A DNA stretch of 64,000 nt from assembly GCA_050012095.1 (NCBI GenBank), contig JBEKHV010000009.1, forward strand, positions 13,134-77,133, given 5' to 3'. The translations under genes were made by a program, and so were the position numbers. Of this stretch, positions 1 through 64,000 are shown in pieces. The notes beneath the pieces were generated by a model. That model saw nothing but the letters and a program-made list of their open reading frames with translations. It made no database searches and was not told the origin of the DNA. The DNA comes from Bryobacteraceae bacterium. GTDB taxonomy: Bacteria > Acidobacteriota > Terriglobia > Bryobacterales > Bryobacteraceae. The stretch's first letter is position 1. Each line of letters opens with the position of its first letter.

Positions 1-1288
1 CGATGGGCGCGGAGTTCATGCCAGGTCTTGAAAGGCTGTCGGTTCCGGCCAGCGAAAGCGGGGACCCAGTGACGGCGGCTCGGGTGGTTGCATTGAAAGC
101 GTACAGATAGCCGTCGTTGGAAGCGACAAACACCGTGTCCGTAGCCAAATCGTAAACCGGCGCGGTCAGAATCCCGCCGCCGGCGGCTATGGGCCAGCCC
201 GAAGCGATCGCCGGAGCGGTACCGTTGACGCTGAAGAAATTAGTAATCTTGTAAAGCCATCCGCTGTTGTCGCCCACGTAACCGGTATCGGTCGTATAGT
301 CCACAAAAGGCGAGGAGTTGGTGTCGTAGCTCGAACTCGAGAGAGTAACATTGCAGATCGATGGGGCAGCCGTGCCACAAGCGCCAAAACCAGAGTACGG
401 GGCGGTTATGGTTCCAATCGCGCCGCTCCCCAGGGTGAACACCTTTAACACCGGACTAGACGGACCAGAAGTACTAGTGGGCCAACTGTGAACGTAAGCT
501 ACCTTAGCGCCATCCAGACTAAGCGCCATAGACGTCGTAACGAATTGGCCCGACAAACTCCCCGTGCCGAAAGCCCACTTGACTTGGGGCGTCGGCGCCG
601 AGCCGCTGCCACCGTTACTGCCGGAGGGGGTGCCACACAAGGGGCTGGTGCTAGTCTGCCCCACGTAAAGATTTGTGATCCCCATCAGGTTCGCCTGGGT
701 CGAAAACCAGGCCTCATTTGCGCCAAAAACGACAAAGTCGCTGGCGCAGCTCGCCGCGCCGATCGGGTTGAAAGTGTATTTGGCCGGATACATGTAGGGT
801 GCAACGGAGGCGCCGTCGTTGGTTCTCGAAGTGTTGAAATTCCAGTCTCCCTTCAGATCGCTCTCGGGCGGACTCCTCGAATCGAGCGGACGCTTCGGAA
901 TTGGCGGTCTCCGGACTAGCTCCGGCGCACTCTCCGCTTCGGCGCCTGCCGCCATGCCCGGGCTGTTCGCAACCTGCGGCAATTGCTGCTGCCACCGGGG
1001 CGCGTTCCGCCGCATCTGTTGCATCGAGTAGCGGGGATCCAGCCGGGCGTCAAGTTGGGACTGCGTATCGCCACCGTCGGTGAAAATGAGATGATTGCTG
1101 CTCCAGTCCGTGGGAAACCCAACCGGTTGAGCGGCGCCGTTGTCCTGGGCGATTAACGGGACGGTAATCCAAGCCGCCAGCAACAAGGCGGGGAGCGCTT
1201 TCCCGAATAGTCCGGCGGACCGGCCACTTTTCAGGGAAGGGGCTGCCGCATTCCTTGCAGACCCAATGGGATCGAGCCTATTGAGCAT
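1..1288 (-). CDS. Secreted beta-propeller-repeat protein, paralog 1 (3' end runs off the left window edge)
   Basis: The frame is open from the ATG at 1288 to position 1. It is absent from the ORF track because no stop lies inside the window. N-terminus MLNRLDPIGSARNAAAPSLKSGRSAGLFGKALPALLLAAWITVPLIAQDN aligns with the N-termini of 2079..4082 and 4546..6894. GGAGG lies 7 nt upstream of the ATG. Confidence 0.8.
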   Translation of the reverse strand, partial: MLNRLDPIGSARNAAAPSLKSGRSAGLFGKALPALLLAAWITVPLIAQDNGAAQPVGFPTDWSSNHLIFTDGGDTQSQLDARLDPRYSMQQMRRNAPRWQQQLPQVANSPGMAAGAEAESAPELVRRPPIPKRPLDSRSPPESDLKGDWNFNTSRTNDGASVAPYMYPAKYTFNPIGAASCASDFVVFGANEAWFSTQANLMGITNLYVGQTSTSPLCGTPSGSNGGSGSAPTPQVKWAFGTGSLSGQFVTTSMALSLDGAKVAYVHSWPTSTSGPSSPVLKVFTLGSGAIGTITAPYSGFGACGTAAPSICNVTLSSSSYDTNSSPFVDYTTDTGYVGDNSGWLYKITNFFSVNGTAPAIASGWPIAAGGGILTAPVYDLATDTVFVASNDGYLYAFNATTRAAVTGSPLSLAGTDSLSRPGMNSAPI

Positions 1289-1374
1289 TGAGCAACCTCC
1301 ACCCCGTATCTGGACTGTGGAGTCACAGATCTTCTCTAATTGTACACCTAGCCGCCACCCTTCGATCCTTGAGT

Positions 1375-1413
1375 GACATTCCCGCTTTAAGTGATAAGTA
1401 CTAGTACCAGTAC
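1375..1413 (-). promoter_or_regulatory. Conserved upstream block with GTACTN hexamer repeats and the palindrome GTACTAGTAC, ahead of propeller paralog 1
   Basis: Minus-strand sequence is GGTACTGGTACTAGTACTTATCACTTAAAGCGGGAATGT. A near-identical block lies at 4172..4204 upstream of paralog 2. Both sit about 90-125 nt 5' of the respective ATG. Confidence 0.35.
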
Positions 1414-1551
1414 CCAGACAAAGGAATTAACAGAGCAGAACAGGAGCGCCGCGCGGCCGCCCCGCCTGGCGCAAAACGCGGGAAACCATGCGCCCGATCG
1501 GTCCAGGGTTGCGTCTTAGCGGTATTTCCCGCCCTTCCCAGATAACTCTTG

Positions 1552-1845
1552 TCATCCGCCCAACAATTGCCCCGGGGAAAACGGCGGGTTCGCATGAGGC
1601 AGGGGATCGCCGCGGGTAGTCAAAACGCCATCGGCCGACCGGTCAATCCCGATCGGCCGATGAATGCACAGCCGCTCCTCTCGTCTGAACAACGCCATAT
1701 CCCCCAAGCTAATTGCCTGTGCGTCCGTTCACTCGATGCGGAGCAGGTCGCCCGGCCAAAGGGTAGGGAGCATACTGGCGCCCATCGCGCACAGAGACAC
1801 AGAACCATGATCGCGGAGGACTTCCAGCGCAAGCTCTCGTTCCAC
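1552..1845 (-). pseudogene. SipW/ER-type (S26) signal-peptidase-like ORF interrupted by an in-frame TGA at 1729-1731
   Basis: Translation from the GTG at 1845 is VERELALEVLRDHGSVSLCAMGASMLPTLWPGDLLRIE*TDAQAISLGDMALFRREERLCIHRPIGIDRSADGVLTTRGDPLPHANPPFSPGQLLGG. It contains the SM-PTL, GD, HR and (T)RGD boxes in the order seen in Ser/His-type signal peptidases. No TM segment is present. Confidence 0.55.
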
Positions 1846-1880
1846 CCGGGCGCGGGCGGACGAGCCGTCATCCCCCTCCC

Positions 1881-2045
1881 TTAGGAGCGCTTGGTATTGG
1901 TTTGGCATTGTTGCTGCGTCGCGGAAATCTTGCCGCACGCCAGCGCCATGGTCTCGAAGGCGCGCCCGCACTTGAGCGCCGGCTTGTGGTAGGCTCTTTT
2001 CCCGATGGGGGCCGGAACGCGCTTCGGCGTGTCATCATTCTTCGT
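1881..2045 (-). pseudogene. Second copy of the 54-codon Cys-peptide ORF, with the start codon changed to ACG
   Basis: It matches 4348..4512 codon for codon: TKNDDTPKRVPAPIGKRAYHKPALKCGRAFETMALACGKISATQQQCQTNTKRS*. The C-terminal 34 codons encode the identical peptide. ATG->ACG at 2043-2045 leaves no canonical start after the upstream in-frame TGA. Confidence 0.45.
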
Positions 2046-2078
2046 AGGAAACTCCTTTCACGGAAAAAGCTCAGGCGC

Positions 2079-4082
2079 TTAGTGTAGTCCGCTTTGCGTC
2101 AGCTTGTAGGCGCAGATGACAGCGCTAGCGCTGCCGATCCCGGTGTTGGCGGGATTGGCTGTGCCGCTAGTGGTGCAGTTCGCGCTCGTGGCGTCCCTCG
2201 AGGCGAAATAAAGGCTTGACGCATTAGAGATGGAAGTGTCGGCGCCGTCCACAATGATTCCAGCGGAGGAGCCAACGTTGTCACTCGCGCTCAAAGTCAG
2301 TGCGCCATGTAGGGTCTCGCCAGTTAGGTTATAGCTGACGACCCTTGCCGGTGGGGGCTCATTCGGAAGGCTAAAGAATAACCAGTCGGTCGCGGCGCCG
2401 CTGGTATTATAGAACTCCGTTAGCGGCGAGCATAGTGTGTTGCCCGCGCCGTTAGTTGAAGCGGCGACATTGGAAACTGTATACCCGGAGGATAGCAGCT
2501 TCATATTGGAGTCAAAGTTAAACTGTTGCAAGCTGACACCCCACGGGCTTGACGTTGAATTGGTTCCGCAGGCGTACAAGAAGGAAGTGTTCGTGTCAAA
2601 GCCGCTGAAATAACTTTGACTAAAGGCGCCGTCGCTGATGGGCCACATGCCGGCTGAAGTAGTCGCAAATGTCGCAAGGTTCGTCCCGGCAACGGCGGTA
2701 GAAGTAGACCCTGGCGTCCCCGCAGTGGCCGACGTCTTGAATTCGACGGCCCCAGCGCTGTGATCATAATAGACTACCTGGGCCACTTGGGCGGCAGTGC
2801 TACCGGCATTGGTGCCGTAGAACGCATAGAGAACGTGGTTGGTGGAGTCCACAACGGGCGCGGCCTCGATGCCATCGGATGCGGCGTGAGTGGTGTCGCT
2901 AGCGGCCAGCGAAAGCGGGGAATTGGTGATGGCGCCCCCGGTGGCGCCAGTGAAACCATACAGGTTACCGTTGCTGGAACCGACAAACACCGTGTCCGTA
3001 GCCCCGTCGTAAACCGGCGGCGACAGCGACGCCGTGCCGGCAGTTATTGTCCGGGTGATCGCCGGAGCGGTAGTGCTGCTGAACACATTGCTAATCTGGT
3101 ACAGGCTTCCAGCGTCGTCGCCCACGTATCCGTTACCAGTCGCATAGTCCACATAAATCGCGGAATAGGTGTTGGTGTGGTTGGCCGTTATCGAAAGGTT
3201 AAGGCAAAAAAGCGTGGCGGGCACGCTGGAACTGCAAGTAGCGGCCGTCGGGGCGGTCACTGTGCCGGTCTTGGCCCCTAGCGTAAGCACCTGCAACTGG
3301 AGTGGAGCGGATGAACCCACGGCGGTCGGAGTCAGGACGTAAGCCACCTTCTTGCCATCCGCACTGAGCACCACCGAGGTCCGGATCTGGCCGGTAGTCG
3401 AACCGGATTGGGTCACATTATAAGCCCACTCAACTTCGGGCGTCGGGGCCGTGCCGCTGCCGCCGTTACTGGCGATGGTGGAACACCCGCCGCTGCTCCC
3501 CACGTAAAGATTATTGACCCCCATCAGGTTCGCCTGGCCGGTGGCGCCTGGCACGTTGAGTCCAAAAATAACATAGTCCTTGGCGCAATCGGCCACGGCG
3601 ATCGGGTTAAAGGTGTATTTGGCCGGATACACGTAGCGCAGAACGTAGGTAGTGGTCTGCTGCGAAAAATTCCAATCTCGCGCCAGAGTCGGAGTACTCG
3701 GAGCCGGAGTACTCTGGCGCGGAGGCGCTGGTAGTGGTCTCCGGCCTATCCCCCACGGATCCGACGCCAGTTGCTCCCGCCACCGGGGCAGGTTCCCCCG
3801 CATCCATTGCATCCCATAGCGGGGGTCCCGCTGCGACTCGGTTTGGGATTGCACGGAACGGCTGGCGGTGAAAATGAGATGGTTGCTGCTCCAGTCCGTG
3901 GGAAACCCAACCGGCTGAGCGCCATTGTCCTGGGCGATTAACGGGACGGCAATCCAAGCCGCCAGCAGCGCCACCAGCACGCCGTAGAGCGCGTTCCAGA
4001 TTGGTCCGGCGGACCGGCCGCCTTCCAGGGAATGGGCTGCTGCGTTCTTTGCAGACCCCATGTAATCTCCTCTATCGAGCAT
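2079..4082 (-). CDS. Secreted beta-propeller-repeat protein, paralog 2
   Basis: This is the track ORF 2079..4187. The likely start is the ATG at 4082 (MLDRGDYMGSAKNAAAHSLEGG...) with GGAGG 9 nt upstream. It has a signal-anchor LVALLAAWIAVPLIAQDNG and blade-like motifs YVGDDAGSLYQISNVF and VFVGSSNGNLYGF. The protein is Ser/Thr/Asn/Gly-rich. Confidence 0.85.
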   Translation of the reverse strand: MLDRGDYMGSAKNAAAHSLEGGRSAGPIWNALYGVLVALLAAWIAVPLIAQDNGAQPVGFPTDWSSNHLIFTASRSVQSQTESQRDPRYGMQWMRGNLPRWREQLASDPWGIGRRPLPAPPRQSTPAPSTPTLARDWNFSQQTTTYVLRYVYPAKYTFNPIAVADCAKDYVIFGLNVPGATGQANLMGVNNLYVGSSGGCSTIASNGGSGTAPTPEVEWAYNVTQSGSTTGQIRTSVVLSADGKKVAYVLTPTAVGSSAPLQLQVLTLGAKTGTVTAPTAATCSSSVPATLFCLNLSITANHTNTYSAIYVDYATGNGYVGDDAGSLYQISNVFSSTTAPAITRTITAGTASLSPPVYDGATDTVFVGSSNGNLYGFTGATGGAITNSPLSLAASDTTHAASDGIEAAPVVDSTNHVLYAFYGTNAGSTAAQVAQVVYYDHSAGAVEFKTSATAGTPGSTSTAVAGTNLATFATTSAGMWPISDGAFSQSYFSGFDTNTSFLYACGTNSTSSPWGVSLQQFNFDSNMKLLSSGYTVSNVAASTNGAGNTLCSPLTEFYNTSGAATDWLFFSLPNEPPPARVVSYNLTGETLHGALTLSASDNVGSSAGIIVDGADTSISNASSLYFASRDATSANCTTSGTANPANTGIGSASAVICAYKLTQSGLH

Positions 4083-4171
4083 TGAGGGACACCTCCACCC
4101 GGTATCCGGGCTTTGGATGCACGAGTCCTCTCCAGTGTACACCCAGTCCCACCCCCTCCGATCCTTGGGAT

Positions 4172-4204
4172 TGCATTCCCGCTTCAAGTGATAAGTACTA
4201 GTAC
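4172..4204 (-). promoter_or_regulatory. Conserved upstream block with the palindrome GTACTAGTAC, ahead of propeller paralog 2
   Basis: Minus-strand sequence is GGTACTAGTACTTATCACTTGAAGCGGGAATGC. It is nearly identical to the block at 1375..1407. Confidence 0.35.
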
Positions 4205-4311
4205 CGGCTCTTAGGCAAAGGAATCAGCAGAACACAGCCCGGCCGGCCCATCGCGCACAGAGATACAGAACGGTGATCGCGGAGGATTTCCAGCGCAAGC
4301 TCTCGTTCCAC
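4198..4311 (-). pseudogene. Deleted remnant of the signal-peptidase-like ORF (copy 2)
   Basis: VERELALEILRDHRSVSLCAMG matches copy 1 up to CAMG. The sequence then jumps straight into the conserved upstream block. Roughly 330 bp present in copy 1, including the catalytic SM-PTL box, is missing. Confidence 0.55.
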
Positions 4312-4347
4312 CCGGGCGCGGGCGCAGGAGCCGTCAGCCCCCTCCCA

Positions 4348-4512
4348 TCAGGAGCGCTTGGTGTTGGTTTGGCATTGTTGCTGCGTCGCGGAAATCTTGC
4401 CGCACGCCAGCGCCATGGTCTCGAAGGCGCGCCCGCACTTGAGCGCCGGCTTCTGGTAGGCTCTTTTCCCGATGGGGGCCGGAACGCGCTTCAGCGTGTC
4501 ATCATCCTTCAT
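4348..4512 (-). CDS. 54-aa Cys-containing small peptide (RiPP-precursor-like leader/core layout)
   Basis: Translation is ATG ... TGA: MKDDDTLKRVPAPIGKRAYQKPALKCGRAFETMALACGKISATQQQCQTNTKRS. GAAGGAG lies 7 nt upstream of the ATG. Third-codon positions are strongly G/C. The ORF starts 33 nt after the stop of paralog 3, and a second copy occupies the same relative position after paralog 2. Confidence 0.6.
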   Translation of the reverse strand: MKDDDTLKRVPAPIGKRAYQKPALKCGRAFETMALACGKISATQQQCQTNTKRS

Positions 4513-4545
4513 AGAAAAGCTCCTTCACGGAAAAAGCTCCGGGCC

Positions 4546-6894
4546 TTACTGCACCCCTCCCTGCGTGCGCTGCACCGCGCAGCCGCCCGCACTGCCGCCC
4601 GTACAACTGGCGACGCCAAGGGTGGAAAAGTACAAACTCGAGGCGTGGCCCAGCGCGCTCACGTTATCCACCACGATGCCGCTCGTCCCGCCAGACTCAG
4701 CGCCAGTGGCCTGGGGTATCGTGGGTAATCCGCTGGTGATATCAAACGATTCGACGCACCCGCCGCTATCTCCGCCGAACGCACAATTGCCTTGCACGCC
4801 GACGAACAGCCAATCCTTACTGGTGTTGTATATCTCGGCGAGCGGGGAGCACTCCCTCGGGGCGAGGTTGGTTCCGGCGGTGGTTCCAACCGCCAATGAA
4901 CTTCCAGGGGTGCCGGAGGGCATGACACCCGCGGAAAAGGGTATCCGGTAGAGGGTGGGGATGGCCGTCGCGCCAACGCCGCAGACATACAAGTTCCCGG
5001 TGCCCCCCCCGGTGTAATACGTGTTGTCGAAGGCGCCGATACGGGTTTGTTGAAAGGAAGCGTTTGCACTCCCCAAGGTGGCGGTGACGGCGCCCGTGAG
5101 CGTCGTAGAGACCTGAACCACTACCGGCGCTTGCGTGGTGGGGGCCCGGCCGAAGAACATGATCTTTGCTTTGCTCGAATCCATGATGGGCGGATCATCC
5201 ATGCCTTCAGAAACGCTGTCAAAGTACCCGGTGACGCGTCCTCCGAAACAGGGCGCCGTGCAGGCGCCGGCAGTGCTGCCAGTGTCGCGCCAGTAGTCCA
5301 TCCCGCCCGCTCTGTCGCCCGTGTAGATATTCTTCGTCGCATAATCGAATATCGGGCTATTAAGCGAAGCCGCCGTGCCGATCGAAATTCCCGAGGCCCA
5401 GGCGCCCGTCGCCTTGGCTGGGGTCCCAGTGAAAACGTTGATAATCTTCCACAGCGTGCCGGCAGCGTCTCCCACGTACAGACTGTCCGTTGAGTAGTCA
5501 TAATACGGCGCCGAACTGCCATTCGCGGCGGTGGTGTAGGTCAGCTTGAAATCGCAGGAGTCTGTGGTGGGATTGGTGCATGTCCCCGAAGTGATCACGT
5601 GATCCGGCACAACCGGCGCGGCTACGGTTCCCTGCGTCGCAGGATGTCCCGAACCGTCCCTTTTAGGGTGCAGGACGTGAAGAACGGAACCGCCACTGAT
5701 ACTCTCAACGTAAGCTACCTTCGTGCCGTCAAGAGAAACGACCGGCGACAAATAGACGTTGCCGCCCGTTCCGGTATGGGTGTCGTAGGCCCAAACCACG
5801 GTCGGACCGCCGGAGCCGCAGGTCCCGGCATCGCTGCCGCCCGCGAGAGAGGAGCCACCCCAGGCGAAGCCCGTGAGAGTTCCCCCCACGGTAATGGCGT
5901 TTCCGGCGCTGCCAGCCGTGGAAGCAGTGACCGTCACAAGGTTAGCGGACGAAGTCGCGGTCGCGCCAAGCAATGCCGGGGAGCCGTGGCAGGAGTTGAT
6001 CGCCGCCGCGAGGTTGGTTGCCGCCGTCGTGGTGCTGGTGGCGTCCACAAAGGTGCCCGCGGTTGAGCTGGTGCAAGCGTTGCTGCCGCTGCCTACAGGC
6101 GTCAGGGTAAGAGTGTTCGAGCCATTCTTGATCGTAACGGTGCCCGTCGTGGAGTTCGAAGAGAACGTCCCGATGACAGTGGCAGTGGTAGTCGGACCGG
6201 AATAGAGCTGATTGATGCCCACGACGCTCGGCTGCGTACTGGACGCGGCCACAGCCAAGGGAAACAGGACGAAGTCGTCGGTGCAGCTTGGGGCGGCGTT
6301 GATGTCCAAGGTGAACTTGGCAGGAAACGAGGCTAGAGAAATGGCGGCCGCCGCGCTCCCTCCCAGCGAAACGCTCCAGTCACCGTCAGGCCTGCCGATT
6401 GCTTGAATACGCCCGCGCGAGGGCATCCGCGGGGGCATCCAGGGTCCGGGTTCCAAAGCCGTGACATGTGCCGCGCCGCCTGCCTCCGCGTCTGCCTCGC
6501 CGGTTGCCTCCGGCGTCACTGCGTTGCCATCCGGCGCGGCCAAATATTTTTCCAAACCGGCGTTGCTAAGGGAGCGGGGGGGTAAATTGCGCTTGAAGAA
6601 TTGCTGCCAGAAACGGGGGTCTTTCTGGATATCTGCGGCGTTCTGAAAGGAATTGGGTCCAGAAAAGACGAGGTGCGCGTGGGTCCAATCCTGCGGCAGG
6701 CTGATCTTGGGCGGCGCGTTGTTGCCAACCGTCTGAGCGGCGCCGTTGTCCTGGGCGATTAACGGGACGGCAATCCAAGCCGCCAGCAGCAAGGCGTGGA
6801 GCGCTTTCCGGACTGGTCCTGCCGACTGGCCGCCTTTCAGGGAATGGGCTGCTGCGTTCTTTGCAGACCCAATGTAATCTCCTCTATTGAGCAT
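4546..6894 (-). CDS. Secreted beta-propeller-repeat protein, paralog 3
   Basis: This is the track ORF 4546..7095. The likely start is the ATG at 6894 (MLNRGDYIGSAKNAAAHSLKGG...) with GGAGGG 7 nt upstream. It shares AAWIAVPLIAQDNG, DWTHAHLVFSGP and blade motifs LYVGDAAGTLWKIINVF and IYTGDRAGG. Confidence 0.85.
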   Translation of the reverse strand: MLNRGDYIGSAKNAAAHSLKGGQSAGPVRKALHALLLAAWIAVPLIAQDNGAAQTVGNNAPPKISLPQDWTHAHLVFSGPNSFQNAADIQKDPRFWQQFFKRNLPPRSLSNAGLEKYLAAPDGNAVTPEATGEADAEAGGAAHVTALEPGPWMPPRMPSRGRIQAIGRPDGDWSVSLGGSAAAAISLASFPAKFTLDINAAPSCTDDFVLFPLAVAASSTQPSVVGINQLYSGPTTTATVIGTFSSNSTTGTVTIKNGSNTLTLTPVGSGSNACTSSTAGTFVDATSTTTAATNLAAAINSCHGSPALLGATATSSANLVTVTASTAGSAGNAITVGGTLTGFAWGGSSLAGGSDAGTCGSGGPTVVWAYDTHTGTGGNVYLSPVVSLDGTKVAYVESISGGSVLHVLHPKRDGSGHPATQGTVAAPVVPDHVITSGTCTNPTTDSCDFKLTYTTAANGSSAPYYDYSTDSLYVGDAAGTLWKIINVFTGTPAKATGAWASGISIGTAASLNSPIFDYATKNIYTGDRAGGMDYWRDTGSTAGACTAPCFGGRVTGYFDSVSEGMDDPPIMDSSKAKIMFFGRAPTTQAPVVVQVSTTLTGAVTATLGSANASFQQTRIGAFDNTYYTGGGTGNLYVCGVGATAIPTLYRIPFSAGVMPSGTPGSSLAVGTTAGTNLAPRECSPLAEIYNTSKDWLFVGVQGNCAFGGDSGGCVESFDITSGLPTIPQATGAESGGTSGIVVDNVSALGHASSLYFSTLGVASCTGGSAGGCAVQRTQGGVQ

Positions 6895-7365
6895 TGAGGA
6901 ACCCTCCACTTCGCATTTCCGTTTGGGGCTTCCCAGGAGCCTTCCACATCGGCGCAACGATGGTGTCCTCCGTACCCCCCCGAGCGACGTATTCGCCCTT
7001 CTTCCGAAATCGTTCCCCCGTCTCTCGCCGCCGCGCCATCTCCGCGTCTCCCGGTCGACCCACTTCCCAGCCCCGCTCGATCCGCAGTTCGGCACACGTC
7101 TCCTTCATTTGTTGCGATTAGTATACGCTCCTGAACGTCGATATACCAGGGCCAAAATGGGCCAAACGTTCTAGTACTTCAGCGACTTCCCACCCATTCT
7201 AGCATTATCCCCTAAACCAAGATCTCGCCGGTTCACGAGGGGCTCCACCCGCTCCCCTTCGGCGCCCCGAAACCCCAGCGTTTTCTCCTCGCCGTTGGCT
7301 CGTTCCGCCCGGATTCTGCAAGGCGGTTCGGCAGGAGGCCGGCAATCTGCCCCTTTAGATCCCCC

Positions 7366-8580
7366 TCACACGGCGGCAGGGCGCGCTGGGGAGGGCTGCT
7401 TCCGCGAGGTTTGCGCCACGCCGAGGATATCCAGAATACGGCCCACGCCTTGAGGAAGATCGTAATGCTCGAGGAAAGCCTGGCGCGCGCGCCCCCCGGC
7501 CGCATGGACGAGATCCGGGTCGGAAGCCAGCGCTTGCAGAAGATCCACGAGCGCAGCCGAGTCGCCGGGCTCGATGCGCCAGCCGCAGCCGAAACGCTCG
7601 ATCATCTGGGCCGGCGTACCGCCCGCGGGACCGATGTAGAGGAATGGCCGGCCCGCGGCCATGAGCGCGTACGTCTTGCTGGGTACGACTGAGCCGCAGG
7701 TGGCGGGATGCTGGGTGACGAGGCCGATGTGGCAACTCCCGAGGTGCTCGCCAAGGCGCGCCCGGTCCTGGTAGGGAATGTAGACCGCGCTTGTGATATT
7801 GGCGGAGCGGCAGCGGGCTTCCAGCCGGTCCCGGCGGGGCCCCGCTCCGGCAAAAACGAAGCGGAAGCGCGCGGGATCGGCGAGGCTCTCCATGGTTTCC
7901 TCGATGGTGTCCACATCGTGGGCGCGGCCCAGGTTGCCGGAATAGAGGACGGTCAGCGGAAGATGGGGCGGAAACGGCCGAGGTGAGATGACTGAACCAT
8001 CGGCCCAGTTCTCGGCCACCGCTATTTTGTCGGATGGCGTCCCGCGGGCGATCAAGCGCCCGCGCATGCTCGCCCCGAGGGCGATGACGCGGTCGGCGCG
8101 GCGGCGGGAAAAGTCCGCCAGCGCGCCGATCGCACGGTCCAGGAAAGAGCCGCGGCGAAGAACGGCAAGATCGACGGCGATATCGGGGTAGACGTCCATT
8201 TCCCAACTGAAGTGCCTGGCCCCGCGCAGGAGTTTCATGAGAGTGCCGATGAGCGACAGCAGCGGCGGCGTGGTGAGGGTGAGAACCACGTCCGGGCGGG
8301 GGCCAAAGAGGGTATGGTACAGAGCGCCAACATAAAAGCTGGCATAGGAAGACAGGCGGGCGACGTGGCCGTGCCCAAAACCGACAGCCGGCAGACTGCG
8401 GACGGTAAAGCCGGGCGCCTCGCGGCCGCCGGCGTGGCCCCCATCGGCATACGCCGTCCCGGCGCAGACTACCGTGACAGAGTGCCCCCCGGCGGCCAGC
8501 GCCCGCGCCACGTCGGAGAGAAGCTGGCCGGTGGGGGCGTCATCTGGGGGAAAGAACTGGTTGAGAAGCAGGAATCTCAT
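7366..8580 (-). CDS. Glycosyltransferase family 4 (WcaI-like)
   Basis: MRFLLLNQFFPPDDAPTGQLLSDVARALAAGGHSVTVV at the N-terminus and a C-terminal GT1/GT4 Rossmann region (PSKTYALMAAGRPFLYIG). The start was moved to the ATG at 8580. Confidence 0.8.
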   Translation of the reverse strand: MRFLLLNQFFPPDDAPTGQLLSDVARALAAGGHSVTVVCAGTAYADGGHAGGREAPGFTVRSLPAVGFGHGHVARLSSYASFYVGALYHTLFGPRPDVVLTLTTPPLLSLIGTLMKLLRGARHFSWEMDVYPDIAVDLAVLRRGSFLDRAIGALADFSRRRADRVIALGASMRGRLIARGTPSDKIAVAENWADGSVISPRPFPPHLPLTVLYSGNLGRAHDVDTIEETMESLADPARFRFVFAGAGPRRDRLEARCRSANITSAVYIPYQDRARLGEHLGSCHIGLVTQHPATCGSVVPSKTYALMAAGRPFLYIGPAGGTPAQMIERFGCGWRIEPGDSAALVDLLQALASDPDLVHAAGGRARQAFLEHYDLPQGVGRILDILGVAQTSRKQPSPARPAAV

Positions 8581-8622
8581 GGGAGTCACTATTATCCCGT
8601 GCAAGCGGGCACTGAAAGCCGC

Positions 8623-9525
8623 CTACGTTCGCGAAGGCGGCGCGCTCACTGAGGCTTGGCCCTCAGGTCGAAGGCGCTCTTCGCCGCTCCGGCGCAGTTC
8701 AAGTAACTTAGCGTCCACCAGAGAACGGTACCAGAGCGCCTGAAAGAAATGGTAAGCGAAACCCTCGGCTCCGTCTAGAAACCCCGCTCTAAGGAGGTAA
8801 CGGTACGCCCAATACAGCCACGCCCTAATAAAGAGCGGAAAACGCCGGTAAAACCCTTCCTTCAGCCGGCGTTTGGCCTTGGCTTGCCCGTGAAGGCGGT
8901 CGGAGGTGGGATGCCGCGAAGAAAGGTCGCGGCACTCGCGAATCGCGTAGCCATTGTGTTTCTCTATCCAGTGAGTCAGTCCCTTTCTGTTCTCGTGGAC
9001 CAAGTCGGCATGGATTTTGACGGTAGCTCCGGAATCGAGCGAGACGTGTTCGTCCATCCAACGGTCCTCGCATCGTCCCGCTCCACGGCGCCACACGCGC
9101 AGCAACCACGTCGGATACATGCCGCCATGACGGATCCAACGGCCAAGAAAATGGATTCGAAGGCGCACCATACCGCCGGCTACGCTCGCGGGCGCGCCGG
9201 CGAGTCTGTTCAACTCGTCGCGAAGCTCTGGCGTCAGGGCCTCATCCGCATCCAGGCGTAAGACCCAACCCGCGGAGCTGGAGATATTGTCGAGCGCCCA
9301 GTTGAACTGCGTGGCGTAGTTAGTCCAAGGATTGGAGAGGACGGTTGCTCCCAGACTGCGAGCCAGCTCCGGCGTGCCATCCGTACTTCCGCAATCTATG
9401 ACGAACACCTCGGCGGACAGTCCTTCCAGACTCCGCAGGCAATAGGGGAGATTCGTCGCCTCGTCCTTGGTCAGGATGACGACCGCGATATGGGGGTTCG
9501 TCACGGTATTCGAGTCCGCGCGCAA
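8623..9525 (-). CDS. Glycosyltransferase family 2
   Basis: Typical GT-A N-terminus: IAVVILTKDEATNLPYCLRSL..VFVIDCGSTDGT..LRLDADE. Confidence 0.85.
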   Translation of the reverse strand: MRADSNTVTNPHIAVVILTKDEATNLPYCLRSLEGLSAEVFVIDCGSTDGTPELARSLGATVLSNPWTNYATQFNWALDNISSSAGWVLRLDADEALTPELRDELNRLAGAPASVAGGMVRLRIHFLGRWIRHGGMYPTWLLRVWRRGAGRCEDRWMDEHVSLDSGATVKIHADLVHENRKGLTHWIEKHNGYAIRECRDLSSRHPTSDRLHGQAKAKRRLKEGFYRRFPLFIRAWLYWAYRYLLRAGFLDGAEGFAYHFFQALWYRSLVDAKLLELRRSGEERLRPEGQASVSAPPSRT

Positions 9526-9540
9526 AATGGCTGTTTCCCG

Positions 9541-10140
9541 TCAGCTTCGGTTCGGGTCCGTGCTGTCGGTCAGGACCCGCATTTTGATAAAGCGCGCGGG
9601 ATTGCCCGCCACAACGGCCCACGGAGCAACGTCGCGGTTGACAACGGACCGCGCCCCCACCACGGCGCCTTCACCAACGTTCACCCCCGGGCCGAGAAAA
9701 GCGCCCGCGCAAACCCACGCATGGCTCCCTATGCGTATGGGGGTCGAGACTAAGGGCATCGATTTTCTTGTGTAATCATGCGTGGCGGTGCAGATATAGG
9801 CGTATTGCGAGACCGTGCAACATTCACCCAGCGAGACGGGCGCAACATTGTAACAGTCCACAAAAGGAGCGAGGCAAGCATAGTGTTTCATCGTCAGATT
9901 CCATGGCGCCCATATGCGCACGCTCGGGTGAATCACGGCTCCCGTCTCAATCCGCCCGCCGAACATCCGAAGTAGGAACCGCCGCCATCCATGGAAAACC
10001 TTGGGACTGGGCCGAAACGCTAGAATGTACGCCGTCGCCCAAACGCTGCGCATAAGTCTGTTACCCAGATTGTGAGGGCTAGGTATGCTCCCCCGGCTCG
10101 GGCCCGTGGGATGCGCCGGCGATGCGTCTGCTGGAATCAT
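9541..10140 (-). CDS. Hexapeptide-repeat O-acetyltransferase (WcaF-like)
   Basis: Left-handed beta-helix repeats are visible: IGSHAWVCAGAFLGPGVNVGEGAVVGARSVVNRDVAPWAVVAGNPARFI. Confidence 0.8.
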   Translation of the reverse strand: MIPADASPAHPTGPSRGSIPSPHNLGNRLMRSVWATAYILAFRPSPKVFHGWRRFLLRMFGGRIETGAVIHPSVRIWAPWNLTMKHYACLAPFVDCYNVAPVSLGECCTVSQYAYICTATHDYTRKSMPLVSTPIRIGSHAWVCAGAFLGPGVNVGEGAVVGARSVVNRDVAPWAVVAGNPARFIKMRVLTDSTDPNRS

Positions 10141-11114
10141 GCGATGTGCTGAGTCGGCGCGCCCGGCTGCGCCCTTACGACGCCGAGCCAGCTTACAAAC
10201 CGTGCTACGCCTTCGGAAAAGGCGGTCTCCGGACGATAGCCGAGCAGCGACCTCGCTTTGTGAATGTCCGCGCAGGTGCGCGGCACGTCGCCGGGCTGTT
10301 CGGGTTGCGGGTCGAGCACGGCCTTCTTGTTCAATGCGCCCTCGATGCAGCGGATCATGTCCCGCAGCGTTATGGGATTGCCGTTCCCCAGGTTGATCAC
10401 CTCATAGGCGCTGGACCGGTATTCCATGGCGGCGCGAATTCCGGCGACAACGTCGTCTACATACGTGTAATCGCGGCTCGAGGATCCGTCTCCGTACATG
10501 GCCGCCCGTCGGCCGTCGAAGATCGCCTCCGTGATCTTGCGGATGGCGAGATCGGGCCGCTGGCGGGGGCCGTACACGGTGAACAAGCGAAGCGCGAGGA
10601 AGCGGATGCCGTACAAGCGCGAGTAGACGTGCCCGAGGAGCTCGCCGCTGACCTTCGTGGCGGCATACGGGCTGATGGGAAGCAGGACGTGGTCGTCTTC
10701 GCTCCACGGCGTTCTGGGGTTGATGCCGTAAACGCTGCTGGAGGAGGCGAAGACGAACTGCGGAACGCCAGCAGCGCGGGCGAAATCGAGTACGTTCTGG
10801 AACCCCGCCACGTTGACGCGTACGTATCCCGCCGGGTCGGCTATCGACGGGCGGACGCCCGCCTTGGCGGCGAGGTGGACAATGCAGTCGACCGGCGTCG
10901 GGACTGAAGCAAGGGCATCCGGGTTGCAGATATCGGCCTCCACTAGGCGGAAACCGGGCAAGAGCGAACAGCGGGCAAGGTTGGCCTGCTTGAGACTGCG
11001 GGGGTAAAACGGGTCGAAGTTGTCGGCCACGGTGACGCGCGCGCCTTCGGCGAGCAGCGTCTCGGCGAGGTGGCTGCCGATGAACCCGGCGCCGCCGGTT
11101 ATGAGGCAATGCAT
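10137..11114 (-). CDS. NAD-dependent epimerase/dehydratase (UDP-glucuronate 4-epimerase-like SDR)
   Basis: MHCLITGGAGFIGSHL, a YAATK catalytic motif and a C-terminal DVPRTCADIHKARSLLGYRP. The start was moved to the ATG at 11114. Confidence 0.8.
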   Translation of the reverse strand: MHCLITGGAGFIGSHLAETLLAEGARVTVADNFDPFYPRSLKQANLARCSLLPGFRLVEADICNPDALASVPTPVDCIVHLAAKAGVRPSIADPAGYVRVNVAGFQNVLDFARAAGVPQFVFASSSSVYGINPRTPWSEDDHVLLPISPYAATKVSGELLGHVYSRLYGIRFLALRLFTVYGPRQRPDLAIRKITEAIFDGRRAAMYGDGSSSRDYTYVDDVVAGIRAAMEYRSSAYEVINLGNGNPITLRDMIRCIEGALNKKAVLDPQPEQPGDVPRTCADIHKARSLLGYRPETAFSEGVARFVSWLGVVRAQPGAPTQHIA

Positions 11115-12301
11115 TGGGTCTCCACTTTGCTCCCCGCGGAATCGGGAAAAACGCGTTCGGGCATGGGGCCGCACCCCAGCACCCAATCGTTCACCGCCGT
11201 CATCTGCTCGCCGATCGCCGGCCAGGAAAAACACGATTGAACCAACTCCACCCCCCGCGCGCCCATGGCGGCGCGCTCCTCGGGCCTCCGGCTCAACATG
11301 TCCCGTAAAGCGCCTTCGATCTCGCGGTCCGAGGGACCCACCACCGCCCCGCAGCCCATCTGGGCGACTTCCGGAAAGTTACAGCCCGGCGTGATGATGA
11401 CCGGGCGCGCCATCGCGAGCGCCTCGAGAATCGCGATACTGAAACCCTCCGAGTGCGATGGCAACACGAAGAACTCCGCCGCGGCCAGCGCCGCCCATTT
11501 TTCCTTGCCGGCCAGCATACCGGTATACGTCACACTGGTTTCCAGACGGAGCTTGCGCACAAGCGCCTCGATGCGGCTGAGGGTGCCTTCGTAGTCGGGG
11601 CCGGCGATCACCAGGTGCGCGCCGGGAAACTCCTTCGCTACCGCGGCCCACGCCCGGCACAGGATGTCGACCCCCTTCTTGTAGTGAATGCGGCTCAGGA
11701 AGAGGACCAGCCTCTTGCCAGCCAAACCGGGGAATGCTAGGTAGAACGGATCTGGGCTAAAGCTTGGGGGCGGGTCTATGCCGTTTGGTATGAGGGCCGC
11801 CGGGGCGTGGAGACCGTAGCGCCGGTAGTCCGCGATCTCCCGCATTGTGAGCGCGCGGAGACACGCCGCGCCCCGCAGATTGGGGCGTTCAACCAGCGCG
11901 GAGTACGGCGATTTCTTCCAGCGCTTGTTAAGCAAGGCCCAGCGCTCCAGCATGCCGTGGGCGGAGACGATAAAAGGGCGGTCCAGCTTGCGGCAAATCT
12001 GGCCCGTGGTCACGCAATGTCCTTCCCAAATACCATGGATGTGCGCGAGATCGCATTGCGAAATCAGCCGCGAGAGGGAGCGCCAGAGCTTCCCGAACAA
12101 GGCGGCGGCGGGGCTCCAGGAGATCCGGATGACTTCCACCTCCGGGATGACCACCTCATAATCGCCGGAATCTGAGAAATACACGATTCGCTGGTAATAA
12201 CGGCCCGTCGCGGCGACCGCCCGGACGAGCGCGGGCACGGATGCGCTCGTTCCGCCGGAACGCGGGTCCAAGCCGCGGATGATGTGCAGGGCCTGTTTCA
12301 T
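11099..12301 (-). CDS. Glycosyltransferase family 4
   Basis: GT1/GT4 C-terminal signature: FFVLPSHSEGFSIAILEALAMARPVIITPG. Confidence 0.85.
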   Translation of the reverse strand: MKQALHIIRGLDPRSGGTSASVPALVRAVAATGRYYQRIVYFSDSGDYEVVIPEVEVIRISWSPAAALFGKLWRSLSRLISQCDLAHIHGIWEGHCVTTGQICRKLDRPFIVSAHGMLERWALLNKRWKKSPYSALVERPNLRGAACLRALTMREIADYRRYGLHAPAALIPNGIDPPPSFSPDPFYLAFPGLAGKRLVLFLSRIHYKKGVDILCRAWAAVAKEFPGAHLVIAGPDYEGTLSRIEALVRKLRLETSVTYTGMLAGKEKWAALAAAEFFVLPSHSEGFSIAILEALAMARPVIITPGCNFPEVAQMGCGAVVGPSDREIEGALRDMLSRRPEERAAMGARGVELVQSCFSWPAIGEQMTAVNDWVLGCGPMPERVFPDSAGSKVETQCIAS

Positions 12302-12313
12302 TCTTGGCGGTTT

Positions 12314-13519
12314 TCAGGAGCGGAATCGGTACCGCGGCCTCATCAACAGAAGCCGGAGCAGGGCAGCATCGGACAAGCGCGGCTGGCGAGGGGGCGTAGC
12401 GCGGCGAACAGCTCCTTCCATGCCGGCCCCAAAGCGTTCCGGTGGCCATTCGGCGATCGCGCGGCGCGAGGCTTCGCCCATGCGGAGGCGGTCGTCGCCG
12501 CGCGAAGCGGCCTGAAGCAGCAGGCTGGCCAGCGCCTCCTCGTCGAGCGGATCGAACGTGAACCCGTTGACGCCCTCGCGCACCAGGTCCGCGGAGCACC
12601 CGCACCGTTTGGAGACCAGCACCGGCAGACCGGCGGCCATGGCCTCATTCACCACCAAGCCCCATTGCTCCACCGTGCTGGCGTGGACAAATGCGGCCGC
12701 CAGACCATAATAACCGGGCAGTTGCTCGTATTGAACGAACCCTGGGAGCAAGAGGCTGTCGCCCAGAGACAACTTATCGGCCAGAGCTGGAATTTCGCGC
12801 CTGAGGGGGCCGTCTCCGAGCAGGACGAGCTTCCAAGGGGTCTGCGGCGCCAGCGCGCGGAAGCGGGCGAACGCCGCGACAAGCCGGAGCAGGTTCTTCT
12901 TCTCCACGAAGCGGCTGCTGGCCAGGAAATAACTCTCCGGCAGGCCCAGCCGCTGCCGGCTGCCGGCGGCATCGGCGCGCGCCGCCTCGGCGCCCCGCGC
13001 AAAATGGCTGTTATCCACCACGTCGTACCCCAGGAAGATCCGATCCTCCGCCATGCCGAGTTGCCTGAGATATGCGGCGTGCTGCGTGCCCCCGACCAGG
13101 GCCGCGGAGAACAGGCTCACGAGCCGGCGCTTCATGGCCTCGCCTCGCCAGGAACGTTTGTCATCGCCGTCCTGGCTTTCCGACATCAGAACCGCGGGCA
13201 CGCCGGCCTCGCCGCACCAGCGCAGCGCGGCGAGGGCGAATGGCTCGTACCAGCCCGGGATCGCCACGGCCCGCGGCTGAATTCCATCGAGGACTTGGAC
13301 GACGCGTTGCACCAACTGCGGCCGCGGCAGCGCGTCCGGATCCTCGTCCGGGAAAAAGGTGACCCGGCTCAACTCCGGCGTCGCCACTGCGTCCCAGGCA
13401 TACGTATGATCCACTGGGGTCGCTTCGACGGCCACCACGGGCAGACGGGCGGCGGCCGCGTTCAACCGTGCTCGATGATAGGGACCCATCCGGCGGAAAA
13501 GAATGGCGACGGGATTCAT
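12314..13519 (-). CDS. Glycosyltransferase family 4
   Basis: AFVHASTVEQWGLVVNEAMAAGLPVLVSKRCG. The start was moved to MNPVAILF at 13519. Confidence 0.8.
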   Translation of the reverse strand: MNPVAILFRRMGPYHRARLNAAAARLPVVAVEATPVDHTYAWDAVATPELSRVTFFPDEDPDALPRPQLVQRVVQVLDGIQPRAVAIPGWYEPFALAALRWCGEAGVPAVLMSESQDGDDKRSWRGEAMKRRLVSLFSAALVGGTQHAAYLRQLGMAEDRIFLGYDVVDNSHFARGAEAARADAAGSRQRLGLPESYFLASSRFVEKKNLLRLVAAFARFRALAPQTPWKLVLLGDGPLRREIPALADKLSLGDSLLLPGFVQYEQLPGYYGLAAAFVHASTVEQWGLVVNEAMAAGLPVLVSKRCGCSADLVREGVNGFTFDPLDEEALASLLLQAASRGDDRLRMGEASRRAIAEWPPERFGAGMEGAVRRATPPRQPRLSDAALLRLLLMRPRYRFRS

Positions 13520-13588
13520 GAACCTGGGCGGCAGCCGCCCTGCGCGGCCGCGGAGCCGGCGGGCGGGAAACAAAGACGGGATATGGTA

Positions 13589-14782
13589 TTACGCTCCACG
13601 CATTCCGTTCCCGGCGGGACTCAGGGCGCGTATCAGGCGTTCCTCGTACCGCTCCCACGTGTGTTCCCGCAGAGCCAGTTCCCGCGCTCGCAAGCTCATT
13701 TCGGCGCGCAATTGCCGATTCGTGACGATAGCCTCGATCCTGTCGGCCAGCGCCGTCGCGCCCCGGATCGGGACGATGAACCCCTCCACTCCGTCGCGAA
13801 TCAGCGTCCCGCAGTTTGGAGTGGTCACCACTGGCAACCCGCACGCTAAAGCTTCTATGTGCGCCGTGGCCGAGCCTTCGGCCAGCGTCGGCAGAACAAA
13901 CGCATCCGCCCTGAGGAACTCTTCCCGGATGTCTGTCCGTGGTACCGGGCCGATGTACGTAGGGCCGGCAAACCGTGGGTCGGCCGCAACGCGGCTGCTG
14001 ACCGCTCCAACCACCCGAATTTGACATGGGACGCGCCGCTTCTCCAGAAGCCGTGCGGCTTGCGCCAGATAATGGCTCCCCTTTCGAAGCCCGACGGATC
14101 CGACGAAGACCACCCTCCCAGGCTCGGGCCTGGGTTGCAGCCCGAACCACCCCTCATCGACGGCGTAGGGGACCAGCCAGACCTTTCCCGCATCCCCTCC
14201 CATACGTCCGATCGCTTCGCGCACGTAGCCCGATGGCGCCAAGATCCTCGTCGCGTCTTGCCAAATTCGGCGGTGCGCGCCCGCATAGCGCGCGTCGTTT
14301 TCGGGGGCCTCCTGCGCCTCAATTCCGGGGAAGGCGTCCCGTTCTTCGACCATGATCGCAGGGTGGTCCGGGCTGATTACCTGCTCGAATGCAACATCCA
14401 AGCCCCGGCGCCTGGCCTCGCTGATGACCTCCACGTCTGCGAACATCAGGGAGTATAAGCCCGCCGCCGACCCGAACCCGCGCCTCAGAAGCTGCTGGTT
14501 GATGCTCGTTTCGACGAACCTGCCGCGCAATCGATGCCAGAGCGTCCGAATCGGAAAGGACCGCACGGATTCCCTGGGCACCTCCGGCGGCAACCTCCGG
14601 CCTAGCAGGCTCCGCATCTCTTGCGTTCGTAACGCTCCCGGGAGCGCCCGCTGGGCCAGCCGCGCCGGCCAGTCCGCGGCGTGCACGTCGGTCCAAAACT
14701 CCGCGAGCATACCCCGCCGCGCTAGGATTGCAGGAACCGCGTAGTGCATCCGGGCGCCCATCTGAAGAACGAGGTACCTCAC
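13589..14782 (-). CDS. Glycosyltransferase family 4-like
   Basis: AFVLPTLAEGSATAHIEALACGLPVVTTPNCG. Confidence 0.75.
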   Translation of the reverse strand: MRYLVLQMGARMHYAVPAILARRGMLAEFWTDVHAADWPARLAQRALPGALRTQEMRSLLGRRLPPEVPRESVRSFPIRTLWHRLRGRFVETSINQQLLRRGFGSAAGLYSLMFADVEVISEARRRGLDVAFEQVISPDHPAIMVEERDAFPGIEAQEAPENDARYAGAHRRIWQDATRILAPSGYVREAIGRMGGDAGKVWLVPYAVDEGWFGLQPRPEPGRVVFVGSVGLRKGSHYLAQAARLLEKRRVPCQIRVVGAVSSRVAADPRFAGPTYIGPVPRTDIREEFLRADAFVLPTLAEGSATAHIEALACGLPVVTTPNCGTLIRDGVEGFIVPIRGATALADRIEAIVTNRQLRAEMSLRARELALREHTWERYEERLIRALSPAGNGMRGA

Positions 14783-14870
14783 GCTCTAGACCTGTTGGCG
14801 CGCCATCGAGACGCTGACGTTATGTCTGGACATCCCGTCTACCGGGATTGGTGCATCGAACTGGACTTGG

Positions 14871-15896
14871 TCAAGCGGGCTGTGAAGACGGCTCTGCGAA
14901 CCGCTCGCGCAACTGATTAACCGATCCCTGAGGCGCACGACTACGCATTTCGCTCGCGACGGCATCGATAATGGCTTCCAGCGGAGTCGTCGGCCGGTAG
15001 CCGACTAGCCGCTCGAGTTTCGCTAGTGAAGGGACCCGGCGAAACATGTCTTCAAAGCCTGGTCCGTAGGCCTTTTCATAAGGGACGTGAACGACTTGGG
15101 ATTGCGAGTGCAACCGAACGCGGACAAGATCCGCCAGGCCACTGATGCTGATTTCCCGGTCGATGCCGATATTGATAACCTCCCCAGCGACACAATCGCT
15201 TTTCGCGATGCGGGTTAATGCCTCTATGGCATCGAGAACGTAACCGAAACACCGGCTCTGATTACCGTCTCCAAAAACGGTGATTGGCTCGTTCAGAAGC
15301 GCCTGGCCGACAAAGTTCGGCAGGACCATGCCGTAGCGCCCGGTCTGGCGTGGCCCGACGGTGTTGAAAAGCCGAACGATAGTTACGGGGACGCTTTTCT
15401 CGTTATAGTAGGCCAGACCCAGAAACTCGTCGAGCGCCTTGGAGCAGGCGTAACTCCATCGTCCTTTACTGGTCGGCCCCATAACCAAGTCATCTTCCTC
15501 TGAGAACGGCACCTTTACGCTCTTGCCGTAGACTTCGGAGGTAGAGGCGACTACGACGCGCCTCCGTTTCTTGGCGGCGGCCCGGAGCACGACCTCGGTA
15601 CCGTGAACATTCGTCTCAATTGTATGAACGGGGCTATCCACAATGAGTCTCACGCCGACGGCGGCTGCCATGTGAAAGACGATGTCGCAGCAGTCGACGA
15701 GCTCCGCAACCAGTGGCGCGTTGAAAACCGTGTCAATTTTGTACTCGAATCCAGGACGCCCTTTAAGGTGGGCGATGTTCTCGAACGATCCTGTTGACAG
15801 GTCGTCGAGTACGGAAACCGTCCATCCTTCTTGGAGACAGCGTTCGGCGAGGTGCGATCCGATAAACCCTGCGCCTCCCGTGATGAATACGTTCAT
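14871..15896 (-). CDS. NAD-dependent epimerase/dehydratase (extended SDR)
   Basis: MNVFITGGAGFIGSHL, STSEVYG and YACSK motifs. Confidence 0.85.
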   Translation of the reverse strand: MNVFITGGAGFIGSHLAERCLQEGWTVSVLDDLSTGSFENIAHLKGRPGFEYKIDTVFNAPLVAELVDCCDIVFHMAAAVGVRLIVDSPVHTIETNVHGTEVVLRAAAKKRRRVVVASTSEVYGKSVKVPFSEEDDLVMGPTSKGRWSYACSKALDEFLGLAYYNEKSVPVTIVRLFNTVGPRQTGRYGMVLPNFVGQALLNEPITVFGDGNQSRCFGYVLDAIEALTRIAKSDCVAGEVINIGIDREISISGLADLVRVRLHSQSQVVHVPYEKAYGPGFEDMFRRVPSLAKLERLVGYRPTTPLEAIIDAVASEMRSRAPQGSVNQLRERFAEPSSQPA

Positions 15897-16182
15897 GGCT
15901 TATGTCCTTTAGCTAAACTCGCGTCGAAACCGCATTCCTGGTGATTTTCAGTTTGGGTTCCATTGATGCAACTGACTTTCCATCTCCGACGCTGTCGGAT
16001 CTTGAAACCCGAGCTGCGCCAGCGCCATGTCTCGCAGAAGCCCCGCCGGCGCGCACTCGGAGTCGAGGAGAACTGGGATCCAGCGCAGATCGGGAGTCGT
16101 GATCCGAATTGGCATGTCGGACTTCAAACACCTGTGACATTCGTGAAGAGGGCGCTGCGCCTTCGACGCGCCAGGATTCGCT

Positions 16183-16875
16183 CTATATACGATTCCCCAC
16201 GGCTCTTTGGACGCGAAAGACCGCCAGGTCCTCAACGTGGATCATAAGCTCGGCAGTCCCGCAGAGCTCCTTAGCCGCCCTTCGCGTGCCGGCGAAACTC
16301 CTGTTATCTGTATCGTGTAGCGCGAGCGCTCCGCCTTGTTTCATCAGTGCCGACCAAGCGGCGATATCGAATGCCGTGTTGACGTAGTTGTGGACCGCGT
16401 CAATGAAAACGAATCCGGGACTTGGGCGCCGCCATTCACGTACGGCCTGCCCCGACGTCTTGCGCTCATGCACGACGTTTAGCCCCCGTGTTCTCTCTCG
16501 AAAGATCTCAAGATCCGAAGAGCTCCCGCCGTATCCGATGAAGGGATCCACCGCGATCACAGTTCGATTGGTGCACATCGCGAAAAGTCTCGTGGTTTCG
16601 CCCCTGTAGGACCCAATTTCGACAACTACGGTTTCACCTAACTCTTCAGTCGATCTGAGGCTCTGAAGCAGGTATTCCATTTGAACTGGGGTCACTGCCG
16701 TGTTGGCGGCGTCATAGGCCGGGCTGCCAGTTGCAGTTCCAGGATCAATCAGTGGTAAAGCATTAGCCTCGAACTGGTGCCGCGCAAGCCACTCCTGACC
16801 GCGAGCTCTTAGGGTATAGAGCAGGCGATAGGGGTGAATCTTCGGAAATCGTTTTACTTCGAAAGGATCGATCAT
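16183..16875 (-). CDS. Class I SAM-dependent methyltransferase (Methyltransf_24/CmcI-like)
   Basis: VVEIGSYRGETT ... FVFIDAVHNY ... GGALALHD. Confidence 0.65.
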   Translation of the reverse strand: MIDPFEVKRFPKIHPYRLLYTLRARGQEWLARHQFEANALPLIDPGTATGSPAYDAANTAVTPVQMEYLLQSLRSTEELGETVVVEIGSYRGETTRLFAMCTNRTVIAVDPFIGYGGSSSDLEIFRERTRGLNVVHERKTSGQAVREWRRPSPGFVFIDAVHNYVNTAFDIAAWSALMKQGGALALHDTDNRSFAGTRRAAKELCGTAELMIHVEDLAVFRVQRAVGNRI

Positions 16876-17258
16876 TCGTTATTTTGGATACTGCTTTTAG
16901 GGTAACTCGGCGGACCGGCCCAGCGCTTTTGAAACGACCCAATCCGCATACGGGAGCAGCAATCGCAGTCTCTTCGGGGCGGTGCGGATGTTTGCAAGTC
17001 GCATGATCCAGAAACTGGAACGAGCGGTGAAGAAGAATGCAAAGATATTCGCCGTCTTAGGGACGACCTTCTGAGGTGCGGGCATGCACACCAGGCGGCC
17101 CGACTCGTCCTCGCCCCTAACTAAGGGGCGTTTTGTTGTGTGAACATCCGGGACACTGGTAAGGCGCTCATCCCCGCAGCCAACACCCCGCGATCCCACT
17201 CGAGGCTGCCAAGGCGTCCGCGCTTGAACGGCTCAGCGTCACAGCCTCGAGCAGCCAG

Positions 17259-18350
17259 CTAACCGCCGGCGAAGGCTCCTTGCGCCTTCTCTCTCTTCAC
17301 AACCTCGCCCTCTCCGCGTCGGCGGTTCAGATCCGCCCGATGGCGGCCCTCTGGAGTCCGGAGCAGATCCAGATTTCTGTATGAGTCGCAGCCGGCGCAC
17401 GTGGAGTTCAGCCCCCCCGGCGTCGAGAACTGACTCCTAAGATCTCGAAGCAGTTGTCCGGTATAGATATCCAGCAAGGACTCGCTCTTGATGTCGCCGA
17501 TCAACAGATCCTTCACCGCGTCCATAGCGCCCAGGCACGAACATCCCAAAACCACGCCGTCGACCAGAACCATCGGCCCGTGGTAGAGGTTTACGCACGG
17601 CTCGCTACGCGAGGCCACGTGGCGCAGCTTCATGTTGGCGGGCAGGATATCGCGGGTGATGCGGCCATTCGACGATGAGTAAGACCACGTGAAGTCGATA
17701 GTCGGCTGGAAACGAAGGATCGGCTGAAAATCCGGGTCCTTGCAGACGATGGAGAGATCCCGGTCGGTCCGCAGGCAGAGGCAGAGGTTGACAGGCCGCC
17801 CCATCTCCTCATTCAACTCATAAAGCTGCTGGACATTGCGGCGCATCCGCTGGTAGGAGTTCGATCTGTAAATCCGCTTATAGCTTTCTTCGTCGAATCC
17901 CGAAGTGCTGATGTTGATCGAGGAAACACCCGATTCCAAGATCGCCCGGATTCCGAATCGATCGAGGAGAATCGCGTTCGTAGTCAGGAAGATGCGATCG
18001 ATCCGTGGCGCTGAGCGGAGGTAGCGTACTCGCTCCAGGAGCTTCGGGTCGATCAAGGGGTCGCCGACAATCGGCGTCAGACCCACTGAACCGCCGCCGA
18101 TCTCAAGGAAATCGGAAACCGACTTAAGAAATACCGGATCCGACATGAATTCGGTTGGTCGCTCTTGGAACTGGTACGGACAGAAGACGCAGTTGGCATT
18201 GCACAGGTTCGTCAACTCCAGATGCAACTCGAACGGCCGTTTCGTGATTTGCGCCAGCACGTCGTCCAGGTTGTAGAAAACCCGCCCATACAAGGAAGTC
18301 GATTTGCGCACGAGCACGCGCCGCACTTTGTCGAGGAAAACAGTATTCAT
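17259..18350 (-). CDS. Radical SAM protein with a Cys-rich SPASM-like C-terminal region
   Basis: CNANCVFCPY is a CxxxCxxC motif near the N-terminus. C-terminal cysteines include VLGCSCLG and NSTCAGCDSY. The start is probably MNTVFLDK at 18350. Confidence 0.75.
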   Translation of the reverse strand: MNTVFLDKVRRVLVRKSTSLYGRVFYNLDDVLAQITKRPFELHLELTNLCNANCVFCPYQFQERPTEFMSDPVFLKSVSDFLEIGGGSVGLTPIVGDPLIDPKLLERVRYLRSAPRIDRIFLTTNAILLDRFGIRAILESGVSSINISTSGFDEESYKRIYRSNSYQRMRRNVQQLYELNEEMGRPVNLCLCLRTDRDLSIVCKDPDFQPILRFQPTIDFTWSYSSSNGRITRDILPANMKLRHVASRSEPCVNLYHGPMVLVDGVVLGCSCLGAMDAVKDLLIGDIKSESLLDIYTGQLLRDLRSQFSTPGGLNSTCAGCDSYRNLDLLRTPEGRHRADLNRRRGEGEVVKREKAQGAFAGG

Positions 18351-18432
18351 TGCAAAGAGAAGGCTTGCCTGATAACGGATGTGCGCCACGTTTTGGAGCT
18401 GGGCGCCGCCTCTGACCCCAGCCAAGCTATCA

Positions 18433-19710
18433 TCATCCACGCGCCTTTGTCAACAACTCCTGGTATATCCGAGCCACAGCGCTCGCGTATTGCTCCGCGC
18501 CAAACCGCTCCCGAACCCACGTCTGAGCGCGCGCCACCATCGCGTCACGCTTCTCAGGCGAGCCGTTCAGTTCCTGGATCGCCGCCCCGAGGCGGTCAAG
18601 CAGCGGTTCCGGGGCGCGCGCCGCCAGGTCTTCCGGTGCAGGCCGGTCGAACAGTACGGCTGTCTCCGAAGTGACCAGCGGATACGGCTCCTCGCGATAA
18701 CCTCCGTCACCCGCGAGACCGACGATCGGTACCCCTGCCGCCATCGCCTCGGCCAGGAGCAGGCCGAACGGCTCGGTCCTGCTCAGGAAAAGAAGATTGT
18801 CGATGGCAGAGTAAGCCAGCCGGGCGTCGTCAAGGAGGCCCAGCATATGAACTCTGTGACCCAAGCGCTTCGCGGCCGCCAGACTGACGATGCTTGGCTT
18901 CTCGGGGCCCTCTCCCGCAATCGCCAGGTGGTAGCAATCGGGAAGACGCTCCAGCAAACGGACCGCGTCGTCGCAACCTTTGGCGGGGACCAGGCGGCAC
19001 ACCATGCCGAGTATGACTTTGTCCCGCGGCAGCCCCAGCCGCGCTCGCGCGTCAGTAGTATCGAATCGGTTGGCCCAATGGTCGCAGTCCACCGCATTGT
19101 AGACCGTCCGCGCCTGGTTCCGAGTCCCCCAGTGGGCCGCCAGTAGTTTGGACTCCATGCTTCGGCTCACGCAGATGTACCCGCTCATGAGATGGCGCAA
19201 TGCGCGCCAAATGCACTTGTCGCGAAACCGGGCCGTGGAAGGCTCCATCGGGCCATGCACGTGGAGTACTTTCGGGCATGTGGCATCCCACAGAGCCAGG
19301 TTCATCCAGACAACGGGATTGACAAAATGAAGGACGTCGGGGCGCAGGGCGCCGATTAGCGATCGCGCGCGCAGCCAGGCCTTAATGTCCGCCGGGCCAT
19401 GAGCGCGAACGAAGTGGCATGTGGCGTCTGTCCTACTTGTAACCGGACCTGGCCCCCCGTAAGCGAAAACGAAATGAGGCTCCACATCGGCGCGCGTCAG
19501 GTTATGCCCCAGCAGTTCACCGACACGCAACGACCCGCCCACGCTCGCGGAGTCTACGTAGTGGATCAACGCCACGCGAATCGGGCGCCGGAGGTCCGCG
19601 CCGGCGGGGCGCTTCGCAGTAGTTTCATGTGCGCTGGTCACTGTGGTCACTGGGCTGCCTACGCGAGCATCGGGGCGGCGCTGGCGCCATGCGCCAGCAT
19701 CTCCTCGCAC
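18433..19710 (-). CDS. Glycosyltransferase family 4
   Basis: IRVALIHYVDSASVGG ... LFLSRTEPFGLLLAEAMAAGVPIVG. The true start is uncertain. A GTG at 19650 would remove the 52-nt overlap with the upstream gene. Confidence 0.75.
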   Translation of the reverse strand: MRGDAGAWRQRRPDARVGSPVTTVTSAHETTAKRPAGADLRRPIRVALIHYVDSASVGGSLRVGELLGHNLTRADVEPHFVFAYGGPGPVTSRTDATCHFVRAHGPADIKAWLRARSLIGALRPDVLHFVNPVVWMNLALWDATCPKVLHVHGPMEPSTARFRDKCIWRALRHLMSGYICVSRSMESKLLAAHWGTRNQARTVYNAVDCDHWANRFDTTDARARLGLPRDKVILGMVCRLVPAKGCDDAVRLLERLPDCYHLAIAGEGPEKPSIVSLAAAKRLGHRVHMLGLLDDARLAYSAIDNLLFLSRTEPFGLLLAEAMAAGVPIVGLAGDGGYREEPYPLVTSETAVLFDRPAPEDLAARAPEPLLDRLGAAIQELNGSPEKRDAMVARAQTWVRERFGAEQYASAVARIYQELLTKARG

Positions 19711-20837
19711 AGGCGCTGTGCGCGCGCCTCCCAGGTTTCACGGCGGCTTTGTTGCCAGCGCGCCTCCTCAAACCCGTCTCGGAACTGCTGTCCCCGCAAT
19801 TGCTGAAGCGCGTCAATCCAGCCGGCGGGGGACGTCAGGATCTTCAGCAGAGGTTCCTTGTGGAGAAATTCCTCAACCCCACCCGTCGCCAGCATCGGCC
19901 TGCACGCGGCCAGGTGCTCGTAAAAGCGCGTGGAGCTGCCGGAGTATGTCGGCTCTCGTTTCAGGTAAGGCAACACGGCGACATCCAGACTACAAGCGTA
20001 TGCCCTCAACTCGCCGTAGGGCTTGGAGCCGACGAATCGAACGCGCCCATCGCCAGCCAGCAATCCCGCGCGGGCCTTGCTCTGCGCCGAGTCGCTGATA
20101 CGCACGGAGGTCGGTCCCACAAACAACCAGGAGAGCCAGGGCGTGGCAGTTACGACCTGCTCCAGCATCACCCAATCGACATTCACTCCCATGTTCCCGA
20201 TGACTCCGGCCACTGGCCGCGGCAACGTCTTACAGTCGTCCGGAAGCTCACACGGCGCCACAGCCGGAACTGGCAGCACGCTGGACTGGCGCACGGCGTT
20301 GGGGAGAACCAGAATCTTCCGCGCGTCGCACGCGCAGTCTCTCACCAGATGATCTGCAATCCTTTGAGAATTCGGGCAAATCAGGGAAGCTCGCCGGCAG
20401 AGCGCCACCTCGCTCTCATTGACATTTCGAAAGCTCCGGCCTTCGTAGCTGGCGAACAGGTCGGTCGCGTAGTACGCTACCGGGCCCGGCCACAACGCCG
20501 CCACCTTCGAGTACTGGGGGTAGCAGCACACCAGCCAGGTTGCGCTGGGGTCCCGGACGCCCGATTGGACCCACGTTGCGATGCGGCGGTGTTCCTTCAG
20601 TATGTACCGGAGCGGGGACGAAAAATACCCGCGCTGTACGGGAAACTCGACGACCTCAAGCGGCGGATCGAAAATCGTCGCTTTCCGCAGCCGCTTGGAA
20701 AGTCTGCCGAAGTTCCGCGGCATCGCCGAATATGCGGCGACTTCCATCCGGCGCCCCAGAGCCGCCGCAAACTCCACCAACCAAGGGGAGCGGGAATCGA
20801 AGAGGATGCGCGCCGACGGTCTACGCTGCCCTGCCAT
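19659..20837 (-). CDS. Glycosyltransferase (GT1/GT4-like, TuaH-like)
   Basis: Rossmann-like C-terminal half: VRFVGSKPYGELRAYACSLDVAVLPY ... SSTRFYEHLAACRPMLAT. The gene sits in the middle of a run of GT genes. Confidence 0.55.
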   Translation of the reverse strand: MAGQRRPSARILFDSRSPWLVEFAAALGRRMEVAAYSAMPRNFGRLSKRLRKATIFDPPLEVVEFPVQRGYFSSPLRYILKEHRRIATWVQSGVRDPSATWLVCCYPQYSKVAALWPGPVAYYATDLFASYEGRSFRNVNESEVALCRRASLICPNSQRIADHLVRDCACDARKILVLPNAVRQSSVLPVPAVAPCELPDDCKTLPRPVAGVIGNMGVNVDWVMLEQVVTATPWLSWLFVGPTSVRISDSAQSKARAGLLAGDGRVRFVGSKPYGELRAYACSLDVAVLPYLKREPTYSGSSTRFYEHLAACRPMLATGGVEEFLHKEPLLKILTSPAGWIDALQQLRGQQFRDGFEEARWQQSRRETWEARAQRLCEEMLAHGASAAPMLA

Positions 20838-20879
20838 CGCTCGCTCCCGAAAATGAAACGACGGAATCGGATTGTCCGG

Positions 20880-22172
20880 TCACCTAAAGGCCCCCTCCAG
20901 CGCTACAGGCCCCTCAACTCCAAGCAACCCGGCCGCGGGTTTCTTGGCCCAGTACAGGCCGGACAGCAGAAACACAGCGATGTGCGGCCACGGAACAAAA
21001 AAGAATGAGGTGCCGTGGCTAATCACGAGCCCGCAATTGACCAGCATTAAAGAGTAGACGACTTGGGCAATCAGGTCGTCACCGCAGGCTCGGTTATAAA
21101 TGCGGCCCATCGCCCACCCAATAAAAGCAAATACCAGACAGCCCAAATACCCGAACGACGCAAAAGCATTGGCGAAGCCTGTCCATGTCGTACCACTATC
21201 GCCGACATACCCCAGCGTCTCGTACTCCACGTCCGGCAAGGAAAACATCAAGGACTGTTTGAACTCCTGCCCCACGATCTGCCGCGGGACATAGTTGAAC
21301 ACCATGTCATTCCATAGCGCCAGCCCGAAGTCGTATCTCCCGCTTTGACCGAAGGCATCGACCCGTGTCACGGCATTCGTAAGTTCCGGCCCCCCATAGT
21401 CCAGGATCGCCACAAAATTTCCAATGAAAGGTATTTGCCCCGCCCCTTCCCACGTGTCTCCCTTCTTCGCGGCGCTCGCCGCCATGCGATAATCGGCTGT
21501 GCTGTGCATAAACAGCAGCATTCCCACGATGGCCGCCGCCGATAAGATGCGGGGCAAGTTCTTCCGCTTGACGAACCAGAGTGTGGACGCCGGTATCAAA
21601 ACAAATTCAGCGGCGGGCTGTCTGCGCCCGCTGACGACGATCACGGAGAAGTATACGAAGCTGGTAACCGCAATAACCGCCAATGCTGTCTTCGTCCTAT
21701 ATCTCAGCCACATGTTGACCGAAAGAGCGTACCCGTATGTGAGGGCCATGGCGAAGAACAGGTAAGCCACCGGCAGGCCGCTCCATCCTCCGCTGGTCAT
21801 TTCCTCCGGGAGGCCGCGAATCATCCAGTTACCCCAGCACCCCACCGCCGCCAACGCCGCGGCCCAATAGACCAGTCTCATGTTATAGAACGACGGATAT
21901 GTGGCGTCGGCTCGGGCATTTGCGCGGCCCCTTTGCCACCCGAATCGCAGCATGACGATGCACAAGAACGTCATCACGAGCGTGCTGCGCAGAGCGGCAT
22001 CCGAGACCGGGTGAACTGGATTGCGATAAAGCCCGATCAACTGCGGAACCGCAAACGTCGCTGTGACCACAGCGGCGAAAAACGGCAGCTCATAAGGCCG
22101 GTTGCGCCGCAGTCCGTCGGCCAGAATCAGCAGACACGCAATAGCGAGAATCCCAAGCAAGAGACCTGTCAT
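20880..22172 (-). CDS. Polytopic membrane protein, O-antigen/EPS polymerase (Wzy)-like
   Basis: About 10 hydrophobic segments and no soluble domain. It lies inside a Wzx/Wzy-type locus. Confidence 0.55.
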   Translation of the reverse strand: MTGLLLGILAIACLLILADGLRRNRPYELPFFAAVVTATFAVPQLIGLYRNPVHPVSDAALRSTLVMTFLCIVMLRFGWQRGRANARADATYPSFYNMRLVYWAAALAAVGCWGNWMIRGLPEEMTSGGWSGLPVAYLFFAMALTYGYALSVNMWLRYRTKTALAVIAVTSFVYFSVIVVSGRRQPAAEFVLIPASTLWFVKRKNLPRILSAAAIVGMLLFMHSTADYRMAASAAKKGDTWEGAGQIPFIGNFVAILDYGGPELTNAVTRVDAFGQSGRYDFGLALWNDMVFNYVPRQIVGQEFKQSLMFSLPDVEYETLGYVGDSGTTWTGFANAFASFGYLGCLVFAFIGWAMGRIYNRACGDDLIAQVVYSLMLVNCGLVISHGTSFFFVPWPHIAVFLLSGLYWAKKPAAGLLGVEGPVALEGAFR

Positions 22173-22298
22173 GCGCGATTTCTCCGAGTCCGGGCTAAGC
22201 GGAGTCCTGGTTCAGCGCGGAAATGTAGATACATCCGAGTGGCGAGGGGTAACAAGGCGAGAGACAGTAAAATTGCCATCGCACTATGGGCGCGCCGT

Positions 22299-22451
22299 CT
22301 AGTGTAGTGCGGCGCAAATATCGTCGGCTATCGGCACAGGCTGCAAAGCGGGGACTGGCTCGAATTTCGCCGCCTTTGCGAAACTTCGTGCCTGTACCCG
22401 GTTTGCCCTTAGCAGATCATACTCCTTGCAATTTGCGCCGCACTACACTAG
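22299..22451. repeat. 21-bp perfect inverted repeat pair with a 111-bp spacer
   Basis: CTAGTGTAGTGCGGCGCAAAT at 22299..22319 is the exact reverse complement of ATTTGCGCCGCACTACACTAG at 22431..22451. The right arm contains the stop codon of 22448..23563. Confidence 0.8.
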
Positions 22452-23563
22452 TTGCCGCGCAAAACGCCGGACGAACAATGGGGAAGGAGCAGCCGGCAGT
22501 AACTGTCCAGAGTATCGGAGTAGGAGAAGCGCCTTGCGTACCCGTCCCGGATAGAGGCATAGTCGATCTGGTTGCCCTCGGCCGCTTCGACCAGGGATGT
22601 GAGCGCGGCGGTGTACTGCTCAAAAGCAGTGGGCGGCGCCATTGTCCCAAACAAGGCGTCGCGCAGGATGTCCGGAAACGCGCCAGCCGGGGTAGCAAGT
22701 ATGGGGCGTCCGCGCGCCAGGATTTCCAGAGCGGCGAGACACTGACCCTCGCTTGTGGACGCAAAAGCGAAGAAATGGCACGAGTCGATGGCCGCAATGA
22801 TTCGATTATGGGGGATGTTGCCGTGAAAGAAAGCTATTTTATCGAGGCCTAATTGCTTGGCTAGCAGCCGTGCCGGCTTGGCTTCGCTGCCGTCGCCGAA
22901 GAAATGCAACTCGAAGTCGAAGGAAGCCAATAGCTGGCCGGAAGCGCGCAAGAGGCAGGAAAGGTTTTTCTGTGCGGCAAGCCTCCCTAGAAAGCCGATC
23001 CGGACGCGGCCTGGGGGAGGAGGGTTTATATTCACAGCCGGTTCGGGCGGCAGGTACGGCAGCACGGTAATCTCGCCCCCGTAACCGAACCGGCGCAGGT
23101 CGGCCGCAAAGGACGGGGCTTGCACGATAACAGCTTCGAAACAAGCCAGATACTCCGGACCCGGCCCGCGGGATCCCCACATCTCCGCTGGGCGGTACGG
23201 CGTGATGAGAACGCAACGCGGCTTCGGGCGAATGGCGGCGATCCCTTGTTGGATGGACCAAGGCATTGGCTTGCCAAAAACGACGGTCCGCGCGTTCCGG
23301 ATCGGTTCACGGCTCCGCAGGAACAGAAGCGAATCCGGGAGACGCCAGCGGCAACCCCAACGCCACGGGGCGCGATAGACGGGGATGCCATCGCGCTCCA
23401 GCGCGGTTACCAGCGGACTCCGTCCACCCCAGCAGATCAGACCGGCGCGCTCCCCACGGCTCGTCAGCCCGCGCAGCAGCGAACAGGCGAATGTCTCTAT
23501 CCCACCGGTGGGGGCAAACCCTCCGGCGTAAAAGACGGTGTCGAGTTGTCCGGCAATCGTCAT
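22448..23563 (-). CDS. Glycosyltransferase family 4
   Basis: FFAFASTSEGQCLAALEILARGRPILATPAG. Confidence 0.8.
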   Translation of the reverse strand: MTIAGQLDTVFYAGGFAPTGGIETFACSLLRGLTSRGERAGLICWGGRSPLVTALERDGIPVYRAPWRWGCRWRLPDSLLFLRSREPIRNARTVVFGKPMPWSIQQGIAAIRPKPRCVLITPYRPAEMWGSRGPGPEYLACFEAVIVQAPSFAADLRRFGYGGEITVLPYLPPEPAVNINPPPPGRVRIGFLGRLAAQKNLSCLLRASGQLLASFDFELHFFGDGSEAKPARLLAKQLGLDKIAFFHGNIPHNRIIAAIDSCHFFAFASTSEGQCLAALEILARGRPILATPAGAFPDILRDALFGTMAPPTAFEQYTAALTSLVEAAEGNQIDYASIRDGYARRFSYSDTLDSYCRLLLPHCSSGVLRGN

Positions 23564-23791
23564 CTAGGCTTCCGGCCGCGTGATTGTGTGCTCTTTGGTG
23601 GAAACCACCCCCTTACAGCCATGGCCCCGTACGGAGCCGCGAGCGTCAGCGAGCGGTAACTAATAACAGCGAATCTAGCAGTCATAGAACGACCGACCCT
23701 CGCATAATAGGGCGCCATGCCGTTGTGGGGCGGGATGGAATCCTGCGCGGCGGTTGGCAACCGCCGCCGCCGCCATATTGCGCGATCTTCG

Positions 23792-24706
23792 TCAGTTGGG
23801 CGGCGCCGCGGCCGCGAGCGTGCGGCGTGCGGCGGGAATCCCCTCCGTATAGAAGAGGTGGCGGACGGGCCCTACGTAGTGCTGGGCCGTAATCGTTTGC
23901 GGCGGCGGCGCCAGCCGTATGGCGTAGCTATCCGGCAGATAGCGGAAGCCGCTCCGCCCGCACTCCAAGGCCCACAGCGTTTGTTCGATATACTGGTTGC
24001 ACCTGTCCAGCGCGACGAGTCCGGAGGCGAGAAAGCGCTCCATATAAGAAAAATCCACCGCCGCGGCGTTGATGTTGGCCAGGCCGCAGCAAATGCGCGG
24101 CGCCAGCGCGAACCCGGAGCGCGCCGCCAGTTCTGGTGAGATGGAATAGACCGACGCCAGATCGCGCGAAAACACATGCTCGGGGGACTCGGGCGATGAC
24201 AGTTCGACCGGATTCCGGGAAAAGAGGACATCGGAATCCAAAACGATAAGTCGCTCCGTTCGGCAAAGCAGCGCGAAATCGATCAATTTCACCAGCTCCG
24301 GAATGCGATCGCGGCAAGCAACCAGGCGGGGAAAAGCGGCGAGGCGGTCGCGAACCAGCGGATCTGCTTCGCGCCTCCGGATGACCCGGCACGCCGGAAA
24401 GTGCTCCTTGATCCGCGCTTCAGCCATCGCACTGAGATTGTCGTATTCGTGAATCACCAAGGGGTCCCGCCGGCCCGAAGTGGCGTAATACGTCGCGGCG
24501 GCCCACAGCGCCAGGACATGGTCGCGCGTGGAGGTGAGAATGTGAACTTCCGCGTCCGGGAAATCCCCTTGGGCAGCGGATCCTTGAACGTACGACGGAT
24601 AGCGGTCCAGGAACCGATTCCGCAGGTACCGCGGACCGTAAAGCAACAGCAGCTTCAGCTCATGCCTCGTCTGGCGAATCCCAGCGGTCTTGTAATCTAG
24701 ATTCAA
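23792..24706 (-). CDS. Hypothetical protein, possibly a nucleotide-diphospho-sugar transferase (DxD: LIVLDSDVLF)
   Basis: Intact 304-aa ORF with good GC3 that is co-linear with the operon. Only the DSD motif suggests a function. Confidence 0.5.
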   Translation of the reverse strand: MNLDYKTAGIRQTRHELKLLLLYGPRYLRNRFLDRYPSYVQGSAAQGDFPDAEVHILTSTRDHVLALWAAATYYATSGRRDPLVIHEYDNLSAMAEARIKEHFPACRVIRRREADPLVRDRLAAFPRLVACRDRIPELVKLIDFALLCRTERLIVLDSDVLFSRNPVELSSPESPEHVFSRDLASVYSISPELAARSGFALAPRICCGLANINAAAVDFSYMERFLASGLVALDRCNQYIEQTLWALECGRSGFRYLPDSYAIRLAPPPQTITAQHYVGPVRHLFYTEGIPAARRTLAAAAPPN

Positions 24707-25569
24707 AGCGCCTTCAGATCCGGCAGATCGGCCAGCCGGTACAGGGCCAGCGACTTATCCGAGTAGCGTCCGCCGTCCCCCCAGTAGTGCTCGTCGATCA
24801 GGCGTAACGGTTCGGGAAAGTTGAAAGGCGCCGCTGTCAGGCTTAGCGGCCTCCACCGGCCCGTCAGAGTATCGTTGTTGTTCCGATCGCTTGTGTAGTG
24901 CGTAACCAACAGGTAGGTCGATCCGCTGGCCTTCAACATGCGGATGGCGCGCGCCGCGTCGGCAAAACTGAGGTGCACCAGGCAGTCCCGGCACAGGATC
25001 AGGTCGGCCGGCGGAAGAGGATCTTTTAGCAGATCCACCTGTTGAAACAAGACGCGTTCGGACCCGTAAAGACGCCTGTTGGTCTGGATCAGCTCTTCCA
25101 CAATATCCCCGCCCGTGTAGAGCAGGTCCGGCGGCAAGTCCACGTCCTTCATCCAGTAGAAATCACCGCAGGGAACGTCAAGCAGGCGCTTCACGGAGCA
25201 TTCCCGGAGCAAGCCCGCGAGTTCGCAGCGCACGGCTTCCGTCGCGCGAAGATTCGACCCCCCGCCAGATCGCGATTCCGGATCGTTCCAGCGGTTGGTT
25301 CGGTAGATTTCCGTGAAGACGTGCAAGGCATTCTCGTCGCGGTAGCGCCACCGCTCTCCAGTCGCATTCAGCCACCTGGCCCCGTCCCGGAGCCGACTGT
25401 AAGCGTGGAGTGCCCCTGCTGGCAAATGACGCTTCACCGATTCACGAAGTCCCACGGCCGGTTCCTTTTTGGATTCCGCTCTGTTGCGGGATCTGAGTTC
25501 GCTAGCAAGTGTTCCCGTGCCAGCCGCCGTTGTCCGATCGGCGCCTGTCATTGTTGAGCTTCTACGCAA
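24703..25569 (-). CDS. Class I SAM-dependent methyltransferase
   Basis: LLDVPCGDFYWM ... ILCRDCLVHL. Confidence 0.7.
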   Translation of the reverse strand: MRRSSTMTGADRTTAAGTGTLASELRSRNRAESKKEPAVGLRESVKRHLPAGALHAYSRLRDGARWLNATGERWRYRDENALHVFTEIYRTNRWNDPESRSGGGSNLRATEAVRCELAGLLRECSVKRLLDVPCGDFYWMKDVDLPPDLLYTGGDIVEELIQTNRRLYGSERVLFQQVDLLKDPLPPADLILCRDCLVHLSFADAARAIRMLKASGSTYLLVTHYTSDRNNNDTLTGRWRPLSLTAAPFNFPEPLRLIDEHYWGDGGRYSDKSLALYRLADLPDLKAL

Positions 25570-25780
25570 ATTGCTCTATCGGTCTGTGGCGCAACGCTGG
25601 TGTGTTCCGGGTCCACGTGCCGAAGGCGCCGTCCGAAGAGGCGTAATGGGTCGCAGCGGGTCCTTGAACGTACGACGGATAGCGGTCCAGGAACCGATTC
25701 CGCAAGTACCGCGGACCGTAAAGCAACAGCAGCTTCAACTCATGCCTTATTCGGCCACCCGCCCGCGCATCGCGCGGCAA
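25562..25780 (-). pseudogene. Duplicated 5' fragment of gene 23792..24706
   Basis: RHELKLLLLYGPRYLRNRFLDRYPSYVQG is encoded by 25653..25748. That segment is about 97% identical to 24573..24668. The frame then diverges and runs into the methyltransferase start. Confidence 0.6.
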
Positions 25781-25798
25781 ACGGAGGCAGTGACGAGG

Positions 25799-27229
25799 TT
25801 AGGCTTCCGCGCCAATGCCCTCCCCGGTCTGCGCCGGAACGGCGGGGTGTTGTGAATCGAGGTGGCGAAGGTGCCGGAGCGCAATCGGCAGGGAGAGCGC
25901 AGCGTCGATCAGATACGCCGCCGTGCCTGCGACCGGCACGGCGATGATCCCCAATCGCGGAAGTAGCAGCCAGGCTCCCAGAATGTGGACCGCCGCCACG
26001 CAGCCATGGATCGCGGCGCTGGTCTTCACGCGCCCGATGCCGAACAGGAGAATGCCATTGGTGTTGGTCCAGGCGACACAGACAAAATAGACCGCCATGG
26101 CGGCCAGGAAGGTTCGGGGAGCCGTCACGCGGCCGTGGGTCCAGATACGGATGGCGAATCCCCCGCAAGCGATCATGCCTGCTCCGCCGGCGCCCATGAG
26201 CGCCATATTGCGCCCGAGAATACGCAGGGCGGCCTTGCGGATCCACTCTCCATCCCCGCGCCCCAGAGCTTCCGCGTAAGCAGGCATGTAGGGGAAAACT
26301 AAGCCGTAGCAGATACTGCTCACTACCATGAAGCCGCTGAACGGCACGGCATAGGATGGCACCAGTCCAGGGCCGAGGCGGTTGGAAATCAGCACATTAG
26401 AGGTGTACATGATCGCCATGTCGGCCAACTGGCTCAGAAAGATCGCGGTGCCGCAACCGGAGATATCCCGCAAGCTTGCGAAGCTCCACAGACGGATCGA
26501 AGGCCGGAAGGCGGGGTAGCGGATAAGAAACAAATAGCAGGCCAGCGCGATACTGGCCAGCAGGCCAGGGACGCTCATGACAAGGGCGAATTGGACCACC
26601 GAGGCGCCGCGGAACGAGATGATCACTAAAATCGCGCAACTGAGGACCATGGCGCAGATCCCGCTGTAGGCGGCCAGATAACCGCGCTGGAGCGACGCAG
26701 CGAACTGGCCCGCGCAGCCCAGAGTGAATGAGGCGGCGAACATAACGCCGCAGAGAAGCACGAGCGCGCGGGCCTCGGGCGCCAGCGGGGAACCGCTGGA
26801 GACGCCGAGGAGCCGAGGCAGTCCGGCCCACAGCGAGCCGCCCACCACCACCGCCAGAATGGCGAGCGACATGGCCGCGAAGCTGAAAAACGCGGTTGAA
26901 ACGTGGCGCCGGATCGCTCCCTCGTCGCCGCGGCCGTACGCCCCGCCGACCACATTCAGAAGGCCCGCGGACAAGCCCAGGTCGTAAACCGAAAGCCAGG
27001 ACAGTAGAGATCCCACCGTGAGCCACAACCCGTATCGCTCCACGCCAAGAAGCCGGAGAGACAAGGGAACGGTCACGAAGCGTGTGCCGACGGTGATGAA
27101 CTTGGCCACGACGCCGCTCTTGCCCGAGCGCCACGCCTGGCGCTCGCGCCATCTCCGGTGCGCGTGCCGGTCCTCCCCGCGGGCTAAATCGGGATGCGAC
27201 TGAGCGATCGCCGCATCATCGGCGGTCAT
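25799..27229 (-). CDS. Wzx-like oligosaccharide flippase (MOP superfamily polysaccharide biosynthesis protein)
   Basis: 476 aa with about 12-14 TM segments and a basic N-terminus. Locus context supports the call. Confidence 0.7.
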   Translation of the reverse strand: MTADDAAIAQSHPDLARGEDRHAHRRWRERQAWRSGKSGVVAKFITVGTRFVTVPLSLRLLGVERYGLWLTVGSLLSWLSVYDLGLSAGLLNVVGGAYGRGDEGAIRRHVSTAFFSFAAMSLAILAVVVGGSLWAGLPRLLGVSSGSPLAPEARALVLLCGVMFAASFTLGCAGQFAASLQRGYLAAYSGICAMVLSCAILVIISFRGASVVQFALVMSVPGLLASIALACYLFLIRYPAFRPSIRLWSFASLRDISGCGTAIFLSQLADMAIMYTSNVLISNRLGPGLVPSYAVPFSGFMVVSSICYGLVFPYMPAYAEALGRGDGEWIRKAALRILGRNMALMGAGGAGMIACGGFAIRIWTHGRVTAPRTFLAAMAVYFVCVAWTNTNGILLFGIGRVKTSAAIHGCVAAVHILGAWLLLPRLGIIAVPVAGTAAYLIDAALSLPIALRHLRHLDSQHPAVPAQTGEGIGAEA

Positions 27230-27358
27230 GGGCAGTGCTCCTTACCGGGGGATTGCGCAGCGCCGCCAGAATCCGCGCGATTTCGGGCCGTTCGATCGTT
27301 TCCGAAGCTGGCATGTGGCAGTGGCCGTACAAGAGCGCGGCGCGATGTTGCACAGAAC

Positions 27359-28153
27359 CTACCAAGTCTCGTCGCCAATCGCAGAGCGAACAAAGGGAGC
27401 GACTTCCTGGCGCCATAGCGCGTACCCGGCGGCATTCGGGTGTACTCCGTCATCCGTGAATCTCATGCTGAGCGACGTTCCCTCGAGGAAGCCTTCGTAC
27501 AGACTGACGAACACCACCATTCTTCCATCCGCCAAGGCCCGAATTCGTTCATTCATCTCCCGGATCCAATCGTTTGTCCCCTCGCCGCGGAAACTCGCAA
27601 CCGGCAAAATGCTTTCGAGATAGATCGCGGTTTGCGGCGATCCCGTCCGAATTCCTTTCACGATCGCCTCGTAGTTCTTCGCAGCCTGACTGGGCTTCGA
27701 CCTCAGCATCAGACAATCGTTCAGCCCGATCATCAAAAACACAGCCCTCGGCGCCATTGCCACGATCTCTCCAATCCGCCGCAACACTCCAATCGTAGTA
27801 TCGCCGCCTATGCCCCTATTAGCTATCGTTAGACCGTCGCCAAACGCCTCGTGCCAATCGCATCCCTCAGTCATGCTGTCCCCTACAAACACGACCGGAT
27901 GTCCCCCCGGGTTCCTGTATGAATCGAACATCTCAAACAGCGACTGGCGATAGCGCCGGTGGCCCTCGACGGGGTCCATGAGGTTGCCGCTGGCAAGCCG
28001 TGCCCAAAGGTACCTCACGCCCCCCCGCCGGTGAATGAAATACGCGCCGGTCCCAATAAGCGCCAAGTTCGCGCAGAGCGAGATAGCCAGTAGAGCGCCC
28101 ACGGTTCGCCGTACTTTCAGGAGGCTGTTCTTCAAAAGCGGATACCGCGCCAC
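27359..28153 (-). CDS. SGNH/GDSL hydrolase with an N-terminal membrane anchor
   Basis: VVFVGDSMTEG, NRGIGGDT, GLNDC and DDGVHPN blocks are present. Confidence 0.8.
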   Translation of the reverse strand: MARYPLLKNSLLKVRRTVGALLAISLCANLALIGTGAYFIHRRGGVRYLWARLASGNLMDPVEGHRRYRQSLFEMFDSYRNPGGHPVVFVGDSMTEGCDWHEAFGDGLTIANRGIGGDTTIGVLRRIGEIVAMAPRAVFLMIGLNDCLMLRSKPSQAAKNYEAIVKGIRTGSPQTAIYLESILPVASFRGEGTNDWIREMNERIRALADGRMVVFVSLYEGFLEGTSLSMRFTDDGVHPNAAGYALWRQEVAPFVRSAIGDETW

Positions 28154-28166
28154 CGCCCAGACCCTG

Positions 28167-29348
28167 TCAAGCTGGTGAATAGACCTCCGCCTCGTGCATC
28201 GGCCGGGCTATAAAGCGCTGCTTAAGGCGCAAGAACCGCTTTTCTATTACGTGCCACGACAATAGAGCCACAGCGTAAGACACGCCTAGTCCGACGATCT
28301 TGTTAGACGCCCAGAGAGCGATATGAAAGGAAGCGGGAACGTGGTCCGCAAGGCTGAGAACCAGCTTGTCCTGATAAAACGAGATCGGAGCGTGAAATAC
28401 ATACATGGCATAGCTGTACTTTCCGAAAGCCACTAAAGCCGGTCTGCGCAATTGGCGGGCCAGCCAGGTATTAGACCCGGCATAGATATAGCCATGGAAT
28501 ACCAGGCATCCGAACATCAAGGAAAACGCAGTGAAGCCGACAGTTGTCATGAGAGGGTGCTCGTGGTCCTCGCTTCGTGTTGCAGCCAGCGCAAACAGGA
28601 GCGCTAACCCCGCTCCCGCAACGATCGGATTAAGCCGGCTCTTTACAGCGGAGCGCCACCGAGGGTTCCTCACGATCGCCGCCACCAGCCCTCCGCAGGC
28701 CAGCGGCTCAAGCCGGAACGGAGTCAGACTATACAAAAGGCCTGGGTACAAGCTGTTGTAGTGAAGGAAAGCGCAGCGAAGCCCGAACGACAGTCCCATG
28801 GTCGCCAGGCAAACATACTTCAGCGACGAGGGCCTGCAGACGAATACCACCAATGGCCAAAAGAAATAGAACTGTTCCTCGATAGCCAGGGACCAAAAGT
28901 GCCCTAAGAGGCAGCTAGGCCCGAATACGGATGGCCAGTTCGCCAAATAACACCAGTACCACGCCTCCGGTGAGTGTGCCCATGGCGACCAATAGCCCAG
29001 ATAGTGAGCGGCGGGAAGCGCAATGCGAAAGTATGCTATAATCGACAAATAGTAGAGCGGGAATATTCTTAAAATTCGACGGACATAGAACGAGGAGAAG
29101 TAATTGGGCGCCGTCCTTGTGTCCAGCAGGATTCCGGTAATCAAGAACCCTGAAAGGACGAAAAACAGGTCGACTCCCGACCAGCCAAGCCCGAATATGG
29201 CGGTGAAAAGTTTGGGCACGCCTGGCGGACGCGCCCCGAAGTGCAACAAGACGACCATGAGGATCGCGATGCCCCGCACGCCATCCAGTTCGGGAACATG
29301 GAACTGCGCCCCTTCGGTTCGCCGCCCTGTGGAAAGTGGCACGGTCAA
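28167..29348 (-). CDS. Acyltransferase family 3 (OafA-like O-acetyltransferase)
   Basis: ELDGVRGIAILMVVLLHF at the N-terminus and about 10 TM segments. Confidence 0.8.
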   Translation of the reverse strand: MTVPLSTGRRTEGAQFHVPELDGVRGIAILMVVLLHFGARPPGVPKLFTAIFGLGWSGVDLFFVLSGFLITGILLDTRTAPNYFSSFYVRRILRIFPLYYLSIIAYFRIALPAAHYLGYWSPWAHSPEAWYWCYLANWPSVFGPSCLLGHFWSLAIEEQFYFFWPLVVFVCRPSSLKYVCLATMGLSFGLRCAFLHYNSLYPGLLYSLTPFRLEPLACGGLVAAIVRNPRWRSAVKSRLNPIVAGAGLALLFALAATRSEDHEHPLMTTVGFTAFSLMFGCLVFHGYIYAGSNTWLARQLRRPALVAFGKYSYAMYVFHAPISFYQDKLVLSLADHVPASFHIALWASNKIVGLGVSYAVALLSWHVIEKRFLRLKQRFIARPMHEAEVYSPA

Positions 29349-30172
29349 CTCTTAGGATCGAGCAGCATGAATCGGAGCCAAACGGTCATTCGCGAGGGCA
29401 TATTCTGAAGGAACCTCGTCTCCTGTATAGCTACTGATTGCCAGCGCCGTGGCAACGTCCTGAGGATTCGGTATCGAGATGGATTTCGTACAGCCTCTTC
29501 TATGATCCTTATGTTATGTGAGGCTCGGAACCGGCCGACAAGGGTGGCGACGAGATTTGGGCGGTTGAACTCATGTAGCTCAACCAGCATCTTGCAAGAC
29601 TTGAGAGCGGGTACTTGGAGGGGGTCGAGAATCTCCATCTCGCCGCCTTCGCAGTCGCAGAGTATGAACGATTCCGGGGCGCACGCGTTTGCGAGGTCTT
29701 CGGCGGCGCAGCAACCACGTTGAATGATTTTGCCGCTCACGCCATTAATCTCTGCCAGCTCGGCAAGCTGTCGCCAATAGGGGTGCTCGACGGCTTCAAA
29801 CGCGGTAACCGTTGTGTTCGCGATCTTCAGCGCGAACCCGACTGCGTAGTAGCCGTATGCCGCGCCGATGTCGATTATGTTCGCGGGCGCCGTGCAAATG
29901 ACATCGTCGATCACGTCATGTACTTCCTCTTCGTAAGACCCGGCAATGATCTTCGGGTCCCAGGCCAGGTCGAGGCTCTCGCGGAGTTTCATAGTGGAGA
30001 ATGGCCCGCCAAAGACCGTGCCCCGCGCGTCTCTCAACAGCGTCCGGCACAGAACGCTCATCTTGGCCCGTTCCAGGCGATTCAGATAAGGGTACCGGGC
30101 CGTCCAATTCGGAGTCGGCGCATACCGGAGAATACGCTTCAATGCGAGCTTCGTGGGAGTTTGAGGCTTCAA
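29345..30172 (-). CDS. FkbM-like methyltransferase
   Basis: IIDIGAAYGYYAVGFA..VTAFEAVEHPY..CDCEGGE. Confidence 0.55.
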   Translation of the reverse strand: MKPQTPTKLALKRILRYAPTPNWTARYPYLNRLERAKMSVLCRTLLRDARGTVFGGPFSTMKLRESLDLAWDPKIIAGSYEEEVHDVIDDVICTAPANIIDIGAAYGYYAVGFALKIANTTVTAFEAVEHPYWRQLAELAEINGVSGKIIQRGCCAAEDLANACAPESFILCDCEGGEMEILDPLQVPALKSCKMLVELHEFNRPNLVATLVGRFRASHNIRIIEEAVRNPSRYRILRTLPRRWQSVAIQETRFLQNMPSRMTVWLRFMLLDPKS

Positions 30173-30299
30173 TGTTGCAAACTCCTCATGCGCCGAACTC
30201 TCCCCTGTTCAGTGCCCGAGGCGAAGAGGCGCTTCGTAGAAGTCCCATTGGTGGCCTGCCGAACGATGAGTGTGTAAATTGGCTTATGATAACCGGGCT

Positions 30300-31328
30300 T
30301 TACCGCCGCCACTGTGTTCTCAGCATTAGCAGTTTTCTGAGCATTTCGGTAGTCCAGGCGTATTTTGCGGAATACCAGGCGACCGCTTGAAGGAGACTGC
30401 TTGGCCGAGTCTTGACATAGGGCGCGCCGGGCAAGCCGCTCCGCTGCCATCGGTGAAGCGTCTCGGAGATGCGGGAGCGCTGCCTTAGGATCTCGGAGTG
30501 CGGGGCGTTAGTTCTTGAGATCTTGTGAGTTACTGTGCGTCTCACGTGCGCGGTCATTTGCTCGACAATTTGCTGAAGTTGCCGGGTTGTCAACTTATCG
30601 GCGAATGTCGCCAATTTCTGAAAAACAATATCGCTGTCGCCGTGATCGTCTAAGATGAAAATGTTTGAGCCTTGGTCGGGATGTATTCGATAATCCAAAC
30701 TCGGTTGAGGTTGAACGTAAACCTTACCTTCCATGCCCGCCCTCAAATAGAAATCCCAATCGGCCGCGAAGGGGTACGTTAGATCGAAGCCGCCCAGCCT
30801 CTCATAAAGCGAGCGTTTGACTACGACTCCACTGGGAACGAAGAACATGCCCCTTGTTGTCATGACATCCAGGAGGGCGGCTGAAGACACCGGGCCGCTC
30901 AGGGCGGGGGTGTCCGCGCCTTTCCGGCTGGCCGTAAGCGGCCGTCCCTCCGAGTCGATGAGGCGGTGGACGTTTATGATCCATTCGGCCGATGGGTTAG
31001 CCTGGAGGATCGCTGTGGCCCGTGTGATCAGGTCGGCATCGAGACGGTCATCGTGATGGAGGAGGAGAACCCAGTCTCCGGCGGTTGCGCGAATGGCTGC
31101 ATCCCAAGAATGAAATCCCGGCAGTAGGTCGGTTCCGATAATTAATCGAAAGGTCGCCGCGCTACAGTATGGTCGCAGTAGTGGCACGGTATTGTCTGTC
31201 GATGCATTGTCGCGTACTACAACCTCAAAAGGTGGAGTGGATTGCCGAAGAGCGGAATCGACGGCTTCGCAAACGTAATTTGCGCCGTTGTGGACAGGGA
31301 TTGCAATGCTTATCTTAGGAGGATGCAT
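30300..31328 (-). CDS. Glycosyltransferase family 2
   Basis: ISIAIPVHNGANYVCEAVDSALRQS..VVVRDNASTDNT..HHDD. The start is probably the ATG at 31328. Confidence 0.8.
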   Translation of the reverse strand: MHPPKISIAIPVHNGANYVCEAVDSALRQSTPPFEVVVRDNASTDNTVPLLRPYCSAATFRLIIGTDLLPGFHSWDAAIRATAGDWVLLLHHDDRLDADLITRATAILQANPSAEWIINVHRLIDSEGRPLTASRKGADTPALSGPVSSAALLDVMTTRGMFFVPSGVVVKRSLYERLGGFDLTYPFAADWDFYLRAGMEGKVYVQPQPSLDYRIHPDQGSNIFILDDHGDSDIVFQKLATFADKLTTRQLQQIVEQMTAHVRRTVTHKISRTNAPHSEILRQRSRISETLHRWQRSGLPGAPYVKTRPSSLLQAVAWYSAKYAWTTEMLRKLLMLRTQWRR

Positions 31329-31566
31329 AAATGGCCGGATTGCTGGCAAGGCTCTCGGCGTCACGAGGCAGCACCGTGGCAGAGGCGTTCAACCCGGGCC
31401 GGTCGTTGGCACACAGAAAACTCTCCACCAGGCAGCAACCGAAGAAGTCCGTGCCGCCAGTGAGAAACAGGTTGTTTCCGCGCAACTCCAGCCACAGGTC
31501 GCGCGTGTGCATGAGAATGTGGTCGAAGTCCTCTGAGGCCAGCGGCGGCATAAGCAGCGGGGTCAC
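31315..31566 (-). pseudogene. Truncated N-terminal fragment of an NAD-dependent epimerase/dehydratase
   Basis: LFLTGGTDFFGCCLVESFLCANDRPGLNASATVLPRD resembles an SDR N-terminus. The Gly-rich motif is altered (GGTGFFG would be expected). The ORF stops after 83 codons and overlaps the next gene. Confidence 0.55.
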
Positions 31567-31585
31567 GCCCTCTATACCTCCATCG

Positions 31586-32782
31586 TCAGTAGAGAAGAAT
31601 CACCTTATTTCGTAACTGCAAAGACTCGCGAATTTGACCGAGAATCTCGCCCTGGAAGCCGCGCGAAGAGATCAGGATCGGTTCGGTGCGGTTCCTCACT
31701 TCATCTGGCGACACCACAGCGATACCACGCAATTCCTGCCTCTGGTATTTTCGATTGGAGTCGACGAATACGGCGATCTTGTTCGGATCGAGTCCCCCAG
31801 TGGCAAGCAACCGCAGTGTGTGGGTGCCCACACCCCAGACAATCATGCGCTCACCAGGGAAGACGGCCTTGTCGATCTTGCTACGAATGTGCGCGTCTTC
31901 AGTCTGGCACCCCTGGATGTACGCGCGGAGGCCGGCTTCGGTCTCGGTGTCCGGTTCGATGGGTGCGGGCGCCGCCGATTTTTCGTACACGCCGTAGGCG
32001 CTCAAGCACACCGTTTCATTCTGCGCCCTCCTGGCCCGGCCAGTCGTCAATGTGCGGAAACTCCGAGCTTGCATCAGGTTGCTTAGGGATCCCGGTGAAA
32101 AAAAGTTGATGTGCTCGACGCTAAATTCCTGGAAGGGCGCATCCAGACTCGGGCCCAGCCGGCTCGCGTCTGGAACCTCCAAGTACACTCGCCCGCCATC
32201 CCTCAAGAGGCGATGGAATTGCATAACGGTGCGGTCCAGATCGCGAATGTGCTCCATCACACCCGTCAGGATGAGAAAGTCGTAAGGCTCTTCCGGGAGA
32301 GTAGCGGTGAAAACCGTCTTCGATACCACCCGCACTCCAATGCCTTGCGCCGCGCGGGCGCACGCTGGGGAGGGATCGGAGCCTTGCACGTTTTGAAAGC
32401 CCCTTTCCTGCAGAACCCTAAGCAAGTGCCCCGAGCCACAGCCGATTTCCAATATCCGGCAATGCTTGGTTGGGATGAACGGTTCAATGGTCAAGGCTAC
32501 ATCCAAAAAACGGCCTTCCGAAGCGCTACAGTCCTTTCCTCCTCGGAATTCATAGTCGTACTTAGACAATTCGCGATAATATTCGTCAAAAACGGACTGG
32601 TGTGGAATCTTGTCCGCATAGCCGGCTCCGCATTCCGAGCAGACGACCACGTCATACCCGTCGAGCAAGCGCGCGCCAGACAGGTGCTCAAACGACTGCC
32701 GAAAGAACAGACTACGCCTTCCGCTGCCGCAAACCGGGCATTGCCTGTACGACACAGGCGACGAATCCTCCGAGTTTCTCAT
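31586..32782 (-). CDS. SAM-dependent methyltransferase with an N-terminal Zn-ribbon and an extra C-terminal domain (NDP-hexose C-methyltransferase-like architecture)
   Basis: CPVCGS...CSECGAGY, ILEIGCGSGHLL, and a C-terminal Rossmann-like IVWGVGTHTLRLL. Confidence 0.6.
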   Translation of the reverse strand: MRNSEDSSPVSYRQCPVCGSGRRSLFFRQSFEHLSGARLLDGYDVVVCSECGAGYADKIPHQSVFDEYYRELSKYDYEFRGGKDCSASEGRFLDVALTIEPFIPTKHCRILEIGCGSGHLLRVLQERGFQNVQGSDPSPACARAAQGIGVRVVSKTVFTATLPEEPYDFLILTGVMEHIRDLDRTVMQFHRLLRDGGRVYLEVPDASRLGPSLDAPFQEFSVEHINFFSPGSLSNLMQARSFRTLTTGRARRAQNETVCLSAYGVYEKSAAPAPIEPDTETEAGLRAYIQGCQTEDAHIRSKIDKAVFPGERMIVWGVGTHTLRLLATGGLDPNKIAVFVDSNRKYQRQELRGIAVVSPDEVRNRTEPILISSRGFQGEILGQIRESLQLRNKVILLY

Positions 32783-32800
32783 CGAAATGACATCCGAGCT

Positions 32801-33748
32801 TTACTCATCGAAACGCAACAGCGCCGGGTCAATGTCGCTCTTTCGCTGTTCATACCAGCGATAGAGCCGGGCAACCGATTCACCCATGTCGCGAAACCGA
32901 AAGCCCGGGATACCGGAGAGCATGCGGGTGTTGTCGCCGCTGTACTCGTTGCCGAGGCCTTGGTTCCGGATCTCGATACCTAGACGCTTGCCGGAAACGG
33001 CCACCACCATTTGCGCCAGCGCCTCTAAATCCATCGGGCGGCCGGTGCAGACGTTGTAATGCCGGAAGCGCAGGTTCCCAGTCAGGAAACATTCCAAAAT
33101 CCGCCCTAAGTCTTCCACGTCGAGATAGTCGAAAAGAACATTCTGCCTCATGACGACCGGCAGGTCCCACACGGCTCGGCAGCAGACGTTGGAAATGAAG
33201 CGCACCTGCCAGTCTTCATGCGGGCCGAATACCCCGAAAAGCCGCAACTCGTAAACCCGGTCCATTCCGTCGATGGCTTTGGCGCAAACGTATTTCGAAA
33301 AGCCGTAGTCGTCGGCGGGCACGTATGCGTCGAAGTCATCCTCGGCCATTCGTGGGTGCCAATGCGCCCGGTCGTAAACCGCGCCGGAACTCAGGAACAA
33401 CATGCGTCCGAACGCGTGGGCGTTGCGCGCCAGATTGAAAAACATGCGGCAGTTGCGGTTGAGCAATTCGGGTCCGCTGCCACGCTTCCGCGTGGAACGG
33501 TCGGTGGCGGCGTGGATCACGGCGTCGAAGCGGTGACGTTCCAGATAAGACCGCACAGCTTCGGCGTCGAGAAGGTCCAACTCCGCGCGAGAGGGGGCAG
33601 CTACGCCGTGCCTGCGAGCGTACTGCTCCACCAAATTCCGCCCGATGAATCCACTCCCGCCTGTGATCAGGACCTTCACGCGCTCTAGTCCTCCAGAGGC
33701 GGGACGACCATGTTCGCCAGGAATTCCTCGCGCGGGAGGAAGGGCCAT
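32801..33748 (-). CDS. NAD-dependent epimerase/dehydratase/reductase (SDR)
   Basis: VKVLITGGSGFIGRNL and YGFSK motifs. The real start may be the GTG at 33679, just after the upstream stop. Confidence 0.8.
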   Translation of the reverse strand: MALPPARGIPGEHGRPASGGLERVKVLITGGSGFIGRNLVEQYARRHGVAAPSRAELDLLDAEAVRSYLERHRFDAVIHAATDRSTRKRGSGPELLNRNCRMFFNLARNAHAFGRMLFLSSGAVYDRAHWHPRMAEDDFDAYVPADDYGFSKYVCAKAIDGMDRVYELRLFGVFGPHEDWQVRFISNVCCRAVWDLPVVMRQNVLFDYLDVEDLGRILECFLTGNLRFRHYNVCTGRPMDLEALAQMVVAVSGKRLGIEIRNQGLGNEYSGDNTRMLSGIPGFRFRDMGESVARLYRWYEQRKSDIDPALLRFDE

Positions 33749-35505
33749 AGATCTTCAAGTGGCTTCGAAACCAACGAGCCATCGGGTCGCTGCATCGAAG
33801 AAAGCCGCGGCCCGCGGACCTCGTCGGGGATCACCCGCACATCGCACACCACTGGGCCGGGCATATTCAGGACGCTCCGGACCTGTTCGCGGAGGTCTTG
33901 CTGGCTCGTGATCCGGGCGGCACCGATACCGAATGCCGCCGCGACTTTGCAGAGGTCGGGAATCAGCAATCCGGTGCTCTCGTCACAGCCAAGCAAAACC
34001 GAGCCGAAGAAGTTGGCTTGCGAGGCGCGAATCGACGCATATCCCTCGTTATTCAAGATGAAGAACTTGATCGGCAGGTTGAAATGCCTGACGGTCGCAA
34101 GTTCCTGAATATTGAACATGAAGCCGCCGTCGCCATCCACGCAGACGGTTCGTTTGCGCCCGCCCGCGAGGCACACTCCGATGCTGTTGGGGAGGGCGCA
34201 CCCCATGGCGCCCAGTCCCGCGGTGTGAAAAATGCGCTGGCCCGTGCGCGTGGGGCAAGCGAACAGAAAAATCTCGATGCCGCTTCCCGAGCTCCCGGAG
34301 ATCATCAGATCCCCGGGGCTGGTTTCCTGGCCGATGACTTCCGAAAGGTAGAAAATGCTGACACGCCCTTCGGGCTTGCGATGCTCGTCCAAGACCACGG
34401 GGTATCGTGTCTTCCAGTCGGCGCAACGGCGTTTCCAGCAGGTGCGGTCTTTGGGCTCAACCGCATCGACCTGGCGCAGCATTTCGCGGAGGAAAGCGCC
34501 GGCATCGGCGCAAATCGGGGTGTGGATGAACGGATCGAGTTTGCGGATTTCCGCCGGGTCGATATCCACCATCACTTTGTGAGCGGCGCGGGCGAAGTTA
34601 TCGGGCGCATAGCCGGTGATGGCGAAGTCCAGGCGCGCGCCGATGCTGAGAAGGAAATCGGAGTTTTGCAGCGCAAAGTTGGCCCCACGGGCAGCCAGCG
34701 AACCCGGCCTGCCGACGAAGAGCGGGTCTTCGGAGGAAATGATATCCGCCGCGCACCAGGTGGCCTCCACCGGCATCTGGAGCTGCGAGAACAGCCGGCG
34801 CAACTCGTCTTCAGCTCGCGCCAGGCGCACGCCGTTGCCGACGAAGATCAGCGGACGCTCAGACCGGTTGAGTGCCTCGATGGTTTCGCGCACGCGTTCG
34901 GCCAGGCCGGAGACGTCGCAGGCCGGCGGCTCTTGCGCGGCATCGAATCCGGAGAGGTTGGTTTCGTCGATGGGGGCGGCCTGCACATCGAGCGGGATAT
35001 CGATCCATACCGGTCCGCGGCGCCCGCCCAGCGCCAGGTGAACGGCCTTTTCCAGGTGGTAGCGGATGCTAGCGGGGTCGAGGATCGTCACCGCATACTT
35101 AGTGAGGGGCTTAACGATGGAAACGATATCGACTTCCTGAACGCCGAGCTGCCGCATACCGCGGGGAGTTCCGTCGGGGGCGAACATGCGGTCGGGGCGC
35201 TTGACCTGCCCGGAAAGAAACAGCACAGGAGTGGAATCGAGCCACGCTCCCGCCAGTCCAGTGATGGCGTTCGCGCCGCCTGGGCCCGTGGTCACCATGG
35301 CCACGCCCAGGTGGTTGGTCGCCTTGGCGTAGCTTTCGGCCGCCATGGCGGCGGCCTGCTCATGGGAATTGCAAACGGGCTCGATGGCTTTGCACTGCGC
35401 CAGCGATGCGTTGAGGTGCATGGCGCCGCCGCCGACCACCAGGAAGACGTGTTTGACTCCCTGATCGGCGACAAAATGCAGGACGTAATCGGAAAGCTTG
35501 GTCAT
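33685..35505 (-). CDS. Thiamine-pyrophosphate-dependent enzyme (acetolactate-synthase-large-subunit-like; YerE-like candidate)
   Basis: N-terminal VVGGGAMHL..HEQAAAMAAESYA..TTGPGGANAITG and a C-terminal TPP-binding GLGAMGCALP...VDGDGGFMFNIQEL. Confidence 0.8.
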   Translation of the reverse strand: MTKLSDYVLHFVADQGVKHVFLVVGGGAMHLNASLAQCKAIEPVCNSHEQAAAMAAESYAKATNHLGVAMVTTGPGGANAITGLAGAWLDSTPVLFLSGQVKRPDRMFAPDGTPRGMRQLGVQEVDIVSIVKPLTKYAVTILDPASIRYHLEKAVHLALGGRRGPVWIDIPLDVQAAPIDETNLSGFDAAQEPPACDVSGLAERVRETIEALNRSERPLIFVGNGVRLARAEDELRRLFSQLQMPVEATWCAADIISSEDPLFVGRPGSLAARGANFALQNSDFLLSIGARLDFAITGYAPDNFARAAHKVMVDIDPAEIRKLDPFIHTPICADAGAFLREMLRQVDAVEPKDRTCWKRRCADWKTRYPVVLDEHRKPEGRVSIFYLSEVIGQETSPGDLMISGSSGSGIEIFLFACPTRTGQRIFHTAGLGAMGCALPNSIGVCLAGGRKRTVCVDGDGGFMFNIQELATVRHFNLPIKFFILNNEGYASIRASQANFFGSVLLGCDESTGLLIPDLCKVAAAFGIGAARITSQQDLREQVRSVLNMPGPVVCDVRVIPDEVRGPRLSSMQRPDGSLVSKPLEDLWPFLPREEFLANMVVPPLED

Positions 35506-35975
35506 GAGTTCAGGATCCGGTCCACCAACTCCCGCACCGCGCCGTTGCCACCTTTGGCTTCGGTTACGATGGCAGCTTTGCCGCGTGCCGCGGGGCAGGC
35601 ATCGGCGGGCGCGGCAGCCAATCCCGCCAGTTCCATGGCCGCCAGATCGTTCACGTCGTCGCCCATGAAGCAGATTTCGTCCAGACCCAGTTGGTTGCGC
35701 TCGGCGAACGCCCGCAACGCGCCAGCCTTGTCCCTGCAGCCCTTGGTGACATCGGCCAGGTTCATTTTGGAGGCGAAACGGTCCACCAGCGGGCTGTCTT
35801 CACCAGAAATCAGAGTCACCATCAGGCCGGCCTTGCGCGCCAGCGAGACGCCCATAATGTCGGCAAAAGAAAAGCGCTTCCACTCGGCGCCGTCGGGGCC
35901 CCACCAAACGCCTCCGTCCGTTAGCACTCCGTCCACGTCCAATGCGATCGCCTTCAGCGCAGCCATGGCGGACAT
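35502..35975 (-). CDS. HAD-IIIA phosphatase, KdsC-like (sugar-acid phosphate phosphatase)
   Basis: ALDVDGVLTDG ... CFMGDDVNDL ... GGNGAVRE. Confidence 0.75.
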   Translation of the reverse strand: MSAMAALKAIALDVDGVLTDGGVWWGPDGAEWKRFSFADIMGVSLARKAGLMVTLISGEDSPLVDRFASKMNLADVTKGCRDKAGALRAFAERNQLGLDEICFMGDDVNDLAAMELAGLAAAPADACPAARGKAAIVTEAKGGNGAVRELVDRILNS

Positions 35976-35976
35976 C

Positions 35977-36864
35977 CTAATTGACGCGGCGCAGCTTCTG
36001 GATAATGGGTTGCTCGCGTTCCACCACGCGCTTCACGCCATCGCCCATGGATTGCTCCACGATGCGGATGTAGCCGACGAGCCGTGTGATCCCGTTGGGT
36101 TCGAGCGATGCCGCCTGGTCCGAGCCCCACATGGCGCGGTCCAGCGTGATGTGGCGTTCGATGCAACAGGCGCCCAAGGCGATCGCGGCGATCGTCGAGG
36201 GAAGCCCCGTCTCGTGTCCGGAATAGCCTACCGGCAGGCCGTAACGCTCGCGCAGGGTCGTGATCGCCCTGAGGTTCAACTCGGGATAATTGGCGGGATA
36301 CACGCTGCAGGCGTGCAGCAGGATGAGATCCTTCTTTCCCAGCACCTCGACGGCGTGATCGATCTGCCCGACGGTGCTCATGCCTGTGGAGAGAATGATG
36401 GGCCTGCCCTTGGAGCGAGTATGGCGCAACAGGTTGTCATCCGTCAGCGACGCCGAGGCGATCTTGTAGCACGGCGTATCGAACTGATCGATGAAGTCGA
36501 CGGACGGCTCATCCCAGCACGAGGCCATCCATGGCATCTTGACCTCACGGCAGTAGCGCTCGATCAACCGGTATTCATCGTACCCAAACTCCAGCCCGCG
36601 CTTGAGGTCGCCGTTGGTTGAGCCGAAGGGGCTCTCGCGCGGCTTGGCCAGTTCTTCCGGCGTGTAAACGATACCGACAGTCCGCTTCTGGAACTTGACC
36701 GCATCGCAGCCGGCTGCCACTGCTACGCTGATCAGCCTCCGGGCGAGATCGATGTCTCCGTTATGGTTAATGCCGATCTCGGCAATGATGTAAGCGGGGT
36801 GGCTGTTACCCACCAGCTTATCGCCAATCCGAACCGGCCCGCCTATGCTCCCGTTGGTTTCCAT
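35977..36864 (-). CDS. N-acetylneuraminate/sialic-acid synthase family (NeuB-like) without the C-terminal SAF domain
   Basis: The start is METNGS at 36864, 3 nt after the upstream stop. IIAEIGINHNGD..AVKFQ..YKIASASLTD..ILSTGMST..YSGHE. Confidence 0.8.
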   Translation of the reverse strand: METNGSIGGPVRIGDKLVGNSHPAYIIAEIGINHNGDIDLARRLISVAVAAGCDAVKFQKRTVGIVYTPEELAKPRESPFGSTNGDLKRGLEFGYDEYRLIERYCREVKMPWMASCWDEPSVDFIDQFDTPCYKIASASLTDDNLLRHTRSKGRPIILSTGMSTVGQIDHAVEVLGKKDLILLHACSVYPANYPELNLRAITTLRERYGLPVGYSGHETGLPSTIAAIALGACCIERHITLDRAMWGSDQAASLEPNGITRLVGYIRIVEQSMGDGVKRVVEREQPIIQKLRRVN

Positions 36865-36866
36865 TT

Positions 36867-38198
36867 CTACAATTCCTCCCGTACGCCCTGGGACGCCAGA
36901 TCGAACAGACTTTCCATCATGTATCCGGTAGATGCCGGGGTAATCCCCGGGTACAACCCGATCCAAAACACCCGATTCATCACAAAATCGGTATTCGTCA
37001 ACGGCCCCGCCATGCGGAATTCGCGGCCGCGATAGGCCGGCTGCCGTACCAGGTTGCCGCCGAAGAGCAGGCGCGTGGCGATTTTGCGGTCTTCCAAGTG
37101 GCGTGTGACTTGGTTGCGTGAAAACGGCGCCTCCGGCCGCACGGCGATGGGGAAGCCGAACCAACTCGGTTCGGAGCCGGGCGTGGCCTCGGGTAGAATC
37201 AGGAATTCCTCCAGTTCGCGCAGGCCGGCGCGCAGGGCTTCGAAATTGCGGCGGCGGGCTTCGATAAATCCGGGCAGCTTTTTCAACTGCGCCACGCCCA
37301 CGGCCGCCTGCATGTCGGTGAGCTTCAGGTTGTACCCAATGTGCGAAAACGTGTACTTGTGGTCGTACCCGCAAGGCAGGTCTCCCAACTGCCATTCAAA
37401 CCGCTTGCCGCACGTGTTGTCCTTGCCTGGGTCGCACCAGCAGTCCCGTCCCCAGTCCCGGAACGACTCGACCAGCGTTTTGAGTTGCGGCGAGTTCGTC
37501 GTCACGCAACCCCCCTCACCCATGGTGATGTGATGCGCCGGGTAGAAGCTCGCCGTGGCCAGGTCGCCGAAAGTCCCCACTTTCCTGCCCCTGTATTCCG
37601 AGCCGATCGCGTCGCAGCAGTCTTCAATCAGCCAGAGATCGTGCTTCTTCGCGAAGGCCGCCACCGCATCCACGTCGAATGGGTTTCCCAGCGTGTGCGC
37701 CAGCACGATCGCGCGCGTCCTGCCGGAAAGGGCCGCGTCAAGTTGCGTGACGTCCACGTTGTAGGTCGGGATCGAGACGTCGATGAATACCGGTATCAGT
37801 CCGTTCTGGATGATGGGGTTGACCGTGGTGGGAAACCCCGCGGCAACCGTGATCACTTCGTCTCCCGGTTTTAGTCGCCGGTCGCCCAGCTTCGGTGAAG
37901 TCAGGCACGACACCGCCAACAGGCTCGCCGACGAGCCTGAATTCACGAGGATCGCGTGCCGCACGCCCATGTAACTGGCAAACGCTCGCTCGAACTGATC
38001 CGCGAAACGCCCCGTGGTCAGCCAGAAATCCAGCGCCGAATCGACCAGCGACTGCATTTCACGGGCATCGAACACGCGGCCCGACACCGGGACCGGAGTG
38101 ACGCCGGGCTCGAAGTCCACCGGAGGAAATGCCGCCTGGTGGTACTCCGCTACCAGCTCCAGAATGCGGCGCCGCAACTGCTCTGCTTTCTCGCTCAT
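36867..38198 (-). CDS. rfbH: CDP-6-deoxy-4-keto-glucose 3-dehydrase (E1, RfbH/DdhC-like) of the DegT/DnrJ fold
   Basis: [13 protein letters not shown] has His in place of the PLP lysine. The Cys cluster [16 protein letters not shown] is characteristic of E1. The start is MSEKAEQL at 38198. Confidence 0.75.
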
Positions 38199-38375
38199 GG
38201 GTAAAGAAGTCCGTGTATCGCTCAATAGCGCGCCGCAGCCCTTCGTCAAGGGTAAACAGGGATGCCAGCCCAGCGCCCGGCCAGTCCCTGAATCCGCCCG
38301 TCGGCGTCGATCGTTCCGCCGCCGGCATGTAAGGAAGAAAAAGCTATGCTCATAGGTTTCGCCGGGAAACTCGCT

Positions 38376-39446
38376 TCAAGCCGTTTCGGCTTGCATCGCC
38401 GGAACGGCCTTTTCGCCCGTCTCGCGCCAGCGCAAGGATTCGTCCAGGCGGCCTGCGCCCGTCAACTTCCTGATATGCGCAATCCGGGCATAGGAGCCAT
38501 CCTGGACCTGTTCGAATGTCAAACCCGCCCCCCGGTATGCCTCGTAAAGCTGTTGAGCCCCTTTGCGCGCGTTCCACTGCGGCCGGAAGCCGGGCAACGT
38601 CCGGCGGATCTTGCCGCAATCGATGCGGTAACACCGCTTGTCGGGCCCCCCGCCAGGAGCGTACTCCACATGGCAGCCGGGCGCCGTCTCCGCCACGATG
38701 GCGGCGAGCTCTCGAATACGATAGTTCTCCTCCGTCTGGCCAACATTAAAGGTCTCGTTATGAACGAGTTCCCGTGGGGCCTCCAGGATGCTGAGGATGG
38801 CGTGCGTAATGTCTTCGATATGCACGATCGGACGCCATGGTGTGCCGTCGCTTTTGATGTACACCCTTCCGGTGGTAAACGCCCACGCCACCAGGTCGTT
38901 CAACACCACATCCAGGCGTAGGCGCGGCGAAACCCCATAAGCCGTCGCATTACGCAAGGATGTCGGGCTGAATTCGCGGCTGGCCAGTTGCGCCAGGTCG
39001 CGCTCCACCATTACCTTGGACTCGGCATAAGGCGTCACCGGGCTGAGGGGCGCGGTCTCGTCGTGGATTACGTCGCCTGCGGCGCCATATGTGCTGCATG
39101 ACGAGGAGAAAATGAACCGCTTGATTCCCGCCTCTTTTGCCAGCTTCGCCAGTCTTATCGAAGCCGCGTGGTTAATATCGTACGTCAGTCCCGGATTCAG
39201 GTTCCCGAGGGGATCGTTCGACAAGGCCGCCAGGTGCACCACGGCCTCAAACCCTTCCAAATCCCCGGTGTCGACATCGCGGAGATCTTTGCGGATCTCC
39301 GGGATCTCCGCCCTCGGCCATTCACCGAAGTCGCAGCCCGCGAAAAAATCGGCGTCCAGGCCCACCACCTCGTGTCCTGCAGACTGAAGCATGGGCCCTG
39401 CAACCGCGCCAATGTAGCCTTTATGCCCCGTCAGCAATACTCGCAT
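38376..39446 (-). CDS. NAD-dependent epimerase/dehydratase (SDR)
   Basis: [22 protein letters not shown] and YAESK motifs. The start was moved to the ATG at 39446. Confidence 0.8.
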
Positions 39447-39597
39447 GCGATTTGAATGCCTCCCCTTTGGCCGGCCGGCGGGGCCTGATTGCCATAAGCC
39501 TTGTCGGAGGACGCGGCTATGATCGATTTCGCCACGGGCGAACGGCGGCAGGCCTCCAACAGGCCCCGGGTCCCTTGGATGTTGCTTGCAAACTCTG

Positions 39598-40374
39598 TCA
39601 TCGCCAAACCCGCCAAGGAGCCTTGCCGGACTGCCACAGTTCATTCAGATACAGGTACTCGCGGTAGGTGTCCATTGCAAAGAAGAAGCCCTGGTGACGA
39701 TAAGCCATCAATTGGCCCTCTGCTGCCAGGCGCCTCATCGGCTCGCGCTCTAGAGTACAGTCGTCGGTCCCGATGTACTCGAAGAGCTTTCGTTCGAACA
39801 CCAGGAATCCCGCGCTTGCCCAGCCATCCAGTTGAGGCTTCTCGCTGAATTCAAGAACTGCGCCGTCACTCGTAGTCTCAAGAACGCCGAAGCGGGAGCT
39901 TGGACGCACCGCAGTCACGGTGGCGATCTTTCCATGGCTCTTATGGAACGCCACAAGCTCCGGGATGTTCACATCGGCTAGGCCGTCGCCGTACGTCACC
40001 AGGAAGGTATCGCCATCCACGTACCTCTCGATCCGTTTGATGCGCCCGCCGGTCATCGTTTCCTGACCGGTATCGGCCAACGTCACGCGGAAGTTCAGTT
40101 CTTCGTGCGCGCCATTGAAATCGATGTGGGATTCCCCGCCGAGGCGGATCGTGAAGTCGTTATTCATCGCCTCGTAGTTCAGGAAGTATTCCTTGATCAT
40201 GTTGCCGCGGTAGCCCAGACACAGCACGAAATCGTTGAAGCCGTAATGGGCATACGATTTCATAATGTGCCAGAGTATCGGTCGGCCGCCGATCTCAACC
40301 AAAGGTTTTGGGCGGTACTCGGTTTCTTCGCGAAGCCGCGTGCCTTGCCCACCACAAAGAATGACGACTTTCAT
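39598..40374 (-). CDS. rfbF: Glucose-1-phosphate cytidylyltransferase
   Basis: [39 protein letters not shown] is the classic RfbF N-terminus. Confidence 0.85.
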
Positions 40375-40599
40375 AGTGTTTCGTACGCCCTCAGTCGGGT
40401 GTCCCCCCGCAATGGCGTGCAGGAAGGCTTTGCCGGAGATAGCCGCCGGCGCTGCACTCTTGGCCTCGGCCCTCCACGGCCGTCGTGAGCGCGGTCACGT
40501 CCAATCCACTGTTATTTTTGGTTGACAGCAAAGGAGATACGCCGTACAAGCGCCGCTTTCCGTACTTCGGGGCGCTATTCTGAAGTCGAGGTATATACG

Positions 40600-40842
40600 A
40601 TGAGCGTTCGTGGCTATTTCTCGAAACATGACGGCCGAAAACTTACCATGCCCCGCGCCGGCGAAGGCGCCCCCAACGCCAGTGGATTTGTTTTCCATGG
40701 CGACATCCTGACCGGCAAGCTCAGCGTCCAGGAAGCCTTTGCTCTGGAGGCCGGCCGGGTCTCCCAAACCCTTACTCCCGGCAAGCGCGTCGCCCCCGAA
40801 GATTACGATCCCGTCCTCAAGTCCCATCTCGGGATCGAATGA
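40600..40842 (+). CDS. Hypothetical 80-aa protein on the opposite strand, interrupting the locus
   Basis: The ATG is preceded by GAGG at 8 nt, and third positions are G/C-rich. MSVRGYFSKHDGRKLTMPRAGEG... No recognisable family. Confidence 0.4.
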   Translation: MSVRGYFSKHDGRKLTMPRAGEGAPNASGFVFHGDILTGKLSVQEAFALEAGRVSQTLTPGKRVAPEDYDPVLKSHLGIE

Positions 40843-41213
40843 TCCCCCCGCGCGCGAACCGCCGTCGGAGAGCGCCTTGACCATTGATAATGAGGGGCTT
40901 CTGCGAAATTGGCTTCGTTCCGTACTTCTTCCCTGTCGCCCGTGTTACAGCTCCTCGGTATCCTCATCTGTTTGCGAAGATTCTCGTGATGCTCAGCCCC
41001 GCGGGGGCGGTAGAAAATAGCCCAGGGCGTGAGCCCTGGGTCGGGAAACCCGAAGAATCCAGCCCCGGAACGGGGCGTAAGAGAGCACCGGTTCCGGCGG
41101 GGACCCCGGAGGCGCCAAACGAACCCAGGAAGTTGTTGAAAACAAATGAAAGGGCCATAAGAGCACGGCAGCATTCGGAAGAAGCGTGGCCGGCCAGGTG
41201 CCAGCGGCCGCCC

Positions 41214-43550
41214 CTACCCCGCATCCGGCTTCTCATCGCTCTGCAACCCCCTCTTGGCATAGTAGTGCCTATATTTGTCGTAGTAGCGGTAGTAACTGTA
41301 CAGACCGGATTTCTTGGGGTTCCAGTCGTTGAGAATGGCCCCCAGGATGCGCGTGCCGTCCTTATTCAGACGCTGGCAGGCGTCCCGGAGAGAATACCGG
41401 GAAGTCTGGTTGGCGCGGGCCACGAGCACGACGCCATCCGAGTGGCGGGCGGTCACGCGGGCGTCCGCCATGGTCAGCATGGGCGGTGTGTCGATCAGCA
41501 CGAGATCGAATTGATCGCGGCACGCCTTCACGATTTCGCCGAAACGCTGCAAGTGAAGCATGGTGGGATCGCCCGAATCGGCGCGGCCGGCGGTCATCAC
41601 CGAGAGGTTGGGGACGCTGGTTTTGTGGATCAGTCCGTTGAGCGGCCCAACGAGCGGTTCGACGCTGCGCAGCAGATCCACGACGCCCGAGTCGTTGTCC
41701 AGGCCGAAGATGTGGTGCATGCGCGGCCGGCGGAGATCGCAATCCACGAGAAGAACCCGCCGGCGTATCTGTGCGAAGGCGATCGCCAAGTTCGTGGCGA
41801 TGGTCGTCTTGCCCTCTTTCGGCCCTGGGCTGGAGAGCACCAGCACGCGAGGATGATTCCCTTCCGCGCTGGCATAGAGGATGGAAGTGATCGCGTCGTG
41901 AAAGGACTCCGCCATCGCGGAGCGCCGGCTCCCAGAGGCTATCAGGGCTACGGAGTCGGGCGTAGCGGCGCCTCCCTTTGCGCCAAAGTGCGCGAATGAG
42001 CGCGGCTGGAGCCAATCCAAGGAAGCGCTGGGCACGATGCCGAGCTCCGGAATACCGAGGAACGTGCTCACCTCCGTGGGCTCCTGGATGGTGCGGTCCG
42101 CGCGGTCGAGCAGGATGACGAAACCGACTCCGAAGGCGAACCCTAAGAACGCTCCGAGGAGCGTGTTGTCGCGGACGCTCGGCCTGTATGGCGCCCCGGG
42201 AGCCGTGGCCGGGTCCACGATGTTTATGTTCGAAGCGCGGAGCGCGGAGGCGATGCCAGCCGACTTGACGCTTTGGAGCATGCTGTCGTAGAGCCCGCGG
42301 TCGGTGTCCACTTCGCGCTTGAGGATGTTATAGTGATTCACCTCGTCGGCCTGCTCGGTGACGAGGCGGACGGCGGCATCATAGTCGGCCTGGAGCAGTT
42401 TCTCGCGCTGCTGCGCCGCTTCATAGTCGTTGCGGATGCGGGCGAGGGTGTTCGCGCGCGCCTCTTGAAGAGCCGTCTCCAGGGGCGCAATTTGGTCCTG
42501 TACCATTTGGACTTTGGGGTTGGAGGGCGTGTAGGTGACGGATAGCTGTGCGAGCTGGCGCTGAAGGTCGGTGAGCTTGTCTTGGATCCCCCTGAGCGAA
42601 CCGTCGTCGAGAATTTCGCCCAGGGAGGTGGGGGCGGCCGTCGAGGCAAGCTCGTACCGGGACTGGCGGTTAATGCGTTCGCCCTCGGCAGCGGAAAGTT
42701 GTTGCTGCAACTGCTTGACCCTCTCATCGGCGGCGTTGTCCTTCTCTTCGGTGAAGAGAAGACCCGCCCCACTGGCGTACGACTGCAATTCCTCGTCGGA
42801 CTTTTCGAGCTTGATCCTGACGTCTTGCATCTGCTTGGCGAGCCAGTCGCCGGTATCCTGCGTGGTCTGCCAGCGCGCTTCCAGGTTGTGCTCTTTGTAC
42901 TCTGCAACCAGGGTGTTGGCGAAGTCGGCGGCCATCTGGGGATTGGTGGAATCGCAGAGAATCTCGATGAGGCGGGTGTTGGTCTGCGCGCGCACCCGCA
43001 GGCCGCCGGCGGCTTGTTGAATCATAGCCTCCCGCGCGGGGGTTTGGACCGGAGCGAGTTTCAGCACCTTCCGCCAGGCATCCAGGCGGGTGGGGTGCGT
43101 TTCGAGATCCTTGTTTTCGAGGCCGAGCCGCTGGATAACCCGCTCCAATAGGGCGCGGCTCTGGAGAATGCGGACCTGGGTCGGCAGTTCACTATCCGGC
43201 ATGTAGCCGCCTGCGGAGCCGCTGGAGGTGGGGGTGACGTCGCGCATGTGCATGAAGTCCTCGTTCAGGCTCTGGAGTTCGATCACGGCGCGCGCCTGGT
43301 AGATGGGCGTCTGCGGCAGCGTGTACAGGAACCCGGCCAGCATGCCGAGGCAGGTAATCACGATCACCGCGCCCCGGCGGCGCTGAATAATGCGGTAGTA
43401 CTCGAGCAAGCCGCCAGTGGACTCTTCGGGAGGGCCGGCCCCTGGCGAGGCGATACGCGGCTGCGCGACATTGGCGCGGGGAGCGGACTGGGTAGCCGGT
43501 CCGGGCGCCTGGGCCTGCGGCCCAGACTGTTTCATGGGAGGTGTTTCCAT
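41214..43550 (-). CDS. Polysaccharide co-polymerase/tyrosine autokinase (Wzc/GumC-like)
   Basis: N-terminal Wzz-like region with coiled coil, a second TM, P-loop SSPGPKEGKTTIATNLA, DCDLRRP, and a C-terminal Tyr cluster YSYYRYYDKYRHYY. Confidence 0.9.
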   Translation of the reverse strand: METPPMKQSGPQAQAPGPATQSAPRANVAQPRIASPGAGPPEESTGGLLEYYRIIQRRRGAVIVITCLGMLAGFLYTLPQTPIYQARAVIELQSLNEDFMHMRDVTPTSSGSAGGYMPDSELPTQVRILQSRALLERVIQRLGLENKDLETHPTRLDAWRKVLKLAPVQTPAREAMIQQAAGGLRVRAQTNTRLIEILCDSTNPQMAADFANTLVAEYKEHNLEARWQTTQDTGDWLAKQMQDVRIKLEKSDEELQSYASGAGLLFTEEKDNAADERVKQLQQQLSAAEGERINRQSRYELASTAAPTSLGEILDDGSLRGIQDKLTDLQRQLAQLSVTYTPSNPKVQMVQDQIAPLETALQEARANTLARIRNDYEAAQQREKLLQADYDAAVRLVTEQADEVNHYNILKREVDTDRGLYDSMLQSVKSAGIASALRASNINIVDPATAPGAPYRPSVRDNTLLGAFLGFAFGVGFVILLDRADRTIQEPTEVSTFLGIPELGIVPSASLDWLQPRSFAHFGAKGGAATPDSVALIASGSRRSAMAESFHDAITSILYASAEGNHPRVLVLSSPGPKEGKTTIATNLAIAFAQIRRRVLLVDCDLRRPRMHHIFGLDNDSGVVDLLRSVEPLVGPLNGLIHKTSVPNLSVMTAGRADSGDPTMLHLQRFGEIVKACRDQFDLVLIDTPPMLTMADARVTARHSDGVVLVARANQTSRYSLRDACQRLNKDGTRILGAILNDWNPKKSGLYSYYRYYDKYRHYYAKRGLQSDEKPDAG

Positions 43551-43590
43551 TCTAGATACCTATGCGATGCTCCGCTGAGCTTCGACGGAA

Positions 43591-44622
43591 CTATGGGATT
43601 CTGTAAATCAGCGCGGTGCTGGCTAGCGCGGCGACGTCGGCGACCCGGAGGAGTACTTTCTTGGGTACGCTGGAGGGGACATACAGGATGTCTTCGGGTT
43701 GCAGGGCAACGTCAGCCGCGTGTGTGGCGATCACCTTTGCGAGATCGACGGGGATCTCCTGGAGATTGCCGCCCGCCGGAGCGGCCCTGAGGATGCGGGC
43801 CTTCTTGGGCGAAGCTCCGCCCACGGTGCCGCCGGCCAGCGTCAGCGCCTGCAACACCGAGAGGCCTTCCCGGTCGCCTAGGATGAAGCCGCCAGCTCTG
43901 GCTACCGTGCCGAGGACGTAGACCATCCTCGCGTGCTGCACGAAAATAACGTCATAGGGGTAGATGAGGATGTTTTCGGTCGGGTTCTCCGCGTCCAGGA
44001 TGAGATTGAGGCTGGCCTCGGCGACGGAGTATTGGCCCGACAAGTCGTTCCTGGCGCCGGGGAGAGGGATTTGGCCCCATTCCAGACGCCGCGTGATCTT
44101 CACCGAAGACCCAGCGCCCTCCGCGGGCCCGCCAACGAGCGCCAGCACCTCGGCAAGCGGTGTCCGGCCCTGCACCTGCAGCACGCCCGGGCCCCTGACC
44201 GAGCCCAACACCGTAACTGGCTGGCTGTGAACCTCCATGACGGAGACCGTCACGTCCGGCTCCTTGATCCACTCTTTCAAACGCTCGGTGAGCTTCCCTT
44301 CGAGATCCTCCGCGGTCAGGCCGGCGGCATGGAGACGCCCCACCATGGGTATCCGGATATTGCCGTTCCCATCGATCCGCATGGGCTTGTCGGAAATGTC
44401 TTCGGCATCCATGATATGAACCGATATCAGGTCGTTCGGGCCCAGAACGTAGGTGGAGCGAAGTTCGGCCGCCGAGTCGGCGGGCGGGGGCGGGGCCGTG
44501 ACAGCCGGAACCGGAACAACCGCGGCCGGCGCGGCCGGCGCGACCGGCTCCTGTCCCTGTGCCGCAATCGTCAGGAGACCAAGGGCCGCAATGACGCTGC
44601 CCAGCCTCGGAATTGCTTTCAT
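43591..44622 (-). CDS. Polysaccharide export protein (Wza-like; Poly_export plus SLBB)
   Basis: Signal peptide, YVLGPNDLISV..IDGNGNIRIPMVG and SLBB-like repeats. Confidence 0.85.
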   Translation of the reverse strand: MKAIPRLGSVIAALGLLTIAAQGQEPVAPAAPAAVVPVPAVTAPPPPADSAAELRSTYVLGPNDLISVHIMDAEDISDKPMRIDGNGNIRIPMVGRLHAAGLTAEDLEGKLTERLKEWIKEPDVTVSVMEVHSQPVTVLGSVRGPGVLQVQGRTPLAEVLALVGGPAEGAGSSVKITRRLEWGQIPLPGARNDLSGQYSVAEASLNLILDAENPTENILIYPYDVIFVQHARMVYVLGTVARAGGFILGDREGLSVLQALTLAGGTVGGASPKKARILRAAPAGGNLQEIPVDLAKVIATHAADVALQPEDILYVPSSVPKKVLLRVADVAALASTALIYRIP

Positions 44623-44894
44623 AGTGCGTTCCTTCTTGTCGCCACTTCAAGCGCGACGACGCGGGAGAGGCGGTCCACCTCTCCCTCCAGCATGGCGACC
44701 TTCCCATCCAGAAGATGGACGCGGTCTTCCAGGGTGTGCCCGTCGGGGGGTTCCTGGCCGAGAACCTGGAGCATCGCTTCACGCGCAAATTCGGAAAGGC
44801 TGCGCACGCCGCGAGTGGTGTACATGGACTTCAGGTTCTCGTATTCTTCCTCCGACAGGCGGAGACTCATGATTCGGTTTTTGCGCTTAAGCAT
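44619..44894 (-). CDS. Small ribbon-helix-helix-like protein with a C-terminal coiled coil
   Basis: IMSLRLSEEEYENLKSMY is typical of an RHH beta-strand/helix start. Its stop overlaps the wza-like start, consistent with translational coupling. Confidence 0.5.
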   Translation of the reverse strand: MLKRKNRIMSLRLSEEEYENLKSMYTTRGVRSLSEFAREAMLQVLGQEPPDGHTLEDRVHLLDGKVAMLEGEVDRLSRVVALEVATRRNAL

Positions 44895-44919
44895 AGGCGA
44901 CGCAACCTCGGATCGAAAT

Positions 44920-45513
44920 TCAGAAGCGATGGTTGGAGACGGGCCGCACCCAGGCGCGATCGATTTCGACGGCTACTGAGCGCTGCAACAACGTAATGGA
45001 AACTACCAGGCGAAATTGACTCTTGACGCTGACGATGATGCCCTCAACGCCTGCCAGCGGGCCGCTTTCCACGGCGACGAACTGGCCTTCGCGCAGGAAC
45101 GGCCACGGGCCGATCATCAGTCCGGAGGACACCATGGCGCGGACAGACTCGATTTCCCGCTCTTCGATGGCGATGGGACCGGCGCTCGAACCCACGATGG
45201 AAACGATGCCGGGCGTCGTCAGGATGGGGAGGCGGCGCAGCGCATCGAACCGGCAGAACGCGTAGCCCGGGAAAAGCGGGGTCTCCACTTCCTTGTAACG
45301 GTCCGACCAGCGGCGGCGCGATCGGTAGGTTGGCAGAAAGGCTTCGTGACCCTTGCCGGTCAGGGCCGCCAGAACGGCCTTCTCGCAGTTCGAACGGACG
45401 CGCACCGCATACCAGGGCAAAGACGGCCCGGCTTCGGTGGGTACCACGCTCGCCTCCGCGCAAGCTACCGCCCTTTCGGTCCCATTCTCTTCTACCGAAC
45501 TTGTGCGCGACAT
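44920..45513 (-). CDS. NusG-paralog transcription antiterminator (RfaH/UpxY-like), first gene of the locus
   Basis: WYAVRVRSNCEKAV..ETPLFPGYAFCRF is NGN-like, and a KOW-like GQFVAVESGPLAGVEGIIV follows. An alternative start is the GTG at 45447, preceded by GGAGG at 5 nt. Confidence 0.8.
   Translation of the reverse strand: MSRTSSVEENGTERAVACAEASVVPTEAGPSLPWYAVRVRSNCEKAVLAALTGKGHEAFLPTYRSRRRWSDRYKEVETPLFPGYAFCRFDALRRLPILTTPGIVSIVGSSAGPIAIEEREIESVRAMVSSGLMIGPWPFLREGQFVAVESGPLAGVEGIIVSVKSQFRLVVSITLLQRSVAVEIDRAWVRPVSNHRF
45461..45472 (-). promoter_or_regulatory. ops-like element GGCGGTAGCTTG on the coding strand
   Basis: It matches the RfaH ops consensus GGCGGTAGnnTG. It lies 14-25 nt upstream of the alternative GTG start of the NusG paralog. 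Confidence 0.35.
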
Positions 45514-45693
45514 TACTAGAGCCAGACCTCATTATCGTGAGACGTTGAAGCCGGGTCAATTACAAAAGGTCATACCTTGTACTACGCCAGGTACCAGTAC
45601 CTCAAATTTAAGTGGGAATAGGCGCACAACCGGCCAGGATAAGCCGGGCATGACAATCAAATCATTTTGGTTCAATTGGTTATGGAATAGCGC

Positions 45694-45852
45694 CTAACGG
45701 CTTGGGGAACCCAGCAGGAGCAGAGGGAGGGCCGCTCCCACCACAGCTCCGACAACCAAGGCGGCGTTGCCAGCGCCCAGAAACGCCGCCAGCAGGCCGG
45801 CCAATGAGCCGACGCCAGCCCCAACCACGACGACCATGATTCTCTTCGCCAT
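45694..45852 (-). CDS. 52-aa Gly/Ala-rich small membrane protein (hypothetical)
   Basis: MAKRIMVVVVGAGVGSLAGLLAAFLGAGNAALVVGAVVGAALPLLLLGSPSR. AGGGGG lies upstream of the ATG. The ORF is below the track cutoff. Confidence 0.35.
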   Translation of the reverse strand: MAKRIMVVVVGAGVGSLAGLLAAFLGAGNAALVVGAVVGAALPLLLLGSPSR

Positions 45853-45892
45853 ACGCCCCCTGTGGAGATGCTCCTAACATAGCAGCCCTGGC

Positions 45893-46010
45893 GGCGTCTG
45901 CCGCACGGACCTGCACGTGGTAGAAGGCGAACTGCCGCCCCGAAAATCGCCCGTCATTCCGGGACACCAGGTGGGGACTGTCGAGGCGTGCGGCGTCTGC
46001 GAACTCACTG
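45893..46010 (+). pseudogene. Fragment of the Zn-alcohol-dehydrogenase gene (duplicate of 52207..52310 plus 52375..52392)
   Basis: By eye it is about 95% identical to codons ~40-74 of 52090..53085. An internal deletion then joins directly to the CGVCE region. Confidence 0.75.
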
Positions 46011-46277
46011 TCCAACTCGCAGTATCCAAGGACAGCGGCTGGGTGTAAATTGAAGAGGATCGTGGAGTCCAAAATGGGACTTCCGGTTTCAGGGGTGAGG
46101 GGCGCAGCGAATGAAAGCCGGCCGGCCCGGCTCTGCCCCATCGGCTGCGCAGCGCTGGTTGTGGCCTGCGTGGTCGCCACCGCTCCCGTGGCCGAGATGG
46201 GAGTGGACAACGACTGGAAATATGCTCTTAATTGAAACGTGCCGATCCAGCGACTACCCCGGGAAGGCTAATGATCA

Positions 46278-48095
46278 GTGCTGGCGCTGAAGGCTCTTGA
46301 ATGCATGGCGCTAGCCGCCATCGCGCTTTATGGAGTCGGCTACTGGTTTGTGCGCCTCTGGGGGTTGGCCGGCTTCCCCGTTTATTGGACTGTGCCTGTG
46401 TCGCTCGTCCTGGGTGAAGCATCCCTGAGCCTCGCGGTGCAGGTGCTCCTCTTTGCCCGCGTGGATACGAAGCTGTTTCTGCCTTTCCTAGGCTTTGTCG
46501 CGTTGGCGGCCGGAGCGGCGGGTTGCGCCGTTTCGATTCGCGGCCGCCATAGCGTCGCGAAGCCGCACTTCGGTCCGACCGAGCGCTTCCTCCTGGCCCT
46601 GATAGCGTGCAGCGTTATTGTCAACTTCGCAATCGCCGCATCGCCTTCCACCAAGATCGACGAACTTTTCTATCACATGCTGCTGCCGAAACGGATCGTG
46701 GCGGATGGAGGACTGCGGTTTTGCCTACTGCCGGTTCAGCAGGCCATACTCCCACAAATGCACTATCAGATCCTGCTTAGCATCGGCCACGCCCTCGGGG
46801 TCCCGGACATCGGGAACCTTGCGAGTCTGGGGTTTTCGCTGGCGTTGCTCGCGGCTCTGGCGGGAAACACGTTTGAGGCGACCGGGCACACGGGCTACTC
46901 GTTGCTGATTGCGGCCGCCGCCGCGGCCGGGCTTCACACGTCGGTCTGGCATACGGCCAGCGGGGCTTATGCCCTCGGCGATCTCGCCACATTCCTTGCG
47001 GGCGTCGCGCTGTTGAGGCCGTTTGCGGATCGAATCGGCGGGCCGCGCTACGCCGGCCTGGTGTCGACCCTGTGCTGCGTAGCGGCCTCAACCAAGTTGC
47101 CGCTTTGGCCCATGGCTGCGGCTGGCACGGCTTTGGGCGTCCTTCGGACGGCCCCCTTCCAGGGGACCAGTGGCCGGCGGGCCGCAGTGGTGGCGGGCGC
47201 TTTGACGCCGTGGGCTGTCCTTCATTTGCCCCTGCTTCTTTGGACCTGGCATTCCAGCGGTTCGCCTTGGGGTCCCGCGGGCGCCGGTCTGTTCGGACCG
47301 TCAGTGTACACGCCCGCGGTTGCCAAAGTCCTGGCCGCCTTGGGCAGATCTAGCGGCGCGGCGGACCTCGCGCCGAATATCGTCCCGTGGCTTCCTCCTC
47401 TGTTTTGGGCGGCCGTGCCGTACCTGCTGCTCCGAATCCGCACAGCGCCTGTAGGTGATCGGATCTTGACCGTGGTTTTCTGTCTTCAAGCGGCGTTGAT
47501 CGCCGCGTTTTTCTCCGTCGAGTTTCGCTACCTAGGAGGCCTGGAGTATATAGCGTTGTTCGCGGCGGCAGCCCTGTATTTCCCGCGAGCGCCGGTCGCG
47601 GTTCTGAAGTGGATGGTCCCGGCCCTGGCGTGCACCTGCGTAGTCCCGTGGGTTGCGCTTCAGTGGTACTATGGCCGTCCTTTCTTGCAGGTGTCGTCCG
47701 GCATCTTATCGCGAGATGCGTTTCTCTCGCGGTACGTCGCCTTTCACCGGGATTTTCAGCAGTTGGACCGGCTTCTTCCGGCCCGCAGCGTTCTGTACTC
47801 CGAAAAGGACGACCAGGAACCGTGGTTTTATGCGCCCCGACCCGTTATTCTCACCATGGCGGACTGGGACGGCAAGCGCCCGGTGTACCTTTTCGATTGG
47901 GAGCAAGACGGGACGCCAGCGGAACCGCTTCGGCCCAGGGCGCCACCGGGAGACTGCCGCGAGGTGGTCTATCGGAACGATCATGCGATTATCACCGCTT
48001 ACCGCACCCCTGGCCGCCCGGCGGAAACCGGCACTCTGATGGTTCGGCGATGTGCGGCGGATATCCCACTTGTGGGCGGAGATCCCGAGCAGTGA
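46278..48095 (+). CDS. Large polytopic membrane protein, GT-C-fold (ArnT/PMT-like) glycosyltransferase candidate
   Basis: 605 aa with more than 10 TM segments in the N-terminal 450 aa and an acidic motif KIDELFYH after the early TM segments. The soluble C-terminal ~130 aa resembles a periplasmic domain. Confidence 0.5.
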   Translation: MLALKALECMALAAIALYGVGYWFVRLWGLAGFPVYWTVPVSLVLGEASLSLAVQVLLFARVDTKLFLPFLGFVALAAGAAGCAVSIRGRHSVAKPHFGPTERFLLALIACSVIVNFAIAASPSTKIDELFYHMLLPKRIVADGGLRFCLLPVQQAILPQMHYQILLSIGHALGVPDIGNLASLGFSLALLAALAGNTFEATGHTGYSLLIAAAAAAGLHTSVWHTASGAYALGDLATFLAGVALLRPFADRIGGPRYAGLVSTLCCVAASTKLPLWPMAAAGTALGVLRTAPFQGTSGRRAAVVAGALTPWAVLHLPLLLWTWHSSGSPWGPAGAGLFGPSVYTPAVAKVLAALGRSSGAADLAPNIVPWLPPLFWAAVPYLLLRIRTAPVGDRILTVVFCLQAALIAAFFSVEFRYLGGLEYIALFAAAALYFPRAPVAVLKWMVPALACTCVVPWVALQWYYGRPFLQVSSGILSRDAFLSRYVAFHRDFQQLDRLLPARSVLYSEKDDQEPWFYAPRPVILTMADWDGKRPVYLFDWEQDGTPAEPLRPRAPPGDCREVVYRNDHAIITAYRTPGRPAETGTLMVRRCAADIPLVGGDPEQ

Positions 48096-48146
48096 GCCGG
48101 GGCGCCAGGACCGACCGTACGGCTGAGCGCCTCCTGCCTCGCTTCC

Positions 48147-48611
48147 TCAGCTAACGTACGCGCCGTTTTCCTCAGGGCCCCTGGTACAACTCATTAACTG
48201 CTTCACCGGATCGCCAATGTTGAGCCCGTGAACCCGTTCGAACTTTGCCCGACCGATCCTATGCAGTGCATCGGCGCCGATTCGGTGGTGTCGACGGTAG
48301 GGCGGAATGCACGTCAGGTCCGATGCTTTCTCGGAGAGACCGTGCGGGCCAGTGTGGCAGGAGTCGATTCCGAAGGAGACTTGGCAGACCGCGCAGGGGA
48401 AGAAGCGGACCCACCTGCGGTAAACGGATCGCGTAGCGGCCTTTCCGGGCGGTCGGTCCGCTCCGACCGAATGCCATAGGGGATTGGAGCAGCGCTCATA
48501 TGCATACCCCACGTTCCTCCCCCGCGCGAGACAGCCGCCGGGAATCTCCGTTCCAGATTCGATCGCCGCCTTGACCGCGCGTTTGTCGATTACGCAATCC
48601 GCCTTCCTCAC
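48147..48611 (-). CDS. DUF968/HNH-type phage-derived protein (possibly degenerate)
   Basis: CAVCQ...DSCHTGPHGLSEKASDLTCIPPYRRHH..H follows the Cys/His pattern of DUF968-type proteins. Tyr stands where the PLC cysteine is expected. Confidence 0.45.
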   Translation of the reverse strand: MRKADCVIDKRAVKAAIESGTEIPGGCLARGRNVGYAYERCSNPLWHSVGADRPPGKAATRSVYRRWVRFFPCAVCQVSFGIDSCHTGPHGLSEKASDLTCIPPYRRHHRIGADALHRIGRAKFERVHGLNIGDPVKQLMSCTRGPEENGAYVS

Positions 48612-48783
48612 GTCGTCCAGAGCTTACGCTCGAAACTTCAAATCGAGCGAGTCGAGGACAGCTTCCCAACGAGTGGCCGGGATGCTCAACCTGAGGGTCG
48701 TGTACTCCGCCGTTCAGCTTGAGGGTTTGCCCGGCCTCCGTGGAGATCACGGATGAGGTCGCCGTGCCGTTAATGGGAACAAT

Positions 48784-51045
48784 TCACTTAAGCGCCGATT
48801 GGGACGCCTGCACGGCGCAGCCAACGGCAATGGTGCCATTGACCTCGGGGCAAGTCGGACTACCCTGCAGATATTGGCTGTCGTTTTGGCCTGTCGGTGA
48901 AAAGTAGATCTGGGAGGCCCCCGTCGCCGAAGAAGTGTTATCGATGACGATCCCGCTCGGGCCGCCTTCTGCGTTCATCCCGGCGGTCGCGCTGCCTGGA
49001 ATGCTCGTAGAGCCGCCGCTCCCGACCAAAAAATTATAGAGACAGCCGCCGCCGGAACCGGTCTCGCCGATCTGACACCCGACCCCGCTTAGATTGCCGC
49101 CATACGACGTGCCCACAAAAACGTAGTCGTTGGTGGTTCCGCCGGGGCCGTAACTCTCAGTGGTCGGAGAGCAGGACGCGGGATTGGCGGTGGTGGTGTC
49201 GGTCAGGGCGTAAAAGGCGGTGTCGCCCCAGTTGACGGCCCCCGAGAAACCAGATGCCATCGGTACGTAGACCAGCTTTATGTTTTGACAAGTGTTACCG
49301 CTGTTGGAGCCGGTGCAAGTGCTAGTTTGATAGACGGTGGTGCTGCAGGTCCAAAGATTCCCAGTATTTCCCGAGCCCGAGTAGTATATGTGGTCAAACG
49401 CACCCATATACAGGAGGTTGGGGCCGCCGTTCTGCTCTCCGAACTCCACTTCCGAGCCGCAGTTTGATCCCGTCGACCAACTTGCCACTGGGTAGCTGGT
49501 GGTCCCGGTCTGCGAACACGTAGTGCTAGTATTGCCCGTGCTGCTGTTACCGGTGCTGAATTGGAAGACGCCGCTGCACCCCGAGGTAAAGAGGCCCGCG
49601 CCGCAGGCCGAATTGGTCGTCTGGTTGTCATCCCGCCCAACAAAAACATATACCTTGTGAGTGGAGGAGTCGACGAGGGGGCCTTGGACAATGCCGCCGC
49701 TGTTGATCGCAAGTTGGCTGCTATCCATAACCTTAACGCCGGACGCGTTGTAGCCGTAAAGAAACCCGCCCGAATCGGCGACATAGATGTTCCCGGAGGA
49801 CTGATCGTACACGGGGCTGGTAAGTATGTTGGAGCTGACTGTAACCGGCCAAGAGCCGGTTGTTACCTCGGCGGGGGTTGTTCCGTTGAAGATCCCGGTG
49901 AACTTGTGGAGGTGGCCGCCGTGGTCGCCGACGTAAATGATGTTGCCAGTATAATCCAGGAACGGCGACGAGAGCGTATCGAGGACCGTTCCGCTTCCGT
50001 TAAAGGTGAGCGTGGTCATGCAGGGCGCGAAGCAGCCGGAGTAACTCGAAGGGCTGACTGCTGTGAGGGTGTCAGGGCTGCCGGCGTCTGCGGTGATCGT
50101 AAGGGTTTCGCCGGAAGCGCCGCTGCCGGTGGCTGCTGCGAACAGTGCGCCGGCAGTGGCGCTGGTCCACGTCGCGATCGTATCGCCGGCCGGTATTCCC
50201 GTCCCGGAGATCTGCGCTCCCACGTCCAGATAGCTGAGGCCCGACGTGACGGTGAAGTTCTTGCTGCCGTTGGTTATGTTTGTAGTTCCACTCGTGAGGG
50301 TGTGACCCGCTGGCTGCGCCGCCCATTTCAGGAGAACCAGTTGCGCGCTGCCGCTGGCCGGTTGCTGGACGAAAGCCAACTGCGACCCATCGAGGGAGAG
50401 CACCACAGAGGTCGAGATCGTACCGCCAGTGTTGAAAGCCCAGTAAACCGAGGGCACCTGCCCAGAGCAACTGGAATAGAGGTTGTCGTAAGCAATGATG
50501 CTGGCTTGCGTCGACGACCCCGCCAGGCTCGTGTTGTAAACAACGTAATCGGGCGTAGTGGCAACGCCGCACTGCGGGGTATTGGTGATACTGAACGAGT
50601 ACTTCGCGGGGTAGTTGCCCACGCCGACCGTGGCGCCGCTGCCACCCATCAACACGCTCCAGTCCTTGTTTATTGGCGTCGCCCGTTCGCGTAGTGCGTT
50701 CACTGGGATGGGCAGTCGACTACCGCGCACGGCCATCTCCTCGACCCTGGCGACATCCTCGGCTGCCGGTCCCTGCACCGGGAGCCGTTGCTTCAACATG
50801 TGCATGATGTAGCGAGGATGGTTGACCAAATTGAGCCACTCCTCGTAAGCGCCGTTCCGGATCGCGTCTTCCTCCGTACCAGGATGGGAGAAAACGACGT
50901 GGTGGTGAGTCCAATCTTCAGGCACGCCGGGGATCTGGACGCCCCTGACGGCGATCGCCTGCCGGCTTTGTTGGGCTTCTTGCCCGGATAGCGAAACAGC
51001 GATAGCGACGATCGCGATTGCTAACTTGGAAAACGGACGGCACAT
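48784..51045 (-). CDS. Secreted beta-propeller-repeat protein, paralog 4
   Basis: Signal peptide MCRPFSKLAIAIVAIAVSLSG. It shares DWTHHHVVFSHPG, HPRYIMHML and YPAKYSF, blade motifs IIYVGDHGGHLHKF and NIYVADSGGFLYGY, and the C-terminal CAVQASQSALK. Confidence 0.85.
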   Translation of the reverse strand: MCRPFSKLAIAIVAIAVSLSGQEAQQSRQAIAVRGVQIPGVPEDWTHHHVVFSHPGTEEDAIRNGAYEEWLNLVNHPRYIMHMLKQRLPVQGPAAEDVARVEEMAVRGSRLPIPVNALRERATPINKDWSVLMGGSGATVGVGNYPAKYSFSITNTPQCGVATTPDYVVYNTSLAGSSTQASIIAYDNLYSSCSGQVPSVYWAFNTGGTISTSVVLSLDGSQLAFVQQPASGSAQLVLLKWAAQPAGHTLTSGTTNITNGSKNFTVTSGLSYLDVGAQISGTGIPAGDTIATWTSATAGALFAAATGSGASGETLTITADAGSPDTLTAVSPSSYSGCFAPCMTTLTFNGSGTVLDTLSSPFLDYTGNIIYVGDHGGHLHKFTGIFNGTTPAEVTTGSWPVTVSSNILTSPVYDQSSGNIYVADSGGFLYGYNASGVKVMDSSQLAINSGGIVQGPLVDSSTHKVYVFVGRDDNQTTNSACGAGLFTSGCSGVFQFSTGNSSTGNTSTTCSQTGTTSYPVASWSTGSNCGSEVEFGEQNGGPNLLYMGAFDHIYYSGSGNTGNLWTCSTTVYQTSTCTGSNSGNTCQNIKLVYVPMASGFSGAVNWGDTAFYALTDTTTANPASCSPTTESYGPGGTTNDYVFVGTSYGGNLSGVGCQIGETGSGGGCLYNFLVGSGGSTSIPGSATAGMNAEGGPSGIVIDNTSSATGASQIYFSPTGQNDSQYLQGSPTCPEVNGTIAVGCAVQASQSALK

Positions 51046-51331
51046 AGTACATTCCTCCCCTCTTGTGTTGCGGGCGCCTCGACGGGATTTCTCAACAAAC
51101 TGTCACGCCAAAGGCCTAAGCCTGGAGAACCGGCAACGAACACAGGCCACTACTCCTCTCCTGCATCGGACCATTTCCTCACTGGCACGATCTTGAGAAG
51201 CTTACCCAAGCTTCCACCGAGCATCCACATGCTAACAGTTTTCTGGCCTTCGTCCAAGATGGCAGACGAGGCATTGATCTCAATCCAAAACCGCTACCGT
51301 CCGGACGGGACAGCGGTACGCGCGCCGCCCT

Positions 51332-51436
51332 TTACGGCGCGCACTGCGACGCTTGGACCGCGGAGCCGCCCGTGCCGGTAGACGTCACACAGGTCTCGCT
51401 GGCCAGCGTCGAAAAGTAGATCTTGGACGCGCCCGA
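51332..51436 (-). pseudogene. C-terminal stub (34 codons) of a fifth propeller paralog
   Basis: The reverse-strand translation SGASKIYFSTLASETCVTSTGTGGSAVQASQCAP* matches the C-termini of paralogs 3 and 4. Similarity ends abruptly at an AT-rich segment. Confidence 0.65.
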
Positions 51437-51674
51437 TTATCAATAACCATTTCAACAAACCCAATCTGTTTACGGTAAGTTCTATTATTACTAGAACTTA
51501 TCTATTTCCGGCCGCACAGCTGGCGACACTGCCGGTACTTAACTTTAGCATCAGTCTTGCGATGAGTCAAACGTTTGTGCCGGGCGCATGCCGCAACGAG
51601 TACTATACCCGTACTATGTTTTGGATACGGCGGTCGAATCCAGCCTGGCCCTATCCAACAAGGTCCCTTGGGGC

Positions 51675-51893
51675 ATGGGCCGTCCACCTCTGCGTATCGA
51701 AGTCACACAGCAGGACCAAAAGGAGCTGATCGAGCTGTTGAGCGGCGGCGTGCAGCGGGTCCGGGTCGTGTTGCGGGCCATGGCGCTCCTGCAACTGGCC
51801 AAGGGCGTCAGTGCGGCACGGATTTCCAGCGGAGTCCCCTTGACTCCGCTGGCCATTCGGAAGGTCGGCCACCGGTACCAAGACGGTGGCCTG
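51675..51893 (+). mobile_element. IS630-family transposase N-terminal (HTH) remnant
   Basis: MGRPPLRIEVTQQDQKELIELLSGGVQRVRVVLRAMALLQLAKGVSAARISSGVPLTPLAIRKVGHRYQDGGL is typical of the IS630/Tc1 HTH region. No DDE domain follows. The flanking 51437..51674 is atypically AT-rich. Confidence 0.6.
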
Positions 51894-52089
51894 AGGAAAT
51901 ATTTCAAACAGTCAATAACTTGTACGCAAACTGATGCTGGAGTGACTGTATTTACAACGAATCGGGCAGGGGGGACAACGCCTCCATCTGCTTTCATCTG
52001 GTTCCATCTGCTTTCATCGGGCAGACGCCAAGGCCACAATCGCGTAGCGTCGCCGCTCGGCCAGTTCGCAGGCGCGCGAGAATGTAGTC

Positions 52090-53085
52090 ATGAAGGCCTG
52101 TTTGCTTGCGTCTCCCGCTCCCGTCGAGAGCAAGCCGTTGCGCCTCGCGGATGTTCCCAGGCCGGAGCTTGCGGCCGGGGAGGTTTTGGTGAAGGTCCAT
52201 GCTTGCGGCGTCTGCCGCACGGACCTGCACGTGGTGGAAGGCGAACTGCCCCCCCGAAAATCGCCCGTCATTCCGGGACACCAAGTGGTGGGGACTGTCG
52301 AGGCGTGCGGTTCCGGGGCATCGCGGTTCCGGCCCGGAGCGCGCGTGGGCATTGCCTGGCTGCGCCGGACGTGCGGCGTCTGCGAATACTGCCGGATCGG
52401 GCGTGAAAACCTGTGCGAAGCCGCCGAGTTCACGGGCTGGACCGCCGATGGCGGGTACGCCGAATACGCCGCCGCCCCGGAGGATTTCGTCTACGCTCTT
52501 CCCCCGGGCTTCGACGATGTTCACGTGGCGCCGCTGCTCTGCGCGGGCATCATCGGGTTCCGGACGCTCCGGCTTTCCGGCGTGGAACCGGGCGGAAAGC
52601 TGGGCATGTATGGTTTCGGCGCCGCGGCCCATGTGGCCATCCAGGTGGCGCGTCACTGGAATGTGGAGGTTTACGCTTTCTCCCGCGACGAGCGCCATCG
52701 GCGGCTGGCGCTGGAACTGGGCGCGGCGTGGGCCGGGGATTCCTTCGACGCGCCGCCCGCCAGGCTGGACGCGGCATTGATTTTCGCGCCCGCCGGCGAA
52801 CTGGTTCTTCCGGCGTTGCGCGCGCTCCAGCGCGGGGGGACGGTCGCGCTCGGCGGCATCCACATGACCCCCATTCCGCAACTCGATTACGGACTGCTCT
52901 ACCACGAGAGAGTCATCCGCAGCGTGGCTAATAACACCCGCCGCGACGGCGAGGATTTTCTGAAGATTGCGGCTGAGATCCCCATCCGCGCCGAGGCGCG
53001 GGAATTCGGTCTCGAAGAAGCGAACGAGGCGCTCGGCGCGTTGAAAAACGACGCCATACGGGGAGCCGCCGTGCTGCGAATGTAA
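52090..53085 (+). CDS. Zinc-dependent alcohol dehydrogenase family protein
   Basis: [15 protein letters not shown], structural-zinc motif [15 protein letters not shown] and GFGAAAH. Confidence 0.9.
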
Positions 53086-53104
53086 GAACCGGGGAACGGG
53101 GCCT

Positions 53105-53401
53105 CTACTTCCTCCGGTCGTCCGGCAAGACGTAGACCTTATCGCCGGGGTGAACGAGTTTCAGCCGTTCCTGGACCACGCGTTCCTGCTCGGCGGGGTC
53201 GGCTGCCAGACGCCGGATGCGTTCCCGCGTCTGTTCGTTCTCCCGGGCCAGATTCGCGTTGCGCCGCTCCAGGACCCGACTCTGGCGCTCCTTGTCCTTC
53301 CAGACCGCGATGCCTTTGGGGCCGGTCAAAGCGAGCAAGGCATAACCCGCAAGCGCCAGCGCCGCGAGAGCGTACACGAATCGGCTGAAATTGGCTTTCA
53401 T
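53105..53401 (-). CDS. ftsB: Septum formation initiator (FtsB/DivIC family)
   Basis: The start is MKANFSRF at 53401. One TM is followed by a coiled coil (NANLARENEQTRERIRRL) and ERLKLVHPGDKV. Confidence 0.7.
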   Translation of the reverse strand: MKANFSRFVYALAALALAGYALLALTGPKGIAVWKDKERQSRVLERRNANLARENEQTRERIRRLAADPAEQERVVQERLKLVHPGDKVYVLPDDRRK

Positions 53402-53465
53402 GCCGTGAAGGACCTGGAAGATAATAGTAACACCGCTGCGGCGATTTGCCGCGCGGAAATTGCGA

Positions 53466-53798
53466 ATGACCGACAAAATCGTTGTTCTCAGCACATGCGC
53501 CCACGAGGAAGAAGCGGAGAAGCTGGCGCGTAAGCTGGTGGAAGAGCGGCTGGCCGCGTGCGTAAACGTAATTCCGCGCATGCGCAGTTACTACCGCTGG
53601 CAGGGCGCGATAGAGGCCGCGGACGAGTGCCTGCTGGTGATCAAGTCCTCCCGCGCGCTGTTTCCCGCGCTGGTTTCCGTTCTCGAATCCGCCCACTCGT
53701 ACGAAGTGCCGGAGGCGCTCGCCATTCCCATTCTCGACGGGGCGGCGCCCTATTTAAACTGGCTGGGCGGCAATCTGCGAGGCGAAGGCCCGGAGTAG
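53466..53798 (+). CDS. cutA: Divalent-cation tolerance protein CutA
   Basis: VVLSTCAHEEEAEKLARKLVEERLAACVNVIP..SYYRWQG..HSYEVPE. Confidence 0.85.
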   Translation: MTDKIVVLSTCAHEEEAEKLARKLVEERLAACVNVIPRMRSYYRWQGAIEAADECLLVIKSSRALFPALVSVLESAHSYEVPEALAIPILDGAAPYLNWLGGNLRGEGPE

Positions 53799-53821
53799 TG
53801 GGGGATTCGCTACAATCTGTT

Positions 53822-54493
53822 GTGAGCGCACGGCCGGCGCCGCGTCTTGCGTTGATTTTGGACATGGACGGCGTGATCCTGAACTCCAATCCCGTTCACC
53901 GCGAGGCCTGGGTGCGGTTCAACCGGCGCTTCGGCCTGGAAACCACCGAGACGATGCTCGAGGGCATGTACGGCAAACGCAACGATGTAATCGTCCGCGA
54001 TTTTTACGGCGAGGGCTTGCCGGCCGAGGAGATTGCCGCACGCGGCGCGGCCAAGGAGCGGCTGTACCGGGAAATGCTGGCCGGCCGCGTGGAGGAGACG
54101 CTGACTCCGGGATTGCGGCGATTTCTGGAGCGCCATCGCAGCCTGCCGATGGCAGTGGCGACCAACGCCGAGCCAGCCAACGTGGCATTCGTGCTGGAGG
54201 AAGCGGGACTGGCGCATTGCTTTCGGGCGGTCGTGGACGGCCAGCAGGTCCAGCGGCCCAAGCCGTTTCCCGATATCTACCGGCGCGCGGCGGAGTTGCT
54301 GGAAGCGCGGCCGGACGAGTGCGTCGTGTTTGAAGACTCGCATTCCGGCATAGCCGCGGCGCGCGCCGCCGGCATGCGCGTGGTGGGGGTCCGTTCCACG
54401 TACCGGAAGTTGCCCGGTGCGGATCTCGTGGTGGACGATTTCCTGAGTAAGGAACTGGAACCGTGGCTCGAAGCCCAAGTCCGCGCTGTGTAA
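53822..54493 (+). CDS. HAD-superfamily hydrolase (beta-phosphoglucomutase-like)
   Basis: LILDMDGVILNS ... ATNA ... FEDSHSGIAAARAAGM. A GTG start at 53822 is assumed. Confidence 0.8.
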   Translation: MSARPAPRLALILDMDGVILNSNPVHREAWVRFNRRFGLETTETMLEGMYGKRNDVIVRDFYGEGLPAEEIAARGAAKERLYREMLAGRVEETLTPGLRRFLERHRSLPMAVATNAEPANVAFVLEEAGLAHCFRAVVDGQQVQRPKPFPDIYRRAAELLEARPDECVVFEDSHSGIAAARAAGMRVVGVRSTYRKLPGADLVVDDFLSKELEPWLEAQVRAV

Positions 54494-56823
54494 CGCGCCG
54501 GAGCGCCTGGATCGCGCTGGCCGCCCTGGCTGCTCTGCCCGCGTTGGGCCAGACCCGGCTGTCGCTGGCGGAGCTGGAAGCGCGCAAGCCGCCCGACTAC
54601 GGCCCCGTGCATGGAGGCGAGCGGGTGATCGTGCGTGGCGTGGTCTCCGGACCCGCTTTCCACTTCCTGGACTACACGCTGCTGGGCCTTCAGGACGCCG
54701 GCTGGGGCGGCGTCCTCCATGCGCCGAAAGACGACGCCAAGCTGGACGCGTACAGAGCCGGAGACGAAATCGAAGCCGAGGGCGTGGTCGCCGAGTTGGG
54801 CGGCATGCCCGTGGTGGAGGCCGAGCGAATCACCGAAACGGGGACGCAACAGCCGCCGGCGGCCATCACGGTTCCCCTTCGGGACCTGCTGAACTTTCCC
54901 CAGAACCTGCGCTATCTCGGCCGGCTTGTCGATACGGAAGGGCGGATCGTCGAGAAAGGCGACAACACGGGGGGCGCGTACATGCTTCTGGGGCCGGTCC
55001 GGGCGCAATACAAGCTGTTCATCCCCGGCGCCTCTTTCCGGGCGGACTTGGGGGGTTTCGAAGAGGGCGACACAGTCTCGGTCACCGGAGTGGCGTTGCA
55101 GTTCTGCCCGCGGGCGCCGTACGACCAGTACTTCGAGTTGCTGGCGCACAATTCTACCGGGATCGCGCTCCGGGAACGGGGCTGGATGCCGCCGCCGCTG
55201 GCGTTGGCCGGCGGCCTCACGCTCGTGCTGCTGGTGTCGTTCTTCCTATGGAGCCGGGAACGCCGGCTCCGCAAGCAGCGCGAGCGGCTGCGGAAGATGT
55301 ACCACCTCGCCGAGGAAATCCTGGGCGCGGCTTCGACCGCCGGCATCCTGAAACGGATCTCCGACGCGCTGCCCGGCGTGCTGGGCGTCACGCGCATTCA
55401 ACTATACGTCTACAACCGCGCAACTAAAGCCCTCGACGCCGCGGCGGGAGAGGGCAGCGAGCCGGTCTCGATTTCGCTCGCTTCTCCTCCGGGCGGAACG
55501 CAGGCCGGGGCGGTGGCCTGTTTTCACTACCATACGTTGCTGGCCATCCCCGATATCAGCCGCAGCCCCTTCCCGATCGCGGGAGACGGCGGCGACCGGG
55601 AGCCACGATCGGTGGTGTTTGTCCCCATGCTGGCGCAAGCGGAGGTGATGGGCGTGCTGGAGCTGGACCAGGACGACCGCGTCCGCGAGTTCACCGCCGA
55701 CGAGCAGGCGCTGGCGCAGCATCTGGGCAACCAGATCGGCGTGGCGATCCGGCTGCTGGACCAGCGCTCCGTCCAGGAGCAGCTCTTCCGCACCGAAAAA
55801 CTGGCGGCGGTGGGCCGGCTGATCTCCGGCATCGTGAACGAGCTGCGGACGCCGATCGCCTCCATTTCCGAACTGGCGGCGGAGGCGCTGCGGAACCAGC
55901 GCACGGGCCCGGGCGGGCGGGAGGTAGCGGCCATCGCCTCCGAAGCGCAGAGAGCCGCCGGCATGGTGGCGCGGCTGATGGCCTTCGGCGGGAGCGATTT
56001 CGCGGACGTGCGGCCGGTGTGCATCTCCACGCTGCTCCGCAACCTGATCGAATTCCGCGAGGCGGACTGGAAGGCCTCCGGAATTCGCGTCAAGGACCTG
56101 ACGTCCGGCGAGCCGCTGTTCGTCAGGGGATCGCAGGGCCAGTTGGAGCAGGTCTTTCTCCACCTGCTGGTGCACGCGGAACAGTCCCTGGCCGCGGTGC
56201 CGGAGAAGGCGATTACGATTCGCTCCAGCGTTCTCGGCAAGCGCCTCGTGGTGGAGATCGCTTTTACAGCGCCTCCCGAATCGCGGACTCCCGAGGAGAC
56301 GGCCGCGGCGCTGGGCGTCGCCCGTAGCGTGGTCACCGGCCACGGCGGAGAGGTCCGGCTCATCGCGAAGGATGGCGAGCCGCCTTGTTTCGAGGTGGAG
56401 CTGCCCCTGGCGAAGGAGCGCGCGCCCGCCGGCCCGGCGCGCGATTCCGCGCTGCGCCTGACCGTCCTGGTCATCGAACCCGACGAAAGCGCCGAGCGCC
56501 AGTTGCTGGCGCTGTTGGGCGCGCGCGGCTGCCGGGTGGTGCCGGTGAGCAACGCCGACGCCGGTCTGGAGCTGGCCCAGCGGCTGCATTTCGACGTGGC
56601 CTTCTGCTCGGTCCACGCTCCCGGCCTGAACTGGGTGGAGCTATCGGAACGGATGCAGCCGCGGGTGGGGGGATTCATCCTGCTTTCGGACCACTACGAC
56701 GCCGAGCTGAGCGCGGACTTTGAAGGCGAGGGGCGGTTCGTCCTCCCGAAGCCTTTGCAGGAACAGGAACTGGAGCGCGCCCTGGGTCTGATCGAAAGGC
56801 AGGTCGGCGCGCGGAGCGCGTAG
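54463..56823 (+). CDS. Membrane GAF sensor with histidine-kinase-like and receiver-like domains whose catalytic residues appear degenerate
   Basis: Signal/TM, a periplasmic region and a GAF-like segment are present. The DHp box reads SGIVNELRTPI, with Asn where the phospho-His is expected. The N-box is HLLVHAEQS, and no DxGxG or GxGLG box is visible. The receiver reads FDVAFCSVHAPG, with Ser at the Asp position. Confidence 0.7.
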   Translation: MARSPSPRCVTRRSAWIALAALAALPALGQTRLSLAELEARKPPDYGPVHGGERVIVRGVVSGPAFHFLDYTLLGLQDAGWGGVLHAPKDDAKLDAYRAGDEIEAEGVVAELGGMPVVEAERITETGTQQPPAAITVPLRDLLNFPQNLRYLGRLVDTEGRIVEKGDNTGGAYMLLGPVRAQYKLFIPGASFRADLGGFEEGDTVSVTGVALQFCPRAPYDQYFELLAHNSTGIALRERGWMPPPLALAGGLTLVLLVSFFLWSRERRLRKQRERLRKMYHLAEEILGAASTAGILKRISDALPGVLGVTRIQLYVYNRATKALDAAAGEGSEPVSISLASPPGGTQAGAVACFHYHTLLAIPDISRSPFPIAGDGGDREPRSVVFVPMLAQAEVMGVLELDQDDRVREFTADEQALAQHLGNQIGVAIRLLDQRSVQEQLFRTEKLAAVGRLISGIVNELRTPIASISELAAEALRNQRTGPGGREVAAIASEAQRAAGMVARLMAFGGSDFADVRPVCISTLLRNLIEFREADWKASGIRVKDLTSGEPLFVRGSQGQLEQVFLHLLVHAEQSLAAVPEKAITIRSSVLGKRLVVEIAFTAPPESRTPEETAAALGVARSVVTGHGGEVRLIAKDGEPPCFEVELPLAKERAPAGPARDSALRLTVLVIEPDESAERQLLALLGARGCRVVPVSNADAGLELAQRLHFDVAFCSVHAPGLNWVELSERMQPRVGGFILLSDHYDAELSADFEGEGRFVLPKPLQEQELERALGLIERQVGARSA

Positions 56824-56842
56824 CGGCGGGCGCCGCGGCGCG

Positions 56843-57220
56843 CTACGCCCGGGAATGCCGCTCGAAAATCTGGGGGATGTTCTGCGAGAACGCCGAGCGC
56901 GCCATCACCATGTCGCAGCCAGCCTCGTGCGCCTGCTGTTTCAGCTCGCCCTGCACGTGCGACAGGTACCCGAGGAGGCTGATCCCCTTGGTCTCGGCCG
57001 CGCTCTTGAGGGCCGCGACCAGTTTCAGCGGCTCGGCGGACTCGAAGTTCAAATCGAAGATAATCAGCGCCGGCTTCTGCCGGGCCTTCTCCAACACTTG
57101 CGCCGGATCTTTCACCAACTCCAGCGCCAGCCCGGAGCGCTTGGCCGCGTCCACGAGCTTGACCGAGAAGAACAAATCGCTAAGGACCGCCAGGACCCGC
57201 TTGGATTCCTGTTTCTGCAT
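56843..57220 (-). CDS. Stand-alone CheY-like receiver domain protein (atypical)
   Basis: RVLAVLSD..PALIIFDLNF..LLGYLSH follows the receiver beta/alpha pattern. The conserved Lys position reads ARSAF. Confidence 0.5.
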   Translation of the reverse strand: MQKQESKRVLAVLSDLFFSVKLVDAAKRSGLALELVKDPAQVLEKARQKPALIIFDLNFESAEPLKLVAALKSAAETKGISLLGYLSHVQGELKQQAHEAGCDMVMARSAFSQNIPQIFERHSRA

Positions 57221-57444
57221 AAGGATGTGATTGGCTTCAAAACACCCAGACCTGAAATCGGGGAAGGGGAATGACTTATTCTACCATGGGGCCGGCGGCC
57301 CCGAATCCGGCATCACAGCCCGACGTTTCAAGCCCCTTCGTGGATGCACGCGCGGCCCACGAAGGGCCGCCGCAAACTGCTCTCCATTTATAGGGATGAG
57401 AGTAGCAGCCGGTACGATTCCTGAAAAAACGCGTGTAACTCCTG

Positions 57445-57496
57445 TCACCCGCTCGTAACTTCCAATTCTCCCTTCCGCCAAACTGTCTGCCGGCCC
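57445..57496 (-). pseudogene. Displaced duplicate of the 3' end of the Cas6-like gene
   Basis: The reverse-strand translation is GRQTVWRKGELEVTSG*. 57467..57496 matches 57656..57685 (encoding GRQTVWGKGE) at 28 of 30 positions. Confidence 0.45.
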
Positions 57497-57515
57497 GGGC
57501 GGTCATCCCGTTTCA

Positions 57516-57548
57516 GTCCCCTTCTCGAAGGGGACGCGCGCGCGTCCC
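57516..57548 (-). repeat. Two overlapping perfect palindromes; on the minus strand a CRISPR-repeat-like hairpin GTCCCCTT-CGAG-AAGGGGAC followed by TGAAACGG
   Basis: 57516..57535 forms an 8-bp stem with a 4-nt loop. 57531..57548 (GGGACGCGCGCGCGTCCC) is an 18-nt palindrome sharing 5 nt with the first. The element lies 71 nt downstream of the Cas6-like stop, on the same strand. Confidence 0.5.
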
Positions 57549-57606
57549 GGCTGCGAATCGTTGACGCGTAAGCGACTCACTTGCAATCAAGAAAGGCACC
57601 CAATTA

Positions 57607-58704
57607 TTACAATATTTTCAGATCTAAACAACTGTTTATCTCTACCAGATATATCTCTCCCTTCCCCCAAACCGTCTGCCGGCCCACCCCGACCCACTTC
57701 CCCAGCCGCAAATACGGCAAGAACTCGCCCAGGTCGCCCTCATATTCCGCCTTGCCCACGAACCCACCCAGCGGGTGGCGCTGGCCGGTCCGCGACGAGC
57801 GCCTTTCCACTTCGTGCCGCTGCAACTCGCAGCGCGTCATCCGCACCGCGGCGGCGCGGTCACCCATCGCGCGGAAATCGATCTCCAACGGGCCGGGGCC
57901 GTACATCGTGCGCAACGTGCTGATGCGGTCGCGCAGCCGGCCGAAGAGAATCCCAAACTCTGGACGGTCCGCCAACTGGTGCTCGGTCTTCAGTTCCGTC
58001 GGCGTCACGAACCGTACCCGCACGCGGGTCGCCGGCTCGGGCGGCGCGGCCAGATCCACCACGATGGGCGGGGGCATCTCGTTCATCTGGAACCGGGCGC
58101 CATCGAAGACGCGTGAAACGGCCGCGCCGGCCAGGTCCAATTGGTCCACGGCGGTCAGCTCCGCGCGGCCCCGGCCCGGTCCCAGGCCTTCCCGCGCAAG
58201 CTGCGCGAACGCCAGCACGAAGTAGGACAGCGACGGGTCGCGCACGTCGAAAATGTGGACGTCGAAATGAAACGGCTCGCCTTCCCGGATGGTCCGCCCG
58301 TCAAGTTGCGCGGCGCGGAACACGAAGGGACGCGGCCAATCCGCGAGGCCGCTGGGTCCCCCGCCGCGCGATGGGGCGCCTCCTGGGCCGGGCTCGAAGA
58401 CGCGCGCATAGGGGCAGGTTGCGCGCAGGTCGCAGGTTTTCGCTCCGGTGCAGGTTGGGACGCAGACCAGCTTGCGGAAGATCTCGCCGAATGCGCCCCG
58501 TACGATGTTGCCGGATTTATATGGAGGGAAATATAGCGTGCCCGCGGAGCGGAATTGAAAGCGGAAGCGGTGGAATTGGAAGTGCAACGAGGTCAGGATA
58601 GCACCGGCGCGATCACCGCCGGCAACCGCTCTTACGTTCGCGGATCGAGGCGTGCGCTCACGGAACGCCGGCGCGAAGGCCGGCGTGGCAACCTGAAAGG
58701 TCAC
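57607..58704 (-). CDS. Cas6-like RAMP protein (DUF2276/PF10040-type), orphan
   Basis: FHRFRFQFRS..YFPPYKSGNIVRGAFGEIFRKLVC..C..CPYARVFEP at the N-terminus, and a C-terminal Gly-rich loop GKWVGVGRQTVWGKGEI. No other cas genes or array are present in the window. Confidence 0.5.
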   Translation of the reverse strand: MTFQVATPAFAPAFRERTPRSANVRAVAGGDRAGAILTSLHFQFHRFRFQFRSAGTLYFPPYKSGNIVRGAFGEIFRKLVCVPTCTGAKTCDLRATCPYARVFEPGPGGAPSRGGGPSGLADWPRPFVFRAAQLDGRTIREGEPFHFDVHIFDVRDPSLSYFVLAFAQLAREGLGPGRGRAELTAVDQLDLAGAAVSRVFDGARFQMNEMPPPIVVDLAAPPEPATRVRVRFVTPTELKTEHQLADRPEFGILFGRLRDRISTLRTMYGPGPLEIDFRAMGDRAAAVRMTRCELQRHEVERRSSRTGQRHPLGGFVGKAEYEGDLGEFLPYLRLGKWVGVGRQTVWGKGEIYLVEINSCLDLKIL

Positions 58705-58840
58705 TCCACGGCGCTCCTTGCATGAAGTGCGCGGGGCCGGGGTATACTGGACGAGACTGGGGGGCTGAAGCGGCGGGCTCGATTACGAACCGCCGGGGAA
58801 GTCCAAACTTCGTGACGCCATACTTTCAAAGGAGACGCAC

Positions 58841-59341
58841 ATGAGTCTGACTGCCGAACAGGCGAAAGCCCTTGCGGATTATACGCTCGCCGACTACCAG
58901 AACGAGCTCGCCACCACCAAGCGCGTGATCGGAGCGATTCCCGCCGGGCAGGAAAGCTACACTCCCGACGCCAAGAGCACGAAAGCCCTGGATCTCGCCT
59001 GGCACATCGCCAGCGCCGAGTGGTTTTTCCTGAACAGCATCAGCGAAGGCAAGTTCGCCTCGGGAGAGAGCGGGCGCCCGGAGCACATCCGCAGCGCCAA
59101 GGACGTTGTGGCTTGGTATGACGAGAATGTTCCGCCGGCGCTGGAACGGACCGGACGCCTCTCCGGCGAGCATCTAGCCAAGGACATCGACTTCTTCGGC
59201 AAGATGCAGGCGCCGGCGGCGGTTTACCTGACCCTCATGGTCAAACACGGCGTGCATCACCGCGGCCAGCTCTCGGCGTATCTGCGCCCGATGGGGGCGA
59301 AGGTGCCGGGCATCTACGGGCCCAGCGGGGATACGCAGTAA
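58841..59341 (+). CDS. DinB-family (four-helix-bundle, damage-inducible) protein
   Basis: LAWHIASAE ... VKHGVHHRGQLSAYLR. Confidence 0.75.
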   Translation: MSLTAEQAKALADYTLADYQNELATTKRVIGAIPAGQESYTPDAKSTKALDLAWHIASAEWFFLNSISEGKFASGESGRPEHIRSAKDVVAWYDENVPPALERTGRLSGEHLAKDIDFFGKMQAPAAVYLTLMVKHGVHHRGQLSAYLRPMGAKVPGIYGPSGDTQ

Positions 59342-59380
59342 GGCCTTTTCGCAGAGCGCTCGCGCGCCGGCGGGCCGGGA

Positions 59381-60469
59381 CTATTTCTTGGCGTGGCTGG
59401 AATCGTAGTGCGCCTGGAGCAGGTCCATGCCGAAATCGCCGTTGAAATCGCGCCACACGGAGTGGATGTGGTTGGCGTGATCCTGAGTCTCATCGAACTC
59501 GATGAGGAAGGCAGGCGTCTGCACGCGGTAGTAGTGCGGATCGCCGCGATTGATTCCACCGGCCCAGGCGAAATAGATATTGCGGCCGGCCTGGTTCAAC
59601 TGAGCGAGGCGCGCATCGGCCAATTCGGGGGCGACGTTTCCGGCGTACTCCTCCACCAATGCCCGGAGGGCGTCGAACTGTTTGGCGGCCATTTTCGAGG
59701 CGGACAGGCCCGAAGGCTGACCTTCGAGGGCGGCCTTGCGGCTGTTGGTGGTGAGGATGTCGTGGTAGGCGACGGGATCGACGATGGCGACCTTCTGTTG
59801 CGGCTCATCGCAGGCCCGGATCACTTCAAAGCCGAGATCGTCTTCGCGGGCCAGCACGCGCAAGCCGGTGCGCGGGCCCTGGCGGACCTCGGCGGGGTTG
59901 GCGCCGAAGAAACTCGGACCGTCGACTACCTGGCCGTTGACCACGGTAAAATTCTGGCTCACGTGGTGGCCATCGACGCGGTAACCCCACACGCCCTCGG
60001 CGGAGGGAGTTCCGAAGACCGAGAAGAAGTAGCCTTCGGCGTCGCGGCGCGGGCCCGTGCCGTTTTCCATGATTCGCAGGACTTCGTCGAGGCTCATGAT
60101 GCTCACGGCCTTGATGTAGCCGGTCTGGCTCAACCCGGAGGCGAGGAGCGCACCGGCCAGCAGCTTCTGGTAGCCGGACATTTCGCGCAAGGGCAGGCCG
60201 TTGCGGTCGTGGGGAACGTAGTACCAGGTGAGACGCTCGTCGCCATCGAACGGGATGCTGGCCTTGGCCCGCTGATCGGGCTCAAGCGCGGCCAGGAAGC
60301 GGTTGGCGCATTCCACCATCAGCGGCGCCGCGTGGGCGTGCGCGTGCGGAGCGCCCGGCATGGCGGCGTGGACGTCCTGCTGAGCGGCGTGGATACCTCT
60401 GGCGGCCAGCAATCCGCCGCCCAAAGCGGTTGCCGACGAGCTTAGAAACGAACGGCGTGGAATGTGCAT
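59381..60469 (-). CDS. DUF3500-domain protein with a Tat-type signal peptide
   Basis: MHIPRRSFLSSSATALGGGLLAA at the N-terminus, then RLTWYYVPHDRNGLPL, FSVFGTPS and YRVDGHHVSQNF. Confidence 0.7.
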   Translation of the reverse strand: MHIPRRSFLSSSATALGGGLLAARGIHAAQQDVHAAMPGAPHAHAHAAPLMVECANRFLAALEPDQRAKASIPFDGDERLTWYYVPHDRNGLPLREMSGYQKLLAGALLASGLSQTGYIKAVSIMSLDEVLRIMENGTGPRRDAEGYFFSVFGTPSAEGVWGYRVDGHHVSQNFTVVNGQVVDGPSFFGANPAEVRQGPRTGLRVLAREDDLGFEVIRACDEPQQKVAIVDPVAYHDILTTNSRKAALEGQPSGLSASKMAAKQFDALRALVEEYAGNVAPELADARLAQLNQAGRNIYFAWAGGINRGDPHYYRVQTPAFLIEFDETQDHANHIHSVWRDFNGDFGMDLLQAHYDSSHAKK

Positions 60470-60548
60470 TTCCCCCTCCTCAGTTCCCACTATTAGACGC
60501 TAGAAATACGAGGCGAGTCAAACGGGGATTCGATGGTTACAATCTCTA

Positions 60549-62288
60549 GTGAGGGGAGCTTTGGAGAATAAGGAAATCGCGCGCGTGCTCGCGGAAACCG
60601 CCGATCTGATGGAGATCGCGGGGGAGGATCCCTTCCGTATCCGCAGCTATCGCAATGGGGCGGCGGCCGTTGAGGGATACCCGGAGCGAATCGAAGATAT
60701 TCTCCGCGATCCGGCGCGCAGCGTCACGGAAGTCCCGGGCATCGGAAAGGGGCTGGCGTACGCGCTGGGGGAGATTGTCGAGCGGCGCTCCTGCGAGCGG
60801 CGCGACAATCTGCTGCAGAAGTTTCCGCCTACGGCGCTTGAATTCCTTAAGATTCAAGGACTGGGGCCGAAGAGCATCGCGCTGATTCTTCAGCACTACC
60901 GCATCAGCACCATGGACGAGCTGGAACGGCTGTGCGTGGAACAGAAGCTGCGCGATCTGCCGCGCATGGGGGCCAAGCTCGAAGAGAAGGTGCTGCGCTC
61001 CATCGCGCAATACCGGCAGAGGAGCGGGCGCTATCTACTGAGTTACGCCGAAGGTATCGCGGCGGAATTGAGCGAGGCGTTGCGGCAGGTTCCGGGAGTG
61101 GAAGCCGTCACGCCGGCGGGGAGCTTGCGGCGCGGGCGGGAGACCGTGGGCGATCTCGATCTGCTGGTGACGGGGCCGGCGGCCGCGGCGGCGCTGGAGC
61201 GCTTCGTGGCGTATCCGCGCGTCGAGGAAGTGCTGGGGCGCGGGGAGAACAAGGCCAGCGCCAAGGTGGGGCGCGAAGGGTTGCAGGTGGACGTGCGCGC
61301 GCTTCCGCCGGAGAGCTTCGGCGCGGCCATGCAGTACTTCACGGGGAGCAAGGAGCACAACGTGGCGCTGCGCGCACGCGCGGTGAAGATGGGGCTGAAG
61401 CTCAGCGAATACGGTTTGTTCCGCGTAGAGGACGACGCCAAAATGACGGGCGAAACCGAAGCCGGGGTGTATGAGGCGCTGGGGCTGGCGTGGATTCCGC
61501 CGGAGCTACGCGAGAACCAGGGCGAGATTGAAGCCGCCGCGGAGGGCCGCTTGCCGCACCTTGTGGAACTGAGCGATATCCGCGGCGATCTGCACATGCA
61601 CACCACCGAGACCGATGGCCGCGCCACGCTGGAAGAGATGGCCGAAGCCGCGCGCGAGCGGGGCTACGAATACATCGCCATTACGGACCACTCGAAGGCG
61701 CTGGCCATGGCCAACGGTCTGGATGAAAAGCGCGTGGTGGCGTTCGCGCGGCGGGTGCGCGAGATCAACGCCAGCGGGGCGCCGGTTCGCGTGTTCTCCG
61801 GAATCGAATGCGACGTGCTCAAGGATGGCGCGCTCGACCTGGCCGACGACGCGCTGGCGGAGCTCGACCTGGTGATCGCCAGCGTGCACAGCCACATGAA
61901 CATGGAGTCGGCCGAGATGACGGACCGGCTGCTGCGCACGCTCGAATGCCCGCATGTGCGCATATTGGGCCATCCCACGGGCCGGCTGCTGTTGCAGCGC
62001 GATCCGTTTCCTTTCGATTTCGAGCGCGTGGTGGCGGAAGCGGTGCGCCGCGGCGTATGGCTGGAGATCAACTCCAGCCCGGAGCGCCTGGACCTCAATG
62101 CCGTGCATGTTCGCGCGGCCAAGGCCAAGGGCGCCAGGTTCACCATCTCCACCGATGCGCACCATCCCCAGCATCTGGCCGGCATGCGCTACGGAGTCGT
62201 CACCGCGCGGCGCGGCTGGCTGGGGCCGGCCGACGTAATGAATACGCTGCCCGCGGACCGTTTCGCGGCGGCGCTCCAAAGACTATGA
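60549..62288 (+). CDS. polX: DNA polymerase X family protein with a C-terminal PHP domain
   Basis: NKEIARVLAETADLMEIAGEDPFRIRSYRNGA, GSLRRGRETVGDLDLLV and PHP motifs LHMHTTETDG..ITDHS..SVHS. Confidence 0.9.
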   Translation: MRGALENKEIARVLAETADLMEIAGEDPFRIRSYRNGAAAVEGYPERIEDILRDPARSVTEVPGIGKGLAYALGEIVERRSCERRDNLLQKFPPTALEFLKIQGLGPKSIALILQHYRISTMDELERLCVEQKLRDLPRMGAKLEEKVLRSIAQYRQRSGRYLLSYAEGIAAELSEALRQVPGVEAVTPAGSLRRGRETVGDLDLLVTGPAAAAALERFVAYPRVEEVLGRGENKASAKVGREGLQVDVRALPPESFGAAMQYFTGSKEHNVALRARAVKMGLKLSEYGLFRVEDDAKMTGETEAGVYEALGLAWIPPELRENQGEIEAAAEGRLPHLVELSDIRGDLHMHTTETDGRATLEEMAEAARERGYEYIAITDHSKALAMANGLDEKRVVAFARRVREINASGAPVRVFSGIECDVLKDGALDLADDALAELDLVIASVHSHMNMESAEMTDRLLRTLECPHVRILGHPTGRLLLQRDPFPFDFERVVAEAVRRGVWLEINSSPERLDLNAVHVRAAKAKGARFTISTDAHHPQHLAGMRYGVVTARRGWLGPADVMNTLPADRFAAALQRL

Positions 62289-62830
62289 AAATCCTATCTT
62301 CCCGTGAAGTCTACCGATGCAAGCTGTTTTCCGTGACTGAAGACGAGGCCCGCGATTCCAAGACGGGCTTCCAGATTCGGCGCTCCGTGGTGCGGCACGC
62401 CGGGTCGGCGGTGATGATGGCCGTGGATGAGAAGAAGCGCATCCTGCTGGTGCGCCAGTATCGCCTGCCTGCCGGCAAGTATCTGTGGGAACTGCCCGCG
62501 GGGCGCCTCGACCCCGGTGAAAAACCGCTCCAGGCCGCGCGGCGCGAACTGGCGGAAGAGACCGGGTATCGGGCGCGGAAGTGGAGCAAGGTGGCGTCGT
62601 TTTGGGTCAGCCCGGGGTATGTGGCGGAGCGCATGACGATCTTCAAGGCCACGGAGTTGACGGCGGGAAGGGCCACGCCCATGGACGATGAGCGGATTGA
62701 GGCGCGGTGGTTCACGCGCAAGGAAGTGCGGGAGATGATCGCGGGCGGGAAGATTGAGGACGCGAAGACGATGGTTGGGTTCCTGATGTGGCAGGGTTCC
62801 CCGCGGAATCGGGTAGGGAGCAATCGCTAA
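62285..62830 (+). CDS. NUDIX hydrolase (ADP-ribose pyrophosphatase-like)
   Basis: ATGA overlap with the polX stop. The Nudix box is GRLDPGEKPLQAARRELAEETGY. Confidence 0.85.
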   Translation: MKILSSREVYRCKLFSVTEDEARDSKTGFQIRRSVVRHAGSAVMMAVDEKKRILLVRQYRLPAGKYLWELPAGRLDPGEKPLQAARRELAEETGYRARKWSKVASFWVSPGYVAERMTIFKATELTAGRATPMDDERIEARWFTRKEVREMIAGGKIEDAKTMVGFLMWQGSPRNRVGSNR

Positions 62831-62924
62831 AACCCATTTCCGGGTATCGCCGCCTCCCATACAGGCCATGTTGACATGGCGTTGCCTGTAACCGCTACCG
62901 GCGTTAGGCTTAGAGAGGGATCGG

Positions 62925-63215
62925 ATGACTGTTCAAGACTTGGGCGCGGATAAACGGGCCGCGATCCTCGCCATCGCGGCGAAGCATGGCGTCACGAGCG
63001 TGCGAGTGTTCGGCTCTTTCGCGCGTGGCGAAGCGCGAGAAGATAGCGATCTCGATCTGCTGATCGAGGCGGGTCCGCGAACGCCGCCGTGGTTTCCGGG
63101 TGGGCTTCTTTCCGATCTGGAGGCTGGCCTGGGCCGCAGAGTGGATATAGCCGAGGAGGGCGCCCTTCATCCACTGATCAGGGATCGCATCCTTCAAGAG
63201 GCGATTCCCTTGTGA
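62925..63215 (+). CDS. Nucleotidyltransferase-domain protein (MNT-type antitoxin)
   Basis: VRVFGSFARGEAREDSDLDLLIE. Confidence 0.8.
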   Translation: MTVQDLGADKRAAILAIAAKHGVTSVRVFGSFARGEAREDSDLDLLIEAGPRTPPWFPGGLLSDLEAGLGRRVDIAEEGALHPLIRDRILQEAIPL

Positions 63216-63298
63216 GCGACGACCGGCTCTACATCATACAGCGCTATTGCGGGCGCGGCGAGAAGGCTTTCTTCGGCGAGGAACTTATCCAGGATGCG
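63212..63298 (+). pseudogene. Degraded HEPN/DUF86 toxin remnant
   Basis: GTGA overlap with the MNT stop. VSDDRLYIIQRYCGRGEKAFFGEELIQDA resembles a DUF86 N-terminus with an internal deletion. Similarity is lost before the R-x4-6-H region. Confidence 0.5.
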
Positions 63299-63338
63299 TT
63301 AACAGGGCGGGAAGGAAAGCGCCGTTCAGGAACCGTGC

Positions 63339-64000
63339 CTATGCGCGCGATTTCTTCCCAGGCAATCCCGCCGGGTTCTCGTGCGTTCGCTCGCGAAACT
63401 GGCCGCCCAGACTGGCGGCCAGGGATACCGCCGAATCGCCGAAGCGATCGCGCAGTTTGTCGGCGGCGGCCATGGCGCGCGACCACTTCTCGCGGCGCTC
63501 CTCGCCCACCAAATCCATCTGCGCGCCGGCTTCGGCCCAGGACGAAACATGCACGCCCAGCAGCCGCACCTTCGCGCCCGGCTTCCAGTTCGCGCGGAAC
63601 AGAGCGCGGATTTCCTCGAACAGCTCTGTGTCGATATCAGTTTCGCGCTCCAGCGTTCGGGCGCGCGTGATGGTCGAAAAGTCCGCGTAGCGCAGCTTGA
63701 GCTGAATGACGCGCGCCCGCAGGCCGTTCTCGCGCAGGCGGCGGCCTACCATTTCGCACAGCCGCGCGAGGGTCGGGTCGATTTGCTCCAGCTTCGCCGT
63801 GTCCTCTGAAAAGGTGTGCTCGTGGCTGATGGACTTCGGCCCTTCCTCCGCGCCGAGCTCGCCATCGAACCACGCGCCGGCGTCCAGGCCGTGCGATTTG
63901 CCGGCCAGCGCCAGGCCCCACTTCCCGAACCGCTGCTCGAGGAACTTCGCATCGAGCTTCGCCAGGTCGCCGACTTTGCGGATGCCTAGGGCGTGCAGGT
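63339..64000 (-). CDS. dinB: DNA polymerase IV (Y-family), C-terminal two thirds; the 5' end runs off the window
   Basis: The frame is open to the window edge: LHALGIRKVGDLAKLDAKFLEQRFGKWGLALAGKSHGLD ... SISHEHTF ... a little-finger region, then a stop at 63339. Confidence 0.85.
   Translation of the reverse strand, partial: LHALGIRKVGDLAKLDAKFLEQRFGKWGLALAGKSHGLDAGAWFDGELGAEEGPKSISHEHTFSEDTAKLEQIDPTLARLCEMVGRRLRENGLRARVIQLKLRYADFSTITRARTLERETDIDTELFEEIRALFRANWKPGAKVRLLGVHVSSWAEAGAQMDLVGEERREKWSRAMAAADKLRDRFGDSAVSLAASLGGQFRERTHENPAGLPGKKSRA

Follow-up and report, generated by a model that had tools for sequence, protein, structure and literature searches.

The window analyzed here is a 64,000-nt stretch of a Bryobacteraceae contig, and its left end is occupied by minus-strand genes for beta-propeller proteins and short peptide genes that follow them (Table 1). 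The peptide gene at the center of this analysis, copy B, encodes MKDDDTLKRVPAPIGKRAYQKPALKCGRAFETMALACGKISATQQQCQTNTKRS. On its 5′ side, a GAAGGAG Shine-Dalgarno sequence is followed by 7 nt (CTTTTCT) and the ATG, which bears out the translation signal that an earlier note on this DNA had described. The 33-nt spacer between the propeller stop codon and the peptide start contains this Shine-Dalgarno sequence, which makes co-transcription of the two genes likely. A promoter and terminator scan of 1200..4700 returned nothing informative on the minus strand. The 19-mer AAGTGATAAGTACTAGTAC, which has a second exact copy at 1389..1407, is a candidate operator or promoter element. Structure prediction was built on database homologues. 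The array goes on in locus L001, which is 100% identical to window positions 1..7081 and continues leftwards with more paralogous copies; this genome has at least seven propeller genes. Across the family, propellers directly upstream of the peptide genes end in C-A-x-K-L-T-Q-x-x-L-x, and those of the window do as well. A propeller tail of the form C-A-V-K-L-T-Q resembles the C-G-K-I-S-A-T-Q of the peptide; the Cys of the tail is not conserved.

Table 1. Positions of the peptide genes, propeller genes, and associated features in the window
Feature	Position	Strand	Description
Third beta-propeller paralogue	1..1186	-	Crosses the left window end; array goes on in L001
Peptidase pseudogene, Sec11/SipW-type S24/S26	1466..1908	-	46% identity to the intact gene of L165
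Peptide gene copy A	1881..2045	-	ACG replaces ATG; core identical to copy B
Second beta-propeller paralogue	2079..4061	-	660 aa; AF2 model with an N-terminal helix, then the propeller
Conserved 19-mer	4186..4204	+	Palindrome AGTACT/AGTAC; ~125 nt upstream of the start codon of propeller gene 2079..4061
S24/S26 peptidase 5′ remnant	4222..4371	-	First ~57 codons, after copy B; overlaps the 3′ end of the peptide ORF
Peptide gene copy B	4348..4512	-	54 aa; ATG start, TGA stop, intact frame
Intergenic spacer	4513..4545	-	33 nt, propeller stop to peptide start; holds the Shine-Dalgarno sequence
Beta-propeller gene	4546..6894	-	782 aa per JGI; frame open to 7095; N-terminal hydrophobic signal/anchor
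Fourth, distant beta-propeller paralogue	48784..51045	-	Far end of the EPS locus; no peptide gene after it

Copy A differs from copy B at the six nucleotides that the earlier note had listed: the start codon change ATG>ACG, the replacements D3N, L7P, and Q20H, a synonymous AAC/AAT change, and a TGA/TAA stop codon change. No in-frame ATG, GTG, or TTG was found downstream of the preceding stop, and copy A is probably not translated. The A/B duplication extends ∼35 nt 5′ and ∼100 nt 3′ of the ORF, and the 3′ flanks (∼100 nt) share ∼92% identity with one another; this flank is not a neutral spacer because it is the 5′ remnant of the S24/S26 peptidase pseudogene. Of the six peptide copies in the window and L001, three are intact, one has no start codon, and two have decayed. 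Start codon, Shine-Dalgarno sequence, and open frame are all preserved in the three intact copies, and their 34-residue cores are identical, with all amino acid changes confined to the variable N-terminal 20 residues. The decayed copy D has accumulated ∼15 core changes and has lost Cys47. The comparison of copies B and C shows that a recent DNA duplication alone, which the earlier note had considered as the source of the conservation, does not account for it: only 1 of 102 nt differs in codons 21-54, compared with 13 of 60 in codons 1-20, 12 of the 40 upstream, and 31 of the 60 downstream, such that the flanks are far less conserved than the core.

A homology search with the window peptide returned 10 homologues (best E 5e-24), and the family comprises 617 clusters at 50% identity in a representative library (E≤1e-3), with matches that stop exactly at the protein C-terminus. 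Relatives are encoded at 253 loci in GTDB species genomes, most of them in Acidobacteriota. The family signature is Y-x-K-P-x-F-x2-E-R-x-F-E-T-M-A-L-A-C-G-K-x3-T-Q-x2-C-x2-N-R-K-x-S(stop), which broadens in a wider C-terminal version to Y-x-K-P-x-F-x2-E-[RK]-x-F-E-T-x-A-L-x-C-G-K-x3-[TS]-[QE]-x2-C-x2-N-[RK]-K-x-S(stop). The window peptide retains Y19, K21, P22, F30, E31, T32, A34, L35, C37, G38, K39, T43, Q44, C47, N50, and S54, and it departs from the signature at F24L, E27G, and R51T; the first two fall at otherwise invariant leader positions and were seen in the window lineage alone. Compared with typical natural-product precursors, which have a variable core, the family has the reverse arrangement: a conserved C-terminal region is present in the homologues, the N-terminus varies, and FETMALACGK...C...S is the most conserved segment. 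In all 75 unique homologous cores, FETMALACGK, both Cys residues, and the terminal Ser are invariant, and this invariance of the core extends over Acidobacteriota, Burkholderiales, and Chloroflexota MAGs. In the wider family, position 33 varies freely, and the residue preceding Cys37 is variable, including R, N, W, and I.

The same 75 cores, all from other genomes, give nucleotide entropies of 0.54, 0.47, and 1.32 at codon positions 1, 2, and 3, with third positions saturated, and a mean pN of 0.18, a mean pS of 0.76, and a median dN/dS of 0.13. These values bear on whether the ORF is a chance frame or a noncoding element within recently duplicated DNA, a reading to which its shortness lends itself, as do the GC-rich genome, in which spurious ORFs are therefore common, and a duplication that reaches past the ORF. 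Against it stand the codon-position pattern and the dN/dS, the cluster count with matches ending at the exact C-terminus, the conserved synteny described below, and an Rfam search of window 1..8000 that gave no match at E≤1. The chance reading is refuted by synteny, codon pattern, and family size, and we leave it virtually no probability. Copy B is a genuine conserved small gene of a widespread family. Pfam and NCBIfam searches with the peptide gave no match at E≤1, we found neither a curated model nor a paper describing the system in the literature, and the family is apparently undescribed so far. A metagenome scan for closer relatives reached a best identity of 72% and did not find a cassette belonging to this lineage.

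In homologous loci, the canonical gene order is a secreted beta-propeller, the peptide, a Sec11/SipW-type S24/S26 peptidase, a ScmC-like P-loop (HprK/PEPCK-like) protein, PqqD, and a radical SAM (rSAM)/SPASM protein. The order from the peptide onward is present at L002, L164, L165, and L166, and the window genes 4546..6894 and 2079..4061, both of which stop 33 nt before a peptide start, are homologous to the upstream genes of these four loci. The full cassette occurs at ∼55 of 80 genome loci (about two-thirds), a variant order at seven, and orphan peptide copies make up about a quarter of family loci. CAWEVU01 (L012, L013) and CAVPPO01 (L016, L032) each combine a full cassette with an orphan copy, the peptides being nearly identical, and orphan copies in other genomes retain every invariant residue. 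A nucleotidyltransferase-like accessory gene (PF14907) is found at 21 loci. A search of 81 loci for further conserved neighbors found none beyond the cassette genes and the propeller, and no exporter or immunity genes are conserved across them. To our knowledge, the combination of a stand-alone PqqD, a SPASM rSAM protein, an HprK/PEPCK-like P-loop protein, a Sec11-type peptidase, and a secreted beta-propeller has not been reported before.

Among the cassette proteins, PqqD matches PF05402 at 7e-11, and the rSAM protein has Radical_SAM and SPASM domains, with the sactisynthase SkfB as its closest solved structure (5e-17). The peptidase conserves Ser65, His103-Arg104, Asp122, and Asp128 and most closely resembles archaeal-type signal peptidase I and SEC11. 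The ScmC-like protein has invariant His136, G-x-S-G-x-G-K-T-T, and Asp173-Glu174 and gives PEPCK/HprK-like matches; its matches to HprK-related models are weak (E about 4e-6, far below the model cutoffs), and a PDB profile search with its alignment gave only P-loop- and PEPCK-level matches.

Little of this cassette survives next to the window copies. The peptidase pseudogene at 1466..1908 is interrupted by an in-frame TGA at 1729-1731, by another stop near 1549, and by a frameshift. After copy B, a deletion of ∼350 bp has left no more of the peptidase gene than its 5′ remnant. ScmC, PqqD, and the cassette rSAM are all absent from 74.5 kb, that is, the window plus L001, which reaches 10.5 kb past the left end. 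The lack of a PqqD-like ORF nearby, which the earlier note had remarked on, thus extends over this whole stretch and follows from the decay of the local cassette. Tandem amplification has multiplied the propeller-peptide module, and the adjacent maturation genes have been lost. An rSAM/SPASM ORF at 17259..18440 was considered as a maturase acting in trans and set aside: its identity to the cassette rSAMs is only ∼27% across the radical SAM core, its neighbors are EPS glycosyl- and methyltransferases, and it does not recur beside orphan peptides.

This decay raises the question of whether the peptide copies are themselves relics, nonfunctional passengers of propeller duplication after cassette loss that owe their similarity to gene conversion. 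Half of the six copies either lack a start codon or have decayed, the peptidase survives only as a pseudogene, the window lineage alone has substitutions at the near-invariant F24 and E27, and the near-zero synonymous divergence of the core among paralogues suggests gene conversion. However, three copies keep a start codon, Shine-Dalgarno sequence, and open frame, the changes among them fall only in the first 20 residues and leave the 34-residue core unchanged, and copy D illustrates what relaxed constraint looks like. Orphan copies of other genomes also preserve all invariant residues. We regard the relic explanation as unlikely.

The reading we prefer, and consider probable, is that copy B encodes the substrate precursor of an uncharacterized rSAM/SPASM peptide-maturation system and that the intact local copies are orphans that would have to be matured in trans. 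A RiPP-type precursor with a PqqD-read segment is the best interpretation because homologues adjoin PqqD and rSAM/SPASM genes in most loci. By analogy with PqqA/D/E, sactipeptide/ranthipeptide systems, QhpC/QhpD, and the lasso kinases, the PqqD-type recognition element would bind the conserved Y-x-K-P-x-F...E-R-x-F segment, and the SkfB-like rSAM/SPASM enzyme could then cross-link the invariant Cys37 and Cys47 (spacing 10), with thioethers to the conserved downstream residues T43/Q44 and N50 as likely products. The kinase-like protein may phosphorylate the invariant C-terminal Ser, and the serine peptidase would cut off the N-terminal part within residues 33-37, where T-x-A|L is the best fit to the −3/−1 rule. 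The reality of the gene, its place in the family, the conserved synteny, and the loss of the local cassette are shown; every chemical step, the point of leader cleavage, and the function of the kinase-like protein are inferred from these analogues. Two other interpretations of the A-L-A-C motif were rejected: A-L-A|C as a general A-x-A signal-peptidase site does not suit members with R, N, W, or I before the Cys, and a lipobox lacks a hydrophobic signal segment. In this genome, the intact copies would need a cassette located elsewhere for their processing, as in other Acidobacteriota that combine a full cassette with orphan copies. Because F24L and E27G are unique to the lineage and half of the copies are decayed, maturation may also have been lost or altered in this organism. 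One observation that stands against the model is that no conserved exporter links a cytoplasmically modified peptide to the Sec-exported propeller.

The synteny thus supports the PqqD-read precursor proposed in the earlier note, while its lasso, PqqA, and T-M cleavage components find no support. The first of these would make the peptide a lasso precursor, cut after T-M and closed by an N-terminal macrolactam, on the strength of the Y-x-x-P-x-L ... T-x resemblance. PqqD-type proteins double as lasso B1 proteins, and the cassette PqqD weakly matches lasso PqqD models (E 1.5e-5; 25 bits, cutoff 80). However, an Asn-synthetase-like cyclase and a B2 transglutaminase-like protease are absent from the annotated window ORFs and are not conserved in the 81 loci, where the partner enzyme is instead a radical SAM/SPASM protein. 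A core beginning at A34 would place I, S, and A, and no Asp/Glu, at positions 7-9, one beginning at C37 would place T, Q, and Q there, and the family consensus has F instead of L. A cut after T-M is also at odds with the free variation at position 33, and the Thr(−2) rule is baseless here because the protease encoded with the peptide belongs to the Sec11/SipW-type serine peptidases and not to the lasso B proteases. We therefore consider a lasso precursor extremely improbable.

A different fate can be envisaged for the matured peptide, which might serve the upstream secreted propeller as a cross-linked small subunit or peptide-derived cofactor and not be a diffusible product. The propeller family lies ≤10 kb from the peptide at 67 of 81 loci, more commonly than the maturases, and the pair has been amplified as a unit; the propeller is, on the other hand, absent from about 15-20% of loci. 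The cross-phylum invariance of the core sets it apart from the hypervariable cores of typical RiPPs and, like the lack of conserved immunity and export genes, suits a subunit, for which quinohemoprotein amine dehydrogenase (QHNDH) provides a precedent (PMC7876137) and the methylamine dehydrogenase (MADH) small subunit a further analogue. Among the fold matches of the propeller are PQQ-dependent alcohol dehydrogenase and the heavy chain of MADH; however, BamB matches equally well, and TM-scores of 0.2-0.4 on the query mark the similarity as generic. There is no peptide export route, redox partner genes are not conserved, and the core has no Trp or Tyr from which to form a quinone. That an rSAM-cross-linked, possibly C-terminally phosphorylated peptide acts as a new small subunit or prosthetic partner of the propeller is a tentative idea that we do not favor. 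If it were true, the tandem propeller-peptide modules would represent diversified two-component proteins attached to an exopolysaccharide locus.

The invariance of the ten-residue stretch, both Cys residues, and the terminal Ser points to a conserved molecular partner and away from an arms-race antibiotic. Members occur in hundreds of species genomes and form the 617 clusters, and the cross-phylum invariance makes the family tractable for heterologous reconstitution. Acidobacteriota abound in soil, but little work has addressed the peptide natural products and cofactors that they make. The window offers an evolutionary snapshot in which precursor and partner modules were amplified while the adjacent maturases decayed.

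Several characterized or predicted systems share components with the cassette. PQQ biosynthesis likewise relies on a small precursor (PqqA), a PqqD-family recognition protein that stands alone (PqqD), and an rSAM/SPASM enzyme (PqqE), and the PqqA leader W-x-K-P-x-F resembles the Y-x-K-P-x-F of the family. The peptide is nonetheless unlike PqqA, with which the earlier note had compared it: it lacks the E-x3-Y pair (no Tyr follows E31) and went unmatched at E≤1 by NCBIfam, whose PqqA model, TIGR02107, was presumably part of the release searched. The loci have no pqqB or pqqC, the cassette rSAM scores 94.8 bits against a PqqE cutoff of 381, and the two invariant Cys residues point to a different chemistry. 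The division of labor that we envisage is nevertheless that of the PQQ system, where PqqA is bound by PqqD through its N-terminal part and acted on by PqqE in its C-terminal part (PMC10906245). The cassette also differs from the mycofactocin system: its rSAM reaches 137.8 bits against TIGR03962 for the MftC-type maturase (cutoff 265), and the peptide ends in K-x-S, not in the C-terminal Val-Tyr of MftA.

The in-silico systems SynChlorMet (ScmC/D/E/F) and GeoRSP of NCBIfam/TIGRFAM also bring together a ScmC-type P-loop protein, a PqqD homologue, and one or more rSAM/SPASM proteins, and the family models that the cassette proteins match best or nearly best include PF27840 (ScmC), TIGR04249, and TIGR04302 (GeoRSP PqqD). 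Scores for SynChlorMet (TIGR04248-04251) fall far below the equivalog cutoffs (score/cutoff: ScmC 39.9/125, ScmD 20.4/100, ScmE 95.3/400, ScmF 60.9/400); that system has two rSAMs where the cassette has one. An identified precursor, together with a peptidase and a propeller, sets the cassette apart from both systems, and the taxa differ.

Sactipeptides and ranthipeptides (SkfA/SkfB, subtilosin AlbA) share with the cassette a Cys-containing precursor and an rSAM/SPASM maturase that needs a recognition element. SkfB, as the closest solved structure, belongs to this group, and the conserved residues downstream of each Cys are potential thioether acceptors. In contrast, the recognition element of the cassette is a separate PqqD protein and is not fused to the enzyme as a domain, the core does not vary between phyla where theirs is hypervariable, ABC exporter and immunity genes are lacking, and the cassette adds a Sec11-type peptidase, a kinase-like protein, and the beta-propeller partner. 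The phosphorylated lasso peptides (paeninodin PadeK, ThcoK, SyanK; pseudomycoidin PsmK, PsmN) resemble the family in that an HPr-kinase-like P-loop gene adjoins a PqqD-type gene and the C-terminal Ser of the precursor is strictly conserved; HPr-kinase-like lasso kinases phosphorylate this Ser on the linear precursor (PMC9266682). The PF14907 accessory gene recalls PsmN. Differences are the lack of a lasso cyclase and B2 protease, the H...GxSGxGKTT...DE motif of the cassette kinase-like protein, and its weak homology to HprK-related families.

QHNDH maturation (the QhpC gamma subunit, QhpD, QhpE, and QhpB) shows no sequence relationship to the family, whose loci encode no heme subunit, flavoprotein, or ABC exporter; the family peptide is much shorter and without Trp, and its putative association with the propeller is read from gene order. 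The layout is nevertheless alike, with an rSAM/SPASM protein beside a small leader-bearing polypeptide, a serine protease, and a propeller. In QHNDH, the rSAM/SPASM enzyme introduces the cross-links into this polypeptide in the cytoplasm, the leader is taken off by a serine protease specific to the system, and the product works together with a beta-propeller subunit (PMC7876137).

The 54-aa peptide of copy B, one of two copies in the window, is the product of a real, conserved coding gene that belongs to a large family. A word-indexed search with the peptide returned ten homologues of 51–81 aa, and a profile searched against 1.84 billion representatives gave 617 clusters at E ≤ 1e-3 (261 at E ≤ 1e-10), with matches that terminate at the protein C-terminus. 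With each species represented by one genome, a scan yielded 253 loci with a relative of the peptide, mainly in Terriglobia and Acidoferrales (Acidobacteriota) and in a few cases in Burkholderiales, Lysobacter, and Limnocylindrales MAGs. The last 36 residues align without gaps across 81 complete ORFs, with the consensus Y-x-K-P-x-F-x-x-E-[RK]-x-F-E-T-M-A-L-A-C-G-K-x-x-x-[TS]-[QE]-x-x-C-x-x-N-R-K-x-S-stop. FETMALACGK, both Cys residues, and the terminal Ser are shared by all 75 of 75 unique sequences, for which the nucleotide entropy at codon positions 1/2/3 is 0.54/0.47/1.32. Mean pN is 0.18 vs a saturated pS of 0.76, and the median dN/dS is 0.13. Across the broader family, residues 33 and 36 vary, A34, L35, C37, G38, and K39 are kept, and the C-x9-C spacing and the terminal Ser are found in 70/79 and 74/78 members, respectively; the N-terminal 15–30 residues are variable in length and sequence. 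The peptide region had no match in Rfam.

The family is genetically linked to a cassette, comprising an S24/S26 peptidase, a ScmC-like P-loop protein, a PqqD, and a radical SAM/SPASM enzyme (rSAM), and to a large β-propeller protein. In a Ca. Acidoferrum MAG (L002), the gene order is a 976-aa protein, the peptide, the peptidase (196 aa), the ScmC-family protein (279 aa), PqqD (106 aa), and the rSAM (392 aa). The same order is seen in L164, L165, and L166, loci that were reached independently of the peptide via homologues of the large protein of the window. The whole cassette is present in about 55 of 80 genome loci, 7 of the 80 have the permuted order ScmC, PqqD, rSAM, peptide, S24, and in about 22 the peptide gene is an orphan. 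When all ORFs were clustered, the large-protein family fell ≤10 kb from the peptide in 67/81 loci, and no further conserved neighbour, specifically no transporter, emerged in these 81 loci. An accessory PF14907 (NTP_transf_5) nucleotidyltransferase-like gene occurs at 21 loci; it is reminiscent of the pair, a kinase and a nucleotidyltransferase-like protein, that tailors phosphorylated lasso peptides. L165 also has a second, divergent PqqD gene. Orphan peptides of other genomes retain all invariant residues, and both CAWEVU01 (L012 and L013) and CAVPPO01 (L016 and L032) carry a full cassette plus an orphan copy with nearly identical peptides, which makes processing of orphans in trans plausible.

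The cassette PqqD matches PF05402 (7e-11), and its top NCBIfam model is the GeoRSP PqqD chaperone, with a score far below the cut-off. The rSAM has Radical_SAM and SPASM domains. With ∼138 bits under the AhbD and MftC models, it stays far short of the cut-off of either, and among solved structures it is closest to the sactisynthase SkfB (5e-17), with BlsE and PqqE next. The peptidase is best matched by archaeal-type signal peptidase I (TIGR02228, 44.6 bits; cut-off 51.85) and human SEC11. It has a hydrophobic C-terminal tail, is without an N-terminal transmembrane segment, and conserves Ser65, His103-Arg104, Asp122, and Asp128 across 46 homologues, which correspond to the Ser-His-Asp boxes known from signal peptidases of the ER/SipW type. 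Invariant in the ScmC-like protein are His136, G-x-S-G-x-G-K-T-T (151–159), and Asp173-Glu174; its weak matches are to ScmC, HprK-related kinases A and B, and, around the P-loop, ATP-dependent PEP carboxykinase.

From these relationships, we infer a maturation in four steps, each by analogy. PqqD would bind the peptide at its Y-x-K-P-x-F...E-R-x-F segment, just as the PqqD of the PQQ system binds PqqA at its N-terminal part (PMC10906245). The rSAM/SPASM enzyme may cross-link Cys37 and Cys47, as suggested by its SkfB-like relationship and by the conserved residues that follow each Cys (T43/Q44 and N50). HPr-kinase-like lasso kinases phosphorylate a conserved C-terminal Ser of linear precursors, and the nucleotidyltransferase-like PsmN further elaborates the phosphorylated Ser (PMC9266682); the kinase-like ScmC-like protein could similarly modify the invariant C-terminal Ser. 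The Sec11-type peptidase would cut off the leader near residues 33–37, where a T32-x-A34|L35 site satisfies the small −3/−1 rule family-wide and an A-L-A|C site does so in a subfamily only.

Features of the window and of related loci (coordinates are those of the window unless prefixed by a locus)
Feature	Coordinates	Strand	Remarks
Peptide copy B	4348..4512	-	starts 33 nt past stop codon of large ORF 4546..7095 (open frame; JGI gene call corresponds to 4546..6894)
Peptide copy A	1881..2045	-	same placement, behind paralogous large ORF 2079..4061
Propeller C-terminal tail, C-A-V-K-L-T-Q-x-x-L-x	2079..2115; 4546..4582		also in loci L008-L083
19-mer AAGTGATAAGTACTAGTAC	1389..1407; 4186..4204		exact copies
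Peptidase pseudogene	1466..1908		downstream of copy A; 46% identity to intact L165 gene
Peptidase remnant	4222..4371		downstream of copy B
Exopolysaccharide/capsule (EPS) locus	7366..45513	-	propeller-peptide array at its distal end
Second radical SAM/SPASM protein (393 aa)	17259..18440	-	among EPS glycosyltransferases and methyltransferases
Wzc-like kinase	41214..43550		EPS locus
Wza-like exporter	43591..44622		EPS locus
NusG/RfaH-like protein	44920..45513		EPS locus
Cas6 CRISPR endoribonuclease domain ORF	57607..58704	-	PF10040, 1e-15
PF14907 gene (examples)	L164:15031-16224; L166:14938-16197		accessory
Second PqqD gene (109 aa)	L165:3938-4267		just upstream of propeller gene, besides cassette PqqD

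In the window, copy B translates exactly as the earlier note had it, with the same translation signals (GAAGGAG, a 7-nt spacer, and ATG), and the six positions listed there as differing from copy A were recovered: ATG to ACG, three more non-synonymous changes in the first 20 codons, one synonymous change, and a TGA/TAA stop. Copy A lacks any in-frame ATG, GTG, or TTG downstream of the preceding stop and is probably not translated. The A/B duplication extends from ∼35 nt upstream to ∼100 nt downstream of the ORF, with ∼92% identity in the downstream flank; taken alone, this comparison is weak evidence for more than recent duplication. L001, a locus obtained via a homologue, is 100% identical to 1..7081 and extends 10.5 kb past the left end of the window, which shows the window to be part of a tandem array whose units, in transcriptional order, are (1) propeller and peptide B (ATG start); (2) propeller, peptide A (ACG), and peptidase pseudogene; (3) two propellers and peptide C (GTG start); (4) propeller and a 31-codon peptide remnant; (5) propeller and a decayed peptide D ending in ...FETMAFACGEISTAQQRVDFFV and a stop; and (6) propeller and peptide E (ATG start).

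Between B and C, both intact, 12/40 nt differ in the 40 nt upstream, 13/60 in codons 1–20, 1/102 in codons 21–54, and 31/60 in the 60 nt downstream; the core is thus conserved far beyond its flanks. Had the conservation come from duplication only, the explanation against which the earlier note had set its reading, the flanks would be equally identical, which they are not. Among the intact paralogues (the two window copies, L001:10001-10165, and L001:17440-17586), codons 21–54 differ at 0–2/102 nt, synonymous sites included, whereas flanks and leader codons differ by 20–50%; between genomes, in contrast, synonymous sites of peptide homologues are saturated. The near-zero synonymous change among paralogues suggests gene conversion in addition to selection, and the pattern would fit either conversion confined to the core or some nucleotide-level constraint in this genome.

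The local cassette has decayed. The peptidase pseudogene has an in-frame TGA (1729-1731), a second stop near 1549, and one frameshift, and the remnant keeps only the first ∼57 codons before a ∼350-bp deletion. ScmC, PqqD, and a cassette-type rSAM are found neither in the 64-kb window nor in the L001 extension, so the earlier remark that no PqqD-like ORF adjoins the peptide holds over this whole region. Among relatives whose cassette is intact, L165 is the closest; it adjoins Wzy_C and TPR genes, and its propeller is 55% identical. Its peptide (MKNADTPQSAPARSGKKPYQKPTFKHERAFETMALSCGKLNPTQGQCKLNKKSS) retains the canonical F and E; F24L and E27G occur in the window lineage alone and are derived changes in the presumed recognition segment. 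The adjacent EPS locus contains many GT4 and GT2 glycosyltransferases, a WcaF-like acetyltransferase, sugar epimerases and dehydratases, NeuB, and a TPP enzyme. The second, unrelated radical SAM/SPASM protein does not recur beside members of the peptide family; its top NCBIfam matches are tungsten-cofactor maturase and MoaA, far below their cut-offs.

The orphan window copies were amplified together with their propeller partner. This protein has an N-terminal hydrophobic helix and the conserved motifs D-W-S-x-x-H and R-D-W-S-x-S-L-G ... P-A-K-Y-T-F ... C-x-N-D-F-V-V-F. Its family profile matches PQQ-like/BamB-type propeller repeats in the PDB (designed 'Cake' proteins, 5e-20, plus 3hxj and TolB), and the AlphaFold2 model (pLDDT 79, pTM 0.83) depicts an N-terminal helix, a helical hairpin, and a β-propeller. 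Foldseek with this model returned generic propellers only, including PQQ alcohol dehydrogenase, BamB, and the methylamine dehydrogenase heavy chain (query-normalised TM-scores 0.2–0.4). The β-propeller fold is established and gives no specific function. The C-A-V-K-L-T-Q tail is loosely like C-G-K-I-S-A-T-Q of the peptide, possibly by coincidence, since the tail Cys is not invariant. The 19-mer contains the palindrome AGTACT/AGTAC and occurs twice in the window vs 0 expected by chance. One copy (4186..4204) precedes the start codon of propeller 2079..4061 by ∼125 nt, the other is upstream of a third propeller paralogue, the start of which is less certain, and a variant precedes the propeller gene at L001:15440; we regard the element as a candidate operator or promoter. 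Less probably, but conceivably, the matured peptide serves the propeller as a small, cross-linked subunit or as a cofactor, a role for which QHNDH offers a precedent (PMC7876137).

The peptide matches no Pfam or NCBIfam model, and the scores of the cassette proteins fall well short of the cut-offs set for the SynChlorMet, GeoRSP, PqqE, and MftC models; judged by these models, peptide and cassette are outside every curated family that could be tested. A full-text search of our literature library found no paper on the peptide motif or this gene combination. The central intuition of the earlier note, a RiPP-precursor-like peptide, was right in kind, but its lasso and PqqA analogies fail on their defining features: there is no cyclase, B2 protease, or acidic residue at core positions 7–9 for a lasso precursor, and neither a PqqA-model match nor E-x3-Y for PqqA. 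The window copies are orphan, partly decaying precursor genes of an apparently undescribed rSAM/SPASM-PqqD system. By analogy, this system would work like an RRE-dependent rSAM/SPASM RiPP pathway, and the known systems that come closest to it are PQQ, sactipeptides and ranthipeptides, mycofactocin, and QhpC/QhpD.
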